A DNA stretch of 64,000 nucleotides from a virus. Lineage: Duplodnaviria; Heunggongvirae; Uroviricota; Caudoviricetes. The position numbers were made by a program, and so were the translations under genes. Location of the stretch: IMG/VR virus record IMGVR_UViG_3300035698_029829, positions 71,427 through 135,426 of that record; one strand, given 5' to 3'. This document shows, one piece after another, positions 1-64,000 of the stretch; the first letter of the stretch is position 1, and each line of letters starts with the position of its first letter. The notes under the pieces were generated by a model that was not told where the DNA came from, made no database searches, and saw nothing but the letters and a program-made list of their open reading frames with translations.

Positions 1-895
1 GGAGTGTTCCTGTGGTGCTTTCGCCCCTTGGTGGAAACGTTCACCACAGGTGTCGCAGCGCACACCCCAGAAATTGGGATACCGATCCAAATACCGCACC
101 GCCGCGCGCGAAGCGTCTAACTCGCGCCCGGAATAATCGTTGAGCACGAGGCATGGCTTGTCGGGTTTGATATTCGCAAAGACCTCGGCACACCGTACTT
201 CCGGCAGATCAGCAGGAGCCTGGAAGATGTGCCCCACGCCTTCTGGCATCACGAATTCCGCATCTTCGGTCATCGGCATGATCGCCGAACAAGCGTGCGG
301 CGTGGTACCCGTTGGAGAGGAGGCAAACTCCGGCCGCTGTCGGTGCCCCTCGATCCATCCCGTGTAATCGAAATCGGCCGAGCCATAGGGGTAGTCTCGT
401 GCCGTCTCCGCACCCGTCGTCGAGCTGGTGCCGGAGGCCCCACCCAACTTCGCCGCGCAAGCCGTCAATTCCGCCATCTCAGGCGGGAAGTGCCGCGCTT
501 CAAAGGCGTAGACGGGCCGCCCACGCGCCGCCGAAACCAAAGCGTGCATGTTAGCAGCGGTGCCGGATTGTGAAAGGATGCCAAGGATCGCCGTCTCGAA
601 GGCGATGAGGTGACTGATCGTCCACTCAATTTCCATGATGATTTGTCGACCCTCGAAAAGCGTACCTTCCGGAAGCGCCTTCAGCTTCGGTCGGCTCCTC
701 ACATTCCACATCTTGCAATGGTTCTCGATGAGTCGCTTGATGAAGGGTGTGCCGAAAAACATACCCGACTTACGAGCGAAGTACCGATAAACCACGCGCG
801 CATTGTAAGGCAGACAGGCCGCCACATCCGCTGCGTTGTAGAAATACACATCGACCGGCACCTTTGATGATAACCGAAAATGATCTTTGCTCATG
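1..895 (-). CDS. NAMPT/NadV-like nicotinamide (nicotinate) phosphoribosyltransferase, 3' part runs off window start
   Basis: Open minus-strand frame from ATG at 893-895 to the window edge. Segments 'NAADVAACLPYNARVVYRYF' and 'LKALPEGTLFEGRQIIMEIEW' resemble NAMPT 'ATDSYKVTHY..VYSYFE' and '[20 protein letters not shown]'. Start overlaps the RNase HII stop (ATGA). Confidence 0.5.
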
Positions 896-1613
896 TCTCT
901 CCCTCTCGTTTCTCATCACGCCAGATGGCGTGGTCGCGCGCCTTGTGAGGCGCGCGGGTTCGGTGGTGGAGCCCAGGCACCAGCCCGTGTTCCAAGATCA
1001 ACTGAATGTGTTGCTTCGTACCATATCCCTTGTGCTGAGCGAGGTTGTACTCGGGATATTTGTGGTGCCAAAAGATGGTCATCGCACGGTCGCGATAGAC
1101 TTTGGCAGCGATGGAGGCGGCCGAGACGTACCAGATGAGATCGTCCGCCTTCACTAAAGATCTGCCGCAGCGTTCAAGGGCGGTCAATCCGCGCTCGTAC
1201 ATCGACCACTCGCCCACACCAAACATCGCCAAGCCCTGAACATCCTTCACCAGTTGCTCGCGGCTCGGCATCCGAGGGCCGTCGATCATCACGAGCCCCA
1301 CGTGCGGCTGCGCCTCGACACATTTAGCTACCGCCTCAGTGACAGCCAGTCGCCACGCTACCTCCATTCCCAGTTTATCGATGGCACTCACCGGCGTCTC
1401 CTGGACGTAGACTACTGCATGGCCTTCTCGTACCAGGCGCATGACGTGTTCCTCGTAAGCGGCCTCACGTTGTTTCTCGGAGAGTTTCTTGGAGTCCCGA
1501 AAGATCTTGGGCAGCGAATTATCGTGACCTAGATCGTGCATGAAGGCGGCGATCACCAGCGGCCCAGCAACCGGCCCCTTCCCAGCCTCATCTATGCCCA
1601 CGAACCAAGTCAT
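891..1613 (-). CDS. rnhB: ribonuclease HII
   Basis: N-term 'VGIDEAGKGPVAGPLV', 'DSKKLSEKQREAAYEE', 'SAASIAAKVYRD' and 'AQHKGYGT' match RNase HII signature blocks. Confidence 0.85.
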   Translation of the reverse strand: MTWFVGIDEAGKGPVAGPLVIAAFMHDLGHDNSLPKIFRDSKKLSEKQREAAYEEHVMRLVREGHAVVYVQETPVSAIDKLGMEVAWRLAVTEAVAKCVEAQPHVGLVMIDGPRMPSREQLVKDVQGLAMFGVGEWSMYERGLTALERCGRSLVKADDLIWYVSAASIAAKVYRDRAMTIFWHHKYPEYNLAQHKGYGTKQHIQLILEHGLVPGLHHRTRAPHKARDHAIWRDEKREGET

Positions 1614-1846
1614 ACCTTTCCCTCTCGTCTCCGTAGAAATGCTTTACCGCGTTTGGTACCCGCGCAATTCTTACAGAACGGCCATTTCGGATTGGGCTCC
1701 TTGGGGTCGAGGGCGATGAACGTCTGACCGCACTCAGTGGTGTACTTGTAGGCACCGTAACGCTCGCTGCGCTTCCGCCCTTTTATGAGGTGCTTACGCC
1801 TCTTGTTGCTCAGAGCGCAGAGTTGATAGCGATCCATACGTCCCAC
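1610..1846 (-). CDS. small basic Cys-rich (zinc-ribbon-like) protein
   Basis: 78-aa ORF with C-x2-C...C-x2-C; translationally coupled to rnhB. Confidence 0.4.
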   Translation of the reverse strand: MGRMDRYQLCALSNKRRKHLIKGRKRSERYGAYKYTTECGQTFIALDPKEPNPKWPFCKNCAGTKRGKAFLRRREGKV

Positions 1847-1912
1847 GAAGACCTCCTCATTCGATTGAAATCGGTAGGGGCCGCAAACAAAACATCGACG
1901 GCTCCGCCCGAC

Positions 1913-2638
1913 TCACTCTTTCTCATCGTCGGTCTTGTCGTCATCGTCGGTCTTGTCGTCATCGTCGGTCTTGTCGTCATCGTCGGTCTTGTCGTCATCG
2001 TCGGTCTTGTCGTCATCGGTCACATCAGCCATCAGTTTCTCGAACACCTCTGCGAGACCGCCCTCACCACTAATCACCGCTAAAGTTTTCTTCCAGTTAA
2101 GCAGGCCACCGCTACCACTGATACCGAGCTTACGCTTCAATTGGCACGTCGGGCAGTCACACTCACCACCCTCACCCGGCTCCCGCGTAACGAACGCACC
2201 CACAGCAAAGTTAACCGAGAGATCCTTTGCGCCGTTCTCAGCCTCCAACCGCGCAAACATGGCGCGCTTAACTGCCTTGTACACGCTCACCATCTCACTG
2301 TGCGCTTCCTTGATGTTGTCCGTGACACGATCCAACAGTGCGACCTTCACCGCCAACAGTTGAAGATCGGACGACAACGACTGATACTCACTGAAGTCAT
2401 CCGCGCATTCCTCCGGACCCTCTCCCGTGAGCTTCTCGCGCTTCTTTTGGATGTGGTTCAGCAGCTTATTTGCATCTGCCCTAACCATCGCTCCGATATT
2501 TGTGGTCTCGTTAACCACGTTGTTCACGTAGGCAACCAGCTCCTCCATGCTCACCAGATTGTCCTTGAGCACCTGCCCTATCGGTTTCTTCGCATCGGCA
2601 GGTAAGGTCAGCTTATTCTCCGGGGGTTTTATCGTCAT
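1913..2638 (-). CDS. hypothetical protein with C-terminal (DDDDKT)x5 acidic repeat and a CxCPTC motif
   Basis: 241-aa ORF; RBS AAAAAAGGAGA upstream; promoter motif directly upstream. Confidence 0.55.
   Translation of the reverse strand: MTIKPPENKLTLPADAKKPIGQVLKDNLVSMEELVAYVNNVVNETTNIGAMVRADANKLLNHIQKKREKLTGEGPEECADDFSEYQSLSSDLQLLAVKVALLDRVTDNIKEAHSEMVSVYKAVKRAMFARLEAENGAKDLSVNFAVGAFVTREPGEGGECDCPTCQLKRKLGISGSGGLLNWKKTLAVISGEGGLAEVFEKLMADVTDDDKTDDDDKTDDDDKTDDDDKTDDDDKTDDEKE
1921..2030. repeat. 18-bp tandem repeat (tcgtcggtcttgtcgtca) x~6, coding
   Basis: Perfect direct repeats visible in sequence; encode DDDDKT units of CDS 1913..2638. Confidence 0.9.
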
Positions 2639-2686
2639 CGAAGTCTCCTTTTTTAGTGAACACGGTTTGCCTCCTTACAACACAAG

Positions 2687-2722
2687 CTATTACCAAAACC
2701 AGAGCAGTTTGTCAAGAGTTTT
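2687..2722 (-). promoter_or_regulatory. conserved sigma70-like promoter (AAAACTCTTGACAAAC-N-TAATAG)
   Basis: Minus-strand TTGACA, 17-nt spacer, TAATAG, then RBS and ATG of gene 1913..2638; member of 13-copy motif family. Confidence 0.6.
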
Positions 2723-2723
2723 A

Positions 2724-4124
2724 TTACAAACCGAGCCTCATTTTTGGGAGGCGTTCGAGATCCAAAAACCGCTCGAAGAGGAGGCCGTGCCGAATCGAGT
2801 CCACCTGCGTGATGCCCGCCAACCACGCCACAAGTGACCCTCCTACAGACCCGCGCCCCGGTCCCCGTGCAATGCCGTGCTCATCGCAAAATTGAGCCAC
2901 GTCTGAGAAAAGTAGCATGTAATCAGCCGACTGGAGCATCAAGATGATCTTCATTTCAAAAGCCAAACGCTCCTCGTAATCACCACGCCGCTCGACGGAG
3001 ATACGGCTGTCCGCCAGACGCACCTCCAATCCATCTCGGCAGCGCCGCCACAGCTCTTCCTCGGCATCCGCCCGCATGGGTAGACGTGGGGTGTGCTCCA
3101 GCCGCATAGGACGTGCTAAACTGGCGATGTATTCTAAGTTCTCCAAACACCCACGAAAAATGTCTTCGGTAAATTCCTCGTTACGGTGAGTCCGATAAAA
3201 AGACGCCCATATCTCAGTCACATCCTTCACAAACAAATCGCGTGCCTCGAACTCCCAAACGTTGTCCTCAGCGGCCAGCGCATCCAGGGACTTGCCCGCC
3301 CGAATGCTGTCAATATTGAGCAAAATCGGATGCAGCTCAGCATCCTCCTTGCGAAGGTAATGGGCATCGCACGAAAAGATGAGTGGAGTCCTGGTCTCCT
3401 TGGCCAATCGAATCAATCGACGGTTCAACTCCACCTGTTTATCCCACTCGATAAGCATTAATTCGATAAAAAAGCGACCTGGAAATGCCTCCTTAAAACG
3501 TCCAACCAGATGCCGCGCCTCGGCCCAGCTATCACGTAAAACCAGTTGGGGTACCTCACCCGCGAAACAGGCGGTTGAGATGACGAGACCCTCGGCGTTA
3601 GCCATCACCCGCTCGTTTGTCGTACGTGCATTCCGGTAAAAGCCGTTCGCCTGCGCCTCGTTGTGAATCTTCAGCAGGTTGTAATAGCCGGTCTGATTAT
3701 GGGCTAGCAATACCAAATGGTAAACCCGCGATAAGGCACGCCGTAGCCTCTCGCGTTCCTTTTTATCCTTGAATATCTTGACGTTCCTCAAGCGCTCCCG
3801 GTCGCGCAACAGATCGTCGCGGTAAGGCGACGTATATGCCTCCAAACCAATCATTGGCAGGAGTCCAGCTTTGTTGGCACGCCAATACAGCTCATAAGCG
3901 GCCCCCAACAACCCGTGATCCGTCGCAGCAACCACCCGCTGCCCCCGTTCCTTCGCCTGTTCGACGAGCCCAGCAACGGGTATCATGCCATCCCGCAACG
4001 AGAACACTGTGTGCAGGTGGGAGTGGAAGAATTTTTCCGGCCGTATCCACTCCGGCATCGGTGGAAGATCAACCACATCAACCTTTGCACGACTCGTCTC
4101 CCTGTTAAGATCCATCGTCGCCAC
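2724..4124 (-). CDS. DNA polymerase III alpha (DnaE) N-terminal fragment: PHP domain, ends just before catalytic PDFDxDF
   Basis: 'HSHLHTVFSLRDG', 'VAATDHG', 'LLAHNQTGYYNL', 'CDAHYL' and 'GPGRGSVGGSLVAWLAGIT..LLFERFLDLER' match DnaE residues ~1-400. The ORF stops where DnaE has the catalytic 'PDFDIDF'. Confidence 0.7.
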   Translation of the reverse strand: MATMDLNRETSRAKVDVVDLPPMPEWIRPEKFFHSHLHTVFSLRDGMIPVAGLVEQAKERGQRVVAATDHGLLGAAYELYWRANKAGLLPMIGLEAYTSPYRDDLLRDRERLRNVKIFKDKKERERLRRALSRVYHLVLLAHNQTGYYNLLKIHNEAQANGFYRNARTTNERVMANAEGLVISTACFAGEVPQLVLRDSWAEARHLVGRFKEAFPGRFFIELMLIEWDKQVELNRRLIRLAKETRTPLIFSCDAHYLRKEDAELHPILLNIDSIRAGKSLDALAAEDNVWEFEARDLFVKDVTEIWASFYRTHRNEEFTEDIFRGCLENLEYIASLARPMRLEHTPRLPMRADAEEELWRRCRDGLEVRLADSRISVERRGDYEERLAFEMKIILMLQSADYMLLFSDVAQFCDEHGIARGPGRGSVGGSLVAWLAGITQVDSIRHGLLFERFLDLERLPKMRLGL

Positions 4125-4677
4125 CCAGTTTCTTCGCTTCCTCCTTAGAAGCCTGTTCTATTCGACTCGCTTCCACCTCTGCATTTGACCGCACGGTTTC
4201 CGGCTCGCTCCCGAAGAACAAAGACGCCAACACCGTACACATCCCCCTGTCATCAAATATACCGAACTCTCCGACGACAAAGCGCGCCACACGCTCCGCT
4301 ATGGAACGCCGCACGTTCGCCGGGAAGACCTCTATATCTACGTCGGCGCGTACCCCTTTGCAGACAGCGCGTGCCAAGTCGAACTGAAGTTTGAACCGAT
4401 GCACCTCCTGTGCAAGACTCGCGCTCTGGTCCGGCTGCACCTCCTGGGTAACACCACGACCGCCGCAAGCTCCGCAGCCTACGCCCCCACAGGAACCACA
4501 AGCATAGAATGTGCGGATCGAGACGCTTTCCTCCTGCACCGACGCCACCATCACGAAGCGCCCTTCCGGAAGTTCAAGTGGTCGAGAGACCGTCTGAGTT
4601 TGAATTTGTGTTTCCATCATCTTGCTCCTGCCTCTCCTCGACGCCAATGACAAGCCGCGCTTCCACGAGCCGCTCAC
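4105..4677 (-). CDS. hypothetical Cys/Gly-rich protein (start uncertain, possibly Met20)
   Basis: 190-aa ORF with 'CGSCGGVGCGACGG'. Confidence 0.4.
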   Translation of the reverse strand: MSGSWKRGLSLASRRGRSKMMETQIQTQTVSRPLELPEGRFVMVASVQEESVSIRTFYACGSCGGVGCGACGGRGVTQEVQPDQSASLAQEVHRFKLQFDLARAVCKGVRADVDIEVFPANVRRSIAERVARFVVGEFGIFDDRGMCTVLASLFFGSEPETVRSNAEVEASRIEQASKEEAKKLGGDDGS

Positions 4678-5596
4678 CTGCCTGCGCCTTCTTTAGCGCG
4701 GCCATCAACCTCCGCGCATGGTCCTTTAGATCGTCATGATGAAACCGCTCCAGGTACTGAGGGTGATCAAAGCAAATCACTCCCCGCTGTTTATCCTCAA
4801 AATGATCCGGTCTATTCCACTTCTTCCACCACGTTATCGCCTGGTCTCCCAACAAAACTACGGCCTCGGGCTGCAACAAATTTAATACTGCGTACTCAGA
4901 AGGCTCATCCCAAAAATTCGCCGTGTTCAAAAAATGCAATTCGCCCTCCTGAAGCTCTGCCTCATCGAGCAGCTTACCGAGGTAATCATCACTACCGCCC
5001 AACGTCCCAAAAGGCGGGGCGAATGGATCATGTGGCGAAGGTGCATCGCCTACTAAGACGACACGAGGAGCAAGCGATCCACTGCCATAGCGTCGGTTAT
5101 TAGCCATTTCATAACGCCGAGCAAACTGGAAGAAGTCATTAGCCTCCCTGGCCCGTAGCTCCAACTCATCCTCATCAAAGGACAATACCATCGACCATGG
5201 CAATCCTTGAAGACCGTTATTAAGCAGGTCAAAACAGCGTTTCCGTGCTACGCGTTCGGCCTCCACCACATCTACTGGCAAACCAGCAACCGCTTCCTCG
5301 TCGAGTTGAGGTTCCGCGTGCAGGATAAAACCGCCGCGAACGAGCACTTCTCGACACCATCGTCGCAGATAGTTGGGAGGAAGCTCAGCCTCCCCCTCCG
5401 CTAATACATTCGGCAGTGTCCACCCATAAACGATAGTATCGCCTCCACCAGCCACCGCATCCAAGTGATACCGCCATAGCGGGATCTCCACAGTAGGACG
5501 GCGTGCACAGGCGACGGCGCGCCAGCCTAAAAAAGACTGGAGTGCAGCGGCTACCTGCGAACCCACTTCTTCTTGTCTACTGAAAACCACGATCAT
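4574..5596 (-). CDS. hypothetical protein
   Basis: 340-aa ORF in the minus-strand gene train. Confidence 0.5.
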   Translation of the reverse strand: MIVVFSRQEEVGSQVAAALQSFLGWRAVACARRPTVEIPLWRYHLDAVAGGGDTIVYGWTLPNVLAEGEAELPPNYLRRWCREVLVRGGFILHAEPQLDEEAVAGLPVDVVEAERVARKRCFDLLNNGLQGLPWSMVLSFDEDELELRAREANDFFQFARRYEMANNRRYGSGSLAPRVVLVGDAPSPHDPFAPPFGTLGGSDDYLGKLLDEAELQEGELHFLNTANFWDEPSEYAVLNLLQPEAVVLLGDQAITWWKKWNRPDHFEDKQRGVICFDHPQYLERFHHDDLKDHARRLMAALKKAQAGERLVEARLVIGVEERQEQDDGNTNSNSDGLSTT

Positions 5597-5946
5597 AGTA
5601 GCTCACCTTCCTGCCACGGAAGTACCTCTTTATCCGGCGGGAAGTTGTACGCATCAGGCAGCGCGGGGAAAAGCTCAGGCTTATGCAGCCCGAAGATCTC
5701 ATAAGTTCCCGCACTACCGACGCGCCTACATATTGGACCAAGTGTCCAGTCGCCAAACCCACGGCGCACGACCGGCCGAAAGCATTCACCGTCCTGAATG
5801 ATTTCGTAGCGCTTCGAGTACAGCTCGATTTTATGCTCGATGCCGGTGTCCTTATTCAGCTTCTTGGCCACCTCTTGAGCAGCCGCCAACGGCCCAGCTT
5901 CTAACGAGCGCACAGGTACTCTTCCACGCATAATAGCCCAGCGCAT
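5593..5946 (-). CDS. hypothetical protein
   Basis: 117-aa ORF, coupled (ATGA) to downstream gene. Confidence 0.45.
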   Translation of the reverse strand: MRWAIMRGRVPVRSLEAGPLAAAQEVAKKLNKDTGIEHKIELYSKRYEIIQDGECFRPVVRRGFGDWTLGPICRRVGSAGTYEIFGLHKPELFPALPDAYNFPPDKEVLPWQEGELL

Positions 5947-5976
5947 CTCGTTCGCCTCCTAAAAATAGCTTACCAG

Positions 5977-6864
5977 CTAAGCAGGTCGGCCCCCAACGAG
6001 CTTCAATACGTCCAAATTAAAGGGATAACCGGCCGCCTCATGGTGACCACCACCCCCACGCTTCTTCGCAAGAGCCGACACGTCGAACTTGGAGCCCCCG
6101 GGTGTCCGAAGCGCAACCCCTCCACTCATTGGGTTAACGAGCAGCAGGTACTCTGCGTCGGGATATGCCTGGGTAACGGCATTCGCCACATCCGAAATGC
6201 CCACGTCGGCGATAGCAGCCACAAATCGATGGCCGTCTTCGTCAATACCCTCCTTCGCCACCTTGATAACGCGCTCAGCGTCACGAGCGATGTTTTCCCG
6301 AAAACATTCGACGAGCCATCGTTCACGGTCATCCAGCTCCACCTTCGCCCCGCGCCGTACCATGCGGCCCCACCAAATAAAACGGTGCAGGTAATTGAGG
6401 TTCTCTCCAGCCAATCGGTGAGGTGACGACAACTGCCAGCGGTCGTAGGCATCCACCGCCTGCACGAATGCCGTCATGTCGGCCGTCACGGGCCTACCTA
6501 TGCGCTTGCTCTCCTCTTCGCAAAGGAGCCGCGTCCCTGCCCTGCTTTGATCCACGACAGCCCAGGGGTACTTGTAGCACGGCCCAGCCGCCGTAACGTG
6601 GTGATCGTATAAAAAGACGTTGCCTTCGTCGTCCATTTCCTTGAGCACGTCTCCGCTCGGGCACAAGTCGACAACGACGATTGTGCCGCCCATGTCAGAG
6701 CGTCGCTCTAACATGGCGCGTCGAACCTGTTCGTCAACGCACTCGGAATTAGCTTCTGATCTGTAAACTATTGGATTGTCGTACAATCTTCTGGCTACGA
6801 TCTCCGCACCAGTTCCATCCAAATCGCTGTGGGTAATAAGAAAATATCTATCAGGCATAGTCAT
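5977..6864 (-). CDS. DHH-family phosphoesterase (RecJ/nanoRNase-like)
   Basis: 'ITHSDLDGTG', 'LYDHH' and 'KRGGGGHHEAAG' (DHH and GGGH motifs). ATG with GAGGAGGA RBS at 6862-6864; the longer listed ORF start overlaps the upstream gene. Confidence 0.7.
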   Translation of the reverse strand: MTMPDRYFLITHSDLDGTGAEIVARRLYDNPIVYRSEANSECVDEQVRRAMLERRSDMGGTIVVVDLCPSGDVLKEMDDEGNVFLYDHHVTAAGPCYKYPWAVVDQSRAGTRLLCEEESKRIGRPVTADMTAFVQAVDAYDRWQLSSPHRLAGENLNYLHRFIWWGRMVRRGAKVELDDRERWLVECFRENIARDAERVIKVAKEGIDEDGHRFVAAIADVGISDVANAVTQAYPDAEYLLLVNPMSGGVALRTPGGSKFDVSALAKKRGGGGHHEAAGYPFNLDVLKLVGGRPA

Positions 6865-6875
6865 CCTCCTCGGAG

Positions 6876-8795
6876 TTAATCGTCCCCTTCGACAGTACCT
6901 TCTAAGGGATGACCCTTCGGCCACTCCAAAAAGACCTTTCGACCCTTGAAGATCACCAGATCTTCTCGCTTTGACGCCGCCCTCGGAGTAAACACCCAGA
7001 TTACGCGCACACCACGATAATCGGGCTCCGGACACTCGCCGTCGGTGAAGATCACCACATGCGGAATATGTTTTTCTCGGCAGTAGTCAATAATCGGCTG
7101 AAAATCCGTCCCACCACGGCCCTTTACACCAAAAACCATCTTATTTGGATCGTCGTACTCGACGATAGCGTTAACCCGAGCGTCGCACTGCACCCAGTGT
7201 AATGGCACTTCCAGTTCCTCTACGATCCGGTCCATCTCACGCACATAAAGCCGCAGCTCATCATCGCTCACGGAACTTGACGTATCAGTCCCCACCACAA
7301 TCTGGTGAACCGCATCCATCTTTTTACCAGGGAAAAGTTCATCGTTGCGTCGAGATGGACGGCGGAAGGACCTCAGCGGTTTGATTTCAAAGAGATCCGA
7401 AACATACCCGTCGAGAAGATTCTGCCAAGGCACCTGCGGCCGAGCGTTGATTTTTTCAAGGACAGCTTCAACCTCCCCGGGAAGCAATCCTCGGCTCTTC
7501 TCATAGCGCGCCTGGAATTCATCGGCAGCCGTTCGGATGAGGCCCTCAATCTTATGTTGCACGTAAGCTCGAAAATCTGGATCTGAGAGCGTCGGCGGTG
7601 TAAATTCAGGGTCCTGTCCTTCACCCGCATCCTCATCAACCTCACCCGCATTTCCACACATGGCTCCATGATCATCCATCGTCGTCTTGCCGAGCGCACT
7701 GTGCTGTTGATCGCGTCCATAAATTTTATCGGCCGAAGCGGTTCGATCACAGTCACCAGCTTGCGGCTCACCATTTCCACCGCTTTGACCCTGTTCGCCC
7801 TGTTCGCCCTTTTGATTCTGTTGATCCTGTTCGCCCTTTTGATTCTGTTGATCCTGTTCGCCCTTTTGATTCTGTTGATCCTGTTCGCCCTGTTCGCCCT
7901 GTTGATCCTGTTCGCCCTTTTGATTCTGTTGATCCTGTTCGCCCTTTTGATTCTGTTGATCCTGTTCGCCTTGTTGATCCTGTTCGCCCTGTTGATCCTG
8001 TTCGCCTTGTTGACTGTCGCCCTCTCTTTTTTCATTATTCTCAAAAAGCGACCATCCCCCACCACCAGACTTTTCAACTGGATCGGGAAGCATCCGAGCG
8101 TAGTCTTCAGCAGCCAACTTCCCAGGCATATCGTAAAGCTGAATGGTTTGAGCGAAAGACCACAGCCAATCGTCAGGGATGTACTGGTTTACCTCCAAAT
8201 CCATTCCTATGCTCATCTTATCGTTCAGTTTTTTGTCATCCCCGAAGATCTGCCCACGCGTAAGATGCCGACACACGAGATGTAACAGCTCGTGTTTCAC
8301 ACACCCCATACGAACTAACGAGGTCTTCTCCAATTGGTCGATCCACATCCGTTCGAAGTCAGTAATGCCCGAGCCTCGAAAATAATCAACAACCTGTTCA
8401 TCATCGTATTCTCGTGCTGCGGGCAAGTTCTCCATATTATCGCCACAGAGGCTCATATAAGTCCAGAAAGCAGGATTCACCACCATCCACAGATCACGGC
8501 CTTCAACAGCAACGCAGCAGGTAGGCAAGTACCTTTTCACCTTTACCCACTTCTTGGTTTTCAGAGTGCGGCCCCAGGCACGAGTAAAAACGCCGAACCG
8601 AAATTGAAGACGATTGTAAAAAAGCCCGTACCACGGGTCTTTACGGATTAATCGCCCAATTGCCTGATCGAAACTGTATTTCAGGCGTCGCTCATCATTC
8701 ATGGCCTTTCTCATCATTGTGATATAGGTCGGCAAGTCCCGCATATCGAATTTCATGCCGGGCGGCGGAGCGTCGATGAGCCTGGCTGTTTCCAT
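6876..8795 (-). CDS. metallopeptidase-like (HELLH) + Q/E-rich repeat + C-terminal VWA-domain protein
   Basis: 'HELLHLVCRH' HExxH; C-term 'VGTDTSSSVSD...VIFTDG' MIDAS/VWA; directly downstream of the MoxR-like ATPase. Confidence 0.65.
   Translation of the reverse strand: METARLIDAPPPGMKFDMRDLPTYITMMRKAMNDERRLKYSFDQAIGRLIRKDPWYGLFYNRLQFRFGVFTRAWGRTLKTKKWVKVKRYLPTCCVAVEGRDLWMVVNPAFWTYMSLCGDNMENLPAAREYDDEQVVDYFRGSGITDFERMWIDQLEKTSLVRMGCVKHELLHLVCRHLTRGQIFGDDKKLNDKMSIGMDLEVNQYIPDDWLWSFAQTIQLYDMPGKLAAEDYARMLPDPVEKSGGGGWSLFENNEKREGDSQQGEQDQQGEQDQQGEQDQQNQKGEQDQQNQKGEQDQQGEQGEQDQQNQKGEQDQQNQKGEQDQQNQKGEQGEQGQSGGNGEPQAGDCDRTASADKIYGRDQQHSALGKTTMDDHGAMCGNAGEVDEDAGEGQDPEFTPPTLSDPDFRAYVQHKIEGLIRTAADEFQARYEKSRGLLPGEVEAVLEKINARPQVPWQNLLDGYVSDLFEIKPLRSFRRPSRRNDELFPGKKMDAVHQIVVGTDTSSSVSDDELRLYVREMDRIVEELEVPLHWVQCDARVNAIVEYDDPNKMVFGVKGRGGTDFQPIIDYCREKHIPHVVIFTDGECPEPDYRGVRVIWVFTPRAASKREDLVIFKGRKVFLEWPKGHPLEGTVEGDD
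7789..8015. repeat. 9/18/30-bp nested tandem repeats (ctgttcgcc / cttttgattctgttgatc), coding
   Basis: Encode GEQDQQ(NQK) units inside CDS 6876..8795. Confidence 0.85.
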
Positions 8796-10237
8796 TATCG
8801 CGTACCGCTTTGAAGCGCGGTTACGTCCACATCATTGTCAGGAACTAGCTGGCCCGCCGCCGCGTTCTCTCTGCGAGTTTTCACGTCTCGAACCACGCTG
8901 ATAATAGGATTCCAGTAAATGCGGGTAGGAAAACTTTCTAAAAGATTGACCCAGAACGGCGGCAATTTGTCGATGATTACCTGCTTCACCGATCCTGGAG
9001 CCAGCAGCAGAGCTTGAAAGAAATTACCAAAATCGTCCCACACGTTCTTAGACATCATCTTGACTTTGCCGCCGACAGCCGCGCACTGCGGGTTGGAGCA
9101 CGATTGGTTTTTCAGTCCGCCGGGCACATTTTTCCCACAATAAACACATACCGGAGTATCACGAACGTAGTGTCCGGCTCCGCCGCGCGAGTTGAAAACG
9201 GTCTCGGCGTGTTCCAATGCCTTCTCAAAGGATTCCATGAGCGCAGGCAACTTTGAGTCCCCGTAGTTGGACCACTCTTCGATACGACGACGAACATCTG
9301 GATCAAGTCGATCTGGCGAATGATCACCCGAACCAGGCATTCGTTTGAACATCTCGACGGGGTCGATGGGATTAAAATCCTTCTCATAAAATGTCATAAA
9401 AGTGGTCTTCTCGGCGGTGCCGATAAGTCCCTCAATGATCGACCAGGCAGCAGCCGAATAGGAGTCCTTCCCGAGCACTTCAAGTGCCCCTAGCGTCCGC
9501 GACACAAATTCCCAAGCACGTTCATTAGGTTTCACCAAGGAAAGAATCAACTCGGCGAACCAGCCTATGGGCGACGGGTTCAAGGTGTTAATACCGCCTC
9601 GCTCAACGTGCGCGATAACCGACGAATGTACCTTCTCACGCCGCGCCCACGTCACCCACGCTTCCTTGCTGGAAAGCACCTGAACGTGCGTGAAGCGTGA
9701 AAAGAAAGCCGCACCGAACTGCGTCAGGCCAAACTCATCCTCGTCCGCCGGGTTACAGGCGGCGATGACCATCGTGTCGGGGTGAAACTGGTGTGTGAAG
9801 AGTCTTTTTTCCAACACAAGTTGGTGCACGGCGTTTATTTCAAAGCGACGACCACGGTTGGCCTCATCCAAGAAAATGATGACCGGCTCTTCCAGGCAAG
9901 CGGTCATCCACTGGGGCATCGCATAGGCGGTCACCCAGTTATCGGCATAAGCTGCAAGTAACGCAGGGATAGAGTCAGCCGACGCCGCGCCATTGAAGGC
10001 GAGAAGGACTTCCTTGAAGCCCTCCTTAGCCGCCGACTCCAAAATCGGAATCGCTTTCGGCATTCCAATCAGATCAGTAGCCTCAACTTGAGCGAGAATC
10101 AACGTGATGACTCGACGCTTTACCTCATTCCCGAACTCATAAACGACGGACGATTTGCCAACTCCGTGCTTGCCCCACAGCATCAGATTGATCCTGGCTT
10201 CCATCGCCAATCGCAACTTCGACTTGAGTGTTAGCAA
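8795..10237 (-). CDS. MoxR-like AAA+ ATPase
   Basis: Walker A 'LWGKHGVGKSS'; Walker B-like 'IIFLDEANRG'; TTG start with AAGGGGGAG RBS; promoter motif upstream. Confidence 0.7.
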   Translation of the reverse strand: MLTLKSKLRLAMEARINLMLWGKHGVGKSSVVYEFGNEVKRRVITLILAQVEATDLIGMPKAIPILESAAKEGFKEVLLAFNGAASADSIPALLAAYADNWVTAYAMPQWMTACLEEPVIIFLDEANRGRRFEINAVHQLVLEKRLFTHQFHPDTMVIAACNPADEDEFGLTQFGAAFFSRFTHVQVLSSKEAWVTWARREKVHSSVIAHVERGGINTLNPSPIGWFAELILSLVKPNERAWEFVSRTLGALEVLGKDSYSAAAWSIIEGLIGTAEKTTFMTFYEKDFNPIDPVEMFKRMPGSGDHSPDRLDPDVRRRIEEWSNYGDSKLPALMESFEKALEHAETVFNSRGGAGHYVRDTPVCVYCGKNVPGGLKNQSCSNPQCAAVGGKVKMMSKNVWDDFGNFFQALLLAPGSVKQVIIDKLPPFWVNLLESFPTRIYWNPIISVVRDVKTRRENAAAGQLVPDNDVDVTALQSGTR

Positions 10238-10285
10238 AGGCTCCCCCTTAACAGTTTAGGACGCCGTTATTGACGACCTAAAATT

Positions 10286-10321
10286 GTTTTACTAAAACCC
10301 ATTGGGTTTGTCAAGAGTTTT
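10286..10321 (-). promoter_or_regulatory. conserved sigma70-like promoter
   Basis: TTGACAAACCCAATGGGTTTTAGTAAAAC on minus strand upstream of 8795..10237. Confidence 0.6.
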
Positions 10322-10330
10322 GTTATCGAT

Positions 10331-11623
10331 CTACGCAGGTTTTGTGTACTTATCAACCCATTTGCCCAACAAATCCCGCTTTGCCTGCGAAACCGCAGGG
10401 ACCGCCGTCTGATCAAAGAGGAGTGAAATGTCCGGCGGCGACGCCGGAACGGGCTCATCCATCGACCTACACAAATCGGACAACACCCACTTGCCTACCG
10501 GTACGGGCACGGAAGAACCGAGCACACGCAAGCCAGGCAGATAGTAATTGCCCACGTAATAGTCATCAGGTAAACCAAACAACCTGGCCACTTCGCGCAA
10601 GGTCAACGGCCGGTCGTGCGCCGGATGTATGTAGCGCTCGACACTGCCAATGGTCGGGGCTGGGAGTCCTCTAAGCAGGCGCACCGGCAATTGACTTTTC
10701 AACAGCCCTTTCCTGAGAAGAAGGTGCCCCCGCGCGTCTTTTTCAATCACAATGCTGCCTTCGTTGATGCGTCTCCGTATCCCCTCCGGCCACTTACTCA
10801 GGTCTTCCACTTCAGAGAGTGCCTGGCCCTCGGCCAACAACGAACAGGAGCCCCACAGCAAATCGGATGCAAGTGACGATTTGGCCCGCTGCTTCATCTT
10901 TTGAGGTACGATGTGACCTTCGATTTCTCGACCCTCCAGAGCCATGATCGTAGCGTAGCGCCCGTCGAAACTGCATTTCAAATCAAAAAGGTCGGCGATG
11001 GCCGCCCAACTGGTGGGCAGCTCGTCCGACCGGATGCCCTGCGGGTAAGGTATCGTCGGATTGAAAAAGAAATCGCGCGTCCCTATTGCCACGGTGATCT
11101 TCCGGTCCTGGGCCACCCCGTGCAATACAGCATTGGTCGTCATCGTCTTCCAGGTGTACTCCGACAACTGGCTCGCCAATAAATTAAGATGCCGCTGGCC
11201 CCGGCTATAGAGCATCCCCGTTCCGAAGATGACGACCGCGCGCGGGCGCAAATCTTTCGCTATGCGCACGAAGTCATCGCCGTCCTCACCTAGAAGGCTA
11301 CCGATCTCAAAGCCCGCATCCGATGCTTTCGCCGCACGGTGCATTCCCTTTGATCCGCTGAATTGGGGTTGACCGAACAAGATATCGATCTTCTGCTCTC
11401 GAAGGCTTGCGAGGGGATCATCCCACCGGCGTTCACCATCCACGAACACGCGTTCCACTCCGAAAACGCGCTCGCATGTTCGCGCAAATATGTTATTGGA
11501 ACGGATACGCTTGCCGCCTCGCGCATCCAACAGCGCAAGCACCTTTATCCCCACTCCTTCAGCCGCCAAAGCCAAGCTACCACCAAAGGCGTGCAGGCCG
11601 ACGGCAGTTTTTATTGCCGACAT
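10331..11623 (-). CDS. DNA cytosine-C5 methyltransferase-fold protein, apparently lacking catalytic PCQ Cys and ENV motif
   Basis: Motif I-like 'LHAFGGSLALAAEGVG'; motif IV position reads 'FGQPQFSGS' (no Cys); motif IX/X-like 'LTLREVARLFGLPDDYY' and 'GSSVPVPVGKWV'. Alignment by eye to M.HhaI-type enzymes. Confidence 0.5.
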   Translation of the reverse strand: MSAIKTAVGLHAFGGSLALAAEGVGIKVLALLDARGGKRIRSNNIFARTCERVFGVERVFVDGERRWDDPLASLREQKIDILFGQPQFSGSKGMHRAAKASDAGFEIGSLLGEDGDDFVRIAKDLRPRAVVIFGTGMLYSRGQRHLNLLASQLSEYTWKTMTTNAVLHGVAQDRKITVAIGTRDFFFNPTIPYPQGIRSDELPTSWAAIADLFDLKCSFDGRYATIMALEGREIEGHIVPQKMKQRAKSSLASDLLWGSCSLLAEGQALSEVEDLSKWPEGIRRRINEGSIVIEKDARGHLLLRKGLLKSQLPVRLLRGLPAPTIGSVERYIHPAHDRPLTLREVARLFGLPDDYYVGNYYLPGLRVLGSSVPVPVGKWVLSDLCRSMDEPVPASPPDISLLFDQTAVPAVSQAKRDLLGKWVDKYTKPA

Positions 11624-11625
11624 CT

Positions 11626-12108
11626 TCAGTCTCCTTTTTCCCGTTTTTTCGCCATATCGACGACGTTCTCACCACGCTCCAAGGATTTACCCCTGCGATT
11701 CCATACCTCATATAGTTCCTTGACCGGTATCTCCGGTTTCTTGGCGACGGCTACTACGAACTCCGGCAAGCACGCCAGATACTTCTGCCCCAGAAAGAAG
11801 AAAGGCGATGCACCACGATGAATAACCCACTGCCCCACCTTTAGCGGGTGGTCGGAATTCCAACCCGGCATCTCATGCACCTTCTCGCCCAGAGCCACAA
11901 CCTCGCAGAGGTTAGTGACCCAGTGTCGTTCATTCACGCCCGGCGCAACGATGTTTCCCTGCACCACGAAATCCTTGGGTGGCCCAAAGAGACCGCCCTT
12001 CTCGGCGTCGACCTCTCGAAGCAGGACAATCTGCTCGTTGGGGACCAGCTCGTGTTCCTTCGGCAACCTGAAACGCCACAATTTGTCTTCGCCCTGCATC
12101 GCGTACAC
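11626..12108 (-). CDS. hypothetical protein, possibly GroES/Gp31-like co-chaperonin fold
   Basis: 'LVPNEQIVLLREVDAEKGGLFGP' resembles the GroES 'VLVKR.E.E.KTAGGI' pattern (weak); promoter and RBS upstream. Confidence 0.35.
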   Translation of the reverse strand: MYAMQGEDKLWRFRLPKEHELVPNEQIVLLREVDAEKGGLFGPPKDFVVQGNIVAPGVNERHWVTNLCEVVALGEKVHEMPGWNSDHPLKVGQWVIHRGASPFFFLGQKYLACLPEFVVAVAKKPEIPVKELYEVWNRRGKSLERGENVVDMAKKREKGD

Positions 12109-12121
12109 CTTTCTTACCTAC

Positions 12122-12157
12122 TTCATAGTAAAAATAAGTAGGTTTGTCAAGAGTTTA
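12122..12157 (-). promoter_or_regulatory. conserved sigma70-like promoter
   Basis: TTGACAAACCTACTTATTTTTACTATGAA on minus strand; spacer contains 7-bp inverted repeat CCTACTT/AAGTAGG. Confidence 0.55.
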
Positions 12158-12163
12158 TTCTCG

Positions 12164-14989
12164 TTATCCGCACACGCTGTACCCACACTCGGGGCACTTG
12201 TAACAGCCTCCCTCTAAAATAAGACGACCTTTGCATCCACTGGTTGTACACCTCGGCCGAATCACATTAAGGGTGCGTTCAGGGAGCACTTCATTGGGAT
12301 CGTCTTGATGAGCATCAGCCAATAATCCCTTGAAGCATTGCGCCAGCTCATAGTGAAAGTCCTTACCTCGACTACACTTTTCCAGGTTACGGATGATCTC
12401 TTCAGCCGACGTACCCCGCCGCAAGAGATTCGAGGTAAGCCGAGCCGTCAAATTGCGCGACTTCACAACCTCCAAGAATTCTTCCGGTATCCCCGCATCG
12501 AAGTTCAAGAACACCTCGATAGGCCATTTCCCATCCAAAAGCGTTACAGTCGCAAAAATCTTCCCGCCTCTAATGGCTGGGTCGGTAATACGAAAAACAA
12601 CCGAGGCTTCCTTATCGCTGAGTGGCAACTTTGGGATTGCCTTCGGGAGGATGCGCCGCCCCTCGTCCACCTCCATTTGATCATAGATTTGTTCAGTCTT
12701 CGAATGATGCCGGTAGACGGTCACCCCGAAACACCCCATCTCTCGCGCTTTACGAAAAACGCGAAGCACATCCTCCACCGTCGCGCTCTCCGGCAGGTTT
12801 ACCGTCTTCGAAATGCCATTGTGCACCACCCGCTGACAGACGGCTTGCATGAGTACGTGATCGTCCGGCGTCATAGTAAAGGCTGCCACGAAGTACGGCG
12901 GCAAATTCTTCAAAGGTATCTCTACCTCCCCATTCAGCACCTTATTACGATCAAGGCCCAACACGCGTTCGGCATAATCCAACACTACTTGAGGGTAATA
13001 CTTGCGCGTCACGTAAACAGTGCCGCCGGTACTGGTGGTTTCAGCGTGCTTCCTCTTGAAAGGCGTAAGCTGGTAGAGTGGCTCAATACCCGAAGACTCA
13101 GTGCAGTTGCAAATGAAACTCGTAGTGCCGGTGGGCATCAGAAAAGTGGTATGACAATGCCGAATACCCTCTTTCTTGATGCGCCGAAACAAATCAAGCC
13201 AAGAGTCTATCGAAATCCGCCCGCACTCGATCAATCCAGCTGCGAAAGCGAAGCCACCCTTCTTGAAACGCTCGACCACCGACTGCCGCGAAATGGTCTC
13301 AGTCTTGAGATCGCCTAACTCCAAATCACTAAAGTCCCAACGCGACCCCCGAATCGACGGAAAGCTACCACGCAAAGGATCATCACCCTTCCAAGGCGAA
13401 AAGACATCTTCCGGAGTCCACATGAACGCCGAAGAATCGTCATGAGCGTTGTGCCCAGCAGCTTCCCAAACCGTCATCTCTGAGTGAGGTTTTTCACTCT
13501 CCTTCTTGTGTTTATCGCGCCACGTACCCCAAGCAACCCGTAACTTGTCGGGATCAAACCTGCCTACTGTATTTTTTTGTTTTCGCGCTTCCACAGCCAG
13601 GCTAACCGACTCATCCATGCTCCAAAAGGTCACACGCTCCAATAACTCGGACGCCATCGCTCGCCCTTCCTCGCCATTATAGCGCAGGCCAAGCCGGATC
13701 AGCACATTGGCTAAACCAAAAACGCCCAAACCGATAGGCCGAATGAGCTGCGTTATCAGGGTGGATTCCAAGGTGGGTAAGCGATTCACATCAACCACAC
13801 GATCAAGGGTGCGCGTCATAAGGCGCGTCGTTTTCTCCAGCGTCTCCAAATCCATTTCCCACGCCCACTTCTCACCGCCTTCAATAAACCGCACGTGTGC
13901 ATCAAGATTGATGGAGCCAAGGTTGCATGTTGGGCCACCATTGTCGAAAGGCGGCAGCCCCGAGGGCTCATCATTGTACTCATCGACGCCAGGCAAGGGC
14001 GCGTAAAATTCACCGCACGGATTTGGGTTACGGATGTAGCCGACGTTCGGTACGAAGTTGCGCCGATTCACCTGGTCAATGAAGATGACGCCGGGACAAC
14101 CAGCCTCCCACGCCTCCTCAGCAATGGAACGAAGCACCTTCTGAGCGGATACGGTATCATAAATTACGCCTCCCCAGTGAAGATGCCACAGGCCCTCTTT
14201 AGCCTGACGCACCGCTTGTTCTCCGTACTGGTCGCGCATCTTCTCCGAAGTATGCTCGGGCAATTCCGCCCTCTCCTCGGTGCCACCAGTGGGTCGTCGC
14301 CAACCGTTCGGCGCGATCACGCCCTTATCATCCACGCAACTGAACCAATCTTCGGGACCAGATCCTTCCAGATCGGCCAGGCGAAACAACGCGTCCGGCG
14401 CTGCCACTGACAGGTTTATCGAGCTAAGGTGAGTACCGTCTCCGGAGCGCTGCGCGTCTGATTTGGCGGAAACGAAGGACCAAACATCGGGATGCTCCGC
14501 CCGAAGGACGGCGATTTGAGCAGCCTTTCGAAGCCCTCCGCCGCTCACCGCCTTACCAGCCCAATCATAGAAACCCATGAATGAGACCGGACCCGTGCTC
14601 ACGCCGCCGGTCTTTTCGATGGTGGCCCCAGCCGGTCGAAGCGTCGAAAAGTCTATCCCCACGCCCCCGGCCTTCTTGAAGGTGTCGGCAGTCAGAGTGA
14701 GGGTGGCCATGATGCTCTTGAGGCTGTCGTGAACCGGATAGATGAAGCAACTCGACAGCATCCCCAACCTGCCCCCTGCATTCATAAGAGTGGGGGAAGC
14801 CATGATAGCGCGACGATTGAGGAACGCCTCAAATGCCTCCTTCCGCAGCTTCTCCATACCCTTTTCGCCAAACAACGCCCCCGACACGCGTTCACAGAGC
14901 GCCACCCATTTTTCACCGGGTAGATAGTACCTCTTCTCCAAAAGCTCCTCTATGTACGGCTCCAGGCGAATGTCCTGTTGTCCTTTCAT
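12164..14989 (-). CDS. nrdJ: ribonucleotide reductase, class II (B12-dependent) type
   Basis: 'SPTLMNAGG', 'SSCFI', 'NPCGEF' catalytic blocks; C-terminal zinc ribbon 'CKGR..CYKCPECG'. Confidence 0.8.
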   Translation of the reverse strand: MKGQQDIRLEPYIEELLEKRYYLPGEKWVALCERVSGALFGEKGMEKLRKEAFEAFLNRRAIMASPTLMNAGGRLGMLSSCFIYPVHDSLKSIMATLTLTADTFKKAGGVGIDFSTLRPAGATIEKTGGVSTGPVSFMGFYDWAGKAVSGGGLRKAAQIAVLRAEHPDVWSFVSAKSDAQRSGDGTHLSSINLSVAAPDALFRLADLEGSGPEDWFSCVDDKGVIAPNGWRRPTGGTEERAELPEHTSEKMRDQYGEQAVRQAKEGLWHLHWGGVIYDTVSAQKVLRSIAEEAWEAGCPGVIFIDQVNRRNFVPNVGYIRNPNPCGEFYAPLPGVDEYNDEPSGLPPFDNGGPTCNLGSINLDAHVRFIEGGEKWAWEMDLETLEKTTRLMTRTLDRVVDVNRLPTLESTLITQLIRPIGLGVFGLANVLIRLGLRYNGEEGRAMASELLERVTFWSMDESVSLAVEARKQKNTVGRFDPDKLRVAWGTWRDKHKKESEKPHSEMTVWEAAGHNAHDDSSAFMWTPEDVFSPWKGDDPLRGSFPSIRGSRWDFSDLELGDLKTETISRQSVVERFKKGGFAFAAGLIECGRISIDSWLDLFRRIKKEGIRHCHTTFLMPTGTTSFICNCTESSGIEPLYQLTPFKRKHAETTSTGGTVYVTRKYYPQVVLDYAERVLGLDRNKVLNGEVEIPLKNLPPYFVAAFTMTPDDHVLMQAVCQRVVHNGISKTVNLPESATVEDVLRVFRKAREMGCFGVTVYRHHSKTEQIYDQMEVDEGRRILPKAIPKLPLSDKEASVVFRITDPAIRGGKIFATVTLLDGKWPIEVFLNFDAGIPEEFLEVVKSRNLTARLTSNLLRRGTSAEEIIRNLEKCSRGKDFHYELAQCFKGLLADAHQDDPNEVLPERTLNVIRPRCTTSGCKGRLILEGGCYKCPECGYSVCG

Positions 14990-15549
14990 TTTTTATTCTT
15001 CTCCCATCGTGGTTTAGATGGCCAATATGATCTTCCCTTAATAGGCGCATCAGGTGACGACACCCCCAGCAAACACCGGTACCCGCAGTTCAGACACTCA
15101 GGGTTTTCCTCTTTGCCACCAGGATTCGAAATGATCACTATCCGCACGCCTCGATCTTTGTTAAGCGAATGCAGCTGATCGACGATCTCCCTCAACTCGG
15201 CCGTATTTAACGGCTGCCAACGAGCCTCGCCGTCGCAGAGGCGCTCGATCTGGATGAAGCTCTTCTGCCGCATATCCGGCAACTCACCATAATCGTTATC
15301 GTCAAAGGGGCCAAAAAATTGCTCAAAAGTACCCTCCTTCTCATCGCCCCTGCGCTCGCGGAGCGCCACAATGGCCGCCCATCGAGCGGCCTTTGCCATC
15401 TGAAGGTTGTACCCCAGATAAAGAGCGACCCGCGCCACCGCGCGCGGTGACCTCGCGTCGCGGGCGATCAATGCCAAAGGGGTCCCGGCAATAGGCGCTC
15501 CCAGCTCCAACAGTTGCGAGGTAGTATGCTTGTTTCTTCTCTCTCTCAC
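14986..15549 (-). CDS. hypothetical protein
   Basis: 187-aa ORF overlapping RNR start by 4 nt. Confidence 0.45.
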   Translation of the reverse strand: MRERRNKHTTSQLLELGAPIAGTPLALIARDARSPRAVARVALYLGYNLQMAKAARWAAIVALRERRGDEKEGTFEQFFGPFDDNDYGELPDMRQKSFIQIERLCDGEARWQPLNTAELREIVDQLHSLNKDRGVRIVIISNPGGKEENPECLNCGYRCLLGVSSPDAPIKGRSYWPSKPRWEKNKK

Positions 15550-15614
15550 GATGTCCTTTCAGTTCAGGTCACCTGTTAGCTTACCAGGGAGGAAGTTTGG
15601 GGCGCATCAAAAAT

Positions 15615-15983
15615 CTAGTGGGGTTCCTGGCGCAGCCAAGCCGCGAGAAGAAGGGTATGGCAAAACCGGCCATCAGAGCAAAAACAGAGCAATATCAACT
15701 CCTCGCAGTCCCGCGTCAGATCGAAAAGCCGCTGCACTGCCCCGGAAGCCCGAGCAGCCAAGTAGATGTCCCGATAGCGAGCAGCGTAGGCCGCCAGCGA
15801 CATCTCACCGGATTTCACCCCCATCACCATCTGCCAAGTAGGGGCGAAAAGCTTACCGATGCCTACCCCGAATTTCGCCGTCACATCTAAGACGACGGTG
15901 CCGGTATTAGGCTCGGTTTCCGATAACTTGGGGAGTTTCAGCTTCTTTGCACGAGCGAGTTGAGCGCGGGAGATCAACATCAA
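15615..15983 (-). CDS. hypothetical protein
   Basis: 122-aa ORF. Confidence 0.4.
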   Translation of the reverse strand: MMLISRAQLARAKKLKLPKLSETEPNTGTVVLDVTAKFGVGIGKLFAPTWQMVMGVKSGEMSLAAYAARYRDIYLAARASGAVQRLFDLTRDCEELILLCFCSDGRFCHTLLLAAWLRQEPH

Positions 15984-16739
15984 TCAAAGCTCGCCATGGG
16001 ACAGCGCGGTATCGTCAACGGGCACCGGTTCTCCGAGCAACTCTAAGATAAAGCGTCGCTCCTTCTCATCCACAAAGAACTTCTTGGCGAAAGACCGCTT
16101 CACCCCCTTCTCGGACTGTCTGAAGCGTATCACAGCCAACCGGCCTCCACGTGCCACCGACGGTGCATCTGCCACATAAGCAAACGGCGTATCCTTGGCA
16201 ATAAGATCGCGGTCGCGTATCACACGAAGTCCCCGAAACATATCGCCTTCCTTGAGGACTTCGTCGTCCACTTTCAGACAGAGATCGCCCGGAATGATGA
16301 AGCCGCCGCCCTTCACGCGGCACCGAGCTTTAGAGGCGGCATCACCAAGGAGAAGCTGTAGCTGTATCCGCGTCATTTGTACTGTAAAGACAGAAAGAGG
16401 CACCTCATTCGCCTTCGACAACCCCGGCAACGGCACCAACTCATCCAGCCTCTGAGACACATCCGACAACACCTGCTGAGCGATGTCTAAACTCACAACC
16501 GCCTCGGGACCAGTGAATTCAATCTTCAAGCTCTCCTTGTCAAGCTTATCCAGCACTGCCGGTGCCCACGCCTCTGGCAGCACAGGTCGACAATCTTGGC
16601 AAGCCAACAGCACAGCTTTCGTTTCCTTGCTCTTCCGGACAAAGATCTCGCGCGGTCCCTGAGTAGGCGCAAGGTCTGTCCCACAAGCTACGCATCTGGC
16701 CTTATCACTCGACGGAACTTTGATCGCTTGTAATGTCAT
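15984..16739 (-). CDS. hypothetical protein
   Basis: 251-aa ORF; 'CVACG...CQDC' N-terminal Cys pairs. Confidence 0.5.
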   Translation of the reverse strand: MTLQAIKVPSSDKARCVACGTDLAPTQGPREIFVRKSKETKAVLLACQDCRPVLPEAWAPAVLDKLDKESLKIEFTGPEAVVSLDIAQQVLSDVSQRLDELVPLPGLSKANEVPLSVFTVQMTRIQLQLLLGDAASKARCRVKGGGFIIPGDLCLKVDDEVLKEGDMFRGLRVIRDRDLIAKDTPFAYVADAPSVARGGRLAVIRFRQSEKGVKRSFAKKFFVDEKERRFILELLGEPVPVDDTALSHGEL

Positions 16740-17310
16740 TTTCTGTTGCCCCAGATATTTTTTTGTGTTCTGTCCCTTCGATCTTTGGTAGTTCTTTCTC
16801 CGCCGTCTTACCTATGCCTCTCAGGCGCTCAGTCAGAGAAGCCCAAATGTTGAGCTTATCGAGCACGAACACAGCGACTTTGAGTAGATCGCCAACGGCG
16901 TCGGAGAACTGTAACCACAGCAAAGACAAAGAACCAGGTCTCTTCCAAGCAAACGCATCATAAAAGTACGGCGTCTCGCCAGGGCCTTGTTCCATAAGCG
17001 ACGCCCTCAACATCTCATCATCGTAGGCTTTCCTGATAGGAGGCGTCTTGGGCTTTACCGAATGCGTCTCGCCGTACTTATCCACGCGCAGCTCAGCCTG
17101 GTTCATAACCTGAAGCAGCGAAATGGTGTCGAAGGCATGTTGCGCGCCGCACGACGGGCAATAGGTGAAGGAGGAATCGAAGATTGCCTCGCAGTTAGGA
17201 CATAGCCGCGCACGCCGGAGCAATGTCCAAAAGGCCGTATAACCCGGCCTTTCACGCACCGAATTATGAAACAGGAATTTGGGGCTACTCGCACCTTGTT
17301 GTTCATTCAC
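16705..17310 (-). CDS. hypothetical zinc-ribbon protein
   Basis: 'CPNCEAIFDSSFTYCPSCG'. Confidence 0.5.
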   Translation of the reverse strand: MNEQQGASSPKFLFHNSVRERPGYTAFWTLLRRARLCPNCEAIFDSSFTYCPSCGAQHAFDTISLLQVMNQAELRVDKYGETHSVKPKTPPIRKAYDDEMLRASLMEQGPGETPYFYDAFAWKRPGSLSLLWLQFSDAVGDLLKVAVFVLDKLNIWASLTERLRGIGKTAEKELPKIEGTEHKKISGATENDITSDQSSVE

Positions 17311-17313
17311 GCT

Positions 17314-17604
17314 TTAATCTCCTTCTTTCCCACGTTCACCCGCAGTGCGCTGTGCCTCGCCCAGCGCGTGCGATAGCGCCGCCAGGCAAGAGGTGCACAG
17401 ATCATCCGCCTTCGCCCGAATAGTAGTCACATGGCGATGACAAACAGAACATCGGGGTCGAATACCCGTGCTCTTCCCCCCGAGATCCTCCACGCGGAAG
17501 TTAAAATTATGATAAGCACTAGAGCCGGTCGACCGCTCACCTTTAGAAATGTGCACGGTCGACCGGCTTCCATCTGATTTCCTAACATCGTGTCGCGTCT
17601 CCAT
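17314..17604 (-). CDS. hypothetical Cys/His-rich small protein
   Basis: 96-aa ORF 'CSVCHRH..CTSC'. Confidence 0.4.
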   Translation of the reverse strand: METRHDVRKSDGSRSTVHISKGERSTGSSAYHNFNFRVEDLGGKSTGIRPRCSVCHRHVTTIRAKADDLCTSCLAALSHALGEAQRTAGERGKEGD

Positions 17605-17650
17605 AATCCTCGTCCTCCTACTCTTAACTTACCAGACGAGGAAACTGGCG

Positions 17651-18466
17651 TCACGAAAAGAACGAGTTTTGGCTGGCCGCAACCGTCGTCTGGCTCGCGC
17701 GAATAACGCTTGCCGAGAGCATTCCGGTCATCTTCTTGATCGAAGCGTGCACGGCTGTATCGTCCTTAAAATCCAGCTCCAGCACGTTCGGAAAGCCGAT
17801 GTCACCCGCCATTTTCTGCGGCGAGAACTGGTCGTAACCCTTGAAACCGACCAAAGCCAGCACCGCGATTTCCTCCTGAGTGAGAGCCTGGCTAAGATTT
17901 TTCACCTCGGCTGTGGTAGCCCGGGAAGAATTGTCCTCGCCATCCGTGAAAACCACGGTGATAAGGCGCACGCGGTAACCATTATCCATCAGATCCTGTG
18001 CGTAGGCACGCGCGGAGGTGAGGGCGGACTTAACGGCGTCGTACTCGGCGGTCATGCCGCTGGGCGAGTAGGCGTCGAAGTCGTCGGTCACGTCGGCGAT
18101 CTTCTTGTGGGCGAACATTAACTGATGCTGCGTGTTGAAGGTCCACCCGGAGACCAGGATGGCGTCCGACTGCTTGTAGCCCTGAAGGTCGGTAATGATG
18201 GACTTGAGAGCCGCCACCACCAGATCGCGGTGCGGCGACATGGAGGAGGACTCATCCAGGATGAAGGTGAGGAGAATCGCTTCCTCTGTATCAAGGGTAT
18301 CCGGCGAAACGGCCTGCACGGTCGCCATCACCGTCTGATCGTCCAAACCGTCGATCAGGAGGTCGGAGATGTTTTTGTTCATAAATCCACCGGAGACCGC
18401 CTGCGAGAGCTTATCCTTCAGGTCAGCCACCGAGGTACTGCTGCGGAGATCTGGTTTGTTTTTCAT
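17651..18466 (-). CDS. von Willebrand factor A (VWA) domain protein
   Basis: MIDAS 'ILDESSSMS'; '...VVFTDGEDN'. Confidence 0.65.
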   Translation of the reverse strand: MKNKPDLRSSTSVADLKDKLSQAVSGGFMNKNISDLLIDGLDDQTVMATVQAVSPDTLDTEEAILLTFILDESSSMSPHRDLVVAALKSIITDLQGYKQSDAILVSGWTFNTQHQLMFAHKKIADVTDDFDAYSPSGMTAEYDAVKSALTSARAYAQDLMDNGYRVRLITVVFTDGEDNSSRATTAEVKNLSQALTQEEIAVLALVGFKGYDQFSPQKMAGDIGFPNVLELDFKDDTAVHASIKKMTGMLSASVIRASQTTVAASQNSFFS

Positions 18467-18500
18467 AGCTCGTTATCCTTTCTCGACTCGTAGACTCAGA

Positions 18501-19511
18501 TTACTGAGCTACGTCGGCCGAAGTGGTGAGTTGGAAGCCCTGCGACTGGAAGAAGTCGAAACGGGCTTTGGCGATGGCCGGGAAATCAATCATGCCACCC
18601 TGTCCATCCGGAATCGGCGACACCGGCGAGGTGCAGTCGGTCAGGATGCGAACCTTGGACAGCGCATCCGGCGAGTTCGCGGCGAACTCCTCGTACAGCT
18701 GCTCCAACGTCTCCAACACGCAATGGCTGGACGCTTCTCCGGCGATCCATATTTCGTCGTAATCGGAGAGGACCTTGAGGAACCCCTGGTTCAGACCGTG
18801 AGCGGTCGGGAACTGGGAGTCCGGAACCAGGACCTCGGGCTTAAGAATGCCGTACATTTCGGTACGCGGCTCGTTACCCTTCCGCAGGATGTTCACCTGG
18901 GAACGGCGCGCGGCGCTGTGGAAGATGATCGCCTCGGCGACGATGGGTACCATCGCGGAACCCGCGCTGATTTCCAAGCAGTGCTCCGGCCAGATGGCCA
19001 ACAACTTCTTGCTGGTTTCCGCGAGCTTCGCCGGATAATCGGCCAACCACTGGGGGTCGAACAGCGGGCTCACTTTACCCGATTTGATGTCTTCATCGGT
19101 GATGACGCGCCAAGGCGTCACCGGGCCACCGGTCGCATTGTCTTTCCAACACAGGCGGTGGAAAATCTGGTAAAGGTAATGGGTGTCCAACGACGCGAAA
19201 ACGCGGGTGATCTGATCACCATACTTGTAGATCAGCTCGGCGACGCGCTGCATGTCGCCAACCGCGCCAGGCACGGACAGTGATCCCGGGAACTCGGCGT
19301 CTGCCGGGAATACGAAGTCGCACTGCGGGTCGATCATCAACAGAGCAACTTGCTTGCCCTTCTTCTTATCGCGGGCGGAAGGCTCCCAGGTCGACTGAAG
19401 GGCGGCGGCGATGATGGTGTCCTCGTTCGGGCGGAACATTTTGCCCGCCCGGTCGGGATCGCTGGCCATCGCGTCTCGGAAAAACTGCGGAAACGGATTC
19501 GGTTTACTCAT
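18501..19511 (-). CDS. isochorismatase/nicotinamidase-family cysteine hydrolase
   Basis: 'ALLMIDPQCDF' (cf. 'LLVIDMQNDF'), 'ASLDTH', conserved Cys region 'GEASSHCV'. Confidence 0.55.
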   Translation of the reverse strand: MSKPNPFPQFFRDAMASDPDRAGKMFRPNEDTIIAAALQSTWEPSARDKKKGKQVALLMIDPQCDFVFPADAEFPGSLSVPGAVGDMQRVAELIYKYGDQITRVFASLDTHYLYQIFHRLCWKDNATGGPVTPWRVITDEDIKSGKVSPLFDPQWLADYPAKLAETSKKLLAIWPEHCLEISAGSAMVPIVAEAIIFHSAARRSQVNILRKGNEPRTEMYGILKPEVLVPDSQFPTAHGLNQGFLKVLSDYDEIWIAGEASSHCVLETLEQLYEEFAANSPDALSKVRILTDCTSPVSPIPDGQGGMIDFPAIAKARFDFFQSQGFQLTTSADVAQ

Positions 19512-19528
19512 CTGAAACTCCTCTTGGC

Positions 19529-21442
19529 TTACTGCCTCTTGTTGGCGACCATACGAAGATGGCCGATTTTCTTCTCGCCAACCACCAATATCCCATCGGC
19601 GTGCGGAACCAAGCGATCTCGCGCATCGATGAAGACATCCGTGGCTGGGAACTCCTTAACCGTCATTCGATCTATTTCTAAAACGATGCCCCGGTCGGTC
19701 GGATGAAGCACCGACTGTCCCATGAGCACTCGTCCATGAACGTCTCTCAAGTTATCCGAGCGATTGGCGTCCTCCTCGTAGGAACGAACGCGCGTCCCAT
19801 CCACACTGCTTAGTACGTCAAGGTAAGAATGTTCTGAGCCATCGGCGTGAATTGCACGGCGCATAACGAGAAGTGTCCCTCGCTCATCGTCGAATCTCAC
19901 CGAGGCACTCACCAGCCTCGCCTTGGCCTGTATGGTGGTCACAGCCAAGTCGAACCTGCCTTTTTTCGACCGCAGGAACCAGCGCGTATCGTTGAAGAAA
20001 CGAATGAACCCTGCAACGGTGCCCTTGGAACTCACTTGCAGCCATGTCTGATTCTCGGCTGCCGCTACCGTCTGATATTCGTTCAAACGATCTTTCAACA
20101 GATCATCCTCTTTGGAGACGAGTACCTGGAGCCCGATCATCCGATAAACGCTGTCGCTCGACGTAGCGAAGACCGGACGCCCATTGAAAGTGCCTGTCTT
20201 CAGCCGCCGCAACTCGCGTACGCGGTCACCGTCGGTCGCGAAGATGGCAATTTCCTCGTCCTTCCCCACCACCAATAGATTACGGGTAACCGCAAAGCTA
20301 AAACCGTGGATGTGTTGATCATACACGTGCGTCTTCTTAATGACGCGCCCGTTGCGCCAGCGGTACAACTCGATACCGCTCGCCTCGTGAACGATCCAAG
20401 CGTATTCGTTCGAACCAAGCGTCTGGCAGTAAAGAATCTCGCCCTGGGTCTGGAACCACTGCGTGTACTCCACGTTGCCCACTCCGATGACCTTGTCGGT
20501 CGGCTTAACCCCCGGCAGTTGCACCATAGTAACAACCTCGGCACAGGCCGGGCAGGTGGGTCGGGTGCTGGAAAACACTGCTCCGCACTTGGGGCAGTTT
20601 CGGAGGCCCGCCAGTTGTTGCTCTAGGAACGCCAGCGAGATCGGCGGTCGCTCCCCCTTCGCGAAGTAGCGGTGGAAGACGTGGAGCAGATCATCCCCCA
20701 TAATCTGCGGAGAATTCGCCCACCTGGGCAACCGCACGTCGGGATGAAATACGTCCATCTTCTCGCGCACCCGGCTCGGCACGTCCCGCAGATTCATGTG
20801 GTTACCCCCGTAAGGGTGAACCAGGAACAATGATTTGAACAAGATAACGGCAAAGGCATACAGGTCGCTTTCAACCGAGAAGTACGTGCTACCATCGTTG
20901 AAAGCCTTGTCATAGAGATCCGGGTCCAAGAAGCTCTCCATCGCTACAATACAAGGGAAGCCCGGTATTTGAAAGGAATCCACGTCGAACCAGGCAGTCT
21001 CCCTTTTCTTGTTGAACTGGATGCCCAAATCATTGAGATCGCCGACCACCACCCCCAGCTTATGAATCGCATCGAGGGTCTTCTTGGCGTGCACTCCGAC
21101 TTTGAGCGCATCGCGGACGGTGATACCATTCTTCCTCCGAAAGTCGCGGTTACCGAGGGCATACACTTCCTCACCGCCTTTGGCGGCAGCCATGACGAAC
21201 CCAACGATCTTCCCTGAGCGCGGGTTACACGCCTTGGCAAGCGGGGCGAGGACATTGGCGGGCCAACCGAAGCCTCCTCGTAAGAACGCTTCGATCTTCT
21301 GAGCGCGTCGTGCTTCCGGCTGATGATAGACCTTGACCACCTGGTTGGGATCGGATAGCCGAGCCACGAAACCCTCGCCTCCCGAGCCGAGCACGTCGCG
21401 TTGCTTAATTGCTACGGTATTACCCTGGATAACAACCTTCAA
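19529..21442 (-). CDS. eukaryotic-like Ser/Thr protein kinase with zinc ribbon and C-terminal repeat region
   Basis: Gly-loop 'LGSGGEGFV', 'VVKVY', catalytic 'VVGDLNDLG', then 'CPKCGAVFSSTRPTCPAC'. Confidence 0.6.
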   Translation of the reverse strand: MKVVIQGNTVAIKQRDVLGSGGEGFVARLSDPNQVVKVYHQPEARRAQKIEAFLRGGFGWPANVLAPLAKACNPRSGKIVGFVMAAAKGGEEVYALGNRDFRRKNGITVRDALKVGVHAKKTLDAIHKLGVVVGDLNDLGIQFNKKRETAWFDVDSFQIPGFPCIVAMESFLDPDLYDKAFNDGSTYFSVESDLYAFAVILFKSLFLVHPYGGNHMNLRDVPSRVREKMDVFHPDVRLPRWANSPQIMGDDLLHVFHRYFAKGERPPISLAFLEQQLAGLRNCPKCGAVFSSTRPTCPACAEVVTMVQLPGVKPTDKVIGVGNVEYTQWFQTQGEILYCQTLGSNEYAWIVHEASGIELYRWRNGRVIKKTHVYDQHIHGFSFAVTRNLLVVGKDEEIAIFATDGDRVRELRRLKTGTFNGRPVFATSSDSVYRMIGLQVLVSKEDDLLKDRLNEYQTVAAAENQTWLQVSSKGTVAGFIRFFNDTRWFLRSKKGRFDLAVTTIQAKARLVSASVRFDDERGTLLVMRRAIHADGSEHSYLDVLSSVDGTRVRSYEEDANRSDNLRDVHGRVLMGQSVLHPTDRGIVLEIDRMTVKEFPATDVFIDARDRLVPHADGILVVGEKKIGHLRMVANKRQ

Positions 21443-21864
21443 GGTTGATCCCTCCTCGGAAGTTCAGGCCGTTCCCCCTTCATTTCCCAATGACAAGAAC
21501 AGGTGCCATCACAGACACACATATCGGCACGCCAATCATCACACGCGCACTGCGGATCGCGTTCAACCCACTCTTTTTGGCTAATCTGTAAGCGGTCATC
21601 GAAGTCATGGATTGCCCACCTGGCTACACAACGGTATCCATCTGCCTTCATTTCCTCCCACTTCGCATATTCCTGCGCCCAAGGAGTATCAGGATAAACG
21701 TACCGAACCGCCGCTAGCATAGCCTCAAGCGAAATAATGCCCGTCACAGGCAACACCTTCCCGTCGGGGTCGTGAATATGCCAAAGCGGCCCCAGAGGAA
21801 GTGGCCATACACCGCCCTCGGCATTGCGTTTACTCAACAGAGACATTGTCACCCTCCTCCTCAC
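21439..21864 (-). CDS. hypothetical Cys-rich protein
   Basis: 141-aa ORF, 'CACDDWRADMCVCDGTCSCH'. Confidence 0.4.
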   Translation of the reverse strand: MRRRVTMSLLSKRNAEGGVWPLPLGPLWHIHDPDGKVLPVTGIISLEAMLAAVRYVYPDTPWAQEYAKWEEMKADGYRCVARWAIHDFDDRLQISQKEWVERDPQCACDDWRADMCVCDGTCSCHWEMKGERPELPRRDQP

Positions 21865-22726
21865 TACCGATCTGTATCAGTTCCATCAGCAGTATGGTGG
21901 CGTCGTCGTCGACCGCCCATTTGGGGCGTTGTCTCCCACCGGGCGCAGAGTAAGGATGACCGCAGTTCAAGCGACGCTGTAACCCCTTCTCACCCTCGAA
22001 GCTGAATAATTCCTCAACGCGGCCCTCCTGAAAGAAGCGAGCCGCGCCATCGGTCGCCAGCAGAAGTCGGTTGGCACCCACATAATAGTGCACTTCCGGA
22101 ATGGTGATAACGGATCGCTGGCCTTTGGTAAGCCACGAACTCGGCACCCAATGATAAGCCGGATAGTGAGGCATGTTGTCTTGGTCCACGATATGAAGGT
22201 CGATCACCGGCGGCGCACCAGGCACCTCCGCATAGAGGATGCCGTCGCCACAACTGCCAAGCCATGCCTGGTCATCCACAGTAACCGCGAACAGCACGGT
22301 AGACAACAGATAATGGCTGAGGAAGGAAAGTTGGTCGCCCCGGTGGCAGTTGATCCCGAGATCAAACCCCACGCAGCGCATGGTGTCAGCCACAAAGAGC
22401 TTGGTACGCTCAATGATGAAGTCACTCAGTTCACCGGCAAACCGGCACTCCGCGTAATCGTCACGCCGTAACAGGTTGTGAAATTTCTTGGAAACCAGGG
22501 CGAACAGATCGTTAACCAACCGTAACGCAAGCATCGACGCCCCCACCTCCGAGTGACCACCCGAACCACAACCATCGGTAACAACCGCCACGGTAAGGTG
22601 CTTCAGAGCGCCACCCGCGTCCCGCCTTAGTGCTGTTCGCGTGCAAACGCCGTCCTGAAGGTTGAGGTTTTGCTTGGCGTGAAAGGTGCCTTGAATCGAA
22701 GCCGTTGTGTTGGTGTACTTCTTCAT
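21830..22726 (-). CDS. PP2C-family Ser/Thr phosphatase
   Basis: 'VAVVTDGCGSGGHSEVGAS' (cf. PP2C 'VfDGHGG'), 'LLLATDG'. ATG (MKKYTN) at 22726 immediately after the promoter. Confidence 0.55.
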   Translation of the reverse strand: MKKYTNTTASIQGTFHAKQNLNLQDGVCTRTALRRDAGGALKHLTVAVVTDGCGSGGHSEVGASMLALRLVNDLFALVSKKFHNLLRRDDYAECRFAGELSDFIIERTKLFVADTMRCVGFDLGINCHRGDQLSFLSHYLLSTVLFAVTVDDQAWLGSCGDGILYAEVPGAPPVIDLHIVDQDNMPHYPAYHWVPSSWLTKGQRSVITIPEVHYYVGANRLLLATDGAARFFQEGRVEELFSFEGEKGLQRRLNCGHPYSAPGGRQRPKWAVDDDATILLMELIQIGSEEEGDNVSVE

Positions 22727-22733
22727 AGGCGCA

Positions 22734-22769
22734 GTTCTACCAAAAGCTAGAAGGTTTGTCAAGAGTTTT
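22734..22769 (-). promoter_or_regulatory. conserved sigma70-like promoter (short leader)
   Basis: TTGACAAACCTTCTAGCTTTTGGTAGAAC then ATG 7 nt downstream. Confidence 0.55.
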
Positions 22770-22781
22770 TATGTGATTTTT

Positions 22782-23159
22782 TCAGGCGGGGTCTAGGAGT
22801 GCCATCGTCTGGTGTTGCTCAGCCAACGCAAGGATGTCCAGGTACCGCTCCTCTCCTACTCCTACAGGCACGATGAGCGTAGTATCACCTCGTTCCGCGA
22901 GCACCTCGTCGAGGTCCCCCAGACCGCCCGTCACCACCACAGCAAAAGCCGCACCGGCGGCCTCTTGGAAGAAATGGTACACCGTCTGCTCGGCCTCGGG
23001 CGACAGGAAGGGCGTCAGCTTAGGCGAACCCTCCGGCGCGCCCTCTATATCAGTCGCAACCAGGTAGTCTAGCAGATCGAGGGGAAGCACGTCCCGAGAG
23101 AACCGCCTGAATTCCTCGAACGAAGCGGCCACGAAAACGCGATTCCTCGCACTCGGCAC
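22782..23159 (-). CDS. hypothetical protein (probable TTG start after AGGAGG)
   Basis: Listed ORF overlaps the upstream gene by 200 nt; AGGAGG-N7-TTG at ~23159 gives a non-overlapping start. Confidence 0.35.
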   Translation of the reverse strand: MPSARNRVFVAASFEEFRRFSRDVLPLDLLDYLVATDIEGAPEGSPKLTPFLSPEAEQTVYHFFQEAAGAAFAVVVTGGLGDLDEVLAERGDTTLIVPVGVGEERYLDILALAEQHQTMALLDPA

Positions 23160-23176
23160 CCAAAAGACCACTGCGC

Positions 23177-23662
23177 TCAACGTACCTCCTCCCCCGGCGC
23201 GTAGAGCTGCCACACGCCATCCGACCGCACCAGCAGACGCGGCTTCCCGCGTGCCTTTCGCAGAGTATCCAGTGTCCCCCGCGAAAGCCCATCCCAGAAT
23301 GCTATCAGCACGTCGCAGTTCTCGACTATGGTGGAATTTCGCTTGAATCCGGCGCTTCGGCCGTGTTTTTTCCAATCAGGGTGGTAAATGCAAGCCTTGT
23401 AGCCACGTGCCTGCGCCCATTTTTCACCCAGAGAATCCGCCCCCGCTGCACCACCAGATACGACCGCACCAACCTTCAGGCGGGAAGCCAACGCATCCAA
23501 AACGTCGAACGTCGTCTTCTCATTGGTCCACCCACGGCTACCGACTACTGCGAGTCGAACCTCAACGGGTTCCATCATTAACCGTCGAAGGAGCGTTCCC
23601 CACCAAACCAACTTTCCATTGACCAAGCGAACCAGCATCCCCGAAAAAGTTGATAAAGCCAT
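23177..23662 (-). CDS. SLOG/DprA-like Rossmann-fold protein (GGAxGxD motif)
   Basis: 'VVSGGAAGADSLGEKWA...CDVLIAFWDG'. Confidence 0.45.
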   Translation of the reverse strand: MALSTFSGMLVRLVNGKLVWWGTLLRRLMMEPVEVRLAVVGSRGWTNEKTTFDVLDALASRLKVGAVVSGGAAGADSLGEKWAQARGYKACIYHPDWKKHGRSAGFKRNSTIVENCDVLIAFWDGLSRGTLDTLRKARGKPRLLVRSDGVWQLYAPGEEVR

Positions 23663-24071
23663 ACATCTGACTGACCAACCGCTTACCTATCTTCACACGG
23701 TTCCCAGCATTCCCCTCCACCGTATTGATCCACTTGCCGTCCTCGCTCACCGCAAGCACGTAACCGGTATGACCAGTGCCCTTTAACTGTCCGGCGGAGT
23801 TGGTGTAGAGCATCATGAACTGATCGCCGGGAACCGGATTGCTCATCTTAGTAAAACCAAGTTTCACAGCCTGCTTCCACGCCTGATAGCAGGAAGCAAA
23901 CTTCGCATTAAGGGGATAACCGTTGAACGCCTGATTTGCCACCCAGGAAGTGAAGAGGCAGCACCAGGCCCATCCAGGCTCGCCGCCGTACTTGATGACC
24001 CCATCGCCCCAGTTAGAGCCGTTGGGCTCCTCGTGCACGCCGAATTGATGCTCAAACAGAGCAACCTTCAA
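23562..24071 (-). CDS. CHAP-domain peptidoglycan amidase/peptidase (endolysin catalytic part)
   Basis: Cys block 'GEPGWAWCCLFTSW' and His block 'GHTGYVLAV'. The frame has no ATG before the catalytic Cys (TTG only) and overlaps the stop of the upstream PG-binding ORF. Confidence 0.6.
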   Translation of the reverse strand: MKVALFEHQFGVHEEPNGSNWGDGVIKYGGEPGWAWCCLFTSWVANQAFNGYPLNAKFASCYQAWKQAVKLGFTKMSNPVPGDQFMMLYTNSAGQLKGTGHTGYVLAVSEDGKWINTVEGNAGNRVKIGKRLVSQMYGFINFFGDAGSLGQWKVGLVGNAPSTVNDGTR

Positions 24072-24382
24072 CAGGGGACGTTCCGGCTCTCGCCGATGTC
24101 ATCGGGGATATACAGGTCGAAGTAATTGCGTTGCGACACACCCGAATGATTGTAGAGCGCCCACCAAGTGTTCTTCCCCACCCAACCGTCAATTTCCAAC
24201 GACTCGCCGTCCTCACCGATGTGGGTCATTTGAAAATAACCCACGGCATCCTCAGTAACCTCGTCGTACAGCCCGTTAACGACGAGCTGGCCAAAGCCGT
24301 ACCCTTGTTGGATCAGAATGTGTTGGAGTTCTTCCACCGACTCGCCGGTGGAACCCAGTCTCAAAACCGGTTTGTTGTTCAT
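24068..24382 (-). CDS. peptidoglycan-binding domain protein (endolysin N-terminal part)
   Basis: 'LRLGSTGESVEELQHILIQQGY...DGWVGKNTWWAL' PG_binding_1-like. Confidence 0.55.
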   Translation of the reverse strand: MNNKPVLRLGSTGESVEELQHILIQQGYGFGQLVVNGLYDEVTEDAVGYFQMTHIGEDGESLEIDGWVGKNTWWALYNHSGVSQRNYFDLYIPDDIGESRNVPC

Positions 24383-24690
24383 GCTGCGCCTCCCTTTTGA
24401 CCCAGCCGCTCGACACCCAGGTCGATGAGTTTAACCATCTGCGGCATCATAGCGATGCGTCTTTTTTTGGATTCCATATTCCACCACCACAGAAACTCGT
24501 CGTGATCCTCGACCGTCTCAAGTTTTTTCACCGCTTCCTCTAATGTACTAAACCGCTTCCCGCAACCCAAGCACTTACGTCTACGCTTGGTGCCCACCTC
24601 GTCCCCACCGACGCTTTTCGGACGACTGTCTATTACCCTACTGCCCACCCTACGTTTGCAGTAGGGGCATATAAGCTGATTTTCACCCAC
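24379..24690 (-). CDS. NrdR-like zinc-ribbon protein lacking ATP-cone
   Basis: 'CPYCKRRVGSRVIDSRP...RRRKCLGCGKRFSTLEE' closely parallels the NrdR N-terminus. Only 103 aa, so no ATP cone. Confidence 0.5.
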   Translation of the reverse strand: MGENQLICPYCKRRVGSRVIDSRPKSVGGDEVGTKRRRKCLGCGKRFSTLEEAVKKLETVEDHDEFLWWWNMESKKRRIAMMPQMVKLIDLGVERLGQKGGAA

Positions 24691-24721
24691 AACTTTTTCC
24701 TCTCATTCGTTTTACCGAAAC

Positions 24722-24955
24722 TCAGGCAAATCCCAACCTCTCCAACCACTGATCCACAGCAGCGCGCTTATCGCTGATATAATCAGCCATCGATTCGGTG
24801 ATGTGTTCCTCCTCCTCTATCCACTCGATCATAGAGGTCAACTTCTCGTCGAGCTTGGTCACGAATTCCTCGGCCTTATCCGGCAACAACGGCAGATCGT
24901 TCAGAACACCCTGAGCGAGATCCCGATACTCTTCCCAATCCAGCTTGCTACTCAT
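24722..24955 (-). CDS. hypothetical acidic protein
   Basis: Non-overlapping start at Met 'MSSKLDWEEY'. Confidence 0.35.
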   Translation of the reverse strand: MSSKLDWEEYRDLAQGVLNDLPLLPDKAEEFVTKLDEKLTSMIEWIEEEEHITESMADYISDKRAAVDQWLERLGFA

Positions 24956-24956
24956 T

Positions 24957-25193
24957 TTATATCTCGATGAAGATGATCTCGCCATCGCCTTCGGACGGCT
25001 TCCCCCCGGGCTCGGGCAGATCCTCGCCGCGCGCACGGGCGTCGCTCACCACCAACGCAACAGCTTCCTGGGCTGTTTTCTTCGTCTCTTCAACCGTACG
25101 CCCACGCACGTGCAAGAAATCGAGACCCAAGATAAACGCCTTAAATCCCTCTCCATCTTTTCGTATGACGGTGAAATACCCGTTCTCGCTCAT
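24957..25193 (-). CDS. HicB-like antitoxin-fold protein
   Basis: 'YFTVIRKDGEGFKAFILGLDFLHVRGRTVEETKKTAQEAVALVV' resembles HicB/UPF0150. Confidence 0.4.
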   Translation of the reverse strand: MSENGYFTVIRKDGEGFKAFILGLDFLHVRGRTVEETKKTAQEAVALVVSDARARGEDLPEPGGKPSEGDGEIIFIEI

Positions 25194-25204
25194 GGCCACA
25201 CCTC

Positions 25205-25690
25205 TCAATCGTCAATCTTGTCGAAAGTTACGCGTACCTTTACGTCGGTCATACGACCATCGGTTAAGGCACGGTGGATGTCAAGCAGCATCATCTCTTG
25301 AAACTCCGACCACCCGGGCAGATTCTTATCGGTGGTGTCGTGTTCCAGAGTCAAGTCGGCCACAAAAAAGTCTCCCGCATTAAGACGCTCCGCAAGCGTC
25401 AGTGTCTTTCCCCACCGACGTATTTGACCAAGCGCCAATTCCACTACTACGCGATCAACGCCGGTCCGCAAAACAGCCTGGTCAATCTCCTCGTCGGTCA
25501 AGGTGGTAAGGCGGTCTTTCAACTCTCCTACCATGTCAGGGTTTACCCCTTCACCGAGCCGTCCTACCGCTCGAAGACTCCCCAGAGAAGTATTCACCAA
25601 AAATGCCACAAGGGCGTCGACGAAGGACACCCCTTGACGATTGAGCACCTGTCTTAATTTATCATCGAGTTTCAAGCGCACACCTCCCAT
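25205..25690 (-). CDS. hypothetical protein
   Basis: 161-aa ORF. Confidence 0.45.
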   Translation of the reverse strand: MGGVRLKLDDKLRQVLNRQGVSFVDALVAFLVNTSLGSLRAVGRLGEGVNPDMVGELKDRLTTLTDEEIDQAVLRTGVDRVVVELALGQIRRWGKTLTLAERLNAGDFFVADLTLEHDTTDKNLPGWSEFQEMMLLDIHRALTDGRMTDVKVRVTFDKIDD

Positions 25691-25734
25691 GTGATAACTT
25701 CTACCACACCTATCTTACCTGGGAGGAGGGAAGT

Positions 25735-27702
25735 CTAGTCGATTTTTTTAATGTGTTGAGGAGCAGGGAGGCCCTTTTCGGGGTCGTCGTCATAGTCCTG
25801 ACCCCGCTTAAAGGCAGCCAAAATCATACGGAGAGCCTTCGCTTCGTCAATTTTGAGAGTGCGTCCGACCTTTGTCTTCAATTTCCACCAACGGACGAGC
25901 CGACGACAGCGACACACCTCCTCGGCGTTTGTCAGATCACGCGAATCAAAACCCGCCTGCTGCAACACAAGATCCACGAAGGGTTTCTCGTGCTTCTCCT
26001 CAACTTCGCGTACCCTTTTCCACCGGCGCAGCATCAGGAACGAACTAGCGTAGTGCTCACGCTGCGACCGGTCGTTCACGAGATGATCAAGGTAGCGTAC
26101 CGAGATCGCATCGATGGGGATAACCTCATCACGGAATGCCCAAAAGCGCACCCGCGTCTTCCGATCATGGGGATCGTAAACTTTGTCGCCCCACCTACCC
26201 TCCGACTCCCACACCGTCTCGTCCGGCAGATACAGAAAATTGAGGTCGCCACGATCTCCAAAATAGCGCTCGTCATCCGGATCATGCACCTGGTCCACGA
26301 CATAAACCTCGCTACGTTTGGGCCACGTGCTCAACCGCTGGATGTTAGTACGGCGGTAGAGTTTGTCCTCCGAATCGCCATGCTCCGGCCCGACGTAAAA
26401 CACCCGCGCCCCCACCCTCACCTGATCCTGAAGCCATTTCATATACTCATACCACGACATGACGGTGGTATCGGCTACAAGGGCGGGTTCGTCGTCGCGG
26501 ATCAGTCGCAGGTATTTTTCGGCGTGTTCAGGATCAAACACGCTAATCTTCGCTTCCGGAGGCAGCGGTTGAAACAATGTAGAACGATCAAGCATCCCTT
26601 GAAGAGCGACGAGGCCCCGCAGGTATCCCTCCATCTCCTTCTTAGCATCTTCTTCTCGGAAGAAATGATCCTCCTTACGCTTTGCGAAATCAAACTCATT
26701 CCTACGCGGGAAAAAGCGTGGCCAAATAACCGTGTCGATCCAAAGCCGATAGACATTCTCACCATTACGAATAAGGAGATAGGTCATTTTATCGGCTGCA
26801 TCTTCGCTCACTTCCTGCCAAAGCCCGATAATATCCTTGCCTTCGCTCTTCCGGGTATGACGGCGAACACGAAGAGCCACGATGCCTTTGCGTTCGGGAA
26901 GCACCTGATCAAGGTGACTTGGATCAGCCGTGAGCCACCCATCGAAGTCCTTAATATTTTGGTAGTTAAACCCCTTGCGCCCGGCATCGAGGAATTCAGG
27001 CCGATGGTTCCACGCCCACACGGCGATCTCCTCATCCATGCAAAGGGCGCGTTGTCGCACGCCAATCAATTCATCAACGGGAGCGGCCGCACCCTTTGCA
27101 AGCTGCACCACTTCTTCCTGACTACCGAGATACAGCTCGATCATCCAAATTTTTTTAAGCCGCTCGTCGATCTCAGCCTTCATGACAGATACCTGCTCCG
27201 TAAGCTCCCGCTTCTGCCGTTCCAAAGTCATCATTTGTGCTTCGAGCGCTAATACACGCCCGGTTACCTCGCGCCGGTCGGCAGAGCGCAGCCCATGGAG
27301 GGACGGCGGCAATCGCGATGGCTCGATGGCCGTCTCAGACGCGGAGGTTTCCAACGCTTCAATAGCAGTAAGAGGCAACAAAGAGCGCGGGTCCATGGTA
27401 ACGGCGTCGCTCTCAACGGGGATGGTAGCTACCACCTTCCCCTTAACATACACCTCAAGAGTCGCCCCAGGCTTCGTGCCAACGATGTCCTCGGTGCGAT
27501 AGTAATGTTTCGGATCGACACCCTCACGATACACGTGCCACTTCTTGTCAGCATGGCGAAAGGGGAAAAGACAACCAACCCGGAAGCGCAGAATTGCCTT
27601 GGCCAACGAAGTAGCCTCGGTCTTCCAACCGTAGGAATACGTGTTACCACCCTCAGTCCCGAAGTAGTACGTGGTTAGCTTGCCGTCGTAAGGTCCCTTC
27701 AT
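25735..27702 (-). CDS. hypothetical large protein (655 aa)
   Basis: Long uninterrupted ORF with coiled-coil segment; no motif recognised. Confidence 0.55.
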   Translation of the reverse strand: MKGPYDGKLTTYYFGTEGGNTYSYGWKTEATSLAKAILRFRVGCLFPFRHADKKWHVYREGVDPKHYYRTEDIVGTKPGATLEVYVKGKVVATIPVESDAVTMDPRSLLPLTAIEALETSASETAIEPSRLPPSLHGLRSADRREVTGRVLALEAQMMTLERQKRELTEQVSVMKAEIDERLKKIWMIELYLGSQEEVVQLAKGAAAPVDELIGVRQRALCMDEEIAVWAWNHRPEFLDAGRKGFNYQNIKDFDGWLTADPSHLDQVLPERKGIVALRVRRHTRKSEGKDIIGLWQEVSEDAADKMTYLLIRNGENVYRLWIDTVIWPRFFPRRNEFDFAKRKEDHFFREEDAKKEMEGYLRGLVALQGMLDRSTLFQPLPPEAKISVFDPEHAEKYLRLIRDDEPALVADTTVMSWYEYMKWLQDQVRVGARVFYVGPEHGDSEDKLYRRTNIQRLSTWPKRSEVYVVDQVHDPDDERYFGDRGDLNFLYLPDETVWESEGRWGDKVYDPHDRKTRVRFWAFRDEVIPIDAISVRYLDHLVNDRSQREHYASSFLMLRRWKRVREVEEKHEKPFVDLVLQQAGFDSRDLTNAEEVCRCRRLVRWWKLKTKVGRTLKIDEAKALRMILAAFKRGQDYDDDPEKGLPAPQHIKKID

Positions 27703-28331
27703 CAGTTGGACTCCGCTACCTGTAGAATCTGTTCCAGAACTTCAGGGGTAAAACCCAAGAGGTACAGATTGTGTATCATCGCCCCCATGGCAAGGCCCTC
27801 AATCAGATCGTCATCAGCCGCGAAGTTGCATTCCCAATCGCCCAGGTGTGGCTCGCCCTCGAACGGGCGCTCGATGTTCGCCACGTATGTCTCGGCGCTG
27901 TCGATGAGCCCGTCGAATAGAGCAGCCAGCAACACCTCGCGGCTCCCGGCTACCTCGCCTTCTTCCAACTCGTTGTTCTCGAAGCCACCCTGCGCCGGTA
28001 TGGAAGCCGTGTAAGCCTCGCTAAAAACGACCGCCCCTACGACCCGCCTCTCTCCAATCAAAAGACCAGCCTTCGTAATGAGATCCACGAGAACGTGCTT
28101 CTGTATATTGTGCGGCCATTTATTGATTTCCACAAGTTCGTAGGTGCCATCGGACAATCGAAGCACCAGAACGGGCGGGCTTTGCTCACCCTTCGTCAGG
28201 ACATACTCGATCTTCTTCCGCACAATGCCCCAAGCATCGTCAAACACCAACATCCCGAGCGTCACAAGATCTTCGCTCTTGTCCTTGATTAGGGTGGTCA
28301 CTGCTTGCTGAATTTTTTCAGGCATCTCCAT
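27702..28331 (-). CDS. hypothetical protein
   Basis: 209-aa ORF with GGAGGTGA RBS and promoter motif upstream. Confidence 0.5.
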   Translation of the reverse strand: MEMPEKIQQAVTTLIKDKSEDLVTLGMLVFDDAWGIVRKKIEYVLTKGEQSPPVLVLRLSDGTYELVEINKWPHNIQKHVLVDLITKAGLLIGERRVVGAVVFSEAYTASIPAQGGFENNELEEGEVAGSREVLLAALFDGLIDSAETYVANIERPFEGEPHLGDWECNFAADDDLIEGLAMGAMIHNLYLLGFTPEVLEQILQVAESN

Positions 28332-28349
28332 AACCTCACCTCCACCGCC

Positions 28350-28385
28350 AGGCTATCAAATTACAAGGAGTTTGTCAAGAGTTTT
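28350..28385 (-). promoter_or_regulatory. conserved sigma70-like promoter
   Basis: TTGACAAACTCCTTGTAATTTGATAGCCT on minus strand. Confidence 0.55.
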
Positions 28386-28386
28386 G

Positions 28387-28881
28387 TTATAGAGGCGGAT
28401 AGACCAACACGAGGAACGGGAGCGCCTCCAGGGCCTCCAAAATCAACGGCCGCACATCATTCCAGGCAAGCCCCCCATTAGCGCAGCCAAGCGCAGGTAC
28501 CGCCACCGAAATAACGCCAAGCGTAGGAAGCACTTTCACCAAACTCACGAGCCCAGCACGCACGTCATCAAGCCTCGACGGCTCACGCCAATGACGTTTG
28601 GTCGGCAGATTCACAACGAAGCGCGGACCCTCCGGCGGCCACAAACCGGTTGCCGAGATGAAAATATGACCCGGCGCGACGAGGCCAACCTCGCAAGCGT
28701 ACCGATAGTCGGCGTAAACCTTCGGGAAGCGCCGCTTCACAGCGAGGGCGATGCCCTTCCCCATGACGCTCACACAGTTTACGGTATTAACCAGCGCCTC
28801 CGCACCAGACGCGAAGATGTCGCCGGTCGTCTCAACGATCATCGTCAACCCTTGATGGTGTTCGGGTACTTCTCGACCCAT
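28387..28881 (-). CDS. macro-domain (ADP-ribose binding/hydrolase) protein
   Basis: 'ALVNTVNCVSVMGKGIALAVKRRFP' (cf. 'VNAAN..L.GGGVAGAI'), 'GCANGGL'. Confidence 0.6.
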   Translation of the reverse strand: MGREVPEHHQGLTMIVETTGDIFASGAEALVNTVNCVSVMGKGIALAVKRRFPKVYADYRYACEVGLVAPGHIFISATGLWPPEGPRFVVNLPTKRHWREPSRLDDVRAGLVSLVKVLPTLGVISVAVPALGCANGGLAWNDVRPLILEALEALPFLVLVYPPL

Positions 28882-29162
28882 ACCCAGATTTCCAGGAACT
28901 TCCCATCCTCGCTGAACTTGGAGAAATACCCCGGCTTTGTGATCCTAGTGCCGGAGTCAAACAAAGCAGCGACAAGTTGGTGCTTAGCCTGCGTTAATTC
29001 CGCGAGGAAATCCGCTTTCATACTTGCAATGTTCTCATCGACCGCCGCCTGGACCGAGCTGATCGTCAGACCACCCGTTAGGGCGGTGGGATAGCCGTGC
29101 TTTTCGTATCTACGACCGGCGTACTCGAACGCCTCAGCGAGGTCGTCCAGTAGGTTGGTCAA
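28845..29162 (-). CDS. hypothetical protein, N-terminus abuts IS right end (possibly truncated)
   Basis: Only a TTG start, located at the IS#1 boundary; begins with the TTGACCAAC promoter-like remnant. Confidence 0.3.
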   Translation of the reverse strand: MTNLLDDLAEAFEYAGRRYEKHGYPTALTGGLTISSVQAAVDENIASMKADFLAELTQAKHQLVAALFDSGTRITKPGYFSKFSEDGKFLEIWVWVEKYPNTIKG

Positions 29163-30392
29163 TTACCCACGAATAAATTCGTGGGCTTGTAACTGAGGGA
29201 CACCACATGTGCAGAACTCGCTACCTTATCGGTCCTGAAACCGATGTTCGGCTGATTGACGACAGCCCTCGCACGGATGTTCCGTGCGGCGATGTGATCG
29301 GCTGGGCCAGCAGAACCGCAGTCGATGCACTGAAATTCATCCCTGGTCGGTCGGTTCCGTTTATCGACCGACCCACAGATTGGACAAGTTTGACTGGTGT
29401 AGGCCGGATCAACAAAGACCACGGGAACACCGACCAATTTAGCCTTGTAGGAAACAAAGGTTTGCAGTTGTCCAAATCCCCAATTTCCCAAACGTGCCCG
29501 CTGACGGCGGCTGGCCTTAATTCGAGATCGGATACCACTCAAATCTTCGAGAGCGATAGTCCGGCTCGTAGCGTTCGCCGTTTGCACGATGGATTTAGAG
29601 ACGACATGATTAACGTTCTTTTGAAATCTGGATTGCTTGCCGGAAATCTGGCGGAGTTTTCGCTTGGCTGCCTTGGTTCCTTTTCGTTGCAGGTTCTTCC
29701 GTCGATGAGTGTGTTTCTGACGTTTCTTTTCAACAGCCTCACCGGAGTAAGTTTTCCCGTCGCTATCGACGGCGAGGTTGACGATGCCGCAATCGACACC
29801 GAGAACGTCAGTGGTTTTGATAAGATCGGGCTCATCTATGTCACAGACGACAGCGAGATACCATTTGCCGCGAATAAACATCAGGTCAATTTCGCCTTTG
29901 CGGAAGGGCAAGAGTTTCCGCTGTCGTTCACCGCAGACGAAAGGGATTTTTGTTCGACCGCCGATGACCCACAAACTTACTTCGTCGTCTTTGACAAAGC
30001 GGAGGATGCGACTGTCGTAGGGTTGGGCGGCGTGTTCACGAAAGGTTCGTTTAACCTTCCGGTCGAGTTTATAGGCGTCGGCAACTTTGGCAATGCAACG
30101 GACGGCGGCTTGGGCGGTCATCTCAAACCGTTCACGAACTTCGTAGTAAGCAAGTTTGTGGAGATCGTACTGTCGAAAGACCCCGGCTTTCCAGCCAGCT
30201 TCGGACAGCCAGTTACAAGCAGCATTGCATGCTTCCAGTGTACGCCTGAGCAACTCGGCCTGCTCGGTAGATGGTATCAATTTGAGATTTACGACGAGTT
30301 TCATGCGTCAAGTATAGATATCGTCAAACAGGAAGTCAATAAGAATAAGCAATTCCTCCCACGGATAAATCCGTGGGTTTCCTTGCTGGGGG
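29155..30392 (-). mobile_element. IS200/IS605-family element, tnpB-only (IS1341-like), copy 1
   Basis: Subterminal hairpins CCCACGAATAAATTCGTGGG (29166-29185) and CCCACGGATAAATCCGTGGG (30358-30377) flank a TnpB gene; internal TTGACT-17-TATACT promoter before tnpB ATG. Confidence 0.8.
29159..30304 (-). CDS. tnpB: TnpB (IS605 OrfB-family RNA-guided nuclease)
   Basis: 'LKLIPSTEQ' N-term; RuvC 'LGVDCGIVNLA', 'IALEDL'; C-term 'DPAYTSQTCPICG..CIDCG..DADHIAARNI'. Confidence 0.85.
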   Translation of the reverse strand: MKLVVNLKLIPSTEQAELLRRTLEACNAACNWLSEAGWKAGVFRQYDLHKLAYYEVRERFEMTAQAAVRCIAKVADAYKLDRKVKRTFREHAAQPYDSRILRFVKDDEVSLWVIGGRTKIPFVCGERQRKLLPFRKGEIDLMFIRGKWYLAVVCDIDEPDLIKTTDVLGVDCGIVNLAVDSDGKTYSGEAVEKKRQKHTHRRKNLQRKGTKAAKRKLRQISGKQSRFQKNVNHVVSKSIVQTANATSRTIALEDLSGIRSRIKASRRQRARLGNWGFGQLQTFVSYKAKLVGVPVVFVDPAYTSQTCPICGSVDKRNRPTRDEFQCIDCGSAGPADHIAARNIRARAVVNQPNIGFRTDKVASSAHVVSLSYKPTNLFVGN

Positions 30393-30487
30393 CATCATGA
30401 CTACACCGTTGTACTTCTCGACGGAGAAACGGCAGATAAGCCTCGTAGTTGCTCCGGTTTCTTGTGGTTTTGTCACACTTGCCTCCG

Positions 30488-30985
30488 TCAATCGTCACTC
30501 TTCGGAAAGGGCATCCTTCGGTTACCGCCCGGCCCCGGGAACTCCACGGCGTGTTTATTGGCGAACGCTCGGGCGTGCCTCGTACACAACCTCTTTCCCG
30601 GCGTCACCACCTGGCCGTCCCCCTTCGCACGATAGCTGTAATAGGCCATGTAGGTGGCGCGGCCGTCGCAGTCGCGGAGGCTGCAATACCCCTTACTCTT
30701 GGTATTGATGGGTTCCACGCGGTGATCCCAGGAACGCGAACCATCCGTCTTCGGCAGGTGCACGCCTTGCTGAGTAGCCTCCACAGCCGCACAGCGCTCA
30801 CAAAGACTACGTTCCACACGCTCATCCGTCTGTCCTCCATTCGGTCGGTCGAAGGAGATCACAAAGCGTGCCTTTGCGCCACAATTGTCAACCGCGCACC
30901 TCCCTGCGGGATCTCGCTTCGAGATGCGCCGAACAGCCCAGTTTTTCAGCTTCTTACTCAAGCGCCACCCCCTTCGTCGTTCCAA
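30488..30985 (-). CDS. hypothetical Cys-rich protein
   Basis: 165-aa ORF 'CAVDNCG...CERC...CSLRDC'. Confidence 0.4.
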   Translation of the reverse strand: MERRRGWRLSKKLKNWAVRRISKRDPAGRCAVDNCGAKARFVISFDRPNGGQTDERVERSLCERCAAVEATQQGVHLPKTDGSRSWDHRVEPINTKSKGYCSLRDCDGRATYMAYYSYRAKGDGQVVTPGKRLCTRHARAFANKHAVEFPGPGGNRRMPFPKSDD

Positions 30986-31434
30986 CTACCCTGCGGAAGC
31001 AAATGATGGTACGCCTCATCCGAGATATCACCCATCCGGGCCTTGGTGTGTATTATCTCGAAAGCGCGCCACTCGTCGTCGCTGAGACCCTTCTTCCAGG
31101 CTTCCCACCACCGGAACCACTTCCAGTAGTCCGGGTTGGCGACGCCGGTTGTGGCGTCTCGCGGCGGCTTTGGCACGCCAAAACGCGTCACGTGGTCCAC
31201 AATAATCTCAATCTGACGCCGCGCGATAGCGAGCTGTCGCTCGCCATCCACGTCCAATTTAACGCGACCGTGGGCGGCATGATGCTCCGTATGCCAGATC
31301 GCCCCTCCGAGACCGTCGATTGCCAGGTAGAGCGTCACCTCATCACACGAACTCGCCAGTTTCTGGACGCTCTGGAGCACCGCGCGTTCGAGGCCACTGA
31401 GACTATCAAACCCGAAGTTGTCGTCGTATTCCAT
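30958..31434 (-). CDS. hypothetical Trp-rich protein
   Basis: 158-aa ORF. Confidence 0.45.
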   Translation of the reverse strand: MEYDDNFGFDSLSGLERAVLQSVQKLASSCDEVTLYLAIDGLGGAIWHTEHHAAHGRVKLDVDGERQLAIARRQIEIIVDHVTRFGVPKPPRDATTGVANPDYWKWFRWWEAWKKGLSDDEWRAFEIIHTKARMGDISDEAYHHLLPQGSWNDEGGGA

Positions 31435-31444
31435 GAGCGTCTCC

Positions 31445-32494
31445 TTAATTGGCGGGCATCATGATCGGCGGCGCATTACCGTCCGCGATGATGAAGACCT
31501 TGTTCGGCGACTTGGCCATCTCCATCTGTACCTCCAACCACTTCCACGTGAGCAACGACGGCGTCACACCCTGCACGACGATTGCCTGGAAATCACGGAT
31601 ACCGGTAGCCTCAATCCGCTTGCGCTCCGCCTCCTTCTTCTCCCGCAGCAGCGTGAACTCCATCTTCTCGGCCTTCTGCTGCTCAGCGAGCTTCTCCTCG
31701 ATGGCGTCCTTTACCTTCTTGGGTGGCTGGATGTCACGCACCATCACCTGGTCCACGGCAACCACCATCCCGTCGTATTTCCGGTTGGAGATCAGATCCT
31801 TGACGCTGCTGGCCAGGTTGGTCTCGATCTTCATCGCATAGGCGTTTCGCTGAGTAGAGAAAATTTCCTCCCACTTGAACTCGGCCGCTCCACTGCGGAT
31901 CGCCGTCCGAACGCTCGGCCGTATAATATCGTCCACGTACTTCAAACCGAAGGTCTTATAAAGCCACGGCGCATCGGCCGACACCACGTGGTAGGCCACC
32001 GTCACGTCCACCGGTGGCTGAAGGCCGTCCTTCGTGAGTACCGGGATCGAATCGTCCTCTTGCTTAGCTCCTTCGCCGTGTTGGGCCGACATGGTGTAAG
32101 TCTCAGTCCGAGTGCTGATCTCCACGATCTTCGCGAAGGGGTTCTTTATGGCGGGGCCGGGGCTAAGCACGCGGTCGCGCACATTGCCAAGCATGTCCTG
32201 GACACCCACCGTCCCAGCATCGACGAAGGTGATACATGAAATAATCAGGAGAACCAGCGCCAGCACGAACAGTCCCCTCGACGCCAACGTAAACATCCGG
32301 AAGGACGACAACGCCTCATCCACCTTCTCAGCCAACCCCCCCAACCCCCTATCAGTGTACGATTTGGACTGTTGTTGCTGCTGGTTTGCCGTATCATATT
32401 TGGTCTTGAAGTCTCTATACTCCCTCTTCGCCACGCGGCTCAGAAAAAAGACCACCGAAAACACACAAAATGTCAAGATCGAAAACCAAATCAT
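31445..32494 (-). CDS. SPFH/band-7 (HflK/C-like) membrane protein
   Basis: N-terminal TM helices; 'VLTKDGLQPPVDVTVAYHV' SPFH core; C-terminal coiled coil. Confidence 0.6.
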   Translation of the reverse strand: MIWFSILTFCVFSVVFFLSRVAKREYRDFKTKYDTANQQQQQSKSYTDRGLGGLAEKVDEALSSFRMFTLASRGLFVLALVLLIISCITFVDAGTVGVQDMLGNVRDRVLSPGPAIKNPFAKIVEISTRTETYTMSAQHGEGAKQEDDSIPVLTKDGLQPPVDVTVAYHVVSADAPWLYKTFGLKYVDDIIRPSVRTAIRSGAAEFKWEEIFSTQRNAYAMKIETNLASSVKDLISNRKYDGMVVAVDQVMVRDIQPPKKVKDAIEEKLAEQQKAEKMEFTLLREKKEAERKRIEATGIRDFQAIVVQGVTPSLLTWKWLEVQMEMAKSPNKVFIIADGNAPPIMMPAN

Positions 32495-32545
32495 CGCTCG
32501 TCTCCTCGCGCTCCCGCGCTTCTCAGTGTTGCAGAGACCAGACCA

Positions 32546-32581
32546 ACCATATATTTATACGATTGGTTTGTCAAGAGTTTT
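32546..32581 (-). promoter_or_regulatory. conserved sigma70-like promoter
   Basis: TTGACAAACCAATCGTATAAATATATGGT upstream of the SPFH gene. Confidence 0.55.
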
Positions 32582-32743
32582 ATTATTCCCGCTGTGCTCT
32601 CCTTTATGAGTCAGAAACGGTGCGCCCGTCTCGGATCATACAGTCATTCGGTGAGGGGATCGGTTCAAACCCAGCGATCTGCCGCTTGTCGCGCTTCATC
32701 CTTGCCTCTAACTAGATGAAGTAATTGAAACCCATAAGGATTT

Positions 32744-32925
32744 TCATTCCTCACCCCCATCCACCCATCCTGTCTCAATGGACTGTAGCTTCTTTTTTTG
32801 TTTCTCAGAACGCAGCAATTCGCCCACCGACAAACCGCGTTTCTTCACCCGCCTCCGGACACGTATTCTCAAGATCACGAAAGTAACGATGGATGAGACC
32901 ACCATCGAACCTACGAACCAAAGAA
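32744..32925 (-). CDS. small single-pass membrane protein
   Basis: ATG at 32923-25; hydrophobic 'ILWFVGSMVVSSIVTFVILRI' then basic tail. Confidence 0.35.
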
Positions 32926-32936
32926 TAATTTCCATC

Positions 32937-33614
32937 TCAGCACTCCGTGTGATGTTCATAGATTTTCCAGTCGGAATTGAAGGAATCAAAGGAAACCGAA
33001 CCCTCCTCCAGACTGCCCCCGTGTACCATCTTGAAGACCAGGTCGCGGGTAAGCCGGTTGGTACACCGCAGCTCGCGAACCACCTCTGCCAACTCGTCCC
33101 TCCGCACTGTAGCAACATACGCCGCCCACAGTTGGATGGCTCGCCGGTAGGTAAGCACGTCCGCGACACGCGCAGCGAGAACGCCGAACAAATCGACGTA
33201 TTGTTGCCACAAAACCACGAGTGGCTTCGCCTTCTCGACCCCGAGAATCTTAGGCAGTTCACCCACATTGTATTCAGAAGCAGTGTTTTTCAACCTATGC
33301 TCGCACACTCTAGCCGCGTCCTCGATTTTCTCAGCGTCGTAGCGAAAAAACGTGAACCACAGCGCAGCCACGCGGATCTCCGCGTTGAGACCACGCCGTC
33401 CCAAGATTGCCGCCGCCGCCTCACACCGCTCTAAAACACCCTCGATAGTCCGCACACCGTCCTTCCACACCTTGTTGTACAGCTTCTTACGACACCTTTT
33501 GTCGTTGAGGGTAACCTCGTGAGCCTCCCGACAAAATCTCGATAGGTCCTTGAAGTCATGGCGTAAATTCTGCACTAATCTTGCAGCCTGGGCTGCCGCT
33601 CGTCCTTGTTTCAT
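32937..33614 (-). CDS. hypothetical protein
   Basis: 225-aa ORF. Confidence 0.5.
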   Translation of the reverse strand: MKQGRAAAQAARLVQNLRHDFKDLSRFCREAHEVTLNDKRCRKKLYNKVWKDGVRTIEGVLERCEAAAAILGRRGLNAEIRVAALWFTFFRYDAEKIEDAARVCEHRLKNTASEYNVGELPKILGVEKAKPLVVLWQQYVDLFGVLAARVADVLTYRRAIQLWAAYVATVRRDELAEVVRELRCTNRLTRDLVFKMVHGGSLEEGSVSFDSFNSDWKIYEHHTEC

Positions 33615-35413
33615 GATTTGTCCTCCTCGTAGGCCACCCCAGGGATGTCCTCAATGTCAACTTTCTTTACGGCTACGTCGTGCCCCTTCTCCTGACCGAC
33701 ACCGCGCACGTGAAACTTACGCCACCGCAGCTCACGCTGGCTGCGCCTCGGCCCGTAAGGACAGAGCCAAAAGTGCCCACGCACGAAATGAGCGTCCCGT
33801 TTTTTACCGGTGAACTGGCTTGGTTTCTGCGGCTTGAATATCTCCAACGGGCGATAGGTCTTCCCCTCGATCCACAGAAGCGCCCGCAATGGGCGCAAGT
33901 GCTTGCGGCCCTGCTTTTTGAGCCGCCGCAACATGTTCTTTTTCTTGGGAAGGGGATCGGGTTTAAGAACGATCAGTTTAGTCGGCTGCGCCAACGCCGT
34001 AAAGAGAGCGTAAACGCCGTTGAGACACCACTCACGCCGTTCTTTACTGGGGTCGTCGCCCTCGAATTTCACGCACGGCTGCGCACCCGCATCGGATGCC
34101 AGCCAGCGCACCTCCTGCTTCCCAATCATTACGGTGCCGTACTGATACGGCATCTGCTCAGGATCAAAACCCTTCAGATTGTTGTACACCTTCAGCAGTT
34201 CCCCGATCAGTACCTCGTCAACGAGGAGACGCGGCGCACGGTCAAAATCATAAAGTGCAAAAACAGGAGAAAGGATGGAATTTTCGTACAGGCTGTGAGA
34301 CACCATTGGCCGAAGCACTACCCCATCCTGGGCGATTTCCAGTGTCATCAGATAGCCGAGCCCCTTACCCCACAATTCCTTTGAAGCCCGCGAAATGCCG
34401 AGGTCGTCGCGCACGCCAAAGACCTCCTTAGCAACACTCAACAGGCGTTGGTTCGAAGGGTGACCCGCCACGCCCAGAACAAGCCGCACACCGCGCACCT
34501 TCTCCATCTGGTAGATGTGGAAGTAGCAAGGGAGGTTTTGCACGCGCAGCACCATCGGATGCTCGACGCCCCAGTATTCCCTCGGCAGCCACGGCGGAAG
34601 CGGTACCCCCGTTGGCGGCTGGTAGTTCCAGTTCACCTGGTTCTTCTTCTCGCTGGACCGCAGAAAGTCGTTCAGCGTTCGTACCCGTTCGAGGCGCGTC
34701 TGGTTCTGCCGATCCTCGCGCCACGACTCCAGGAACTGCTCAGCCGAGAAAATATGCTTCCCGCCGGGGCTCTTGAAGCGTTCCTCGCGGTTGAGGCCAT
34801 GCTTGACGATGTGCACGAAGCCGCGCTGGCCCGCCTCGGCGAGAAACTTGACGATGCCGACATGGTCCCACGCCTCTTCAGCAACACACCTCGGCATTGA
34901 CATGGCTTTGTCGATGTTAGCGATCTCCGCGACGGGCACGCGTCGGAAGCTGTTGGAGCCGCCCTTGACCCAGTTATTATCATCTCCCCCCACCAGCCGA
35001 TAATCCATCCCCTTGATTTGTTCCAGGATGGAGCGGGGGATGGCGGGCTCTTCGTCGGTCGAGTCGTCGCCTACGAAAAAAGTCCAGGATATGATCGACT
35101 TAATCGGTACGTGTTTGCCGCTGGCGGTGTCGGTGCCAGCGTTGAGCACCGCCGTTATCAGGCTCCACTGAAGTGCGTCGTGCCGAACGACCTCCACGGC
35201 CACGGTCTCGCCGTGAACCTTTTGATCGTAGAGTTTCAGAGTACCGCCGTCACGCCGAAGACGAGCTTGCCACTCGGCCATGACGTTACGATTTACTTCC
35301 TCAGAAGAGACACCCTGCTTCTCAGCGATCCGGCGGATTGCCTCGTACTCAGGGTCCTCCGGTTTGAAGGCCAGCTTTGTCGTGCCGTTCACACTTTTAG
35401 ATTTCTCATCCAT
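33611..35413 (-). CDS. hypothetical large protein (600 aa)
   Basis: ATG (MDEKSK) at 35413; the listed ORF begins at an in-frame TTG. Confidence 0.55.
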   Translation of the reverse strand: MDEKSKSVNGTTKLAFKPEDPEYEAIRRIAEKQGVSSEEVNRNVMAEWQARLRRDGGTLKLYDQKVHGETVAVEVVRHDALQWSLITAVLNAGTDTASGKHVPIKSIISWTFFVGDDSTDEEPAIPRSILEQIKGMDYRLVGGDDNNWVKGGSNSFRRVPVAEIANIDKAMSMPRCVAEEAWDHVGIVKFLAEAGQRGFVHIVKHGLNREERFKSPGGKHIFSAEQFLESWREDRQNQTRLERVRTLNDFLRSSEKKNQVNWNYQPPTGVPLPPWLPREYWGVEHPMVLRVQNLPCYFHIYQMEKVRGVRLVLGVAGHPSNQRLLSVAKEVFGVRDDLGISRASKELWGKGLGYLMTLEIAQDGVVLRPMVSHSLYENSILSPVFALYDFDRAPRLLVDEVLIGELLKVYNNLKGFDPEQMPYQYGTVMIGKQEVRWLASDAGAQPCVKFEGDDPSKERREWCLNGVYALFTALAQPTKLIVLKPDPLPKKKNMLRRLKKQGRKHLRPLRALLWIEGKTYRPLEIFKPQKPSQFTGKKRDAHFVRGHFWLCPYGPRRSQRELRWRKFHVRGVGQEKGHDVAVKKVDIEDIPGVAYEEDKS

Positions 35414-35418
35414 ACGAA

Positions 35419-35796
35419 TCAACCTGCACCACAACCGAGAAGTTTATCAAAAGTTTTTGTACTCCGTCTTTCCAGCTCGACCAGAATACCGAACATATTC
35501 ACCACTACTAACCGCACCTCCCACACCCCCTCGCGCACGCCGTCGCAGGCAAGCACCAACAGCAGCTGGTTCACGACGAAGTGCAACAGCGAATTATCAG
35601 GCAGGGAAGGGAAAGCCTGGCCCTCCGTATCAAGGGCGAGGCAACAAACAGCCGTCGTACCGTTGTAACGAGGAGGCACCGAACCGTTTTCTGGTACCTT
35701 CAATACCTCCTCGACCACGAGCACGCACCCCGTACTAAGACGATTGGCCACCACCGTTGCCCGAGTCACATCGCCCACTCTCATCTTACGGATCAT
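35419..35796 (-). CDS. hypothetical protein
   Basis: 125-aa ORF. Confidence 0.35.
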   Translation of the reverse strand: MIRKMRVGDVTRATVVANRLSTGCVLVVEEVLKVPENGSVPPRYNGTTAVCCLALDTEGQAFPSLPDNSLLHFVVNQLLLVLACDGVREGVWEVRLVVVNMFGILVELERRSTKTFDKLLGCGAG

Positions 35797-36161
35797 GGCG
35801 CTCCCGTCCGACCGTCGAGATCATCAACGACCAACAGCAATTCCATCTGATCGGCGGCCGTTACAGGCCGCACATCCACCTTCCACTTGACGCAGTTGGA
35901 CAGCCGCAAATCCGGACCACTCTGCACCTCAACAACCCGAAGATGTTTACAGTTCTCCAATGCACGTAAGAGCCCATCTTTTTCGACTTGATCTAACGTC
36001 ACTACCAGATCAGCAACCTCCGTGAAAGGGTCATCCGTCGGTTTCACTTTGAGGATGAATCTGTCCGAAGAACGTTGCTCGATCCGACGCACCGTCAAGA
36101 ACTCCGGCGCGCAACCATAGCCCCACACCAGGTCTGTCACTAAACTCCCGCTCCATTTCAT
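35793..36161 (-). CDS. hypothetical protein
   Basis: ATG (MKWSGS) at 36161 preceded by AAGAAGGAGA RBS and the promoter. Confidence 0.45.
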   Translation of the reverse strand: MKWSGSLVTDLVWGYGCAPEFLTVRRIEQRSSDRFILKVKPTDDPFTEVADLVVTLDQVEKDGLLRALENCKHLRVVEVQSGPDLRLSNCVKWKVDVRPVTAADQMELLLVVDDLDGRTGAP

Positions 36162-36183
36162 GGGCGTCTCCTTCTTAAGCCAG

Positions 36184-36219
36184 ATCCTACTAAAATTGAC
36201 CACGTTTGTCAAGAGCTTT
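36184..36219 (-). promoter_or_regulatory. conserved sigma70-like promoter (leftward member of divergent pair)
   Basis: TTGACAAACGTGGTCAATTTTAGTAGGAT. Confidence 0.6.
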
Positions 36220-36231
36220 CATATCAACCTA

Positions 36232-36270
36232 AAAAAGTCTCTTGACAAACTGCACGAGTTTTGGTATAAT
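36232..36270 (+). promoter_or_regulatory. conserved sigma70-like promoter (rightward; only plus-strand copy)
   Basis: AAAAGTCTCTTGACAAACTGCACGAGTTTTGGTATAAT: perfect -35 and -10 with 17-nt spacer. Confidence 0.7.
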
Positions 36271-36338
36271 AGTTGCATATTCGGGTCAATCCAGCTGAAC
36301 CGAGCTAACTAATGATAAGCTGGCAAAGAGGTTTCAAT

Positions 36339-37187
36339 ATGAAGCTCCATAACCGAACGAAGGTGCCCGACGAACTCCTCGAACCCCTCCTAGCCGCCGC
36401 TGCCCGCGCCGTTGGCGCACGATATGCCAAGGTGCCCATCAAAGTAACTCAAGGACACAACTGCGGCTCGCACGGAGAAGCCTGCAAAGTGCTATGGGTG
36501 AAACTATGGGTGCTGAACGGCAAATCAGCGTTCAATAAACGATGGGATCGCGAGATTATCTGCGATGGTGGTTACCTGTCCATAGTGATCACGAACTACC
36601 GCCACCCCTGGGTCCGCGAACACGCCGGGCCGTACACACTAGACATTTTCGAGCTGATGATCCACGAATTCGCCCACATCAAAGACTTCCAAACTGGCCG
36701 CTCACGCGACCTCAACCGACGAAGCTATTGCAAGAGCGGCACCCGCAAGCTCCCCTGGATTCGTCGCCCCATCGAAATCTCCGCCATCAACCAAACGAAC
36801 GACGCCCTGACCCGGGGCGTAGTCGAGCGCAACCTGGACGCCCTAATGCGCCTGGCCTGCTGGCTCGCTTCACAACCGGAATACAAACCACAGAGCAAGC
36901 CAGGTGGTCGCCTCATGAACTTTGCCGAGGCACTCCGCACCATCCAAGAAGAACGAAGGCCCCAGGGCACCGAACTGGTGGAAGTCGATTACGAGGACGG
37001 TCCTACCCTACACACCCAGGAATACCTCGACCGCATCGAAGATGAAGATTGCGATCAAGAGGACAGCGCATGGCCCGCCCCCGACGAGCAGGTTCTCCTG
37101 GACTTCACCAGAGTGCGCTATCTCCTTCGCCATCCCAACACGCGCGAAACGTTATTCGCCGAACCCGCGTGCCGCAACAAAAGATAG
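36339..37187 (+). CDS. hypothetical protein with HEFAH (HExxH) motif
   Basis: ATG after AAGAGG RBS; 'LMIHEFAHIKDF'. Confidence 0.5.
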   Translation: MKLHNRTKVPDELLEPLLAAAARAVGARYAKVPIKVTQGHNCGSHGEACKVLWVKLWVLNGKSAFNKRWDREIICDGGYLSIVITNYRHPWVREHAGPYTLDIFELMIHEFAHIKDFQTGRSRDLNRRSYCKSGTRKLPWIRRPIEISAINQTNDALTRGVVERNLDALMRLACWLASQPEYKPQSKPGGRLMNFAEALRTIQEERRPQGTELVEVDYEDGPTLHTQEYLDRIEDEDCDQEDSAWPAPDEQVLLDFTRVRYLLRHPNTRETLFAEPACRNKR

Positions 37188-37224
37188 CCTGTAAGAAAAC
37201 GATAGATGTCTAAAAGATAAAAGA

Positions 37225-37983
37225 CTAACGCAGCCGCCCCTTCGGTTCATTGCCAATGGCAGTACCGTAAGACCGACCGATCTGAAGCAACCGCCGAGCA
37301 TTTAACGGTACGACGAGGGCGCGCATCTTCAATGCTGGATCAGCCAACATGACCTGCCCGTAGCGATGATGACCGTCAAGGATGTAGCCCTCCTTGGACA
37401 CGATGATCGTCGTCTCCAACACCGGTGACCCCGACCTCGGCACCCCGAACTTCGCGATGTTCCCGATGAGCTTCTCCAACCAAATCTGTTTCTGTGTCGG
37501 CAGCAGCGTCCGTGCGGCACGCTTGGTCCACTGCGCCCGCAGGCGGTCGTCCTTCTCCTGCCCATCCTTGAAGCCAAGGATAACCCACTCGATCCCCTCC
37601 TGGGGCGACATGCGCACCGGAGTATAGAGTTTTCCCTTGGCATAGGGTTTGAAGATGTCGATATGTCCGGCCTTCAGTGCCTGGTCGAACTCCGCCATGT
37701 CGGTGGGCTCAATGACAGGCATGTCGATGCGCGACACACCCAACGTCTTCGCGCCGATAGCCTGAAGCGCCTTGTAGTTGCGGTCGAAGCCCGGCAGCGT
37801 CTCATCCAGTAACCGTCCCGCCCGCTCAAAGACGCCCTCGGCGTAGGCACGAGCCTCCGCCAGTGGCGTGCTGAACACGTTGTAGGAGAAACCACCCTCG
37901 GCCTCTAGCAGATCGGACTCACCCCACTCGGCGAGCACTTGTAACACGTCGCGATGATCCTTCATGCCGAAGATTCTCCTCAT
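37225..37983 (-). CDS. ParB/sulfiredoxin-like nuclease-domain protein
   Basis: 'GYILDGHHRYG' ParB N-terminal domain signature. Confidence 0.5.
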   Translation of the reverse strand: MRRIFGMKDHRDVLQVLAEWGESDLLEAEGGFSYNVFSTPLAEARAYAEGVFERAGRLLDETLPGFDRNYKALQAIGAKTLGVSRIDMPVIEPTDMAEFDQALKAGHIDIFKPYAKGKLYTPVRMSPQEGIEWVILGFKDGQEKDDRLRAQWTKRAARTLLPTQKQIWLEKLIGNIAKFGVPRSGSPVLETTIIVSKEGYILDGHHRYGQVMLADPALKMRALVVPLNARRLLQIGRSYGTAIGNEPKGRLR

Positions 37984-38090
37984 TCGATCTTATCTTACTC
38001 CAGTAAAAACCTCCTTAACCCAAGAAAGATAGAGCGACGCTCTAACTCTCACTACTTCCGGCACGAAGATACCGATGAGGGAGCGCGGCG

Positions 38091-38579
38091 ATGAGCGATA
38101 AAAATGACAAGCGGAAGAAGCGACGGTTCCTTTTTCTCTTTGTCACCGCCGCCAACGAAGCCCAGTTCAAATACGACGGCACCTTCGATGTACCAGAGGA
38201 ACTGCGGAAAAAGTGGGCCATCGAAATCGAGGAATCTAAGAAGGACCTCCTCATCAAACGAACGCGGAACCGCGCCTCCTTCAGCTACTGGCTCCAATGG
38301 CTTTTTCCCCTCGTCTGCGTTATCTGCGCCGCCCTCGAACCTGAGCGCTTGACTGAGTTGCTGCTTCTGGGCTTTGGTGGTTCCTTCGGCACAAACGTCA
38401 GCCGCAAGATCTCCAAACACGCCTACCTCAGCCGAGCCGTAAACATCATACGAACCGCCACCAACAAACCACGCTTCCAACCCAAACCGCCCCCCATCGA
38501 ACCAGAGGTACTCACCCCTGAAGACGACGAGGAAGACGACGGCGCAGTCACACCAAGTGCGGACACCTTTTTGGGATAG
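38091..38579 (+). CDS. hypothetical membrane protein
   Basis: Hydrophobic segments 'FLFLFVTAA' and 'WLQWLFPLVCVICAAL'. Confidence 0.45.
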   Translation: MSDKNDKRKKRRFLFLFVTAANEAQFKYDGTFDVPEELRKKWAIEIEESKKDLLIKRTRNRASFSYWLQWLFPLVCVICAALEPERLTELLLLGFGGSFGTNVSRKISKHAYLSRAVNIIRTATNKPRFQPKPPPIEPEVLTPEDDEEDDGAVTPSADTFLG

Positions 38580-38599
38580 TCAATGATGAAAATTCTTAA

Positions 38600-39436
38600 T
38601 TAATCGCCATCTGTAAGATTAACAGGGGCTTCGGACCCAAAGACCGTATGGTCGATCTCGCTCGCCAAGCGTAAGAGTGCCCCGCCCATCTTTTCCAATT
38701 CGCGGGTCACCTCCGGTCGCTTATCCTTCGGCGACCCATGGTTATAACCTATCAACCGGCACACGGCAGCCACCGCGTCCCCAATCCTCGGCGCATCCCA
38801 ACGCGACAGGTCCTTGATGCCCGAACGCACCTTGAATTCCTCGACGACCTTCCCCAGCTCCTCCAGTTCCGTCAACCGGTAAGACGCCACGTTCTTCTGA
38901 TGCGTCTCGCCCTCCTTGTATCCCTTGCTGTATCCTTCGGATCGCGCCTCCTCGACTCGCCGCGCAATCACCACCTCTTCGGACACCTGACGCGCCGCCT
39001 CACGAACGAGCGAACACACAAACGGAACAGTCCACGCCTGCGGTTCCAGGATGGAAGCATCCTGTACCACCACGAGTTTTTTACCCTCGGAATCCGGACA
39101 TAAAATACCCCAAGTTTCTGGCACCGGCAATTCCAGCTTGTCGAGCCACCGTCGGTCAGCCAGGACGAGCCACCAATAGTGCATGAAGCGGGCGATCTCC
39201 TCTGCCTTCGCCGCGTCCTTCAATTCACGCCGCAGGTCACTCATCTGGGACTTAATCTCAAACCCCGCCGTCCACAACCCACGCGACGGCCAGAGCGACA
39301 TCACCACCGCATCGGCAGTCCGTATCCTACCATCAAAACCGGTCTTATTCCGGACACTCGCCAGCACAGCATAGGCGTCCCCCGCATACCGTTTGGCGAT
39401 AAGTTGAAAAAGCTGATGCTCAGTATAGCGTGGCAC
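38600..39436 (-). CDS. hypothetical protein, possible PD-(D/E)xK-like nuclease fold
   Basis: 'ADAVVMSLWPSRG...GFEIKSQ' (D...E.K pattern; weak). Confidence 0.4.
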   Translation of the reverse strand: MPRYTEHQLFQLIAKRYAGDAYAVLASVRNKTGFDGRIRTADAVVMSLWPSRGLWTAGFEIKSQMSDLRRELKDAAKAEEIARFMHYWWLVLADRRWLDKLELPVPETWGILCPDSEGKKLVVVQDASILEPQAWTVPFVCSLVREAARQVSEEVVIARRVEEARSEGYSKGYKEGETHQKNVASYRLTELEELGKVVEEFKVRSGIKDLSRWDAPRIGDAVAAVCRLIGYNHGSPKDKRPEVTRELEKMGGALLRLASEIDHTVFGSEAPVNLTDGD

Positions 39437-39448
39437 GGTTCCTCCCTT

Positions 39449-40084
39449 TTAGAATCGGCTCAGCACCCTTCTCAGGTAGGAATTGAGCCGCCATAGGAAG
39501 GAGACAGCCCGGTAACGGTCGGCGAAGCGCACCACAAACAGGTCGTCCCCGTAATCGCAGCATTCACCGGGATCGACTTCGTCGAGCAACTCATCGAGCT
39601 TCTCGGTCACAGGGTTTCGGTGCGTCTCTGGCTTAAGCGCGAACAGCACCCCTTCCTTGAACAGCAAGTCCGCCACATCAGTCTCATCGGCGCATCCCAG
39701 GAAAGCCCCTGGGTAGGCAGCCATGCCACCCATCGAGAAGACCCAAGGAAATGCTTCCTCGCCGGTCTGGCCCAGCACCTCGATTCTGATCGGCCGGAAG
39801 TTCGCTTCGCCAGGGGTGAGTTCTGCCACCGTCACGAAGGCGGGAGTATTCTCCCCCATCCACACGCCAATAACATTGGACTCGAAGAAATCCTCAGCTC
39901 CCTCTCGATCCATGCCATCACGGCCCATCAATATTTCAATGCACCGCTCACGGTCATAAAGAGCAAGTGAATTCTGCCCGAACCGCTCAACATAGCCAAT
40001 CAACGCCTCCTCGAAACCATCGGCAGTCAATGCTTCTTTATTAGCCTCTTGAAGCAGTCTTAAAGCCTGTTCGTGTCGTGTCAT
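39449..40084 (-). CDS. hypothetical protein
   Basis: 211-aa ORF. Confidence 0.45.
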   Translation of the reverse strand: MTRHEQALRLLQEANKEALTADGFEEALIGYVERFGQNSLALYDRERCIEILMGRDGMDREGAEDFFESNVIGVWMGENTPAFVTVAELTPGEANFRPIRIEVLGQTGEEAFPWVFSMGGMAAYPGAFLGCADETDVADLLFKEGVLFALKPETHRNPVTEKLDELLDEVDPGECCDYGDDLFVVRFADRYRAVSFLWRLNSYLRRVLSRF

Positions 40085-40936
40085 TTATATCTTTTCCTCG
40101 CCCCAAATTCCCCGAGCCACGTCGATCATGAGATTACTCTTGAGATTGCCTAAACGCTCGTAGCTCTCACGATCCTCGCCGTCGTGGCTGTGAGAATCCA
40201 CGAGCCACTTAACATTTCGTTTTCCAACCAGCAACGCCACCTCGACGCCAAAGCGCCGAAAGGTCCAGACATACACGAACCCCCCGCGCACCGTCAACTT
40301 TTGATGCCACTTGCCAAACTTACTCTGCACCATGTAAAGGGTGTGCCCCATCGTCCACCCCTCCTTGAGGTGGGATTTCCACAACGGGTCCTCATAGTGC
40401 GCCTCCTCGATAAAGAAGGCGCGGTTAAAGCCATCGCGCACAAAAAGGTCAACCTTGGCATCCTGCATCACCTTCAAGTCAAGGTTGACACCCGTCTTCG
40501 GCGGCGGATCAGTTACATAAATGAGTCCACTGCCCTGACAACGCGAGCACGTTCGGCGTTTGTTTCTCTTCTTGAAGTAGAGATAGCCCCGAGACCGACA
40601 GGTGGGGCAGTGATCACGTCGTCCCTCCGGACGCGGCGGTATCGTAGAGGCGTCAACCTGGTAGGCCGTGGTCACCCCTAATCTTTCGAGCGACGCTTGC
40701 AAGCTTTTCAGCACATCGAGCTTATCAAAAACCAACTGCCGTCGCTTCCAATCCGGCAGCGATTTAGCTTGAAAGCGACAAACCACTGGATCATTGAAAT
40801 TCCCCATCCACCTCTCTACCGACTCCTTCACGTCGACGCGGATACCGTAGAACCAACGATTGCTGGTACTTTGATGCCCCGGCCCGTGCATCACTTCCAC
40901 GAAATACCAGCCGGACTTTTTTCGTGTAGCCATCGT
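40085..40936 (-). CDS. hypothetical zinc-ribbon protein
   Basis: ATG (MATRKK) overlaps upstream stop (ATGA); 'CPTCRSRG...CSRCQGSG'. Confidence 0.45.
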   Translation of the reverse strand, partial: TMATRKKSGWYFVEVMHGPGHQSTSNRWFYGIRVDVKESVERWMGNFNDPVVCRFQAKSLPDWKRRQLVFDKLDVLKSLQASLERLGVTTAYQVDASTIPPRPEGRRDHCPTCRSRGYLYFKKRNKRRTCSRCQGSGLIYVTDPPPKTGVNLDLKVMQDAKVDLFVRDGFNRAFFIEEAHYEDPLWKSHLKEGWTMGHTLYMVQSKFGKWHQKLTVRGGFVYVWTFRRFGVEVALLVGKRNVKWLVDSHSHDGEDRESYERLGNLKSNLMIDVARGIWGEEKI

Positions 40937-41367
40937 TAGTCTTCCTTTCTTCCAGCGCACGTGCGCAAACCTGCAAGCAAACAACGCGTGATGAAGTTCA
41001 GAGTGAGGTGCAGCTTGTCGCCGCGCTTCACCAAGTAAGGTTCCTGTCGTCTCTGATCGTCGAGCCCATTGAGCCACACGTCTCCCAAATGTCCGTCGGC
41101 TTGACACCCCTCGTTCAGCTCATCGTAGGTGAATGGCCCGAAATGCCCACGCGCCCGGCAAAACCGGATCACCCACCGAGCCGACCTCTCCATTTCCACA
41201 TTCCCAAAGCCATCGAAATAGTGCACGTCGACAGGGATCGAATTCGGTCGGATCACCAACTGGTCGAGGTCCGTCTCAACCACACCGATTTCCTGAATCG
41301 CCCCGCTGGTCACGACACCCGGCATAACGGCATCCCCTATGTTGTTAATCTTATCCTTTTTGAGCAT
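40936..41367 (-). CDS. hypothetical protein
   Basis: 143-aa ORF. Confidence 0.4.
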   Translation of the reverse strand: MLKKDKINNIGDAVMPGVVTSGAIQEIGVVETDLDQLVIRPNSIPVDVHYFDGFGNVEMERSARWVIRFCRARGHFGPFTYDELNEGCQADGHLGDVWLNGLDDQRRQEPYLVKRGDKLHLTLNFITRCLLAGLRTCAGRKED

Positions 41368-41572
41368 CGGTGCCCCCTAACGCTTCGGTGGACGCAGTAA
41401 ACGCCCCCCGGTCAGCTTCACGACGGTAGCCATCCTCACCTGAGAACGACACGCGGTTTGTCTTCACTTTGATAACCTTGACGAACGTCCCGACGATTAC
41501 GGAGAATTTCTTCTTCCCTCCCGACCGAACAGGGAAGGCGGTCGTAACCAGATATTTCTCACCTTTTTTCAA
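41351..41572 (-). CDS. hypothetical small protein
   Basis: 73-aa ORF. Confidence 0.35.
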   Translation of the reverse strand: MKKGEKYLVTTAFPVRSGGKKKFSVIVGTFVKVIKVKTNRVSFSGEDGYRREADRGAFTASTEALGGTDAQKG

Positions 41573-41859
41573 ATCGACTCTCCTTGTTCTCGGTCTATTA
41601 CCTCAGTAAAGGAGTACCCGTTCTCGTCCTCCCATTCAACCCACTCACCGTCCTCGAAGACCTCCAAGCCCTGGACGTTCGAGACAATCATGTTCTCACC
41701 CAGGAAGAGATCATATTCGGCGAGAACCATCAACGCGATCTTCGCCTCGACAAGGTTAGCCACAGAGCAGCGAAAACCTTCGTTCGGCACGTTCGGAATG
41801 TGCCACACGCGTAGATCACCCTTACTCGGGGCGGTAGTGGTCTTAACAGCGTCAGTCAT
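41569..41859 (-). CDS. hypothetical acidic protein
   Basis: ATG (MTDAVK) with GGAGGAAGAAT RBS after the promoter. Confidence 0.45.
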   Translation of the reverse strand: MTDAVKTTTAPSKGDLRVWHIPNVPNEGFRCSVANLVEAKIALMVLAEYDLFLGENMIVSNVQGLEVFEDGEWVEWEDENGYSFTEVIDREQGESI

Positions 41860-41881
41860 ATTCTTCCTCCAATCCAAAATA

Positions 41882-41917
41882 AGACTATCGAACTAAGCCG
41901 AGTTTGTCAAGAGTTTT
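41882..41917 (-). promoter_or_regulatory. conserved sigma70-like promoter
   Basis: TTGACAAACTCGGCTTAGTTCGATAGTCT. Confidence 0.55.
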
Positions 41918-42058
41918 TATCTTTAGAATCCCAATATTTTTTCCACGGCGAATGGACACCATCTGCCAAGATAACGAATAGGAGTCGCATGGCGCGAGGA
42001 ACCGGCACGGAGGAACTCGCTTGCGCGACAGAAAAACATACTTCTCAGGGAGTTTGCC

Positions 42059-42556
42059 GTGCCTTTACCGACAGTTCTCGAAGGACGTTCACTCAACGAG
42101 CTAAAAACGATAAAAGAAGACATCGAAAAAGAGATCCAAAAAGCCGAACAAATGCGCGCCCTCGTCAAGACGCTTGGGAATACAGAAGGGTTTCCCTACG
42201 CGATGTTCGAGATTTTTGGAGCGCTCCAAGACGGCGTAACAATCCTAGCTAAAGACCTCCGCATCCTCTGGAGGAATAAAGTCGCCATACAACAACTCGG
42301 ACCATTCAACCCGAGTAATCCCCCGAACGAGGACCCCCTTAATAACTATTGCTATCGTATCCATGGACACGACGAACCATGCACCCCGTGCGCGTGCATA
42401 AACGCAATGGACACCCGAAAGACCCAAATTCGACACAACTACCAGGGACTTGAAGAAGGAAAGTCCTACGACCTGTGGGCGATCCCCCTTTACAACGGAC
42501 ATCGTGCTTGCATTCTCATCACAAGAGACGTAACCCACGACGGCGTATCACCTTAA
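42059..42556 (+). CDS. hypothetical protein (GTG start)
   Basis: GGGAG RBS 7 nt upstream of GTG; one of only three plus-strand genes in the 42-43 kb island. Confidence 0.45.
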   Translation: MPLPTVLEGRSLNELKTIKEDIEKEIQKAEQMRALVKTLGNTEGFPYAMFEIFGALQDGVTILAKDLRILWRNKVAIQQLGPFNPSNPPNEDPLNNYCYRIHGHDEPCTPCACINAMDTRKTQIRHNYQGLEEGKSYDLWAIPLYNGHRACILITRDVTHDGVSP

Positions 42557-42582
42557 ATGACGATTCCCAAAGGAAAAATAAT

Positions 42583-43086
42583 ATGCCGGACGAAAAAAAA
42601 ACGTTCAATGAACGACAGGAGCTACAGGGTATCATCAGCGGCCTCTCCGAGAAGCTCACCGCAATTCAGGAAAGCACAGCTCGCGAACGCCTGCTACTCG
42701 ACGACCGTTTCCGCCAGGAAACGGCCGCCCTTTTGCGCAGCCTAGACCAGGCCATTAACGGCTACCCCGCTCAAAGCTTCCTAATGCTGGAAGAAATCAG
42801 AAATACCCTCAAAGATCACCGCAAACACTACGACGACAAAATCGAGGGCCTAGAAAAGGCAATAGAGGAATCCTGCGACGAGATTAAGACAATTTCCAAA
42901 CGACAGATCCCGGTACTTGCCGCCAAAGAAGACATGATACCCCGCTGGGCCAAGATCGCCCTGACCTATCTCGTCGGCGGCATTGGCATCATTTCAGCAG
43001 CCGTCTTCACCGCCTGGTGGTACTTGTCGGAACTCTCCGCCAATCTGCCACTGCTACTTGAACTCATAAAAACGTGTAAACCATAG
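42583..43086 (+). CDS. hypothetical coiled-coil protein with C-terminal TM helix
   Basis: ATG after AAAGGAAAAATA; 'IALTYLVGGIGIISAAVFTAWWYL'. Confidence 0.45.
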   Translation: MPDEKKTFNERQELQGIISGLSEKLTAIQESTARERLLLDDRFRQETAALLRSLDQAINGYPAQSFLMLEEIRNTLKDHRKHYDDKIEGLEKAIEESCDEIKTISKRQIPVLAAKEDMIPRWAKIALTYLVGGIGIISAAVFTAWWYLSELSANLPLLLELIKTCKP

Positions 43087-43087
43087 A

Positions 43088-43441
43088 TTAGGATCGCTCC
43101 GCCTCAGCAACGAGATCTTGGAGGACGCCCATCATCTTTGGTGGCCAACGCGCCATGAATTTCGGAAGATACCGCTCCGCGTCCTCGCGCGTCACCGAGA
43201 AGAGAAACTCCCCCAACTGACAATCACTGACCGTGTAAGCGCCGTTAAAATTGCGCGAGGAGATGGCGTCGTGCACGTCGACCCCTCCTCCGGAAGATTC
43301 GGGGAGCCTCGCGCTCTCAGGTATCGCCTCAATCACCTCACCGCACACAGCGTCGTAAGCAGGCAAGTCACCTCGTGTAAGTGCATACAGCGGTGTACCA
43401 AACTCAATATCCTCCCCTTTCTCGGAACAAAGTAGCGACAT
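43088..43441 (-). CDS. hypothetical protein
   Basis: 117-aa ORF. Confidence 0.4.
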   Translation of the reverse strand: MSLLCSEKGEDIEFGTPLYALTRGDLPAYDAVCGEVIEAIPESARLPESSGGGVDVHDAISSRNFNGAYTVSDCQLGEFLFSVTREDAERYLPKFMARWPPKMMGVLQDLVAEAERS

Positions 43442-43743
43442 TAGAACACCTCTACCTTGAAGCCCTTCGCCTGTGGCTCCACCGTCACGACGGCCACGCG
43501 TTGCTGCGTATGACCAAGAAAAAGAGTAGCGTTCAGACGAAACCCCGTATAACTGAAGCCGAACATCACCCTGCCAACATTGTCGACGATGGCTCTGACC
43601 ATCCTTTTTTTGCGTGCCACCGACGGTTCAACTACCAGGTCGAAAGACGCCCATCGCTCGTCCAGATCGTAAGCGCGGTCACGCACGGTAACATGGGTGA
43701 TGACTCCCAAGAAGCGGCTAACGTCGAGGTACCACTGGCTCAT
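43441..43743 (-). CDS. hypothetical protein
   Basis: 100-aa ORF, coupled. Confidence 0.4.
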   Translation of the reverse strand: MSQWYLDVSRFLGVITHVTVRDRAYDLDERWASFDLVVEPSVARKKRMVRAIVDNVGRVMFGFSYTGFRLNATLFLGHTQQRVAVVTVEPQAKGFKVEVF

Positions 43744-44069
43744 GATGGAAACCTCGGCGTCTTATTCTCAACCGTCTCAGTGTTCACAAAGGTTGTAACC
43801 TGTACCTTACCGCACTTCCGACACTCGCGCCGCCAGCGATCCTCGGTACGCGATGGCACATCAAGCGGCAGCCGCCGATCAACTCCCATCGTACCCGGCG
43901 GATCGCCAAGGCTGTGGTAGCCCTTATAACGGATCGGATCGTACTCCGGCTCCGTCCAATCGTGTGAACAAGCCTGTTCAGCAGCCGCCAGACGCGCCTT
44001 CGCCGCCTCGTACTTCAGTTTAGCCGACTTCACGTCTTGACGTAGCATCTTTGCATCGCTATTCATCAT
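43740..44069 (-). CDS. hypothetical zinc-ribbon protein
   Basis: 'CSHDW...CRKCGKV'. Confidence 0.4.
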   Translation of the reverse strand: MMNSDAKMLRQDVKSAKLKYEAAKARLAAAEQACSHDWTEPEYDPIRYKGYHSLGDPPGTMGVDRRLPLDVPSRTEDRWRRECRKCGKVQVTTFVNTETVENKTPRFPS

Positions 44070-44329
44070 TTCTTCCTTTCCTCCGGCCCGGGAAGGGCCA
44101 GCTCGCGCGCCGTGCCCTCGCCGTTAAGAATGTCGGCCACGTCGTCAAGGGTCAAAACCTTTCCACACTTTTTACAACGAAGCCCCGATCCGCTACTCAC
44201 ATTAAAGTCGATCTGTGTGAACCAAGATTCCCACACATGTTGGCAATCATCAGCCACAGTAGCCTCCCCACCCGTCGTCGTAGAAGATGGTCGTACCATC
44301 CATCGAGACGCGCGGTTTGGGCGGCCCAT
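44066..44329 (-). CDS. hypothetical zinc-ribbon protein
   Basis: 'CQHVW...CKKCGKV' (paralog-like of the preceding ORF). Confidence 0.35.
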   Translation of the reverse strand: MGRPNRASRWMVRPSSTTTGGEATVADDCQHVWESWFTQIDFNVSSGSGLRCKKCGKVLTLDDVADILNGEGTARELALPGPEERKK

Positions 44330-44714
44330 TCGGCAGTCCCATGCTCTCGGCGATGCTCTTCAAGTAATCGGCCTTCATCTCCCCAAATGCCTTCTTACCA
44401 CCCTGCTGCTGCCGCTTCTTGTAAAGCCCGTGCAGGTGAATGTGGATGGCGATTACGTGAGAACACGCCTGCCACGTCTTGGTGAGGGTGCAATCACTCT
44501 GATCGAGGCCCCTCGCCCTTCGCGCAAGGTCGATCAAATCATCCTGGGGCGGACAGATATGCTTCCCATCATCGTGCGCCGCCTGAATGGCCTTCTTCAA
44601 CTTGGCTACCGCCGAATTGCGGTAAGCCGCGCAGGAAGTGCTACCGTTAAACCATTGATAATGGTTCCCAAGCCCGATCCGCGCCATGATCTCAGATTCC
44701 AATTTCAGTGCCAT
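44250..44714 (-). CDS. hypothetical protein
   Basis: ATG (MALKLES) at 44714 with AAGGAG RBS. Confidence 0.4.
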   Translation of the reverse strand: MALKLESEIMARIGLGNHYQWFNGSTSCAAYRNSAVAKLKKAIQAAHDDGKHICPPQDDLIDLARRARGLDQSDCTLTKTWQACSHVIAIHIHLHGLYKKRQQQGGKKAFGEMKADYLKSIAESMGLPNGPPKPRVSMDGTTIFYDDGWGGYCG

Positions 44715-44718
44715 GGAC

Positions 44719-45405
44719 TTACTCCTTTTCTTCGTCGCGCAGGTCGATCTTCTCGCTCTTCCTGAAAGTTTTCTCGCACTTGGCGCAACTGCGCTCATCA
44801 TCGTAATCGCCCGATCTATGGGTGTCCTCGCTACCACAGTGCGGACACGCGAAGTAAGCCGCCTTGCGTTGGTTATAAGGCTTCTGAAATCCTTTGGCGA
44901 ACTCGTCGATCTTCTTGTGGAGATCTGCCCACTCCTCGTTCCGCCCTCGCACCATCTCCGCATCGTACAAAAACTTGAACAAGGGAAGTGCGTCTTTGTT
45001 GAGCATAGCCTGAGCCGCTACCCCGATGCCATCCAGGCAAAACTGCGCAGCATCCTCCAAACTATGCATAAGGGCTCTCGTTATCCCTTCGACGGCATCA
45101 TCCGGCTCCTTTGGAGTGACCACACTATTCCCTAAGAATTTCATGATCTCGGTATCGGGTTGATTCCTCTTATCAAGATCCCACGGCATCCGTCCCACCG
45201 GTAGTCTTTCGAGCGCAGCCTTGGTAATCAGACCCATTACCTTATCGAGGCTCGTCTCATCGTGACTCGTAGTCGCCCCTATGATCGCGGAACGGGCCGC
45301 CTTGATCATCTCCGTCAGACCTCGGTCCGCCAGTTTACAAAGCACCGGAATAATCACCGCTGCTTCCCTAAAGGTTATCCCGTAAGTGGGTTCCAACGTC
45401 TTCAT
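44719..45405 (-). CDS. hypothetical protein with C-terminal zinc ribbon
   Basis: 'CPHCGSEDTH...CAKCEKTF'. Only a GACAAAC remnant of the promoter motif remains upstream, abutting the IS#2 left end. Confidence 0.5.
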   Translation of the reverse strand: MKTLEPTYGITFREAAVIIPVLCKLADRGLTEMIKAARSAIIGATTSHDETSLDKVMGLITKAALERLPVGRMPWDLDKRNQPDTEIMKFLGNSVVTPKEPDDAVEGITRALMHSLEDAAQFCLDGIGVAAQAMLNKDALPLFKFLYDAEMVRGRNEEWADLHKKIDEFAKGFQKPYNQRKAAYFACPHCGSEDTHRSGDYDDERSCAKCEKTFRKSEKIDLRDEEKE

Positions 45406-45449
45406 GTTCTCTCCCTTCAGCTCGCGCTGTTCTTGGTTACGAGTTTGTC

Positions 45450-46785
45450 GGCGGAAAAGCCCACGGTTTCAACCGTGGGATGAAAGCCGACCTAATAAGC
45501 GCTTGACGATCAGTATTGCGAAGATTATACTTATGTCCATGAGAGAAGCCGTCATTCTCAAATTCAGACAACCGACAGCTCGCAAGCTCGCGTGGTTGGA
45601 AAATACGGCTTCCCTTTTTCTTCAAGGCTCTCGCATCGGGCTTGATTTTGCTCTCGCGAACAAGACCACCAACAGAAGTGCGATCCATAAAACCGCTTAC
45701 AGAAAATGCCGCAATACTGGACTTCCTTCCGACTACTCGCGCATGGCCGTCAACAACGCGGTTCAACACGCCGCGTCCTACCTCGGACCCAGAAAGTCCA
45801 GGCGGCGCGTCGGAAAACCCGTACTCTCTGGCTCCACCATCGGGTTGGGAGTTGCCAGTTACGCTGTCGTGGATAATGTCCTGCGTGTTTCCACCGGCAA
45901 ACGAGGCACCTACATCTGGCTGCCTCTCTGTGTTCCCAAAAAGTGGCGTAACCGTCTTCAATACGTCAAAGGTGACGCCAAGCTCTTCAAAAGAAACGAT
46001 ACCTGGTTCGTCATGCTTCCTCTTCGTACTCCCGACTCGCCTACCGTCCGTGACGGCGATCCTACGGTCCTCGGCGTAGACTTGGGCATCGTGCGGCTGA
46101 TGACGGTCAGAACTCCTGATGGTATCAAAGTTTGGAATGGAAAGGAGATCAGGAGTCGACGAGAGCACTTCGCGGCCGTCCGCAAGAGGTATCAACAGCA
46201 TGGGCGCATGGATCGAGTCAAGATCACCAAAAACAAGGAACGACGCTGGATGGCAAACGTTAACCATAAAGCCAGCCGCGAATTGGTCGATCTCGCCGCC
46301 CAGTTTCCTAACCCCGTGATCGCCTTCGAAAGGCTCGACGGCATCAGAAATCGAGTGTCCGGTAGCAAACGATTCAACCGGATGATCTCTAATTGGGCCT
46401 TTCGAGACTTGATTAACAAGACCGAGTACAAGGCTGCTAAGGCTGGTATTCGTGTTGTATTTATCAACCCGAAAGGCACCAGCCGTACTTGTCCTCGGTG
46501 TGGTCATTCCACTCGATCCAATCGTCCCACGCAGACCGACTTTAGATGTGTCGCCTGCGGCTATCGCGGCAATGCCGACGCGGTAGCGTCGATCAACATC
46601 TCTGCGAGAGCGATTGACTTGCTTTCGCATGGGCCGCCTGACACGGCCCGGCCCGCAAGGGTACAGGATGGGAAGACCGTTTCCTGTCCCGATGGAGCCT
46701 CTGGATGTTCGCCTTTGGTGCATCTAAACTCCAACCTCGTAAGTTCCTAGTAGGAACCCCACGGCTTAAGCCGTGGAAGGATGTC
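45450..46785 (+). mobile_element. IS200/IS605-family element, tnpB-only, copy 2
   Basis: Hairpins CCCACGGTTTCAACCGTGGG (45460-45479) and CCCCACGGCTTAAGCCGTGG (46757-46776). The LE carries TTGACG-17-TATACT before tnpB, the same architecture as copy 1. Confidence 0.8.
45533..46750 (+). CDS. tnpB: TnpB (IS605 OrfB-family)
   Basis: 'VILKFRQPTARK', 'LGVDLGIVRLMT', 'IAFERL', 'NPKGTSRTCPRCG...CVACG..NADAVASINI'. Confidence 0.85.
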   Translation: MSMREAVILKFRQPTARKLAWLENTASLFLQGSRIGLDFALANKTTNRSAIHKTAYRKCRNTGLPSDYSRMAVNNAVQHAASYLGPRKSRRRVGKPVLSGSTIGLGVASYAVVDNVLRVSTGKRGTYIWLPLCVPKKWRNRLQYVKGDAKLFKRNDTWFVMLPLRTPDSPTVRDGDPTVLGVDLGIVRLMTVRTPDGIKVWNGKEIRSRREHFAAVRKRYQQHGRMDRVKITKNKERRWMANVNHKASRELVDLAAQFPNPVIAFERLDGIRNRVSGSKRFNRMISNWAFRDLINKTEYKAAKAGIRVVFINPKGTSRTCPRCGHSTRSNRPTQTDFRCVACGYRGNADAVASINISARAIDLLSHGPPDTARPARVQDGKTVSCPDGASGCSPLVHLNSNLVSS

Positions 46786-46810
46786 AGCAATATTGTTCCC
46801 ATCCGCAACC

Positions 46811-46846
46811 AATCTACAAAATCAGACAGAGTTTGTCAAGAGCTTT
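46811..46846 (-). promoter_or_regulatory. conserved promoter motif facing the IS#2 right end (orphaned)
   Basis: TTGACAAACTCTGTCTGATTTTGTAGATT. The next downstream minus-strand sequence is the IS#2 RE hairpin, not a gene. Confidence 0.5.
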
Positions 46847-46850
46847 TATA

Positions 46851-47072
46851 TTATCTCTGTCCTTTCTTACGGCGTTGCCGACGTTTCATCGCCAGCTTCT
46901 TCTTTTGAGCGCGCCGTGCCGCCCGATCTTCTTCAGTACGCTCGGATTTCTCAGCCCGTTCGCGGAGATGGATCGGTCGATGCTTCGGCGTCGGTGGCAA
47001 TAGGTTCTCAGCCATAGCTCCGGTCAACGCAAGCACTGACAACAGATCGGCGGTCTTCTTCTTGGTCATCAC
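46851..47072 (-). CDS. hypothetical small basic protein
   Basis: 73-aa ORF. Confidence 0.3.
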   Translation of the reverse strand: MMTKKKTADLLSVLALTGAMAENLLPPTPKHRPIHLRERAEKSERTEEDRAARRAQKKKLAMKRRQRRKKGQR

Positions 47073-47557
47073 AGCATCCCTGGGAAGGCGTCGACAAAAC
47101 GCACCTTCAAATCTTCGAACGCCTCGACGACGCGTACCTTCAGATCAGGAAAAGCCTCCACGACTTGCCACTCACCGCAGGCATCCGCGAAGGCGATAAC
47201 GTACCGCACCTTCAAATCTTCGAACGCCTCGACATACCTGATCTTCAGATCCTCGCCCGCTTCAACGAACTGCACCGTACCGTAGAGCTTGTGCCCCTGG
47301 CAGGTACAGTCGGCCGCCACCTTGGGTTCCGCCCCATAAACCTCGGCGACGGAGAGTATCAGCGCGGAGACGACGAATCCAAAGACCACCCCGATCAAAA
47401 TAATCGCACCCCAGAACGACCACTGATGCCACTTGGAGTGACGATGGCCCCGGCTGGATTCCAACACCTCGGCGCGCTCGTTCTGCCGCTTTGCCTTCGC
47501 CCGCTTATTCCGTTGCCTGGCTTGGGCTGCCTTCCGTTCCCGTTGCTTGTTATTCAT
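47069..47557 (-). CDS. membrane protein with (EAFEDLKVRYV)n repeats
   Basis: Basic N-term, TM 'AIILIGVVFGFVVSALILSV', then ~12-aa repeats encoded by ~36-bp DNA repeats at 47100-47270. Confidence 0.5.
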   Translation of the reverse strand: MNNKQRERKAAQARQRNKRAKAKRQNERAEVLESSRGHRHSKWHQWSFWGAIILIGVVFGFVVSALILSVAEVYGAEPKVAADCTCQGHKLYGTVQFVEAGEDLKIRYVEAFEDLKVRYVIAFADACGEWQVVEAFPDLKVRVVEAFEDLKVRFVDAFPGML

Positions 47558-47955
47558 CGCTCCATCTCCTCCCTGTTCGTGTTATCGTCGACCCACCGCT
47601 GCACGGCGTTGATACCCGGGGCATCCGAGTCGACGGCCGGATCGGTGTCACAGAGGTGACAGATCGCCACCAGCCCGTCGGTAAACTGCTGTGACAGCAC
47701 CTCTCCGGTATACTTTCTGGCGAAGTTCTCAATCCGGGTGGTCCTACCGCAGACGCAACAGTACCAGAGGTTCGCATCCCGGAATGCCGTATTCAGCTGA
47801 TTCACGGCCATGCGCGACGGTTGGACCTTTCCACGCTCCCACCGGTTGATCGACGGAAGCGACACGCCCAGCTTGGCAGCCAACTGCTCCTGGGTCCAGC
47901 CCAGGTGCTCCCTCAGTCGCTTAATCGCTACATCCCATCTCATCTTATCACTCAT
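47554..47955 (-). CDS. XRE-family helix-turn-helix transcriptional regulator
   Basis: 'LGWTQEQLAAKLGVSLPSINRWERGK' classic Cro/CI HTH; C-terminal 'CCVCG..C..C'. Confidence 0.65.
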   Translation of the reverse strand: MSDKMRWDVAIKRLREHLGWTQEQLAAKLGVSLPSINRWERGKVQPSRMAVNQLNTAFRDANLWYCCVCGRTTRIENFARKYTGEVLSQQFTDGLVAICHLCDTDPAVDSDAPGINAVQRWVDDNTNREEMER

Positions 47956-47956
47956 C

Positions 47957-49345
47957 TCACGCCTCCACGGCGGCGGCCTGCGCGGTCGCCTTCGCCTTCT
48001 TGGTTTTTTTGCGGGCCTTCTTCAGCTTCGGAGGACCGTTCAACAGCACCACCCGGTTCAGGATGGTCTGCTTCACAGGGCCGTCGGCAGCCCACTTGCC
48101 TTTGCCCGTGTGCAACTCGTGCCGCTTCGCGGTACCTCTGATCCAAACCTTATCGCCGATCTCAGGACGCTCCCACACGGGATTTAGGTTGGGGTTGTCT
48201 TTGTTTTTGGCCCAGCGACCGAGGGTACTGGAACCGAACCATACAAAAACCTGGTCCTTGGGGCCGTAGAATTTGTAGAAGTAGGTCATCCCGTAATGGC
48301 CTTCCCAGGCGTCCTCATGAGCGATTTCGACCTCGATGTCGAACCGTTTACCCACCTCGCCGACGTATTCTGAGGGTTTGCGCTGCTTGCGCGCGGCCCG
48401 CTCGATAGCGATCTCGTGCTCGCGGCGGAAGGCCACCACAGCCGAAGCCAGGAGGTTGGCGCTCCGATCCACCACGAAGCCCATGCTCGCAGCCGTCCGA
48501 AGGTTGTGCAGGTAGTCGTTCAACTCGGCGTCAGGACGCTTATCCAGGGTACCGAGCCAACAGAGCGTCGCGGAGGCCAGGGCACAGGTGTCATCCTCGT
48601 CCAGGGCATCCTCGTAGCGTTCACGCTGCTTGTCGCGCCCCTCAAAGAACGACCGGTAACGCTTATGGTCGCCGGTTATAAGATTGAACACGTCACCACC
48701 GGTTGGGGAGCCGTAACCCTCCTCGCGGCATTTGGTCGAGGAACGATAGCCGAAAACACTCACGAAAGCCGCCGTGGTGTTTACGAAGTGACCCAAGCCG
48801 GTCGAGGGTTCCCAACCACTACCACAGCCGTCGCCGCTATACTCAGCGAACACGGAGACCAACTGTTTGATCCAGGTATAGCGGGAAACCAGCATGTGGG
48901 GGTCGATACCGAGGAAGTCGTGGAGACAGGTGGACCCAACTTGCCGCACCTCGCCGGTCTCGATGTGCTTAACCAGGAAAGTATCCTTGCGGCGACGGCG
49001 GGTGCCGCAGTGGTCGCAGTTCGGACCAGCAGTCCGATACTCAACGGGCACGCTCTCACCAGGCACCGCCTCCAAGACGTTGCCGTCCTCACCCAGGTGC
49101 CACACGCGAGCTAAGAACCGCCACCCACCGATGGCGATCTCCTCACCCTCAACCGTCACTTCGACCCACTCGCGGGTCTCAGTCACGAGGTTGGTGATCT
49201 CATCCTTGCGTTCCTCAACCCAGCGCCGAACCTCTTCGAGAATTGCGCCAGGGACGCCGAGCTTCGCGGCGCGGCGATTTAGCTTCTCGATCTTCTCACG
49301 AACGGTGTCCAGGTTAATGGCGGGTATCTGGTAGGTTTCCTTCAT
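47957..49345 (-). CDS. hypothetical protein (462 aa)
   Basis: ATG (MKETYQ) after GAGGAGAGGAGA RBS and a promoter with perfect TATAAT. Confidence 0.5.
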   Translation of the reverse strand: MKETYQIPAINLDTVREKIEKLNRRAAKLGVPGAILEEVRRWVEERKDEITNLVTETREWVEVTVEGEEIAIGGWRFLARVWHLGEDGNVLEAVPGESVPVEYRTAGPNCDHCGTRRRRKDTFLVKHIETGEVRQVGSTCLHDFLGIDPHMLVSRYTWIKQLVSVFAEYSGDGCGSGWEPSTGLGHFVNTTAAFVSVFGYRSSTKCREEGYGSPTGGDVFNLITGDHKRYRSFFEGRDKQRERYEDALDEDDTCALASATLCWLGTLDKRPDAELNDYLHNLRTAASMGFVVDRSANLLASAVVAFRREHEIAIERAARKQRKPSEYVGEVGKRFDIEVEIAHEDAWEGHYGMTYFYKFYGPKDQVFVWFGSSTLGRWAKNKDNPNLNPVWERPEIGDKVWIRGTAKRHELHTGKGKWAADGPVKQTILNRVVLLNGPPKLKKARKKTKKAKATAQAAAVEA

Positions 49346-49376
49346 GGCGTGTCTCCTCTCCTCATCTTCTAACGCC

Positions 49377-49412
49377 ATTATACCAAATTGGAGAGGGTTT
49401 GTCAAGAGCTTT
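49377..49412 (-). promoter_or_regulatory. conserved sigma70-like promoter
   Basis: TTGACAAACCCTCTCCAATTTGGTATAAT. Confidence 0.65.
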
Positions 49413-49431
49413 TTATATCATTTGATAGGTT

Positions 49432-49620
49432 TTATGTGTCGTCATCGTCCTCGTCGAAGTCGAACCCAGCAGTCTCCAGCACTCCTTCGACGCTATCCTG
49501 AATAAAGGAACGCACAGTCTCGTAATCAGCCTTCCCTGGTTTCCCAACTTGGCGGGCGATGACACGACGATCCCCGTCGTCCGCCTTAAACGTAATCCTG
49601 ATCTTTATCTTCCCTTCCAA
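49432..49620 (-). CDS. hypothetical small acidic protein
   Basis: 62-aa ORF. Confidence 0.3.
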   Translation of the reverse strand: MEGKIKIRITFKADDGDRRVIARQVGKPGKADYETVRSFIQDSVEGVLETAGFDFDEDDDDT

Positions 49621-49829
49621 TCCGCCCAGTCGACGGACTCTACCTCGAAGCCACGCTTCCGGACCTCGTTTTCCTGGACGAACACGGGTATGAAAGGACG
49701 GCCGTGGCAGTCATAACCCTTCCCAGCACGCTTCGTCGTCCAAAGCCAGTCAGAGAAGTGCCCCTCCCCCGTCGCACCTAAAAACACCTCGCCTTCACGG
49801 GCCTCGGGATGACCTCGATAAACCTTCAT
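49605..49829 (-). CDS. hypothetical small protein
   Basis: ATG (MKVYRG) after GGAGGAA RBS and promoter. Confidence 0.4.
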   Translation of the reverse strand: MKVYRGHPEAREGEVFLGATGEGHFSDWLWTTKRAGKGYDCHGRPFIPVFVQENEVRKRGFEVESVDWADWKGR

Positions 49830-49854
49830 TGATTGTTCCTCCATTCTCGAACAA

Positions 49855-49890
49855 ATCCTACAACAACTAACCAAGTTTGTCAAGAGTTTT
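49855..49890 (-). promoter_or_regulatory. conserved sigma70-like promoter
   Basis: TTGACAAACTTGGTTAGTTGTTGTAGGAT. Confidence 0.55.
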
Positions 49891-49932
49891 CATCTTCAAC
49901 GGCAACACACCTCACCCCGCGAAGATAAGACC

Positions 49933-51240
49933 ATGAACGAAGACCACCGCACCGTCTACGACCTATTGACCGAGTGGCAACAACTCGACGAGGGGCACAC
50001 TCTTGCCGATGGACGGAGGGACGCACGCAAGAAGGCTTACCAATTCAGCAACATACTCCGCGACAAAGTGTGGAACAAGGTGTCCGACTACCGCGAACGA
50101 TACGGCTACCCTAAAATGCCTACCGATGAATTGCTGGGCAGCCGCAAATACCCCGGCGGGAATCGCGTACTCCAGCTCGTTCAGACCTACGCTTACGACC
50201 ACGTCGCTACGATAATCAACACCCTCAACCGCGATTTCGATGATTTCTACGACGCCGTGTTCGCCCCGAGAGGAATCACCAACCTGGTGGACCTTATCAA
50301 AGCGGCTCCGACGGTACGCGGCCTCAATATCCCAGCCAGCCTTAAACGGTTCAACGTCCTCAACGCCATTCCAAACAGCCCCCTCTCCCATGTCTATGAC
50401 CGATGGTTGAAGATCGCGTGGGACGCCAAGCTACGCCGCACCCTGATGAAGGGCGACCGCACAGCCTTCAATAAGGTGTGGAACGCCTTCGCGGAAGAAC
50501 GCGTCGATGAGCTGATCGAATGGGCACAGGAATACGGCTCCTTCCTGGAACAGGCGGCGGAGGCATTAGCGCAGTCCAAGAAAATGGCTCTCAATACCGC
50601 CCCCGACCGAATGGCGGTCGGCCGCTTCACCCTCGTCAACGAGGCCACCGCTTGGGACTTCGACCTCGCCCTGATCGCCGACGCCCTGAAGAACGCCGCG
50701 CGAGCCATCACCAAGGTAGGCTTCGGCGCAGCGTGCTACGGCCCCGTAGTGGTCGCACCAGAAATCCGCGTTCAGAGGGAGTTCAGCAGAGACACCGACT
50801 CGGTCTACGCCCAATACGATATCAGAGAGGACTACGTCAGCATCTCCTTCAGGGAAGCCAAAATAGCGCGTGAGGGCCTCAACACCTGGCTGAGGAAGTA
50901 TCGCAAATTGTTAACCCGCAATCTCACCCACGAGCTGGCCCACCGTGTCTGGTTCAAACTCCTCACCATAACTCAACGCAATCTCTACTCAGCACTCGCG
51001 GGGAAGCTGAATAATATCCTACGGAAGGAAATCATAAAGCTCCGGCGAACAGCAATGCGGGAGGAGGAAATCAACCGACGAATCAACAGCCAATTCTCCG
51101 CCGCCTTCGTCAGCGGTTACGCATCCAGGAGCGATCTGGAGGATTTCGCCGAAGCGCTAGCCGTCTATGCCACGGAGCCGAGTCGCCGCCGAGAACCCGG
51201 CGTCGAACGCCTCTACTTGGCGGGAATTGTCCGGTCTTAG
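49933..51240 (+). CDS. hypothetical protein with HELAH motif
   Basis: 435-aa plus-strand ORF; 'LTHELAHRVWF'. Confidence 0.5.
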   Translation: MNEDHRTVYDLLTEWQQLDEGHTLADGRRDARKKAYQFSNILRDKVWNKVSDYRERYGYPKMPTDELLGSRKYPGGNRVLQLVQTYAYDHVATIINTLNRDFDDFYDAVFAPRGITNLVDLIKAAPTVRGLNIPASLKRFNVLNAIPNSPLSHVYDRWLKIAWDAKLRRTLMKGDRTAFNKVWNAFAEERVDELIEWAQEYGSFLEQAAEALAQSKKMALNTAPDRMAVGRFTLVNEATAWDFDLALIADALKNAARAITKVGFGAACYGPVVVAPEIRVQREFSRDTDSVYAQYDIREDYVSISFREAKIAREGLNTWLRKYRKLLTRNLTHELAHRVWFKLLTITQRNLYSALAGKLNNILRKEIIKLRRTAMREEEINRRINSQFSAAFVSGYASRSDLEDFAEALAVYATEPSRRREPGVERLYLAGIVRS

Positions 51241-51381
51241 CGCGTCCGGTGCGCCTCACAAAACCAGGTCGGCCAAGTACCGTCGGCCAACTGGCCACCA
51301 ACACAACGGTAGTAACCGGTATAACCGGTTTGCGCTTTGTTGAGTTGGAACAGATGTCTCTCGATTTGTTTCCACATGATC

Positions 51382-52347
51382 CTATTCCTTCACTTCGTAT
51401 ATGTGTGCTCGGTGTACGGGGTTGACGAGCCCACGCTGATGCGGCTTGCGCCAGACACGCCGCCCCTCCAACGACCCCTTGGTAAACGTCGCCCAATTAC
51501 CCCGCACGTCGTAACGATGCCCATGTTTCGTACCAGCGCCCGTGCTCTCCGACGCCGAGCGCGTCTCACGGCTCCAGCGCACCATCTCGTAAGGTTCCAA
51601 CGGTGCACGGCCCTTTTTCTTCCTGGCTTTATTTAATTTCGTGAGGCTGGCCGCCTCCAACCGCACTGACGGACTGGATAATAGGTCGAAGGTCGCCCGC
51701 GCAACTCCAAACAGCTCGTTCCACTCAACGGAAGACCGGACGTGCTTGCCATGTTCATCGAAAGCCCAGGGCATCGCGTAGCAATCGCAAAGCCCCGTCT
51801 GCTCGTCGTACCCAATAGCCAATACGCCGAAATAATAGCAAGCGGGCGCAAGGGTTAGATCGAGGTGAAGAACCTCCATATTCTCGATCTCACTCGGATC
51901 GCACGCCCAGGCCAACATGCACTGAATCGTCATGTCGAATTGCTTCAGGTAGATGCCGCCCTCGAACTCAGCAACGATGACCGGGTAAACGGCGTGCAGA
52001 TACTCAATGTGATCAAAAGCAGGAGCCAGGGATGCCCCGATCAACTGCGTGAAATCCGGCGAAAAGCGCACAATCTGCGACAAATTCCGAGCGAGGGTAT
52101 ACGCGGACAGATAGTGCTGAAAGGACAAAGCTTTACCGGTCGAATGCACTACGTCCTGCGCCAATTTGCGCTCATCATCGCTATAAGGAATCATCCGTAG
52201 GAGGTAGTCCTGTAGAAGGCCATGCCGTAACATCTTGCGCGACTGGTTAGCCTCGTAAACGCGTTCCCGAGCGCGCAGGAACTCCTCTCGTAAATCCGGC
52301 GGCAACCGATAAACCGCTTCCTCAGCAAGACTGGGCGTTAACGGCAT
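51382..52347 (-). CDS. hypothetical protein
   Basis: 321-aa ORF. Confidence 0.5.
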   Translation of the reverse strand: MPLTPSLAEEAVYRLPPDLREEFLRARERVYEANQSRKMLRHGLLQDYLLRMIPYSDDERKLAQDVVHSTGKALSFQHYLSAYTLARNLSQIVRFSPDFTQLIGASLAPAFDHIEYLHAVYPVIVAEFEGGIYLKQFDMTIQCMLAWACDPSEIENMEVLHLDLTLAPACYYFGVLAIGYDEQTGLCDCYAMPWAFDEHGKHVRSSVEWNELFGVARATFDLLSSPSVRLEAASLTKLNKARKKKGRAPLEPYEMVRWSRETRSASESTGAGTKHGHRYDVRGNWATFTKGSLEGRRVWRKPHQRGLVNPVHRAHIYEVKE

Positions 52348-52434
52348 CGAACTTCCTTATCATGTAAAATCCGTCGACCATCGCCGAACTCCCAATACTA
52401 ACCAGCTTATGCCGCGCCCTGGCTCTGAAAAACT

Positions 52435-52767
52435 CTACCTTTTTATCCAATGAAAAGCCCTTAAGTCCTTAATCGGCACCACGTGAGCGACGAGCACGTC
52501 AGCCCCAGGTGACAACGATGGAGCAACTTCGGGCGACGGCACCAACGTCGTCAACACGACCTCGTAGATGCGCCGAACACTCGTCACATCGCCAAGCGCA
52601 AGCCGGTCACCCACCTCCAAGCGTGCGCGCAAAGCCTTGAAAAGCAGAACGGGTTTGGAAGGAGGATCGTCGTCGGGGCCATTGCAAACAAAGTCGACCG
52701 ACTTAAGAAAAAAGACGACATTCTCTGCATCTTCGGGCTCCAACAATATCACACGGGTTAAGATCAT
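52435..52767 (-). CDS. hypothetical protein
   Basis: 110-aa ORF. Confidence 0.4.
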   Translation of the reverse strand: MILTRVILLEPEDAENVVFFLKSVDFVCNGPDDDPPSKPVLLFKALRARLEVGDRLALGDVTSVRRIYEVVLTTLVPSPEVAPSLSPGADVLVAHVVPIKDLRAFHWIKR

Positions 52768-53084
52768 GGTTTCTCCTCCTTCACGCGGTCATCCACGCAA
52801 AGCGTAAACTTTCGTTTCCGAGCGCCCCTCCGCGCCGAAAGCGATTTCTTGAAGAGGTCCGGCCGTAGTTCCAAAGCGTTAAGCACCCGAGCGTGCCGGT
52901 CGTTCCGGCCACCCGCTATCACGGGATGGAGACTATCCGCCAAAATGGCTTTGCGCCCTGTACGTTCCGCGTACCGACAGCAAATTTCATCGAGCAATAT
53001 GTTGTCACCCGTCATGACTGCCGGATTATCAGTCTCCCGAAGTATCTCGACGGCCACCTCGGCTAAAGTGGGCATCCGACTCAC
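52764..53084 (-). CDS. hypothetical protein
   Basis: 106-aa ORF, coupled. Confidence 0.4.
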   Translation of the reverse strand: MSRMPTLAEVAVEILRETDNPAVMTGDNILLDEICCRYAERTGRKAILADSLHPVIAGGRNDRHARVLNALELRPDLFKKSLSARRGARKRKFTLCVDDRVKEEKP

Positions 53085-53650
53085 TGTAAGCCCCGCAAAC
53101 GCTTGAACGTTGTGAGCAATTCCACCGCCTCTTTATGAGTTACATCGGCAAACTCCAGCGCCGTACGCCCCTTCGTAAAGACGTGGAAACTGACGACGGC
53201 AGCTTGGCTCGCCCCGCAAGGGGGTGACCCCGGATACTCAGCCATCAAATAAAGGCCCCGACTACTCTGATGCGTTTCAACACGGTACGACGGGCCTGCC
53301 GCTAAGGACAGATCGTTCGCGAAGGTGCTCAAGTCATCATCTAAGGGTAACGCAGCACAACGAGATGCCAATCGGTCACACTCTGTAAGAACAGACCCCA
53401 ACATTTTGTGCAGCTTCCGCACCCCCTCTTTATCAAGCGTCGCATTATCTTCTCGATATAACAGCGTCAACACGACGTTGATGTTACCATCACTTTTCGC
53501 GTCCTCTGGTTTGCTGCTTGTTACGCTCACATCCATGAGTTGTTCGGCGTTGCCGCCCTCCCCAAGTTGAAAGACCCACTCGCGTTGCCGAACAACACGG
53601 TCGACCGCCTGAAATTGTACCGTAGGAGTACGATCACCCTTTTTCGCCAT
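53081..53650 (-). CDS. hypothetical protein
   Basis: 189-aa ORF. Confidence 0.45.
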   Translation of the reverse strand: MAKKGDRTPTVQFQAVDRVVRQREWVFQLGEGGNAEQLMDVSVTSSKPEDAKSDGNINVVLTLLYREDNATLDKEGVRKLHKMLGSVLTECDRLASRCAALPLDDDLSTFANDLSLAAGPSYRVETHQSSRGLYLMAEYPGSPPCGASQAAVVSFHVFTKGRTALEFADVTHKEAVELLTTFKRLRGLQ

Positions 53651-53910
53651 CAGCCGCCTCCTTCCTGATTCTCTAAAGCCGTTCGTAGAATTTTCAAAGA
53701 TTCAGCCGTGTTGGGGTTCTTCGCCAATTCGATGCACTCAGAACACACCGCTATGACCGAATCCTCTACGTCGCGGCTGACGACGTGATGTTTGGACATC
53801 GACGGTCCCTTATAGTGGGCGAGGTCCAACGCACCCGCGCTCATCGGCTTTCCACAGATGCTACAGTCGACGACACCATCACGCCGGATCAACAGTTTAC
53901 CTACAGCCAT
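53650..53910 (-). CDS. HNH-like endonuclease-motif small protein
   Basis: 'CSICG...LDLAHYKG...HH...CSEC'. Confidence 0.45.
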   Translation of the reverse strand: MAVGKLLIRRDGVVDCSICGKPMSAGALDLAHYKGPSMSKHHVVSRDVEDSVIAVCSECIELAKNPNTAESLKILRTALENQEGGG

Positions 53911-53946
53911 TGGTCATCCCTCCCGCACGGGTGATCGATCTTCTCA

Positions 53947-54486
53947 TTACACCTTTGCCCAGCCCTTGTAGATGCAGTAAAATTTGTTCAAAAGTGCGGC
54001 AGTCTGCCGTACCCAGTCTACAGCATCCTCGCGCGTTCGCGTTTCCATTAGCGTCTTCACATCCTTGAATCCGCGACTCCACCGTTCAGCATAAGAACTG
54101 GCGATCCGCCTGGCCGATGGTGTGTAGGGGCAATCATCGAAAGTCTCGCCTTCCAAAAATGCTCGCTGCCCAGCCAAACAAGCCAAGTTGCCATTCATCT
54201 CGCGTTTGACCGCCGCCGATGGCTTAAGGGCTCCCACTCTCGGATCGCCGACCGCTTCGGTCAACGTCGTCGCCAGGGTGCGGAGGTGCGCCTCAACTGC
54301 CGCCTCTCCTTCCTCATCTGTTAGGAAGTTGGGAAAGCAACATCGGTCGAGCGTCTTAATCTCCCACTCACTCGTGTTAGGATAGCTGATGATCACATGT
54401 CCCATCTTTAAGTCGCCGTGCATGAGCTTCCGCCCATTCCGGTGCCCATCGAAAGTGGAAGACACCCACTTAGCTCGCATTGCCAT
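53947..54486 (-). CDS. hypothetical protein
   Basis: 179-aa ORF. Confidence 0.45.
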   Translation of the reverse strand: MAMRAKWVSSTFDGHRNGRKLMHGDLKMGHVIISYPNTSEWEIKTLDRCCFPNFLTDEEGEAAVEAHLRTLATTLTEAVGDPRVGALKPSAAVKREMNGNLACLAGQRAFLEGETFDDCPYTPSARRIASSYAERWSRGFKDVKTLMETRTREDAVDWVRQTAALLNKFYCIYKGWAKV

Positions 54487-54514
54487 AATTATTTCTCCAC
54501 CCCTTCAATTCCAG

Positions 54515-55003
54515 TTAAAGATATTCATCGTAGATCCAGAATATGGAATCTTGCCTGCCAAGCACCACCCTCTTAATCGCCGACCGCAGTATCCGAGCCT
54601 TGGTGAGTGTCATGTTATACGGCACCCGCACCCGCCCAAAAAGTCGCAGCAGCGCTGCGTAATATGCCTGATCATCCTCATCTAAGCTGTAGCGATCCAC
54701 CTGGGCGTCGGCGTTGAGAAGCCACGAAGCAATAGCATGTTGCGAACACCCAATTTTTATCTCGTGCGGCCACCGAGAGTACCACGTAACCGTGTGCAAA
54801 AAACTTTCGTCAACCACCTTCACTTCGAGACCGTACTTACCATCGGATTTAATGAGAAACGCAAACGTGACCTCAAACTCCTCCTCGTCAATGTCCTCGG
54901 CATCCCGTGCTTTCCTAACGATACCCAAAATGCCCTTCAGCGCCCTCGCAACCTTCTCGGCTGCCGCTTTGTCGAATCGATTCTGTTTTTTCGACTTACT
55001 CAT
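54515..55003 (-). CDS. hypothetical protein (paralog of 55469..55978; 'W.S.WPHE' family)
   Basis: Shared blocks 'TWYSRWPHEIKI' vs 'TWRSTWPHEAEI'. Confidence 0.45.
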   Translation of the reverse strand: MSKSKKQNRFDKAAAEKVARALKGILGIVRKARDAEDIDEEEFEVTFAFLIKSDGKYGLEVKVVDESFLHTVTWYSRWPHEIKIGCSQHAIASWLLNADAQVDRYSLDEDDQAYYAALLRLFGRVRVPYNMTLTKARILRSAIKRVVLGRQDSIFWIYDEYL

Positions 55004-55004
55004 C

Positions 55005-55472
55005 TCAGTTTGCCTCCCCTTTCCCCGTGAACTTCGACAACAAATCCTTGGTTGCCTGGTCGAGCCGGGTCAACTGCTGGTCGCCGAGGACCCGCAACAA
55101 ATTTACTGCTTTGAAAAGGACCCGCATCGTCACTATCGCTGCCCCCACGTTGATTAAACCAGTAACAAGCATCACCAACCCAGCCTGCCAGTTCTCGCTC
55201 CACACAATCAGACTGAACACGAGGAACCCAGTGCCCATGTAGACCCGGAATATCAACGACACCACCAACCGTTGAAAGGTGTGCCCCAAACGCTTCTCCA
55301 AACAGAAGATCACGACGCCCCAAACACTGAAGGTAAACAGCGCATCCTGTAAACCCGATGTTGGGCGCAACCACAACATCAGCATCGCGTAAATGCCGGT
55401 CGAGCCCAGCACCACCAACGCGAAGCGCGGCACCGAAATTATTTTTTCCTTAAATTGATCCATGTCACTCAT
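55005..55472 (-). CDS. hypothetical multi-pass membrane protein
   Basis: Start at MSDMDQ; four hydrophobic helices. Confidence 0.45.
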   Translation of the reverse strand: MSDMDQFKEKIISVPRFALVVLGSTGIYAMLMLWLRPTSGLQDALFTFSVWGVVIFCLEKRLGHTFQRLVVSLIFRVYMGTGFLVFSLIVWSENWQAGLVMLVTGLINVGAAIVTMRVLFKAVNLLRVLGDQQLTRLDQATKDLLSKFTGKGEAN

Positions 55473-55978
55473 CCTAACTGTTCCTCCTCGCCCAGGCGCA
55501 CGGGAAACCGCAGTCGCTTCGGCAGTTCGACCCGCAGAACACGCAATAACATCTTCGCCTCGCTCCGCGTCAGTAAATCCGGCATCTCCAAACCCCGGTA
55601 GACCAGGAGCACAGACGTGTAGAGAACGCACACCAGCGACGACCACCCGTGCGACTGCCGCTCGCGGCTCATGCGATCCAACCAATCGTCGATAGGATGC
55701 GCGAAGTGCCGGATCTCAGCTTCGTGGGGCCACGTCGAACGCCAAGTGAGGAGGTCCAGATAATCGTTGGCCAACCAAACCTTTACCGCAAACTTCCCCT
55801 CGAATACCTCGTCGAAGATCACCCGAAACAGGAAGCTGGGTACATGATCGTCGTTCTCACGGGGTTGTGCCACCAGATCCCGCCGCCGAACCGTTAAAAA
55901 GTCTTGGGTGATCCCCTCCAACCGAGCCAACCGCTCAGCCATCTTCTCCGCATTCTTCTTGCTGAATCGTCGACTCAT
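55469..55978 (-). CDS. hypothetical protein (paralog of 54515..55003)
   Basis: See paralog. Confidence 0.45.
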   Translation of the reverse strand: MSRRFSKKNAEKMAERLARLEGITQDFLTVRRRDLVAQPRENDDHVPSFLFRVIFDEVFEGKFAVKVWLANDYLDLLTWRSTWPHEAEIRHFAHPIDDWLDRMSRERQSHGWSSLVCVLYTSVLLVYRGLEMPDLLTRSEAKMLLRVLRVELPKRLRFPVRLGEEEQLG

Positions 55979-56547
55979 GACTTTTTCTCGGAGAGTGCTT
56001 TATTCATGACGGTCCGGTGGGGCTTCCGTGTCAAGCCCTCGGGACTGTGATACACCACCGTCGTATCCAGAACGTATCTCGTATAGCCGAGCCCACGCGC
56101 GAGGTCGAACACACAAGCGTCGACGACCTGTCGAGCCTTCAACAGCGCTTCGTTCTCGTCCGCATAATCCTGACTGGTCGGCTCGCAGGAAGGACGCCAC
56201 GGTTGTTCAACGACGTTCTCCAACGCCACATCCAGAAACGCGTGCATCAACTTCCGATCCTCATCGTCGCTAACCCACGTCAGCGGCTTCTGGGTACCTG
56301 TGCTTACCTCGGCCTCGACGGAAACGAGGCCCGTTTTCTTCACCCACGTCCCAAAGCAGAAGAGTGCCATCCCTCCTAAAGCCAGTACGATACTAAAAAT
56401 GAAGGAAGACGTGTTCTCGGGCCGCCAAGGATTCCATATCAACGCGGAAGACTGCACCGCCATATCGAGTGATCCAATCACCAAACTTACAAGGCCCATC
56501 ACCTGGAGGGTGGTGAACGAGGGCATGTCCTTCTTCACTGCCATCAT
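55975..56547 (-). CDS. hypothetical membrane protein
   Basis: Three N-terminal TM helices. Confidence 0.45.
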   Translation of the reverse strand: MMAVKKDMPSFTTLQVMGLVSLVIGSLDMAVQSSALIWNPWRPENTSSFIFSIVLALGGMALFCFGTWVKKTGLVSVEAEVSTGTQKPLTWVSDDEDRKLMHAFLDVALENVVEQPWRPSCEPTSQDYADENEALLKARQVVDACVFDLARGLGYTRYVLDTTVVYHSPEGLTRKPHRTVMNKALSEKKS

Positions 56548-56805
56548 CTACGCCTTCTTTCCTTTACGTGGACACCAATCCGCTCCACTCTGACTTTTCT
56601 TCTTGGCTACCCCTGTGAAATCCACGCGCGCCGGTCGCAGGTCCACGCGGTATTCCCGCCCGCATTCGCAGATGTGGGAGCCAATAATCGACTCGTCGCC
56701 CACGATCTCCCGAATGAAGGCCAGCTCACGTCCGCAAGGACAGACCTTCCGAGCAACAACATTTGTCTTGATCAGACCTTCCTTCGACGCCTTCTTCACT
56801 GCCAT
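56548..56805 (-). CDS. hypothetical zinc-ribbon protein
   Basis: 'CPCGRE...CECGREY'. Confidence 0.4.
   Translation of the reverse strand: MAVKKASKEGLIKTNVVARKVCPCGRELAFIREIVGDESIIGSHICECGREYRVDLRPARVDFTGVAKKKSQSGADWCPRKGKKA

Positions 56806-64000: not shown

Follow-up and report, generated by a model that had tools for sequence, protein, structure and literature searches.

A predicted Preiss-Handler route to NAD+ in a phage whose nicotinamidase-like gene lies in a kinase/PP2C/VWA cassette

Depletion of NAD+ is a major strategy by which bacteria defend themselves against phages, and reconstitution of NAD+ is a proven counter-defence (bioRxiv 10.1101/2024.02.11.579819; PMC13464706). For three phage routes to the rebuilding of NAD+ there is experimental proof, and none of them runs via nicotinic acid: NARP1 consists of Adps and Namat, NARP2 of Nampt and Nmnat (bioRxiv 10.1101/2024.02.11.579819), and NARP3 of PnuC and NadR (PMC13464706). 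Phage genes of the Preiss-Handler route are nevertheless already known as a kind, since jumbo phages with pncB-nadD-nadE clusters are on record and phage pncA genes have been mentioned too (Microbiome 2024, PMC11662467). The TerY-P triad, made up of a VWA protein, a PP2C phosphatase and a Ser/Thr kinase with a zinc ribbon (Anantharaman et al. 2012, cited via PMC11090510 and PMC7159879), belongs to a class of modules with a defence function in bacteria (PMC11090510).

The DNA considered here, called the window, is a stretch of 64,000 nucleotides from the IMG/VR record IMGVR_UViG_3300035698_029829 (positions 71,427 to 135,426). No structural genes were recognised in the window, and its identity as a phage is what we infer. 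An earlier note had read four of its genes as a set that builds NAD+ and processes ADP-ribose. This gene set stands, but the route appears to go via nicotinic acid and not via NAMPT, and the embedding of the nicotinamidase gene in a cassette with kinase, PP2C and VWA genes had been missed. We propose, with a probability of about 0.6, that this large, uncultivated phage has genes for a deamidated (Preiss-Handler) route that leads from nicotinamide to NAD+, by which NAD+ would be kept up against host NADase defences. An anti-defence role for the window genes is suggested by published work on other pathways.

The phosphoribosyltransferase gene and its neighbours beyond the window

The first gene of the window (1..894, minus strand; here P0001) is cut by the window edge. 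Its frame begins with an ATG at 894..892, and not at 895, and stays open through the edge, while its start overlaps the stop of an RNase HII gene (891..1613) by 4 nt. A contig, L001, extends past the window start and agrees with the window over 11 kb at 99.8-100% identity. From L001 the full gene was recovered: the frame in the window is residues 1-298 of a protein of 425 aa, at 100% identity. It had been taken for a NAMPT (NadV), which was wrong: by Pfam, NCBIfam, a profile search of the PDB and a fold search, the product resembles nicotinic acid phosphoribosyltransferase (NAPRTase).

The Pfam match of the P0001 ORF is to QRPTase_N (1e-9), with a weak match to NAPRTase_N besides and none to the NAMPT family PF04095, and all nine of its nine NCBIfam matches are to NAPRTase or NadC models; by these family matches, P0001 belongs to the type II phosphoribosyltransferases of NAD metabolism. 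When it is aligned with annotated NAPRTases, the residues H200, D253, E258, R279, D281, T282, G375, G377 and K405 are invariant, so that the NAPRTase motifs GTxPH200A, D253, E258, R279-D281-T282, G375xG377 and K405 are kept. The archaeal short type of the enzyme was defined by the motifs GTxPHA, VDT..E, RLDT/S and GxGS, and its domain plan, with a QRPTase_N-type N-terminal domain and a TIM-barrel, is found in P0001. A profile of the P0001 family finds the archaeal enzymes of Pyrococcus furiosus (2i14, 1e-122) and Thermoplasma acidophilum (1ytd, 2e-96) in the PDB, and for an AF2 model with pLDDT 88 the six best Foldseek matches are all NAPRTase chains, the same two short-type structures being among the top matches. 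NAMPTs occur in the fold search at rank 7 and below, with 10-12% identity, and NAMPT chains are absent from the phmmer and profile searches of the PDB. NAMPT/NadV was rejected on these grounds, QPRTase because NAPRTases outrank QPRTases in every search, and Namat because neither the window nor L001 has a Prs-like Adps. P0001 is therefore best described, as far as its sequence tells, as a divergent archaeal short-type NAPRTase, for which family and context suggest nicotinic acid as the substrate.

How divergent it is can be seen from its score of 90 bits against the PRK08662 equivalog, far under the cut-off of 243. The alignment also displays three clade-specific insertions (at about 168-195, 205-240 and 287-325), which could alter specificity. 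The clade is rare, with 13 representatives at E<=1e-30 among 1.84 billion. Among GenBank phages no match was found by tblastn with P0001, by tblastn with a 607-aa protein, or by megablast with window positions 1-6000, and searches with P0001 in PHROGs and in a single-sequence scan of IMG/VR likewise gave none.

Contig L001, which is another assembly of this phage, adds genes for an NH3-dependent NAD synthetase (NadE), a small adenylyltransferase and a Nudix hydrolase. NadE, seen in L001 only, matches Pfam NAD_synthase (3e-58) and TIGR00552 (175 bits, cut-off 63.65) and has the PP-loop SGGFDS, so that by its sequence it is a member of the NH3-dependent NAD synthetase family. Its gene lies 7.5 kb from P0001 and about 8 kb beyond the window start; NAPRTase and NadE are, in other words, both encoded by one phage, as in the phage Preiss-Handler cluster. 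Five nucleotides after NadE follows the gene of a 167-aa CTP_transf_like protein, a nucleotidyltransferase of the HIGH family. Its best model is rfaE_dom_II (79 bits, under cut-off), its NadD match has an E value of 0.024, and its HxGH motif reads HAYH. Only in close relatives does its gene stay linked to that of NadE. Bacterial relatives of the nucleotidyltransferase adjoin a SIS-domain gene, which we take to be a heptose-pathway isomerase, and one relative lies near an NrtR-type regulator.

Could P0001 use other substrates, namely nicotinamide like NAMPT, quinolinate like QPRTase, or the ADPR-PP donor like Namat? In the last case NaAD or NAD would be made directly and the adenylyltransferase would be bypassed. 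The insertions lie near conserved motifs, P0001 scores under every equivalog cut-off, Namat demonstrates that the donor specificity of the fold can change (PMC12774641), and the adenylyltransferase step has only a tentative candidate enzyme. Such a change of substrate is nevertheless quite improbable, given that a search of the window and L001 gave no gene for a Prs-like Adps, that NAPRTases rank above QPRTases and NAMPTs in every search, and that the co-occurring nicotinamidase-type genes and NadE fit nicotinic acid.

The nicotinamidase-like gene and its cassette

The enzyme for the first step of the proposed route would be encoded at 18501..19511 on the minus strand. This gene has the best coding score among the ORFs scored (GC3 0.78), and a plus-strand ORF at 18369..19283, considered as the real gene in view of a local GC-skew anomaly, was rejected on coding score. 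The product of 336 aa appears to be a long-form PncA-like cysteine hydrolase. Its assignment to the isochorismatase/nicotinamidase family, made earlier, is borne out by profile, fold and an invariant active site, though the protein falls under the Pfam model: a Pfam scan gave no match at E<=0.01, the gathering score of Isochorismatase (PF00857) was not reached, and 7 of the 120 PncA-like homologues listed have a precomputed PF00857 match. When a 30-sequence profile of the PncA-like family is used instead, nicotinamidases come first, with yeast Pnc1 at 5e-17 and Mycobacterium tuberculosis PncA at 3e-10. The Asp-Lys-Cys triad, on which the earlier assignment had been made to depend, is present as D61/K211/C264 and invariant in the 30 homologues, as are the metal ligands D109/H111/H177; the triad aligns with the IVDxQNDF, KG and HCV motifs of Pnc1 and M. 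tuberculosis PncA. It is the Asp/His/His metal site (DxH ... WPxHC) that separates nicotinamidases from other isochorismatase-like hydrolases. The AlphaFold model has pLDDT 96 and its top ten fold matches are all nicotinamidases, which precede isochorismatases in both profile and fold searches. By sequence and fold the protein is thus assigned to the nicotinamidase class, and its substrate would be nicotinamide. PHROGs and a single-sequence scan of IMG/VR gave no match for it; relatives in IMG/VR were found only by an alignment-based scan. A nicotinamidase is biochemically sensible only alongside a NAPRTase and NadE, and both are encoded.

On either side of this gene, and on the same strand, lie the members of a triad. 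Directly downstream (17651..18466) is the gene of a TerY-like VWA protein (VWA 8e-8) with a MIDAS motif (DESSS). Directly upstream (19529..21442) a protein is encoded that has a protein kinase-like domain, a CxxC...CxxC zinc ribbon and a strand-rich C-terminal region; G21, G22, K37, D135, N137 and D153 of the kinase are invariant, the ribbon reads CPKC...CPAC, and 12 of 15 homologues match Pkinase. The third member is a PP2C-family phosphatase (21830..22762; PP2C_2 29.9 bits, cut-off 24). The gene set of the TerY-P triad, i.e., adjoining genes for VWA, PP2C and a Ser/Thr kinase that carries a zinc ribbon, is accordingly found here. The cassette proteins of the window have no PADLOC match at E<=0.01, in a library whose coverage of TerY-P was left unchecked, and for want of a match the cassette was not taken as a known defence system. 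No published description was found of a nicotinamidase gene inside a TerY-P-like triad, of the recurrence of such a four-gene cassette, or of its union with NAPRTase and/or NadE.

The association is not peculiar to this phage. When the neighbourhoods (+/-10 kb) of the PncA-like family are compared over the 41 non-redundant loci that carry it, about ten have the four-gene cassette joined to, or interleaved with, NAPRTase and/or NadE. NadE lies within 10 kb in nine of the 41 loci, and a full canonical NAPRTase is present in six, with fragments in two more. To exemplify, one locus (L004) has the order NAPRTase-NadE-PP2C-kinase-PncA-VWA on one strand, while in another (L056) the PP2C and kinase genes flank NAPRTase and NadE. 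P0010, which belongs to the P0001 clade as a distant member, is encoded 2 kb away from the gene of a canonical isochorismatase-family protein of 196 aa. About three in four of the loci have the triad but no NAD genes within 10 kb, from which follows that the primary partnership of the PncA-like protein is with the kinase, PP2C and VWA proteins.

This may be taken one step further by letting the PncA-like protein be a working part of the TerY-P-like cassette (an effector, sensor or amidase), maybe with another substrate, so that it would serve, e.g., superinfection exclusion or host takeover and not NAD+ supply. The linkage is indeed near-obligate, with VWA in 39, PP2C in 37 and kinase in 36 of the 41 loci; the cassette also occurs in a prophage-like region of Bradyrhizobium and on many 40-80 kb contigs without nearby NAD genes; TerY-P-like modules defend bacteria (PMC11090510); and the family has extra segments compared with canonical PncA. 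Set against this, the whole nicotinamidase active site is invariant, metal site included, PADLOC models match no cassette protein of the window, and NAPRTase and/or NadE recur in the same cluster, which is hard to explain when nicotinic acid is not the product. A role in the cassette apart from NAD+ supply is thus judged unlikely.

Under the preferred reading, that of a Preiss-Handler route, the triad would most likely regulate the pathway or couple it to another process. A more far-reaching version, put forward tentatively and more doubtful than probable, is that the nicotinamidase/kinase/PP2C/VWA cassette, to which NAPRTase and NadE are attached in large phages, forms a so far undescribed, phosphorylation-controlled, Preiss-Handler-based fourth NARP, in which the triad senses or gates and nicotinamide freed by host NADase defences is turned back into NAD+.

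The macrodomain and SLOG genes

The gene at 28387..28881 (minus strand) had been noted as a macro domain, which is confirmed (Pfam Macro 1.3e-15) and can be specified as a stand-alone domain of DarG type (NCBIfam antitoxin_DarG 1.5e-58, PADLOC DarG 8e-61, PDB 5m3i 8e-45). Its start is likely M14, at 28842. The catalytic lysine is kept as K95 in PTKRHWR, which aligns with the first lysine of PTKKHWR in Thermus aquaticus DarG; by our residue count this lysine is K80, the catalytic one. The 164 aa cover positions 2-148 of the 338-position DarG model and score 198.7 bits against a cut-off of 250. The likeness to the DarG of DarTG2 (5m3i, 5m31) therefore lies in the sequence match and the catalytic lysine, while the C-terminal half with the DarT-binding domain is lacking, as is a DarT partner, the neighbouring ORFs having no match to a DarT family. 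Its DarG type points to reversal of DNA ADP-ribosylation and not to NAD salvage. Most plausibly the macrodomain is an orphan anti-DarT2 factor in its own right, which most likely removes ADP-ribose of DarT2 type from phage DNA. As such it is a candidate that parallels the phage orphan antitoxin AdfN, which is of NADAR type and counters DarT1 (PMC11825919). Both are stand-alone phage copies of the enzyme domain of an antitoxin, AdfN being a NADAR domain against DarT1 and the one in the window a macrodomain predicted to act against DarT2.

The gene at 23177..23662 (minus strand) encodes, as had been noted, a SLOG protein with the glycine-rich loop GGAxGxD, here GGAAGAD. It belongs to the YAcAr family (PF10686, 7e-15; 55 bits, gathering cut-off 28.2), and comparison with the orthologue in a related locus (L083) suggests that its real start is probably near 23578-23560. 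No solved relative was found by sequence. The gene lies just upstream of the cassette both in the window and in L083, and this linkage occurs in only three loci. Both this gene and that of the DarG-type macrodomain are related to ADP-ribose and are counted separately from the NAD+ route.

The proposed route and its relation to known systems

In the proposed route, the PncA-like enzyme would first hydrolyse nicotinamide to nicotinic acid, which the NAPRTase at the window start would then join with PRPP to form NaMN. The adenylylation of NaMN would fall to NadD of the host, or possibly to the phage nucleotidyltransferase beside NadE, and the phage NadE would finally amidate NaAD to NAD+. The Nudix hydrolase of L001 might dispose of ADP-ribose, for which the evidence is weak. 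In this way NAD+ would be kept or restored in infected cells, and by analogy with NARP1-3 the likely occasion is the release of nicotinamide by host NADase defences.

The four noted genes span 28 kb among genes for replication and nucleotide metabolism and are not one operon; the phosphoribosyltransferase and PncA-like genes are 18 kb apart. One may ask whether the same Preiss-Handler enzymes serve the phage's own demand for NAD+, in RNA/DNA repair, ligation or ADP-ribosylation, and not counter-defence. The phosphoribosyltransferase gene lies in a replication/repair block (RNase HII, Pol III alpha, UDG-like, RNR) and is followed, past the window, by RlaP and a CCA-adding enzyme. Loci with NAPRTase, NadE and the cassette carry PARP and WGR (three members each), RNA ligase families (three and two), RtcB (one) and RlaP (two), and an auxiliary-metabolism reading of 'NAD-jumbo phages' has been proposed (PMC11662467). 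Within the window, however, no NAD-consuming enzyme was identified, and a nicotinamidase is mainly useful when nicotinamide is freed, as by NADase defences. Own demand as the purpose is possible though on the whole doubtful, and the two purposes are not mutually exclusive.

The described NAD+ reconstitution pathways do not account for the locus. Prs-like Adps, Namat, NMNAT/NadM, NadR and PnuC are absent from about 80 window ORFs and 10 kb beyond the window. NARP1 was rejected because Adps (Prs-like, PF14572) and the NAMPT-like Namat are absent from the window ORFs and from L001, NARP2 because there is no Nampt and the sole nucleotidyltransferase is RfaE-II-like, and NARP3 because PnuC and NadR are absent from Pfam scans, which covered the window and L001 only. 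The proposed route has in common with NARP1-3 that it would rebuild NAD+ from breakdown or precursor molecules, and with NARP1 and NARP2 that it would start from nicotinamide. It differs in that the defining proteins are absent, in that it would pass through nicotinic acid, NaMN and NaAD with amidation by NadE, and in that its role in defence is proposed by analogy. The locus and its relatives are, from this viewpoint, a testable candidate for a fourth NAD+-rebuilding route, unusual for its non-orthologous, archaeal-type NAPRTase and for a nicotinamidase that nearly always occurs with a eukaryote-like kinase, PP2C and VWA.

The NAD-jumbo phages (PMC11662467) are likewise large phages with NAPRTase and NadE, for which synthesis of NAD+ from nicotinic acid is predicted. 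In the present case, by contrast, the NAPRTase is of the archaeal short type (the 2i14/1ytd branch), with three insertions and from a rare clade, the genes are dispersed and lack a recognisable NadD, and the nicotinamidase is a long form inside a kinase/PP2C/VWA cassette. With PncA and Pnc1 (2h0r, 3pl1, 2wt9) this long form shares the isochorismatase-like fold, the Asp-Lys-Cys triad and the Asp/His/His metal site. It is larger, 336 aa as against about 180-220 aa, through an N-terminal extension of roughly 50 residues and an insertion of roughly 60 residues between the DTH and WPxHC motifs, it scores under the Pfam model, and its gene is linked to those of a signalling triad. Should this triad regulate the rebuilding of NAD+, a TerY-P-type module would for the first time have a function in a virus, and protein phosphorylation would be linked to the NAD+ arms race. 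Compared with the described TerY-P triad, the three proteins are the same and the kinase has the same architecture of kinase, zinc ribbon and strand-rich domain, while here the module occurs in phages or prophages, the unit always includes a nicotinamidase-like gene, and NAPRTase and NadE are sometimes interleaved with it.

A nicotinamidase-like gene within a kinase, phosphatase and VWA cassette

Among the scored ORFs, the minus-strand gene at 18501..19511 gives the strongest coding signal; the earlier note assigned it to the isochorismatase/nicotinamidase family. Its product, here called PncA-like, has no match in Pfam or PHROGs. The members of its family are proteins of about 300-340 aa, which in some sources carry the label nicotinamidase-related. 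The catalytic triad D61, K211 and C264 and the metal ligands D109, H111 and H177 are invariant among 30 family members. The family profile ranks yeast Pnc1 (5e-17) and M. tuberculosis PncA (3e-10) before isochorismatases, and the best structural matches of the model (pLDDT 96) are ten nicotinamidase structures. A missing triad would, by the earlier note, have overturned the assignment; the triad is intact, and the assignment stands.

The minus strand carries almost all window genes, and the GC skew is negative throughout (-0.04 to -0.21), apart from one 2-kb bin, 18001..20000, where it is near zero (+0.015) despite the same gene strand. The GC3 of the PncA-like gene, 0.78, is the highest measured, and the two anomalies may point to a separate origin.

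When IMG/VR is scanned with an alignment of the family, 110 viral loci are found to have it, and inspection of ORFs beside its gene reveals a repeating pattern, the partners being by Pfam a VWA protein, a PP2C phosphatase and a protein kinase of roughly 570 aa. In the window, this cassette occupies 17651..22762 (-), in the order PP2C (21830..22762; PP2C_2, 29.9 bits), kinase with a CxxC...CxxC zinc ribbon and a strand-rich tail (19529..21442), PncA-like gene and VWA protein with a DESSS MIDAS motif (17651..18466), all on the minus strand. The kinase, PP2C and VWA set has the same architecture as the published TerY-P triad (PMC11090510; PMC7159879). An HMM census of 41 non-redundant loci (38 viral, two bacterial, and one close relative, L083) finds VWA in 39, PP2C in 37 and the kinase in 36, in variable gene order; one of the bacterial loci, from Bradyrhizobium, lies within a prophage-like region. 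The gene contexts show that the triad proteins are the closest functional partners of the PncA-like enzyme. PADLOC models do not match the window cassette proteins, and a limited literature search found no published description of the combination.

NAD+ genes at the cassette and at the window start

NadE lies within 10 kb of the PncA-like gene in nine of the 41 loci, and a NAPRTase is nearby as a full canonical gene in six and as fragments in two more. These genes are often joined to the cassette or interleaved with it, in about ten loci mostly on contigs of 160-480 kb. A 329.8-kb contig (L004, 4812-11754) has the order NAPRTase-NadE-PP2C-kinase-PncA-VWA, L077 (6931-14424) has NAPRTase-NadE-PncA-VWA-PP2C-kinase, L056 (10067-17373) has NAPRTase and NadE between the PP2C and kinase genes, and L085 (8001-12211) is a further example of a cassette locus. 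Other neighbours in the nine NadE loci are Nudix (four members), PARP with WGR (three each) and RNA-repair enzymes.

At the window start (1..894, minus strand), the frame from the ATG at 894 is open to position 1 and encodes residues 1-298 of a 425-aa phosphoribosyltransferase, P0001, with 100% identity. The earlier reading of this gene as NAMPT holds for the superfamily and fails for the family. In Pfam, P0001 has only a QRPTase_N domain (1e-9); its best NCBIfam models are all nicotinate phosphoribosyltransferases, PRK08662 scoring 90 bits, far under its cut-off of 243. Aligned with annotated NAPRTases, it keeps the catalytic-barrel motifs invariant and has three insertions particular to its phage-like clade. 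The archaeal-type enzymes 2i14 (1e-122) and 1ytd (2e-96) head the hits of the family profile; other NAPRTases come next and QPRTases after them, and NAMPT never appears. Six NAPRTase chains are the top structural matches of the AlphaFold model (pLDDT 88); below them come NAMPTs, with 10-12% identity, and Namat takes rank 48. The clade is rare, with 13 cluster representatives at E<=1e-30 among 1.84 billion and none in GenBank phages, and a distant member has a canonical 196-aa isochorismatase-family gene 2 kb away. This neighbour and the NAPRTase/NadE contexts support nicotinic acid as the predicted product of the PncA-like enzyme.

Contig L001 (ENA ERZ27316532, 25.7 kb), 99.8-100% identical to window 1-11083, extends about 10.4 kb beyond position 1. 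It encodes a 291-aa NAD synthetase, NadE (Pfam 3e-58; TIGR00552 175 bits against a cut-off of 63.65; SGGFDS motif), followed after five nucleotides by a 167-aa HIGH-family nucleotidyltransferase, which lies near NadE in close relatives too. The best model for the latter is RfaE domain II (79 bits, under cut-off), its HxGH motif is HAYH, and its bacterial relatives adjoin a SIS-domain gene, which is read as a heptose-pathway context; the protein is at most a candidate NaMN adenylyltransferase. L001 also encodes a Nudix hydrolase of 136 aa, in which the Nudix box is intact; its best matches, weak ones, are the Nudix halves of NadM-type enzymes. The RNA-repair-pathway nucleotidyltransferase RlaP (L001 11628-12506) and a CCA-adding-type enzyme (PolyA_pol+HD; 16637-18169) flank the phosphoribosyltransferase-Nudix region. 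Other viral loci, too, have RlaP, RNA ligases and RtcB close to NAPRTase-NadE, a hint that NAD+ supply and RNA repair are linked. The two assemblies of this one phage differ by small indels at 1964..1969 and 7858..7934, the first altering ORF 1913..2638 (241 aa in the window, 223 aa in L001).

Other window genes

The genes that can be recognised make up a block for replication and nucleotide metabolism. It includes RNase HII, a UDG-like protein, the N-terminal part of a Pol III alpha, whose identity to phage homologues is about 32% at most, and a ribonucleotide reductase of 941 aa (12164..14989, minus strand); the reductase of L083 (16313-20419) has 1368 aa and an intein (Intein_splicing). Next after the gene for a MoxR-type AAA ATPase (8795..10237, minus strand) comes one, on the same strand, for a protein of 639 aa that combines DUF2201 metallopeptidase-like and VWA-like domains; the two are a second VWA-containing pair within the window (6876..10237). 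Also present are a C5 DNA methylase, an HNH endonuclease, an SPFH protein, a GP17-type superinfection-exclusion protein, an NrdR-like zinc-ribbon protein (24379..24690) and a DUF488-N3a ('active DUF488-N3 subclade') protein (15615..15983, minus strand) conserved in L083. Three TnpB genes (OrfB_IS605 + Cas12f1-like TNB) lie at 29159..30304 (-), 45386..46750 (+) and 59791..61326 (-), the second opposite in strand to nearly all window genes; L083 has one copy, elsewhere, adjoining the DUF488 gene. The CHAP/PG_binding lysin (23562..24382, minus strand) is a single 269-aa PG_binding_1+CHAP gene in L083 and two ORFs in the window (24068..24382 and 23562..24071), either through a real interruption or through an assembly error. 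A megablast of window 1-6000 finds no DNA-level relative among GenBank phages. Since no structural gene is recognised in it, we infer from gene content and strand bias that its source is a large uncultivated phage.

The macro domain claimed earlier is confirmed as DarG-type (NCBIfam 1.5e-58; PADLOC 8e-61; M. tuberculosis DarG macrodomain 5m3i, 8e-45). It keeps the lysine matching K80 (by our own residue count) of T. aquaticus DarG, which we take to be catalytic. It lacks the DarT-binding half, and no DarT is found among neighbouring genes. By analogy with AdfN, a NADAR-type orphan antitoxin (PMC11825919), its most likely role is that of a DNA ADP-ribosyl glycohydrolase acting against DarT2, which would make it a candidate anti-defence protein independent of the NAD+ pathway. 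The SLOG protein, likewise recognised correctly, is a YAcAr-family member with no solved relatives by sequence; its gene is just upstream of the cassette in the window, L083 and L043 only. In published comparative work, phage SLOG domains are predicted to act on signals derived from ADP-ribose (PMC9503650).

The NAD+ route compared with known systems

Nicotinamidase, NAPRTase and NadE cover three of the four Preiss-Handler steps, and the fourth could be supplied by host NadD, an enzyme essential in most bacteria. The proposed order would be nicotinamide to nicotinic acid, NaMN, NaAD and NAD+, encoded in part by the phage. The best-supported mechanism is a phage Preiss-Handler pathway with three predicted steps and one, the adenylylation, unassigned, probably coupled to a TerY-P-like triad. 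The earlier observations were largely real, with the nicotinamidase, macro domain and SLOG protein retained and the NAMPT family lost; their interpretation holds in spirit and fails in route, which would run through nicotinic acid rather than NAMPT.

No Prs-like Adps, Namat, Nampt, NadM, NadR or PnuC is found among about 80 window ORFs and the L001 genes. Because these defining proteins are absent there, the locus is not NARP1 or NARP2 (bioRxiv 10.1101/2024.02.11.579819), nor, with neither NadR nor PnuC, NARP3 (PMC13464706). Phage Preiss-Handler gene sets are of an already known kind, pncB-nadD-nadE clusters on jumbo phages and phage pncA genes having been described from metagenomes (PMC11662467).

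Follow-up and report, generated by a model that had tools for sequence, protein, structure and literature searches.

A DNA polymerase III alpha subunit (Pol III alpha) divided between two genes has already been described in jumbo phages. In group 2.2 of Iyer et al. 2021 (Viruses 13:63), two proteins share the Pol-beta-like catalytic module: the N-terminal one binds NTP, and the C-terminal one binds Mg2+ and DNA (PMC7824862). These pieces are "encoded by distantly located genes", and the enzyme is a "minimal", highly divergent version that lacks PHP and the other Pol III domains and occurs alongside a family B polymerase (PMC7824862). In the large-phage DNA analysed here, a whole stretch of 64,000 nt referred to below as the window, we found a gene, DnaE-N, whose product ends at the same boundary, as a separate NTP-binding protein that stops before the Mg-binding strand. 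Compared by description only, it differs from the jumbo-phage piece in having a full PHP domain, in being recognizable by Pfam and in keeping a substituted catalytic strand.

Other arrangements are comparable in part. A cyanobacterial dnaE split with a naturally split intein is among the work cited in PMC3919608. It shares with the arrangement proposed here the use of two distant genes, but there is no intein in the phage DnaE-N. In cyanobacteria, the split lies far further downstream, each half bears one half of the intein, and the two are joined covalently by trans-splicing. DnaE1 of Thermus aquaticus and Mycobacterium tuberculosis has the same PHP metal site as DnaE-N, but there the PHP domain and the polymerase belong to one covalent chain, whereas the epsilon subunit of Escherichia coli is likewise a proofreader on a separate polypeptide but has the DnaQ fold, not PHP. 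A literature search found no characterized free-standing proofreader made of PHP plus a palm stub.

Domain composition of DnaE-N

DnaE-N (positions 2724..4124, minus strand) encodes 466 aa from a GTG start, and public gene calls (P0001) start three codons later, giving 463 aa. Its TAA stop codon (2724-2726) is directly followed by a second TAA (2721-2723) and, further on, by an in-frame TGA. The protein corresponds to the first 40% of DnaE, a replicative DNA polymerase of bacterial type, in a conserved stand-alone form that comprises the PHP domain and the first part of the palm. Pfam matches PHP at aa 34-223 (E 1.1e-32) and DNA_pol3_alpha at aa 358-458 (E 1.6e-24), the latter over profile positions 3-98 of 260 only (PF07733). 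By phmmer against the PDB, aa 31-459 align with residues 3-411 of M. tuberculosis DnaE1, aa 134-459 with 81-397 of E. coli alpha, and aa 384-459 with 384-459 of T. aquaticus alpha, while PHROG phrog_11127 ("DNA polymerase", a 171-position profile) matches aa 358-454 and reaches the profile end. The motifs GPGRGSVGGSLVAWLAGIT and LLFERFL are both found in the protein. A first-pass annotation, made by eye from a GPGRGS-type motif and LLFERFL, had aligned the product with DnaE residues ~1-400, and Pfam and phmmer confirm this; the similarity does not end at the PHP domain, since both methods also match the palm. Pfam families for the thumb, fingers, HhH and OB regions (PF17657, PF14579 and PF01336) are absent from the 466-aa protein and from the window.

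The AlphaFold monomer is confident for PHP and the helical N-terminal palm (pLDDT 87), and a Foldseek search with this predicted structure returned Pol III alpha as best matches (E 2e-25). RNase AM and other PHP enzymes matched at E 4e-6 or worse and over the PHP part only. A stand-alone PHP phosphoesterase of the YcdX or RNase AM type was rejected on these weaker, PHP-only matches and on the additional 150-aa palm segment.

PHP domain and palm segment

The PHP domain spans aa 31-314 (3183..4034, minus strand), aligns to residues 6-266 of Taq alpha and is modeled with pLDDT mostly >90. PHP-proficient DnaE1 and PolC conserve a nine-residue PHP metal site (PMC3919608). In DnaE-N, the corresponding ligands are H36, H38, D45, H70, E95, H136, C186, D253 and H255, and checking their conservation, as had been proposed, showed that all nine are kept and vary neither among 5 family members nor among 41 DnaE sequences. 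The domain is probably an active metal-dependent 3'-5' exonuclease, and we infer that it would serve in proofreading.

The palm segment, the Pol-beta-like, NTP-binding N-terminal part of that domain, is delimited by Pfam and phmmer at aa 358-458 (2751..3053, minus strand). Its GPGRGS motif is at aa 421-426 (2847..2864, minus strand). In 41 DnaE sequences, G421, G423, R424, G425, S426, S430 and R452 are invariant. From Pol III alpha structures, we take GPGRGS together with R452, which lies in LLFERFL, to be the dNTP-triphosphate-binding element of C-family polymerases. Within the family, 68% of columns are invariant in aa 420-466 versus 28% in the PHP domain, and by this measure the palm stub is the most constrained part of the protein, a segment under strong purifying selection.

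The intact metal site would suit an autonomous nuclease, that is, a domesticated DnaE N-terminus acting as a free-standing metal-dependent 3'-5' exonuclease or phosphoesterase in a genome with no C-half. The palm stub would then be a dead scaffold or a DNA- or nucleotide-binding module, and the C-terminal tail would tether the protein to the sliding clamp or to a different polymerase. We consider this unlikely, though it would mean a new kind of proofreading or repair factor. All nine PHP ligands agree with it; the GS loop and Arg452, invariant and within the most conserved segment, do not. A PHP nuclease alone would not need invariant G425, S426 and R452. We favor a two-piece polymerase, a DnaE of which DnaE-N is probably the N-terminal subunit and whose other subunit would be encoded by an unlinked gene.

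The C-terminal tail and the missing aspartates

The last eight residues of the protein, LPKMRLGL (aa 459-466; 2727..2750, minus strand), form a conserved tail that corresponds to SMPDFDVD, the catalytic beta strand. In an ungapped register, R463 falls at E. coli D401 and G465 at D403, and the protein ends one residue before D405; read this way, the tail is a homologue of the catalytic strand. The first-pass annotation had the protein stopping one motif before the catalytic aspartates. The truncation is indeed there, but the strand itself is present and its aspartates are replaced. Across 8 loci the tail has the consensus R-[LIV]-P-[KR]-M-[RKE]-L-[GDA]-L, with Arg, Lys or Glu at the D401 position, which is never Asp, and Gly, Asp or Ala at the D403 position. 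DnaE-N lacks every catalytic carboxylate of the polymerase site. With its aspartates replaced, its end before D405 and no D555 region, the protein, as judged from the alignment, cannot polymerize alone.

Replacement of these positions in every member is also what an autonomous nuclease would show, and the predicted disorder of the tail (pLDDT <50 in the AlphaFold monomer) agrees with a tether. However, the last ~20 residues are highly conserved despite their low confidence, as expected for a segment that becomes ordered on a partner. The pattern [KR]-M-x-L-x-L-COOH moreover resembles what we take to be the clamp-binding hexapeptide QLxLxL (e.g., the E. coli Pol IV C terminus). Of the motif QL[SD]LF or QLxLxL, the tail matches just the hydrophobic positions; the Gln is missing. 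Because it is a plain homologue of the catalytic strand, the clamp-binding idea is reduced to a detail of the nuclease alternative. Also unlikely is a trans-acting PHP proofreader, in which there would be no DnaE C-half, the pseudo-palm, with its retained GS loop and with Arg or Lys for the catalytic Asp, would hold the primer end or a nucleotide, and the C-terminal peptide would dock on the clamp or on a polymerase outside the C family; if real, this would be an enzyme class so far undescribed.

The two-piece polymerase that we favor has its own difficulty here. A catalytic strand that the N-half keeps, with basic residues in place of aspartates, is unexplained by a simple cut, and it would fit a dead palm remnant too.

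Relatives with the same end point

The truncation occurs at the same residue in 8 relatives of 42-69% identity (P0001-P0005 and loci L020, L022 and L024), which with DnaE-N are called family 1 below and share the ending ..FERFLD(L/V)(E/N)R(L/I/V)P(K/R)MxLxL*. The tail codons differ synonymously among them, and after the stop only a -35 box is conserved. The conserved stop position and the synonymous changes in the tail indicate that the tail is selected as protein. The identical protein occurs in independent assemblies, and a few further family 1 members, which share the stop, come from JGI metagenomes. A contig of 311,727 bp (Ga0376277_0000265) carries one of the relatives. Gene order is shared among relatives, with a methylase, AAA_5, DUF2201 and a small overlapping gene followed by DnaE-N, and some family 1 loci also have a ribonucleotide reductase (RNR) and a DHH gene. 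Family 1 members were not found in IMG/VR or in GTDB genomes, nor were close relatives found among 50,697 phage records, and the Bacillus phage PK-3 "PHP domain-containing protein", considered as a relative, is a full-length DnaE instead. An exhaustive database search returned further clusters of short N-halves, 420-465 aa long, which stop at this position too and have tails of the x-hydrophobic-x-hydrophobic type.

These comparisons bear on whether the gene is an artifact or a decaying pseudogene, produced by a sequencing or assembly error or by recent truncation of a full-length dnaE. Many short metagenome DnaE "proteins" are contig-end fragments or frameshifted calls, and several such were among our database matches. 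However, the identical protein from independent assemblies, the 8 diverged homologues that stop at the same codon, the strong purifying selection on the segment and the lack of DnaE-like sequence downstream in any frame all stand against an artifact here. It is refuted by the conserved stop position in the relatives, and we regard it as scarcely credible. The first-pass annotation had named a frameshifted continuation immediately downstream as the finding that would overturn it; two tandem TAA codons and an in-frame TGA follow the gene, with no DnaE similarity downstream in any frame, and a frameshift or read-through continuation was rejected.

Another explanation is that a mobile element, either a group I intron or an intein (possibly split), interrupts the gene. 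The ORF would then be exon 1 or extein 1, with splicing of RNA or protein yielding the full-length DnaE. The same region is a hot spot for such events in other phages. The DnaE genes of L009 and L010 contain split inteins after GPGRG, in L009 also after PDID, and in L029 a LAGLIDADG endonuclease ORF lies between ..IPD|YLIA* and MDIQ.., whose joining would restore PDMD. Intein-fragmented DnaE of huge phages (L009 on a 250-kb contig, P0121 on a 732-kb contig, and L010) resembles DnaE-N in having an N-part kilobases from the rest, breaks in the GS and DxD motifs and, in L009, a UDG-like module. It differs in that its pieces contain Hint domains and protein splicing presumably joins them, whereas Pfam finds no Hint or Intein_splicing match in DnaE-N, although the L009 pieces do match. 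DnaE-N also has no Cys, Ser or Thr nucleophile at the would-be junction, where the tail reads LPKMRLGL, and no exon 2 or C-extein was found within 11.8 kb downstream or 60 kb upstream. Relatives of 42-69% identity keep the tail and the stop at the protein level while their codons vary synonymously, none has Asp at the D401 position, and a promoter-like site and unrelated genes follow DnaE-N. The intein or intron option of the first-pass annotation falls on the missing Hint domain, nucleophile and second exon and on the selected tail, and we hold it to be very improbable.

Search for the second half

A two-piece polymerase requires a second gene, and none was found nearby. In the window, tblastn with bacterial and phage DnaE C-parts gave best E values of about 0.6-0.8, two profile HMMs run on all six-frame ORFs detected no DnaE C-half (positive controls in one of these runs scored 224-1151 bits), and hhalign of 144 window ORFs reached a highest probability of 3%. 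Pfam and PHROG scans of ~80 window ORFs revealed no other DNA polymerase, no family B polymerase (PolB) was seen in the window of this incomplete genome, and the large unknown ORFs (655, 637 and 607 aa), read by eye, are not polymerase-like. The search extended to L015, which covers 9.1 kb beyond position 1 and has no C-half by tblastn, profile HMMs or hhalign, and to L026, which covers 9.8 kb beyond position 64000 and has no polymerase by profile HMMs and a precomputed Pfam list only. The polymerase core is thus missing from the window, as the first-pass annotation had stated from the sequence, and the complementary fragment it suggested looking for elsewhere was not found within the ~83 kb of phage genome searched (window, L015 and L026).

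The same three methods (tblastn, profile HMMs and hhalign) also detected no DnaE C-half in ±10-kb flanks of five family 1 relatives. Two protein-database searches with phage C-half queries returned no hits on contigs equal in length to those that carry family 1, the second of these searches being swamped by bacterial DnaE. An autonomous nuclease would account for this lack of a C-half in ~83 kb and in the relatives' flanks. For the two-piece polymerase, the partner gene would instead lie outside the window, at a distance of >60 kb in one direction and >11.8 kb in the opposite one.

Paired halves in other phages and the proposed enzyme

Adjacent halves are found in two other groups of uncultivated phages. 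In family 2 (L006-L008), the N-half has 506 aa and the tail ..AKYKIDFD..; the gene for the C-half, of 803-807 aa with PF07733, finger and HHH_6 domains, comes 0-215 nt after it. In the P0250 clade (L033 and L034), on contigs of up to 230 kb, the gene for a 737-aa C-half lies 420 nt downstream of that for a 461-aa N-half with the tail ..KVQMKIDL*. The C-halves of both groups have a degenerate GS region (NSNN/NKNN) and an intact PD(I/V)DxDF. Both N-halves keep GPGRGS, that of family 2 with Lys at both aspartate positions and that of P0250, by eye, with Lys in place of D401 and Asp at D403. As far as these motifs go, degeneration in the paired halves is largely complementary, and this complementary decay suggests an active site built from two polypeptides. 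The N-halves have 27-33% identity to family 1 DnaE-N and are like it in combining PHP with an N-terminal palm that carries GPGRGS, in a homologous tail ([MY]K[IL]D[LF]), in large contigs and in an RNR nearby. They differ in having the C-half 0-420 nt downstream, whereas family 1 has none within at least 10 kb on either side where the flank suffices. That N-halves with homologous tails are paired with C-halves in two clades, and that the tail is simply a catalytic-strand homologue without the clamp-motif Gln, both argue against an autonomous nuclease.

Of the options raised by the first-pass annotation, a split DnaE is now the best supported, by the conserved truncation, the paired N- and C-halves elsewhere and the published split, although the second half was not found in ~83 kb. 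In the two-piece polymerase, the N-subunit would contribute the PHP exonuclease and the first palm subdomain, with the GPGRGS loop and Arg452 holding the triphosphate of the incoming dNTP, and would end in a short amphipathic strand that descends from the catalytic beta strand but has lost the aspartates. The thumb, fingers, HhH and OB, together with the aspartates that bind Mg (PDxDxDF and the equivalent of D555), would come from a second polypeptide. Neither an intein nor RNA splicing would be involved; the chains would associate noncovalently, docking through the conserved last ~25 residues of the N-subunit. We infer that the partner gene lies in this genome and that both proteins form one enzyme. 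The active site may be composite, with GS on one chain and DxD on the other, or the N-half may be only an accessory to a self-sufficient C-half. PHP-less and apparently complete DnaE-like polymerases do exist in phages (e.g., P0197 and Microbacterium phage TinyMiny), so that a polymerase does not strictly need a PHP subunit.

If the two-piece polymerase is real, the cut in this C-family replicase falls within the active-site fold itself and separates the loop that binds the nucleotide from the strand that binds the metal, with the two parts on unlinked genes. An active site made of two polypeptides would bear on the evolution of Pol-beta-like polymerases and would offer a natural split site for engineering. 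There is also a caution for annotation: pipelines label genes of the DnaE-N type "DNA polymerase III alpha" despite the lack of catalytic carboxylates, and surveys of C-family polymerases discard such fragments (PMC3919608).

Surroundings of the gene

After the stop codons come an 85-nt spacer, a ribosome-binding site and then a gene for 241 aa (1913..2638, minus strand), which ends in an acidic DDDKT repeat tail and has no Pfam or PHROG match. A promoter-like site at 2687..2715 (minus strand) consists of a perfect TTGACA (2710-2715), 17 nt and TAATAG (2687-2692), and its -35 box and 17-nt spacing are kept in L020 and L022. A scan with the sigma-70 consensus did not call this site because its -10 hexamer ends in G. 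The unrelated gene reported in the first-pass annotation is this 241-aa gene, which is no part of DnaE, and the promoter it named is this promoter-like site, which probably serves the next gene.

On the upstream side, a small gene of 170-190 aa (4105..4677, minus strand) overlaps the DnaE-N start by 20 nt and encodes the zinc-ribbon motif CGSCGGVGCGACGGRG. It has no Pfam or PHROG family, but L001, L003 and L004 each have a small overlapping gene in this place, weakly similar to it (E 1e-13 to 1e-2). This small protein is possibly a partner or assembly factor.

Two genes upstream of DnaE-N is a UDG-superfamily-like gene (4574..5596, minus strand), with a Pfam UDG match (E 3.6e-4) under the gathering score. 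The DnaE N terminus of L009 has a fused UDG domain (Pfam UDG, E 4e-9), and the N terminus of L010 is similar to it by eye only. Direct BLASTP of the UDG-like neighbor against the L009 UDG domain was not significant, the two sharing the Pfam family. The window as a whole provides the context of a replication and nucleotide-metabolism module, with RNR, RNase HII, the UDG-like gene, DHH and a cytosine methylase. Elsewhere in the window, a CRISPR array at 59-61 kb adjoins a 511-aa Cas12f/V-U4-like gene.

A conserved stand-alone DnaE N-terminal fragment

The minus-strand ORF at 2724-4124 encodes, from a GTG start, a 466-aa product that we call DnaE-N (public gene calls begin at an ATG three codons later, giving a 100% identical protein of 463 aa, P0001). 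By Pfam, aa 34-223 form a PHP domain (E 1.1e-32), and aa 358-458 match just positions 3-98 of the 260-position profile PF07733, the palm ("NTPase") family of Pol III alpha. In phmmer searches against PDB sequences, DnaE-N aa 31-459 pairs with residues 3-411 of M. tuberculosis DnaE1, aa 134-459 with residues 81-397 of E. coli alpha, and aa 384-459 with residues 384-459 of T. aquaticus alpha. The AlphaFold model has a mean pLDDT of 87, and its top Foldseek matches are Pol III alpha chains (E ~1e-25), with stand-alone PHP enzymes at E 4e-6 or worse.

The truncated form is a conserved architecture rather than damage. The tail R-[LIV]-P-[KR]-M-[RKE]-L-[GDA]-L, give or take one residue, ends five database homologues (P0001 to P0005, 42-100% identity to DnaE-N) and three metagenome loci (L020, L022, and L024). 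Within this group, family 1, the tail codons differ synonymously, and beyond the stop codon only a -35 box, kept in two relatives, stays similar. The gene is terminated by two tandem TAA codons, followed by a TTGACA-17-TAATAG promoter-like site (not called by the promoter scan), a ribosome-binding site, and an unrelated 241-aa gene. An artefact or pseudogene is thus the least credible account of this gene and is effectively excluded. The stand-alone fragment with a PHP domain and palm start that the first-pass annotation had proposed is confirmed by Pfam, phmmer, and the conserved end in relatives.

Gene order is also kept in family 1 (methylase, MoxR-like AAA, DUF2201/VWA, small overlapping gene, DnaE-N), with RNR and DHH genes nearby in some loci. 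One relative is carried on a 311,727-bp contig, so family 1 is a lineage of large phages; no member was found at useful identity in IMG/VR, GTDB genomes, or 50,697 phage records.

The catalytic strand is retained without its aspartates

With the register set by phmmer (E. coli residue 397 at DnaE-N residue 459) and an ungapped MAFFT alignment, the DnaE-N tail LPKMRLGL lines up with V-S-M-P-D401-F-D403-V in E. coli alpha. R463 and G465 occupy the positions of catalytic D401 and D403, and the protein ends before D405; therefore, DnaE-N alone is unable to polymerise. The earlier view that the product stops one motif before the aspartates was right in substance, but the catalytic strand itself is kept and its aspartates are replaced. 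The last ~20 residues are conserved yet poorly predicted in the monomer model, which would fit a docking segment. The tail bears a possible likeness to QLxLxL clamp-binding motifs.

Conservation is uneven along the protein: 68% of columns are invariant within family 1 in aa 420-466, from the GS loop to the tail, versus 28% in the PHP domain. All nine PHP metal ligands (H36, H38, D45, H70, E95, H136, C186, D253, and H255) are invariant in family 1 and in a 41-sequence DnaE alignment, as are G421, G423, R424, G425, S426, S430, and R452.

Search for the C-terminal half

The remainder of DnaE was not found in the window by tblastn (best E ~0.6-0.8) or by profile HMMs, which scored 224-1151 bits on the positive controls L008, L033, L009, and L029, nor among 144 window ORFs by hhalign (probability ≤3%). 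Pfam and PHROG scans of ~80 ORFs of the window region revealed no polymerase. Sequence of this phage continues past the window for 9.1 kb on one public contig (L015) and for 9.8 kb on another (L026), and no polymerase was found in these extensions; likewise, no C-half was found in the ±10-kb flanks of relatives (L001 to L005, L019 to L024, and L032). Protein-database searches with C-half queries also revealed no partner on contigs matching those of family 1 in length. Therefore, a partner gene is either absent or at a distance of over 60 kb on one side and over 11.8 kb on the other.

Paired splits in other phages

Two other phage groups encode both halves of DnaE as neighboring genes. In family 2, a 506-aa N-half (tail ..AKYKIDFDGF..) has an 803-807-aa C-half 0-215 nt downstream; in the P0250 clade, on contigs of up to 230 kb, a 461-aa N-half (tail ..KVQMKIDL*) precedes a 737-aa C-half by 420 nt. 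At the front of both C-halves the palm start is present as a degenerate copy, with NSNN or NKNN for GRGS and no FERF arginine, after which comes an intact PD(I/V)DxDF. The N-halves retain GPGRGS and the arginine; Lys stands at both aspartate positions in family 2, and by eye Lys at D401 and Asp at D403 in P0250. PF07733 positions overlap accordingly (18-120 in the C-half N-terminus, 3-98 in N-halves). This largely complementary decay implies that one active site would need both chains. The tails of family 1 (MKLDL, MRLGL), P0250 (MKIDL), and family 2 (YKIDF) are, judged from sequence, evidently homologous, and an exhaustive HMMER search found more 50%-identity clusters of 420-465-aa N-halves ending here with tails of similar pattern.

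We consider it probable that DnaE-N serves as the N-terminal subunit in a DnaE of two non-covalently assembled pieces, to which it would contribute a predicted, probably active PHP exonuclease and a dNTP-binding subdomain, while a separately encoded partner would supply the thumb and fingers together with the Asp strand and the domains that bind DNA. An autonomous PHP nuclease, working with a partner other than a DnaE fragment, is the main rival; the replaced aspartates and the lack of a C-half in 83 kb are in keeping with it. We nevertheless regard it as rather unlikely, because the palm stub, not the PHP domain, is most constrained, G425, S426, and R452 of the polymerase site do not vary, and homologous N-halves that can be examined in context have partners. 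Of the options first listed, a split DnaE with its remainder elsewhere is thus favored, although ~83 kb of this genome did not yield that remainder.

Split phage Pol III alpha as a kind is already known. In the jumbo-phage form described by Iyer et al. (2021, PMC7824862), an N-terminal protein binds the NTP, a C-terminal one binds Mg2+ and DNA, and the two genes lie far apart. That form has the same boundary as DnaE-N but no PHP domain, which is complete in DnaE-N. The PHROG "DNA polymerase" profile (171 positions) matches aa 358-454 and reaches the profile end, compatible with N-units of that type. No PHP-plus-palm-stub protein turned up in the literature; surveys of bacterial C-family polymerases discarded fragments without an intact active site (PMC3919608). 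On the best reading, the novelty is an N-unit of split phage Pol III alpha that retains its PHP domain and has an unlinked partner gene.

Other breaks in phage dnaE

In this region, phage dnaE genes are interrupted by different means. Fragmented genes with breaks at the GS and DxD motifs occur in L009 (9398-21398, a 250-kb contig), L010 (9395-18271), and L029 (10001-14940). L009 and L010 have split inteins after GPGRG, and L009 also after PDID; their pieces are kilobases from one another, separated by free-standing endonuclease-like genes, and a related piece (P0121) is on a 732-kb contig. In L029, ..IPD|YLIA* and MDIQ.. lie on either side of a LAGLIDADG endonuclease ORF; joining ..IPD| and MDIQ.. 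would restore PDMD, so this ORF is probably borne by an intron-like insertion. For the DnaE-N gene itself, disruption by an intein or intron, also raised initially, is rejected, splicing-based explanations being highly improbable and effectively excluded. In L009, a UDG domain is fused to the DnaE N-terminus.

Genomic surroundings

The 241-aa protein directly downstream of DnaE-N (1913-2638, minus strand) has no family match; a perfect 18-nt tandem repeat of 5.3 copies (1923-2018) codes (T/K)DDDDK repeats at its C-terminus. The gene at 4105-4677 (minus) overlaps both its neighbors, a UDG-like gene and DnaE-N, and codes for a small protein in which a DnaJ-like zinc-ribbon motif, CxxCGGxG, occurs twice; a small overlapping gene holds this position in relatives. 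A MoxR-like AAA ATPase (8795-10237, minus) is paired with a DUF2201 metallopeptidase/VWA protein (6876-8795, minus) upstream of DnaE-N in all relatives; the latter has a long GEQDQQ(NQK) repeat from 27/54-nt tandem repeats at 7799-8013. The RNR large subunit of the window (12164-14989) has 941 aa and no intein match, and that of a 69%-identity relative (L003, 1-1624) has 1368 aa with an intein (Pfam Intein_splicing); the lineage thus varies in whether it carries this insertion. The part of L015 that lies past window position 1 (10720-20723) adds, downstream of RNase HII, genes of NAD-related and RNA-repair type, namely those for a QRPTase_N-domain protein, an RlaP nucleotidyltransferase, NUDIX, a CCA-adding/poly(A) polymerase family enzyme, and NAD synthase.

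A CRISPR array at 59003-59566 has nine 36-nt repeats (GTTGCGATTACCCCTCAAACGGAGGGTGTTCACACC, with an internal hairpin; repeats 1 and 2 are degenerate) and eight spacers, all exactly 30 nt. It is separated by 225 nt from the gene for a 511-aa TnpB-like protein (59791-61326, minus) matching PADLOC Cas12u4 (E 1e-54) and Cas12f models; the vicinity showed neither cas1 nor cas2. Together they look like a putative phage-borne miniature type V system. Two other TnpB/Cas12f-like ORFs, of 381 aa (29159-30304, minus) and 454 aa (45386-46750, plus), have no detected adjoining array and are presumably IS605-family elements; TnpB is also near the DnaE-N gene in the relative L001. Finally, 17651-22762 (minus) includes a 637-aa protein with a kinase-like N-terminus (by eye) and a zinc ribbon, which may form a signalling module with a PP2C-type phosphatase (21830-22762, minus) and a VWA protein (17651-18466, minus).

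Follow-up and report, generated by a model that had tools for sequence, protein, structure and literature searches.

The window, by which we mean the whole 64,000-nucleotide stretch of DNA analysed here, most likely carries two separate insertions of TnpB-only IS200/IS605 elements, a reading to which we assign a probability of about 0.8. IS#2 is an ordinary insertion adjoining TTAC that separates a phage promoter from its operon, and IS#1 is a distinct insertion adjoining TCAT that splits a gene (Table 1). The IS#2 insertion is called ordinary because it sits beside the usual short TTAC and not in the promoter motif. The window is part of a phage-like genome in which a sigma-70-type promoter recurs and drives the genes, mostly from the minus strand. 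For two TnpB-only elements in an uncultured phage, the boundaries are fixed to the base, together with the targets and the effects of insertion. This corrects a plausible but wrong idea, proposed in a first-pass annotation of this sequence, in which the phage promoter was their target.

Table 1. Features of the two insertions and their surroundings (window coordinates).
Feature	Position	Strand	Basis or details
IS#2, 1,347-bp TnpB-only IS200/IS605 (IS1341-group) element	45441..46787	+	L003 empty-site comparison
TTAC target tetranucleotide of IS#2 (C_L, presumed TnpB TAM)	45437..45440	+	directly 5' of IS#2 left end
IS#2 left end	45441..45492	+	19-nt linker GAGTTTGTCGGCGGAAAAG, hairpin 45460-45479, outer stem 45447-45452 pairing with 45486-45491
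IS#2 tnpB promoter, TTGACG-17-TATACT	45503..45531	+	promoter scan, 10/12 matches
IS#2 tnpB, 405 aa (403 aa from second ATG, 45539)	45533..46750	+	Pfam, NCBIfam
IS#2 right end with presumed ωRNA scaffold	46610..46787	+	overlaps tnpB 3' end; hairpins 46743-46757 and 46759-46776
19-nt flank CAATATTGTTCCCATCCGC	46788..46806	+	predicted template of ωRNA guide
Orphaned phage promoter, AAAAGCTC + TTGACA (46839-46834) + 17 nt + TAGATT (46816-46811)	46811..46847	-	10/12 matches
228-aa gene with C-terminal zinc ribbon	44719..45405	-	first operon gene downstream of separated promoter
IS#1, 1,239-bp TnpB-only IS200/IS605 element of a family other than that of IS#2	29158..30396	-	terminus conservation, hairpin folds, excision
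IS#1 tnpB, 381 aa	29159..30304	-	Pfam, NCBIfam
TCAT target of IS#1	30397..30400	-	conserved position relative to left-end hairpin; in-frame excision joint
Split gene, 5' fragment, 26 codons, GGAGG ribosome-binding site, GTG start at 30476	30397..30476	-	
Split gene, 3' fragment	28845..29157	-	

Both ends of IS#2 were fixed to single-base precision by comparison with an IS-free relative, L003. The blastn match to L003 breaks off exactly at window position 45440, and in-silico removal of 45441-46787 results in a gapless alignment to L003 1339-1397 over the joint. The window reads GGTTAC, IS#2, CAATATTG where L003 reads GGTTAC directly followed by CAATATTG (GGTTACCAATATTG), with zero bases gained or lost and no target-site duplication. 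The same empty site is present in a second dataset, on JGI contig Ga0307992_1059160, the only contig recovered when JGI metagenomes were scanned with the 25-nt empty-site sequence. The left boundary (45440/45441) thus lies 9 nt to the left of the one first annotated (45449/45450), and the element begins with GAGTTTGTC, not with GGCGGAAAAG, while its right terminus reads ...GATGTCAG. Right-end conservation with relatives from Meiothermus and Bacillota ends at ...GGAGGATG(T/C)CAG, after which the three divergent elements diverge from each other; no terminal inverted repeats were detected for IS#1 or IS#2 at the repeat-scan settings used. Much of the first-pass annotation holds at this locus: the sequences it quoted sit where it placed them, an IS200/IS605-family insertion between the promoter and gene 44719..45405 is confirmed by TnpB profile matches and the L003 comparison, and the in-silico excision it called for restores an intact promoter-gene unit, in agreement with L003. 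The flanks of IS#2 share 50% amino acid identity with L003 in the adjoining gene and about 66-72% nucleotide identity, and L003 has two genes between promoter and insertion site that are both absent from the window. As the sole IS-free relative is divergent and has these two extra genes, the exact state of the window lineage before insertion is a reconstruction and not an observation. When the 72-aa gene and the IS#2 TnpB were looked up by exact protein match, only the same phage came back, always with the IS present, and a DNA search with 44000-48500 gave no match among 50,697 phage records.

The organisation of the IS#2 ends resembles that of IS608 of Helicobacter pylori, which inserts 3' of TTAC, with 19 nt between C_L and the foot of the hairpin and with AAAG as G_L (PMC3201880). 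IS#2 shares the adjoining TTAC, the lack of a duplication, the 19 nt to the hairpin, a guide-like AAAG directly 5' of the foot of the left-end hairpin (45456-45459) and an encoded TnpB. Likewise, the right cleavage site falls within the element, roughly 10 nt downstream of the right hairpin, reading TCAA in IS608 and TCAG in IS#2, where it closes the right end (46784-46787) at 11 nt from the foot. This analogy, together with the one insertion at hand, identifies TTAC as the probable target; the closest IS#2 relatives, from Meiothermus and Bacillota, have left ends that could be neither aligned nor assigned a TAM. IS#2 differs from IS608 in being non-autonomous, without tnpA (IS1341 group), in residing in a phage, and in a TnpB that is nearest to Cas12f-lineage proteins and to Meiothermus and Bacillota elements (58% and 53% amino acid identity), not to Helicobacter. 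The left end folds as DNA at -15.2 kcal/mol (z = -4.55), the right end has the same z of -4.55, and the left- and right-end hairpins of IS#1 and IS#2 range from -3.05 to -4.55. Right-end nucleotides are conserved up to the terminus in the 58% and 53% relatives (L005 and L006), with compensatory changes in 11 of the 35 predicted pairs of the three-sequence alignment. No Rfam family was matched anywhere in the window at gathering thresholds.

The IS#2 TnpB matches Pfam Cas12f1-like_TNB (1.6e-21) and NCBIfam guided_TnpB (3e-48, 165 bits, cut-off 100). Its best match among solved structures is Cas12f 9nzq (1.2e-29), and the alignment to 9nzq shows conservation of the RuvC D/E/D residues and of the CxxC...CxxC zinc ribbon. 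The ATG codons of tnpB start 1 and 7 nt past the -10 of its promoter, an arrangement found equally in IS#1 relatives, and the mRNA is therefore probably leaderless. No Y1_Tnp (TnpA) match was found at E<=1e-7 among the 66 ORFs of the window, so that mobility would depend on a transposase supplied elsewhere. Both elements are filled by tnpB, consistent with the non-autonomous IS1341 group of the IS200/IS605 family, which by definition lacks TnpA (PMC13565253). IS#2 would have been integrated by the single-strand "peel and paste" route of the family, which leaves no target duplication, entering 3' of TTAC in the 5' untranslated region that separates the promoter from the operon's first gene.

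The 19-nt flank to the right of IS#2 is what is left of an upstream gene's 3' end, the rest of that gene being absent from the window. Its minus strand aligns with the final codons (GWEQYW) of a 204-aa gene of L003, and 18 of its 19 positions are identical to the L003 empty site beside TTAC, the vacant site of the L003 type being TTAC+CAATATTGTTCCCAGC. Each TnpB would take up an ωRNA with a right-flank guide and cut IS-free sites (TTAC + CAATATTGTTCCC...), by which the element might be maintained or spread. Such a mode of action resembles that of ISDra2 and other IS605-family elements, where TnpB-ωRNA cuts the TAM plus right-flank sequence when the IS is absent (PMC8612924; bioRxiv 10.1101/2023.11.20.567912). 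Likenesses predicted here are an ωRNA scaffold overlapping the tnpB 3' end and the right end, and the vacant-site logic. The predicted TAM is TTAC or TCAT instead of TTGAT, and cutting would be expected in the genomes of sibling or related phages during co-infection instead of in a sister chromosome.

A further reading takes both TnpBs as RNA-guided devices for homing or competition between phages, counts a locus at 58937-61326 as encoding a third RNA-guided nuclease, and explains the gene loss as a repair scar; we consider it unlikely. On this reading, a co-infecting IS-free relative would be cut and then converted or killed. The predicted IS#2 guide (CAATATTGTTCCCATC...) agrees with the uninterrupted L003 site beside TTAC in the first 14 positions. 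TnpB cuts approx. 15-21 bp from the TAM. Since the loss of two genes in the window lineage (about 817 bp) ends 19 nt from the right end of IS#2, the deletion could represent such a scar. This phage and the L003 type form a natural donor/empty-site pair that could serve to ask whether TnpB homing takes place between phage genomes. At 58937-61326 itself, a third TnpB-like gene lies beside a 10-repeat CRISPR array, which occupies 58937-59566. The spacers had no match in the window or any fetched locus (<=6 mismatches) nor in the phage collection, and two of them had none in IMG/VR. No anti-repeat was found near the TnpB-like gene, and there was no CRISPR-like array beside those distant IMG/VR relatives of the 511-aa protein that were checked.

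The sigma-70-type promoter to the right of IS#2 is complete and points into the right end of the element. It had already been recognised as a complete orphan from which antisense transcription into tnpB is possible, and our analysis bears this out on paper (TTGACA-17-TAGATT, 46839-46811, minus strand). It is orthologous to L003 476-520 (89% identity), and in L003 it is contiguous with the upstream gene's 3' end and with the homologue of the 228-aa gene. The homologue, P0002 (50% identity), is located downstream of the same promoter without an IS; no relatives of the 228-aa gene were found in IMG/VR. With IS#2 in place, 1,405 nt separate the -10 from the ATG of the 228-aa gene compared to 58 nt after excision, and 10 of the 12 other motif promoters have 7-31 nt at this place. 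The motif, (A)AA(A/G)CTCTTGACAAAC-N11-TAnnnT, occurs in 13 copies, the orphaned one included, 12 of them on the minus strand. Its non-random nature is evident from 25 occurrences of TTGACAAAC with <=1 mismatch against 14.3 expected, a number reached in none of 100 shuffles. The promoter is intact yet now 1.4 kb away from its gene, and any transcript reaching the gene would cross IS#2 antisense to tnpB and the ωRNA region, convergent with the probably leaderless transcript from the element's own tnpB promoter. The insertion might lower or otherwise change expression of the downstream operon, and antisense read-through might interfere with tnpB. The locus offers a clean natural case of an IS pulling promoter and operon 1.35 kb apart, with predicted convergent transcription over tnpB/ωRNA.

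It is doubtful, and in our judgement quite improbable, that the insertion is harmless and useful to the phage, i.e. that promoter read-through expresses the operon and represses tnpB/ωRNA, or that the left end of the IS provides an outward promoter. The ORF and the ribosome-binding site of the 228-aa gene are intact, the scan revealed no convincing minus-strand terminator inside IS#2 (terminator-like sites occurred at chance rate), and a weak promoter-like site that faces outward from the left end (minus strand, 45539-45512, 9/12 matches) could also feed this gene. Moreover, each of the three records of this phage that extend over the insertion site (L001, L002, L026) contains IS#2. However, these records may stem from one single population, and the intact nuclease motifs and intact ends speak for an element that came in recently and is still selfish, not domesticated.

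IS#1 is a different element. Its TnpB matches Pfam Cas12f1-like_TNB (2.1e-21) and OrfB_IS605 (2.5e-9) as well as NCBIfam guided_TnpB (4.7e-59, 200.6 bits), and has 5,567 homologues at E<1e-30, the best of them 66% identical. The TnpBs of IS#1 and IS#2 are 34% identical over 235 aa, and no nucleotide repeat joins the two elements; the view of them as two copies of one IS in the first-pass annotation does not hold. Three independent relatives of IS#1 (L018, L021 and L032) have a right end that terminates in (A/G)TTGA(C/T). In IS#1, L018, L021 and L033, NTCAT precedes the left-end hairpin by 15-20 nt, and L017 has CTCAT at a comparable position with no left-end hairpin evident. Excision of IS#1 results in an in-frame ORF of 131 codons without duplicated bases; the element interrupts a coding sequence and not, as had been assumed, a promoter. 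The supposed TTG start (29162-29160) of ORF 28845..29162 falls within the right end of IS#1. Insertion took place 3' of TCAT and split a small gene after codon 26. Homologues of the 105-aa ORF beside IS#1 were restricted to this phage itself, and as no IS#1 empty site was obtained, the boundaries of this element are set by family conservation together with the in-frame joint.

The idea that the elements prefer the promoter motif and cut it, with GACAAAC(TC) fused to the left end of IS#2 and TTGACCAAC following the right end of IS#1, is already contradicted and retains very little probability. In its favour, all 9 nt of GAGTTTGTC (45441-45449) recur in the promoter core (46829-46837), and TTGACCAAC is one position off TTGACAAAC. 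However, given the left boundary at 45440/45441, the supposed remnant GACAAACTC is IS sequence, i.e. part of the first 9 nt of the left end, and nothing like it stands between TTAC and CAATATTG in the empty site of L003. The GTC of this 9-mer belongs to the left-end stem, and the 19-nt linker fits the geometry of IS608. In IS#1, TTGACCAAC lies on the minus strand after tnpB, and its TTGAC is the last 5 nt of the element, a terminus conserved in independent relatives; IS#1 itself sits within an ORF. Further, the motif would be at the left-end flank on the complementary strand in IS#2 and at the right-end flank on the same strand in IS#1, so that no single strand-specific target rule fits. All 13 true copies of AAACTCTTGACAAAC-N11-TAnnnT are complete, with AAACTCTT, TTGACA, a -10 located 17 nt on, a ribosome-binding site and a start codon, whereas neither supposed remnant has a -10 or the AAACTCTT half: at 45441-45449, CCGCC is followed by GACAAACTC alone, and at 29154-29162, IS sequence leads into TTGACC. 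Non-promoter GTTTGTC/GACAAAC occur 5 and 4 times on the two strands against 3.9 expected on each, which corresponds to background. The termini and the TTAC and TCAT targets thus speak against both promoter-motif targeting and two copies of one IS, and the remnants are coincidental. On our preferred reading of two ordinary insertions, the first 9 nt of IS#2 would resemble the promoter core by chance, which has a low prior of about 4^-9 for this position and counts against this reading.

The two copies of GAGTTTGTC (45441 and 46829), identical 9-mers in direct orientation on either side of the tnpB region, might also be seen as a 9-bp target duplication or as the ends of a longer element of approx. 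45450-46837, which would make the -10 region and the 19-nt remnant part of the mobile element, but this can be practically dismissed, as 46788-46851 is phage sequence in L003 (promoter with 89% identity and gene 3' end), right-end conservation among relatives ends at 46787, and IS200/IS605 elements make no target duplications (PMC13565253).

Elements of this kind are already known from phages, given that hundreds of sequenced phage records contain TnpB-like genes. We obtained matches in 310-380 of 50,697 records, including ISH12 in Halobacterium phages, annotated as "IS1341-type". ISH12 (phages phiH and ChaoS9) and a "transposase" of Thermus phage MN1 are likewise TnpB-only IS200/IS605 elements in phage genomes, but they share 30-32% amino acid identity with the IS#2 TnpB and their insertion contexts are unrelated.

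The promoter motif (A)AA(A/G)CTCTTGACAAAC-N11-TAnnnT is highly conserved, with a T-rich stretch preceding the -10, and marks operon starts genome-wide; it occurs 13 times in the window (12 on the minus strand, as do most genes) and is also carried by the related IS-free contig L003. Ten of the twelve copies other than that at 46839 are followed by a ribosome-binding site and a start codon 7-31 nt past the -10, while 46839 is the exception, with the next start codon (45405) 1,405 nt away. IS#2, a TnpB-only IS200/IS605 element, lies in between, and after its in-silico excision 58 nt separate the -10 and the start codon (ATG) of the 228-aa gene. The proposal of the first-pass annotation that an IS605-family insertion split a promoter from its gene is therefore correct, and IS#2 is an ordinary polar insertion, with polarity being predicted. 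What makes it useful is its precisely mapped anatomy, together with a natural pair of donor and empty site.

Features in the window (positions in nt)
Feature	Position	Strand	Details
tnpB#1	29159-30304	minus	381 aa
228-aa gene	44719-45405		own ribosome-binding site; left of IS#2
IS#2 left-end hairpin	45460-45479		CCCACGG-N6-CCGTGGG
tnpB#2 promoter	45503-45531		TTGACG-17-TATACT
tnpB#2 ORF	45533-46750	+	405 aa; TnpB
IS#2 right-end hairpins	46743-46757 and 46759-46776
Orphan promoter	46847-46811	minus	AAAAGCTC-TTGACA-17-TAGATT, complete; right of IS#2
Third TnpB-like gene	59791-61326	minus	511 aa
Promoter motif sites	2715, 10314, 12150, 22762, 28378, 32574, 36212, 36242(+), 41910, 46839, 49405, 49883, 57651

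The 228-aa protein has a sole homologue outside this phage, P0002 (50% identity), which is present on two contigs (L003 and L004), both without the IS. L003 carries, in this order, the orthologous promoter (476-520, 89% identical to window 46851-46807), a 70-aa ORF, a 204-aa ORF that weakly matches RNA ligase, ...GGGAACAATATTGGTAACCAAGAACGGCGTGAGCCGAGGGAGAGAGAACATG, and the homologous gene. On the minus strand the window reads ...TAGATTGGTTGCGGATGGGAACAATATTG, then IS#2 as CTGACATCC...GACAAACTC, then GTAACCAAGAACAGCGCGAGCTGAAGGGAGAGAACATG. Homology to L003 restarts precisely at 45440 (blastn), and the sequence without 45441-46787 aligns to L003 1339-1397 without gaps over the joint. Moreover, comparison with the sequences of TnpB#2 relatives independently confirmed the right boundary, as their right-end scaffold is shared through ...GGAGGATG(T/C)CAG and diverges immediately beyond. 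These three results place IS#2 at 45441-46787 (1,347 bp), directly 3' of the target TTAC (45437-45440), with zero bases duplicated or lost. At the left end, the hairpin foot lies 19 nt 3' of TTAC with the guide tetranucleotide AAAG directly at the foot, the geometry published for IS608 (PMC3201880).

The promoter in L003 first drives two other genes, whereas the lineage of the window lacks both: about 817 bp (the 70-aa ORF and most of the 204-aa ORF; L003 521-1338) are absent from 46788-46810, where the 204-aa gene is represented by no more than its final 19 nt (46788-46806). The breakpoint sits 19 nt from the right end of IS#2, at the distal edge of the predicted target of the ωRNA (the guide RNA of TnpB) and at a distance at which TnpB is reported to cleave; it may be due to chance or be a scar left by repair. 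In the Logan assembly of SRR8526178, the unitigs of this phage on either side both break inside IS#2 (L026 ends at 46638, L002 starts at 45752) and leave out the middle 885 bp of tnpB, which is compatible with extra copies or variants of IS#2 in that sample, e.g. in the host.

TnpB#2 matched Cas12f1-like_TNB (1.6e-21) and, more weakly, OrfB_IS605 in a Pfam profile search, and scored 165 bits with NCBIfam guided_TnpB (cut-off 100 bits). The top match among solved structures was Cas12f (9nzq, 1.2e-29), and the RuvC D/E/D residues and the CxxC...CxxC zinc ribbon are conserved in this alignment. The nearest relatives of TnpB#2 are found in Meiothermus (58% aa identity) and Bacillota MAGs (53%). 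Hairpins flank the ORF on both sides, the folds at each end being far more stable than shuffles (z = -4.55), and those at the right end show compensatory changes among relatives. No TnpA was detected among the 66 window ORFs scanned.

The promoter motif had also been proposed as the IS target, with remnants abutting both elements. We rejected GAGTTTGTC as half a promoter, since the boundaries of IS#2, the IS608 geometry and the pairing of its GTC in the outer left-end stem (GTCGGC with GCCGAC in the fold) identify it as the first 9 nt of IS#2. The 7-mer GTTTGTC/GACAAAC is found 5 times on one strand and 4 times on the other outside true promoters, vs 3.9 expected per strand, and we read the identity of GAGTTTGTC with the promoter core as a coincidence. 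Promoter targeting fails because each supposed remnant is an IS terminus, insertion took place at TTAC (IS#2) and TCAT (IS#1, the other such element), the motif would have to be on the complementary strand at the IS#2 left flank but on the same strand at the IS#1 right flank, and both sites lack the AAACTCTT half as well as a -10.

IS200/IS605 elements move as single-stranded circles, insert 3' of short targets recognised by base-pairing and leave no target duplication, and the IS1341 group, with tnpB only, needs TnpA in trans (PMC13565253; PMC3201880). Transcripts from the 46839 promoter would start near 46804, enter the right end of IS#2 antisense to the ωRNA region and tnpB, and collide with transcription from the tnpB#2 promoter. 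A terminator scan yielded no convincing candidate on the minus strand of IS#2, making read-through to the operon plausible, with a 1.4-kb leader. Alternatively, a weak promoter-like site that faces outward at the left end (45539-45512, minus) might supply the operon transcripts. The tnpB#2 mRNA is probably leaderless, as ATG codons lie 1 and 7 nt past the -10 (45503-45541). TTGAC(A/T)-17-TATACT with an ATG 6 nt past the -10 likewise precedes tnpB of IS#1 (30305-30345, minus) and of the loci L017, L018, L021 and L033, which suggests that leaderless tnpB mRNA is a conserved feature. By analogy with the characterised TnpBs (PMC8612924; 10.1101/2023.11.20.567912), TnpB#2 would use an ωRNA that ends in a guide copied from 46788 onward, and empty sites flanked by TTAC would be its cleavage targets. 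Of the 19 positions of the predicted guide compared, the L003 empty site matches 18, the first 14 among them.

The two elements had been taken for copies of one IS, but TnpB#1 and TnpB#2 share only 34% identity and the window repeat scan revealed no nucleotide repeat linking them. The family of TnpB#1 is very large (5,567 matches at E<1e-30, the top one 66% identical). Its right end, CAGTTACAAGCC-hairpin-G(T/C)(A/T)(A/G)TTGA(C/T), is common to the independent members L018/L019, L021-L024 and L032, which diverge right after this terminus; TTGAC of 'TTGACCAAC' is thus the IS#1 terminus (29158-29162) and not a promoter remnant. NTCAT is located 15-20 nt 5' of the left-end hairpin in IS#1, L018, L021 and L033; L017 has CTCAT at the comparable position with no left-end hairpin evident, and L032 has TCAC. 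With 29158-30396 (1,239 bp) excised, ORF 28845-29157 is in frame with a GTG start codon at 30476 that follows a GGAGG, and the two form a 131-codon ORF, so that IS#1 would interrupt a coding sequence after codon 26. This reconstruction is inferred, since no IS-free relative turned up in the databases searched. The TTG start assigned to ORF 28845-29162 lies inside IS#1; there, the tnpB#1 TGA stop overlaps the TTG opening the truncated downstream ORF (TTGA, 29159-29162, minus), and the 3' part of the split gene could still be translated by coupling to tnpB. The public gene call over IS#1 (L015 2763-3956, window 29207-30400, +) is a 397-aa antisense ORF without a Pfam hit and not tnpB, hence the TnpB#1 sequence itself is absent from the protein collection.

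TnpB-like genes occur in 310-380 of 50,697 sequenced phage records, among them ISH12 copies annotated as IS1341-type in Halobacterium phages and a copy in a Thermus phage. The third such protein of the window (511 aa) scored 184.9 bits with NCBIfam guided_TnpB, matched HTH_OrfB_IS605, OrfB_IS605 and Cas12f1-like_TNB in Pfam, and aligned to the solved structures of ISDra2 TnpB (about 1e-30) and LaTranC (1.8e-16). About 225 nt further downstream, the minus strand carries a CRISPR array of 10 repeats of 36 nt (GGTGTGAACACCCTCCGTTTGAGGGGTAATCGCAAC; the last three, distal ones degenerate) and 9 unique spacers of exactly 30 nt each. Neither cas1 nor cas2 was found among the window ORFs scanned, nor an anti-repeat near the gene, and spacers had no targets in the window and retrieved loci (<=6 mismatches) or the phage collection, nor did two spacers searched against IMG/VR. 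The region 58937-61326 looks like a phage-borne miniature type V or 'TranC'-like system, for which a precedent has been published in Thermus 'Lalka' phages (PMC11437467). The CRISPR leader contains a promoter-like TTGACAAAA (59651-59643).

The remaining gene content is phage-like, including ribonucleotide reductase, Pol III alpha/PHP polymerase, RNase HII, HNH endonuclease, a CHAP/PG-binding lysin, a GP17 superinfection-exclusion protein and a DNA methylase. In-frame tandem repeats lie within coding regions at 1905-2036, 7735-8040, 47084-47284 and 61776-61938 (periods of 18, 9, 33 and 42 nt), the 9-nt array within a 639-aa ORF and the 33-nt array within a 162-aa ORF (47069-47557) whose public gene call has a Septknot Pfam hit.
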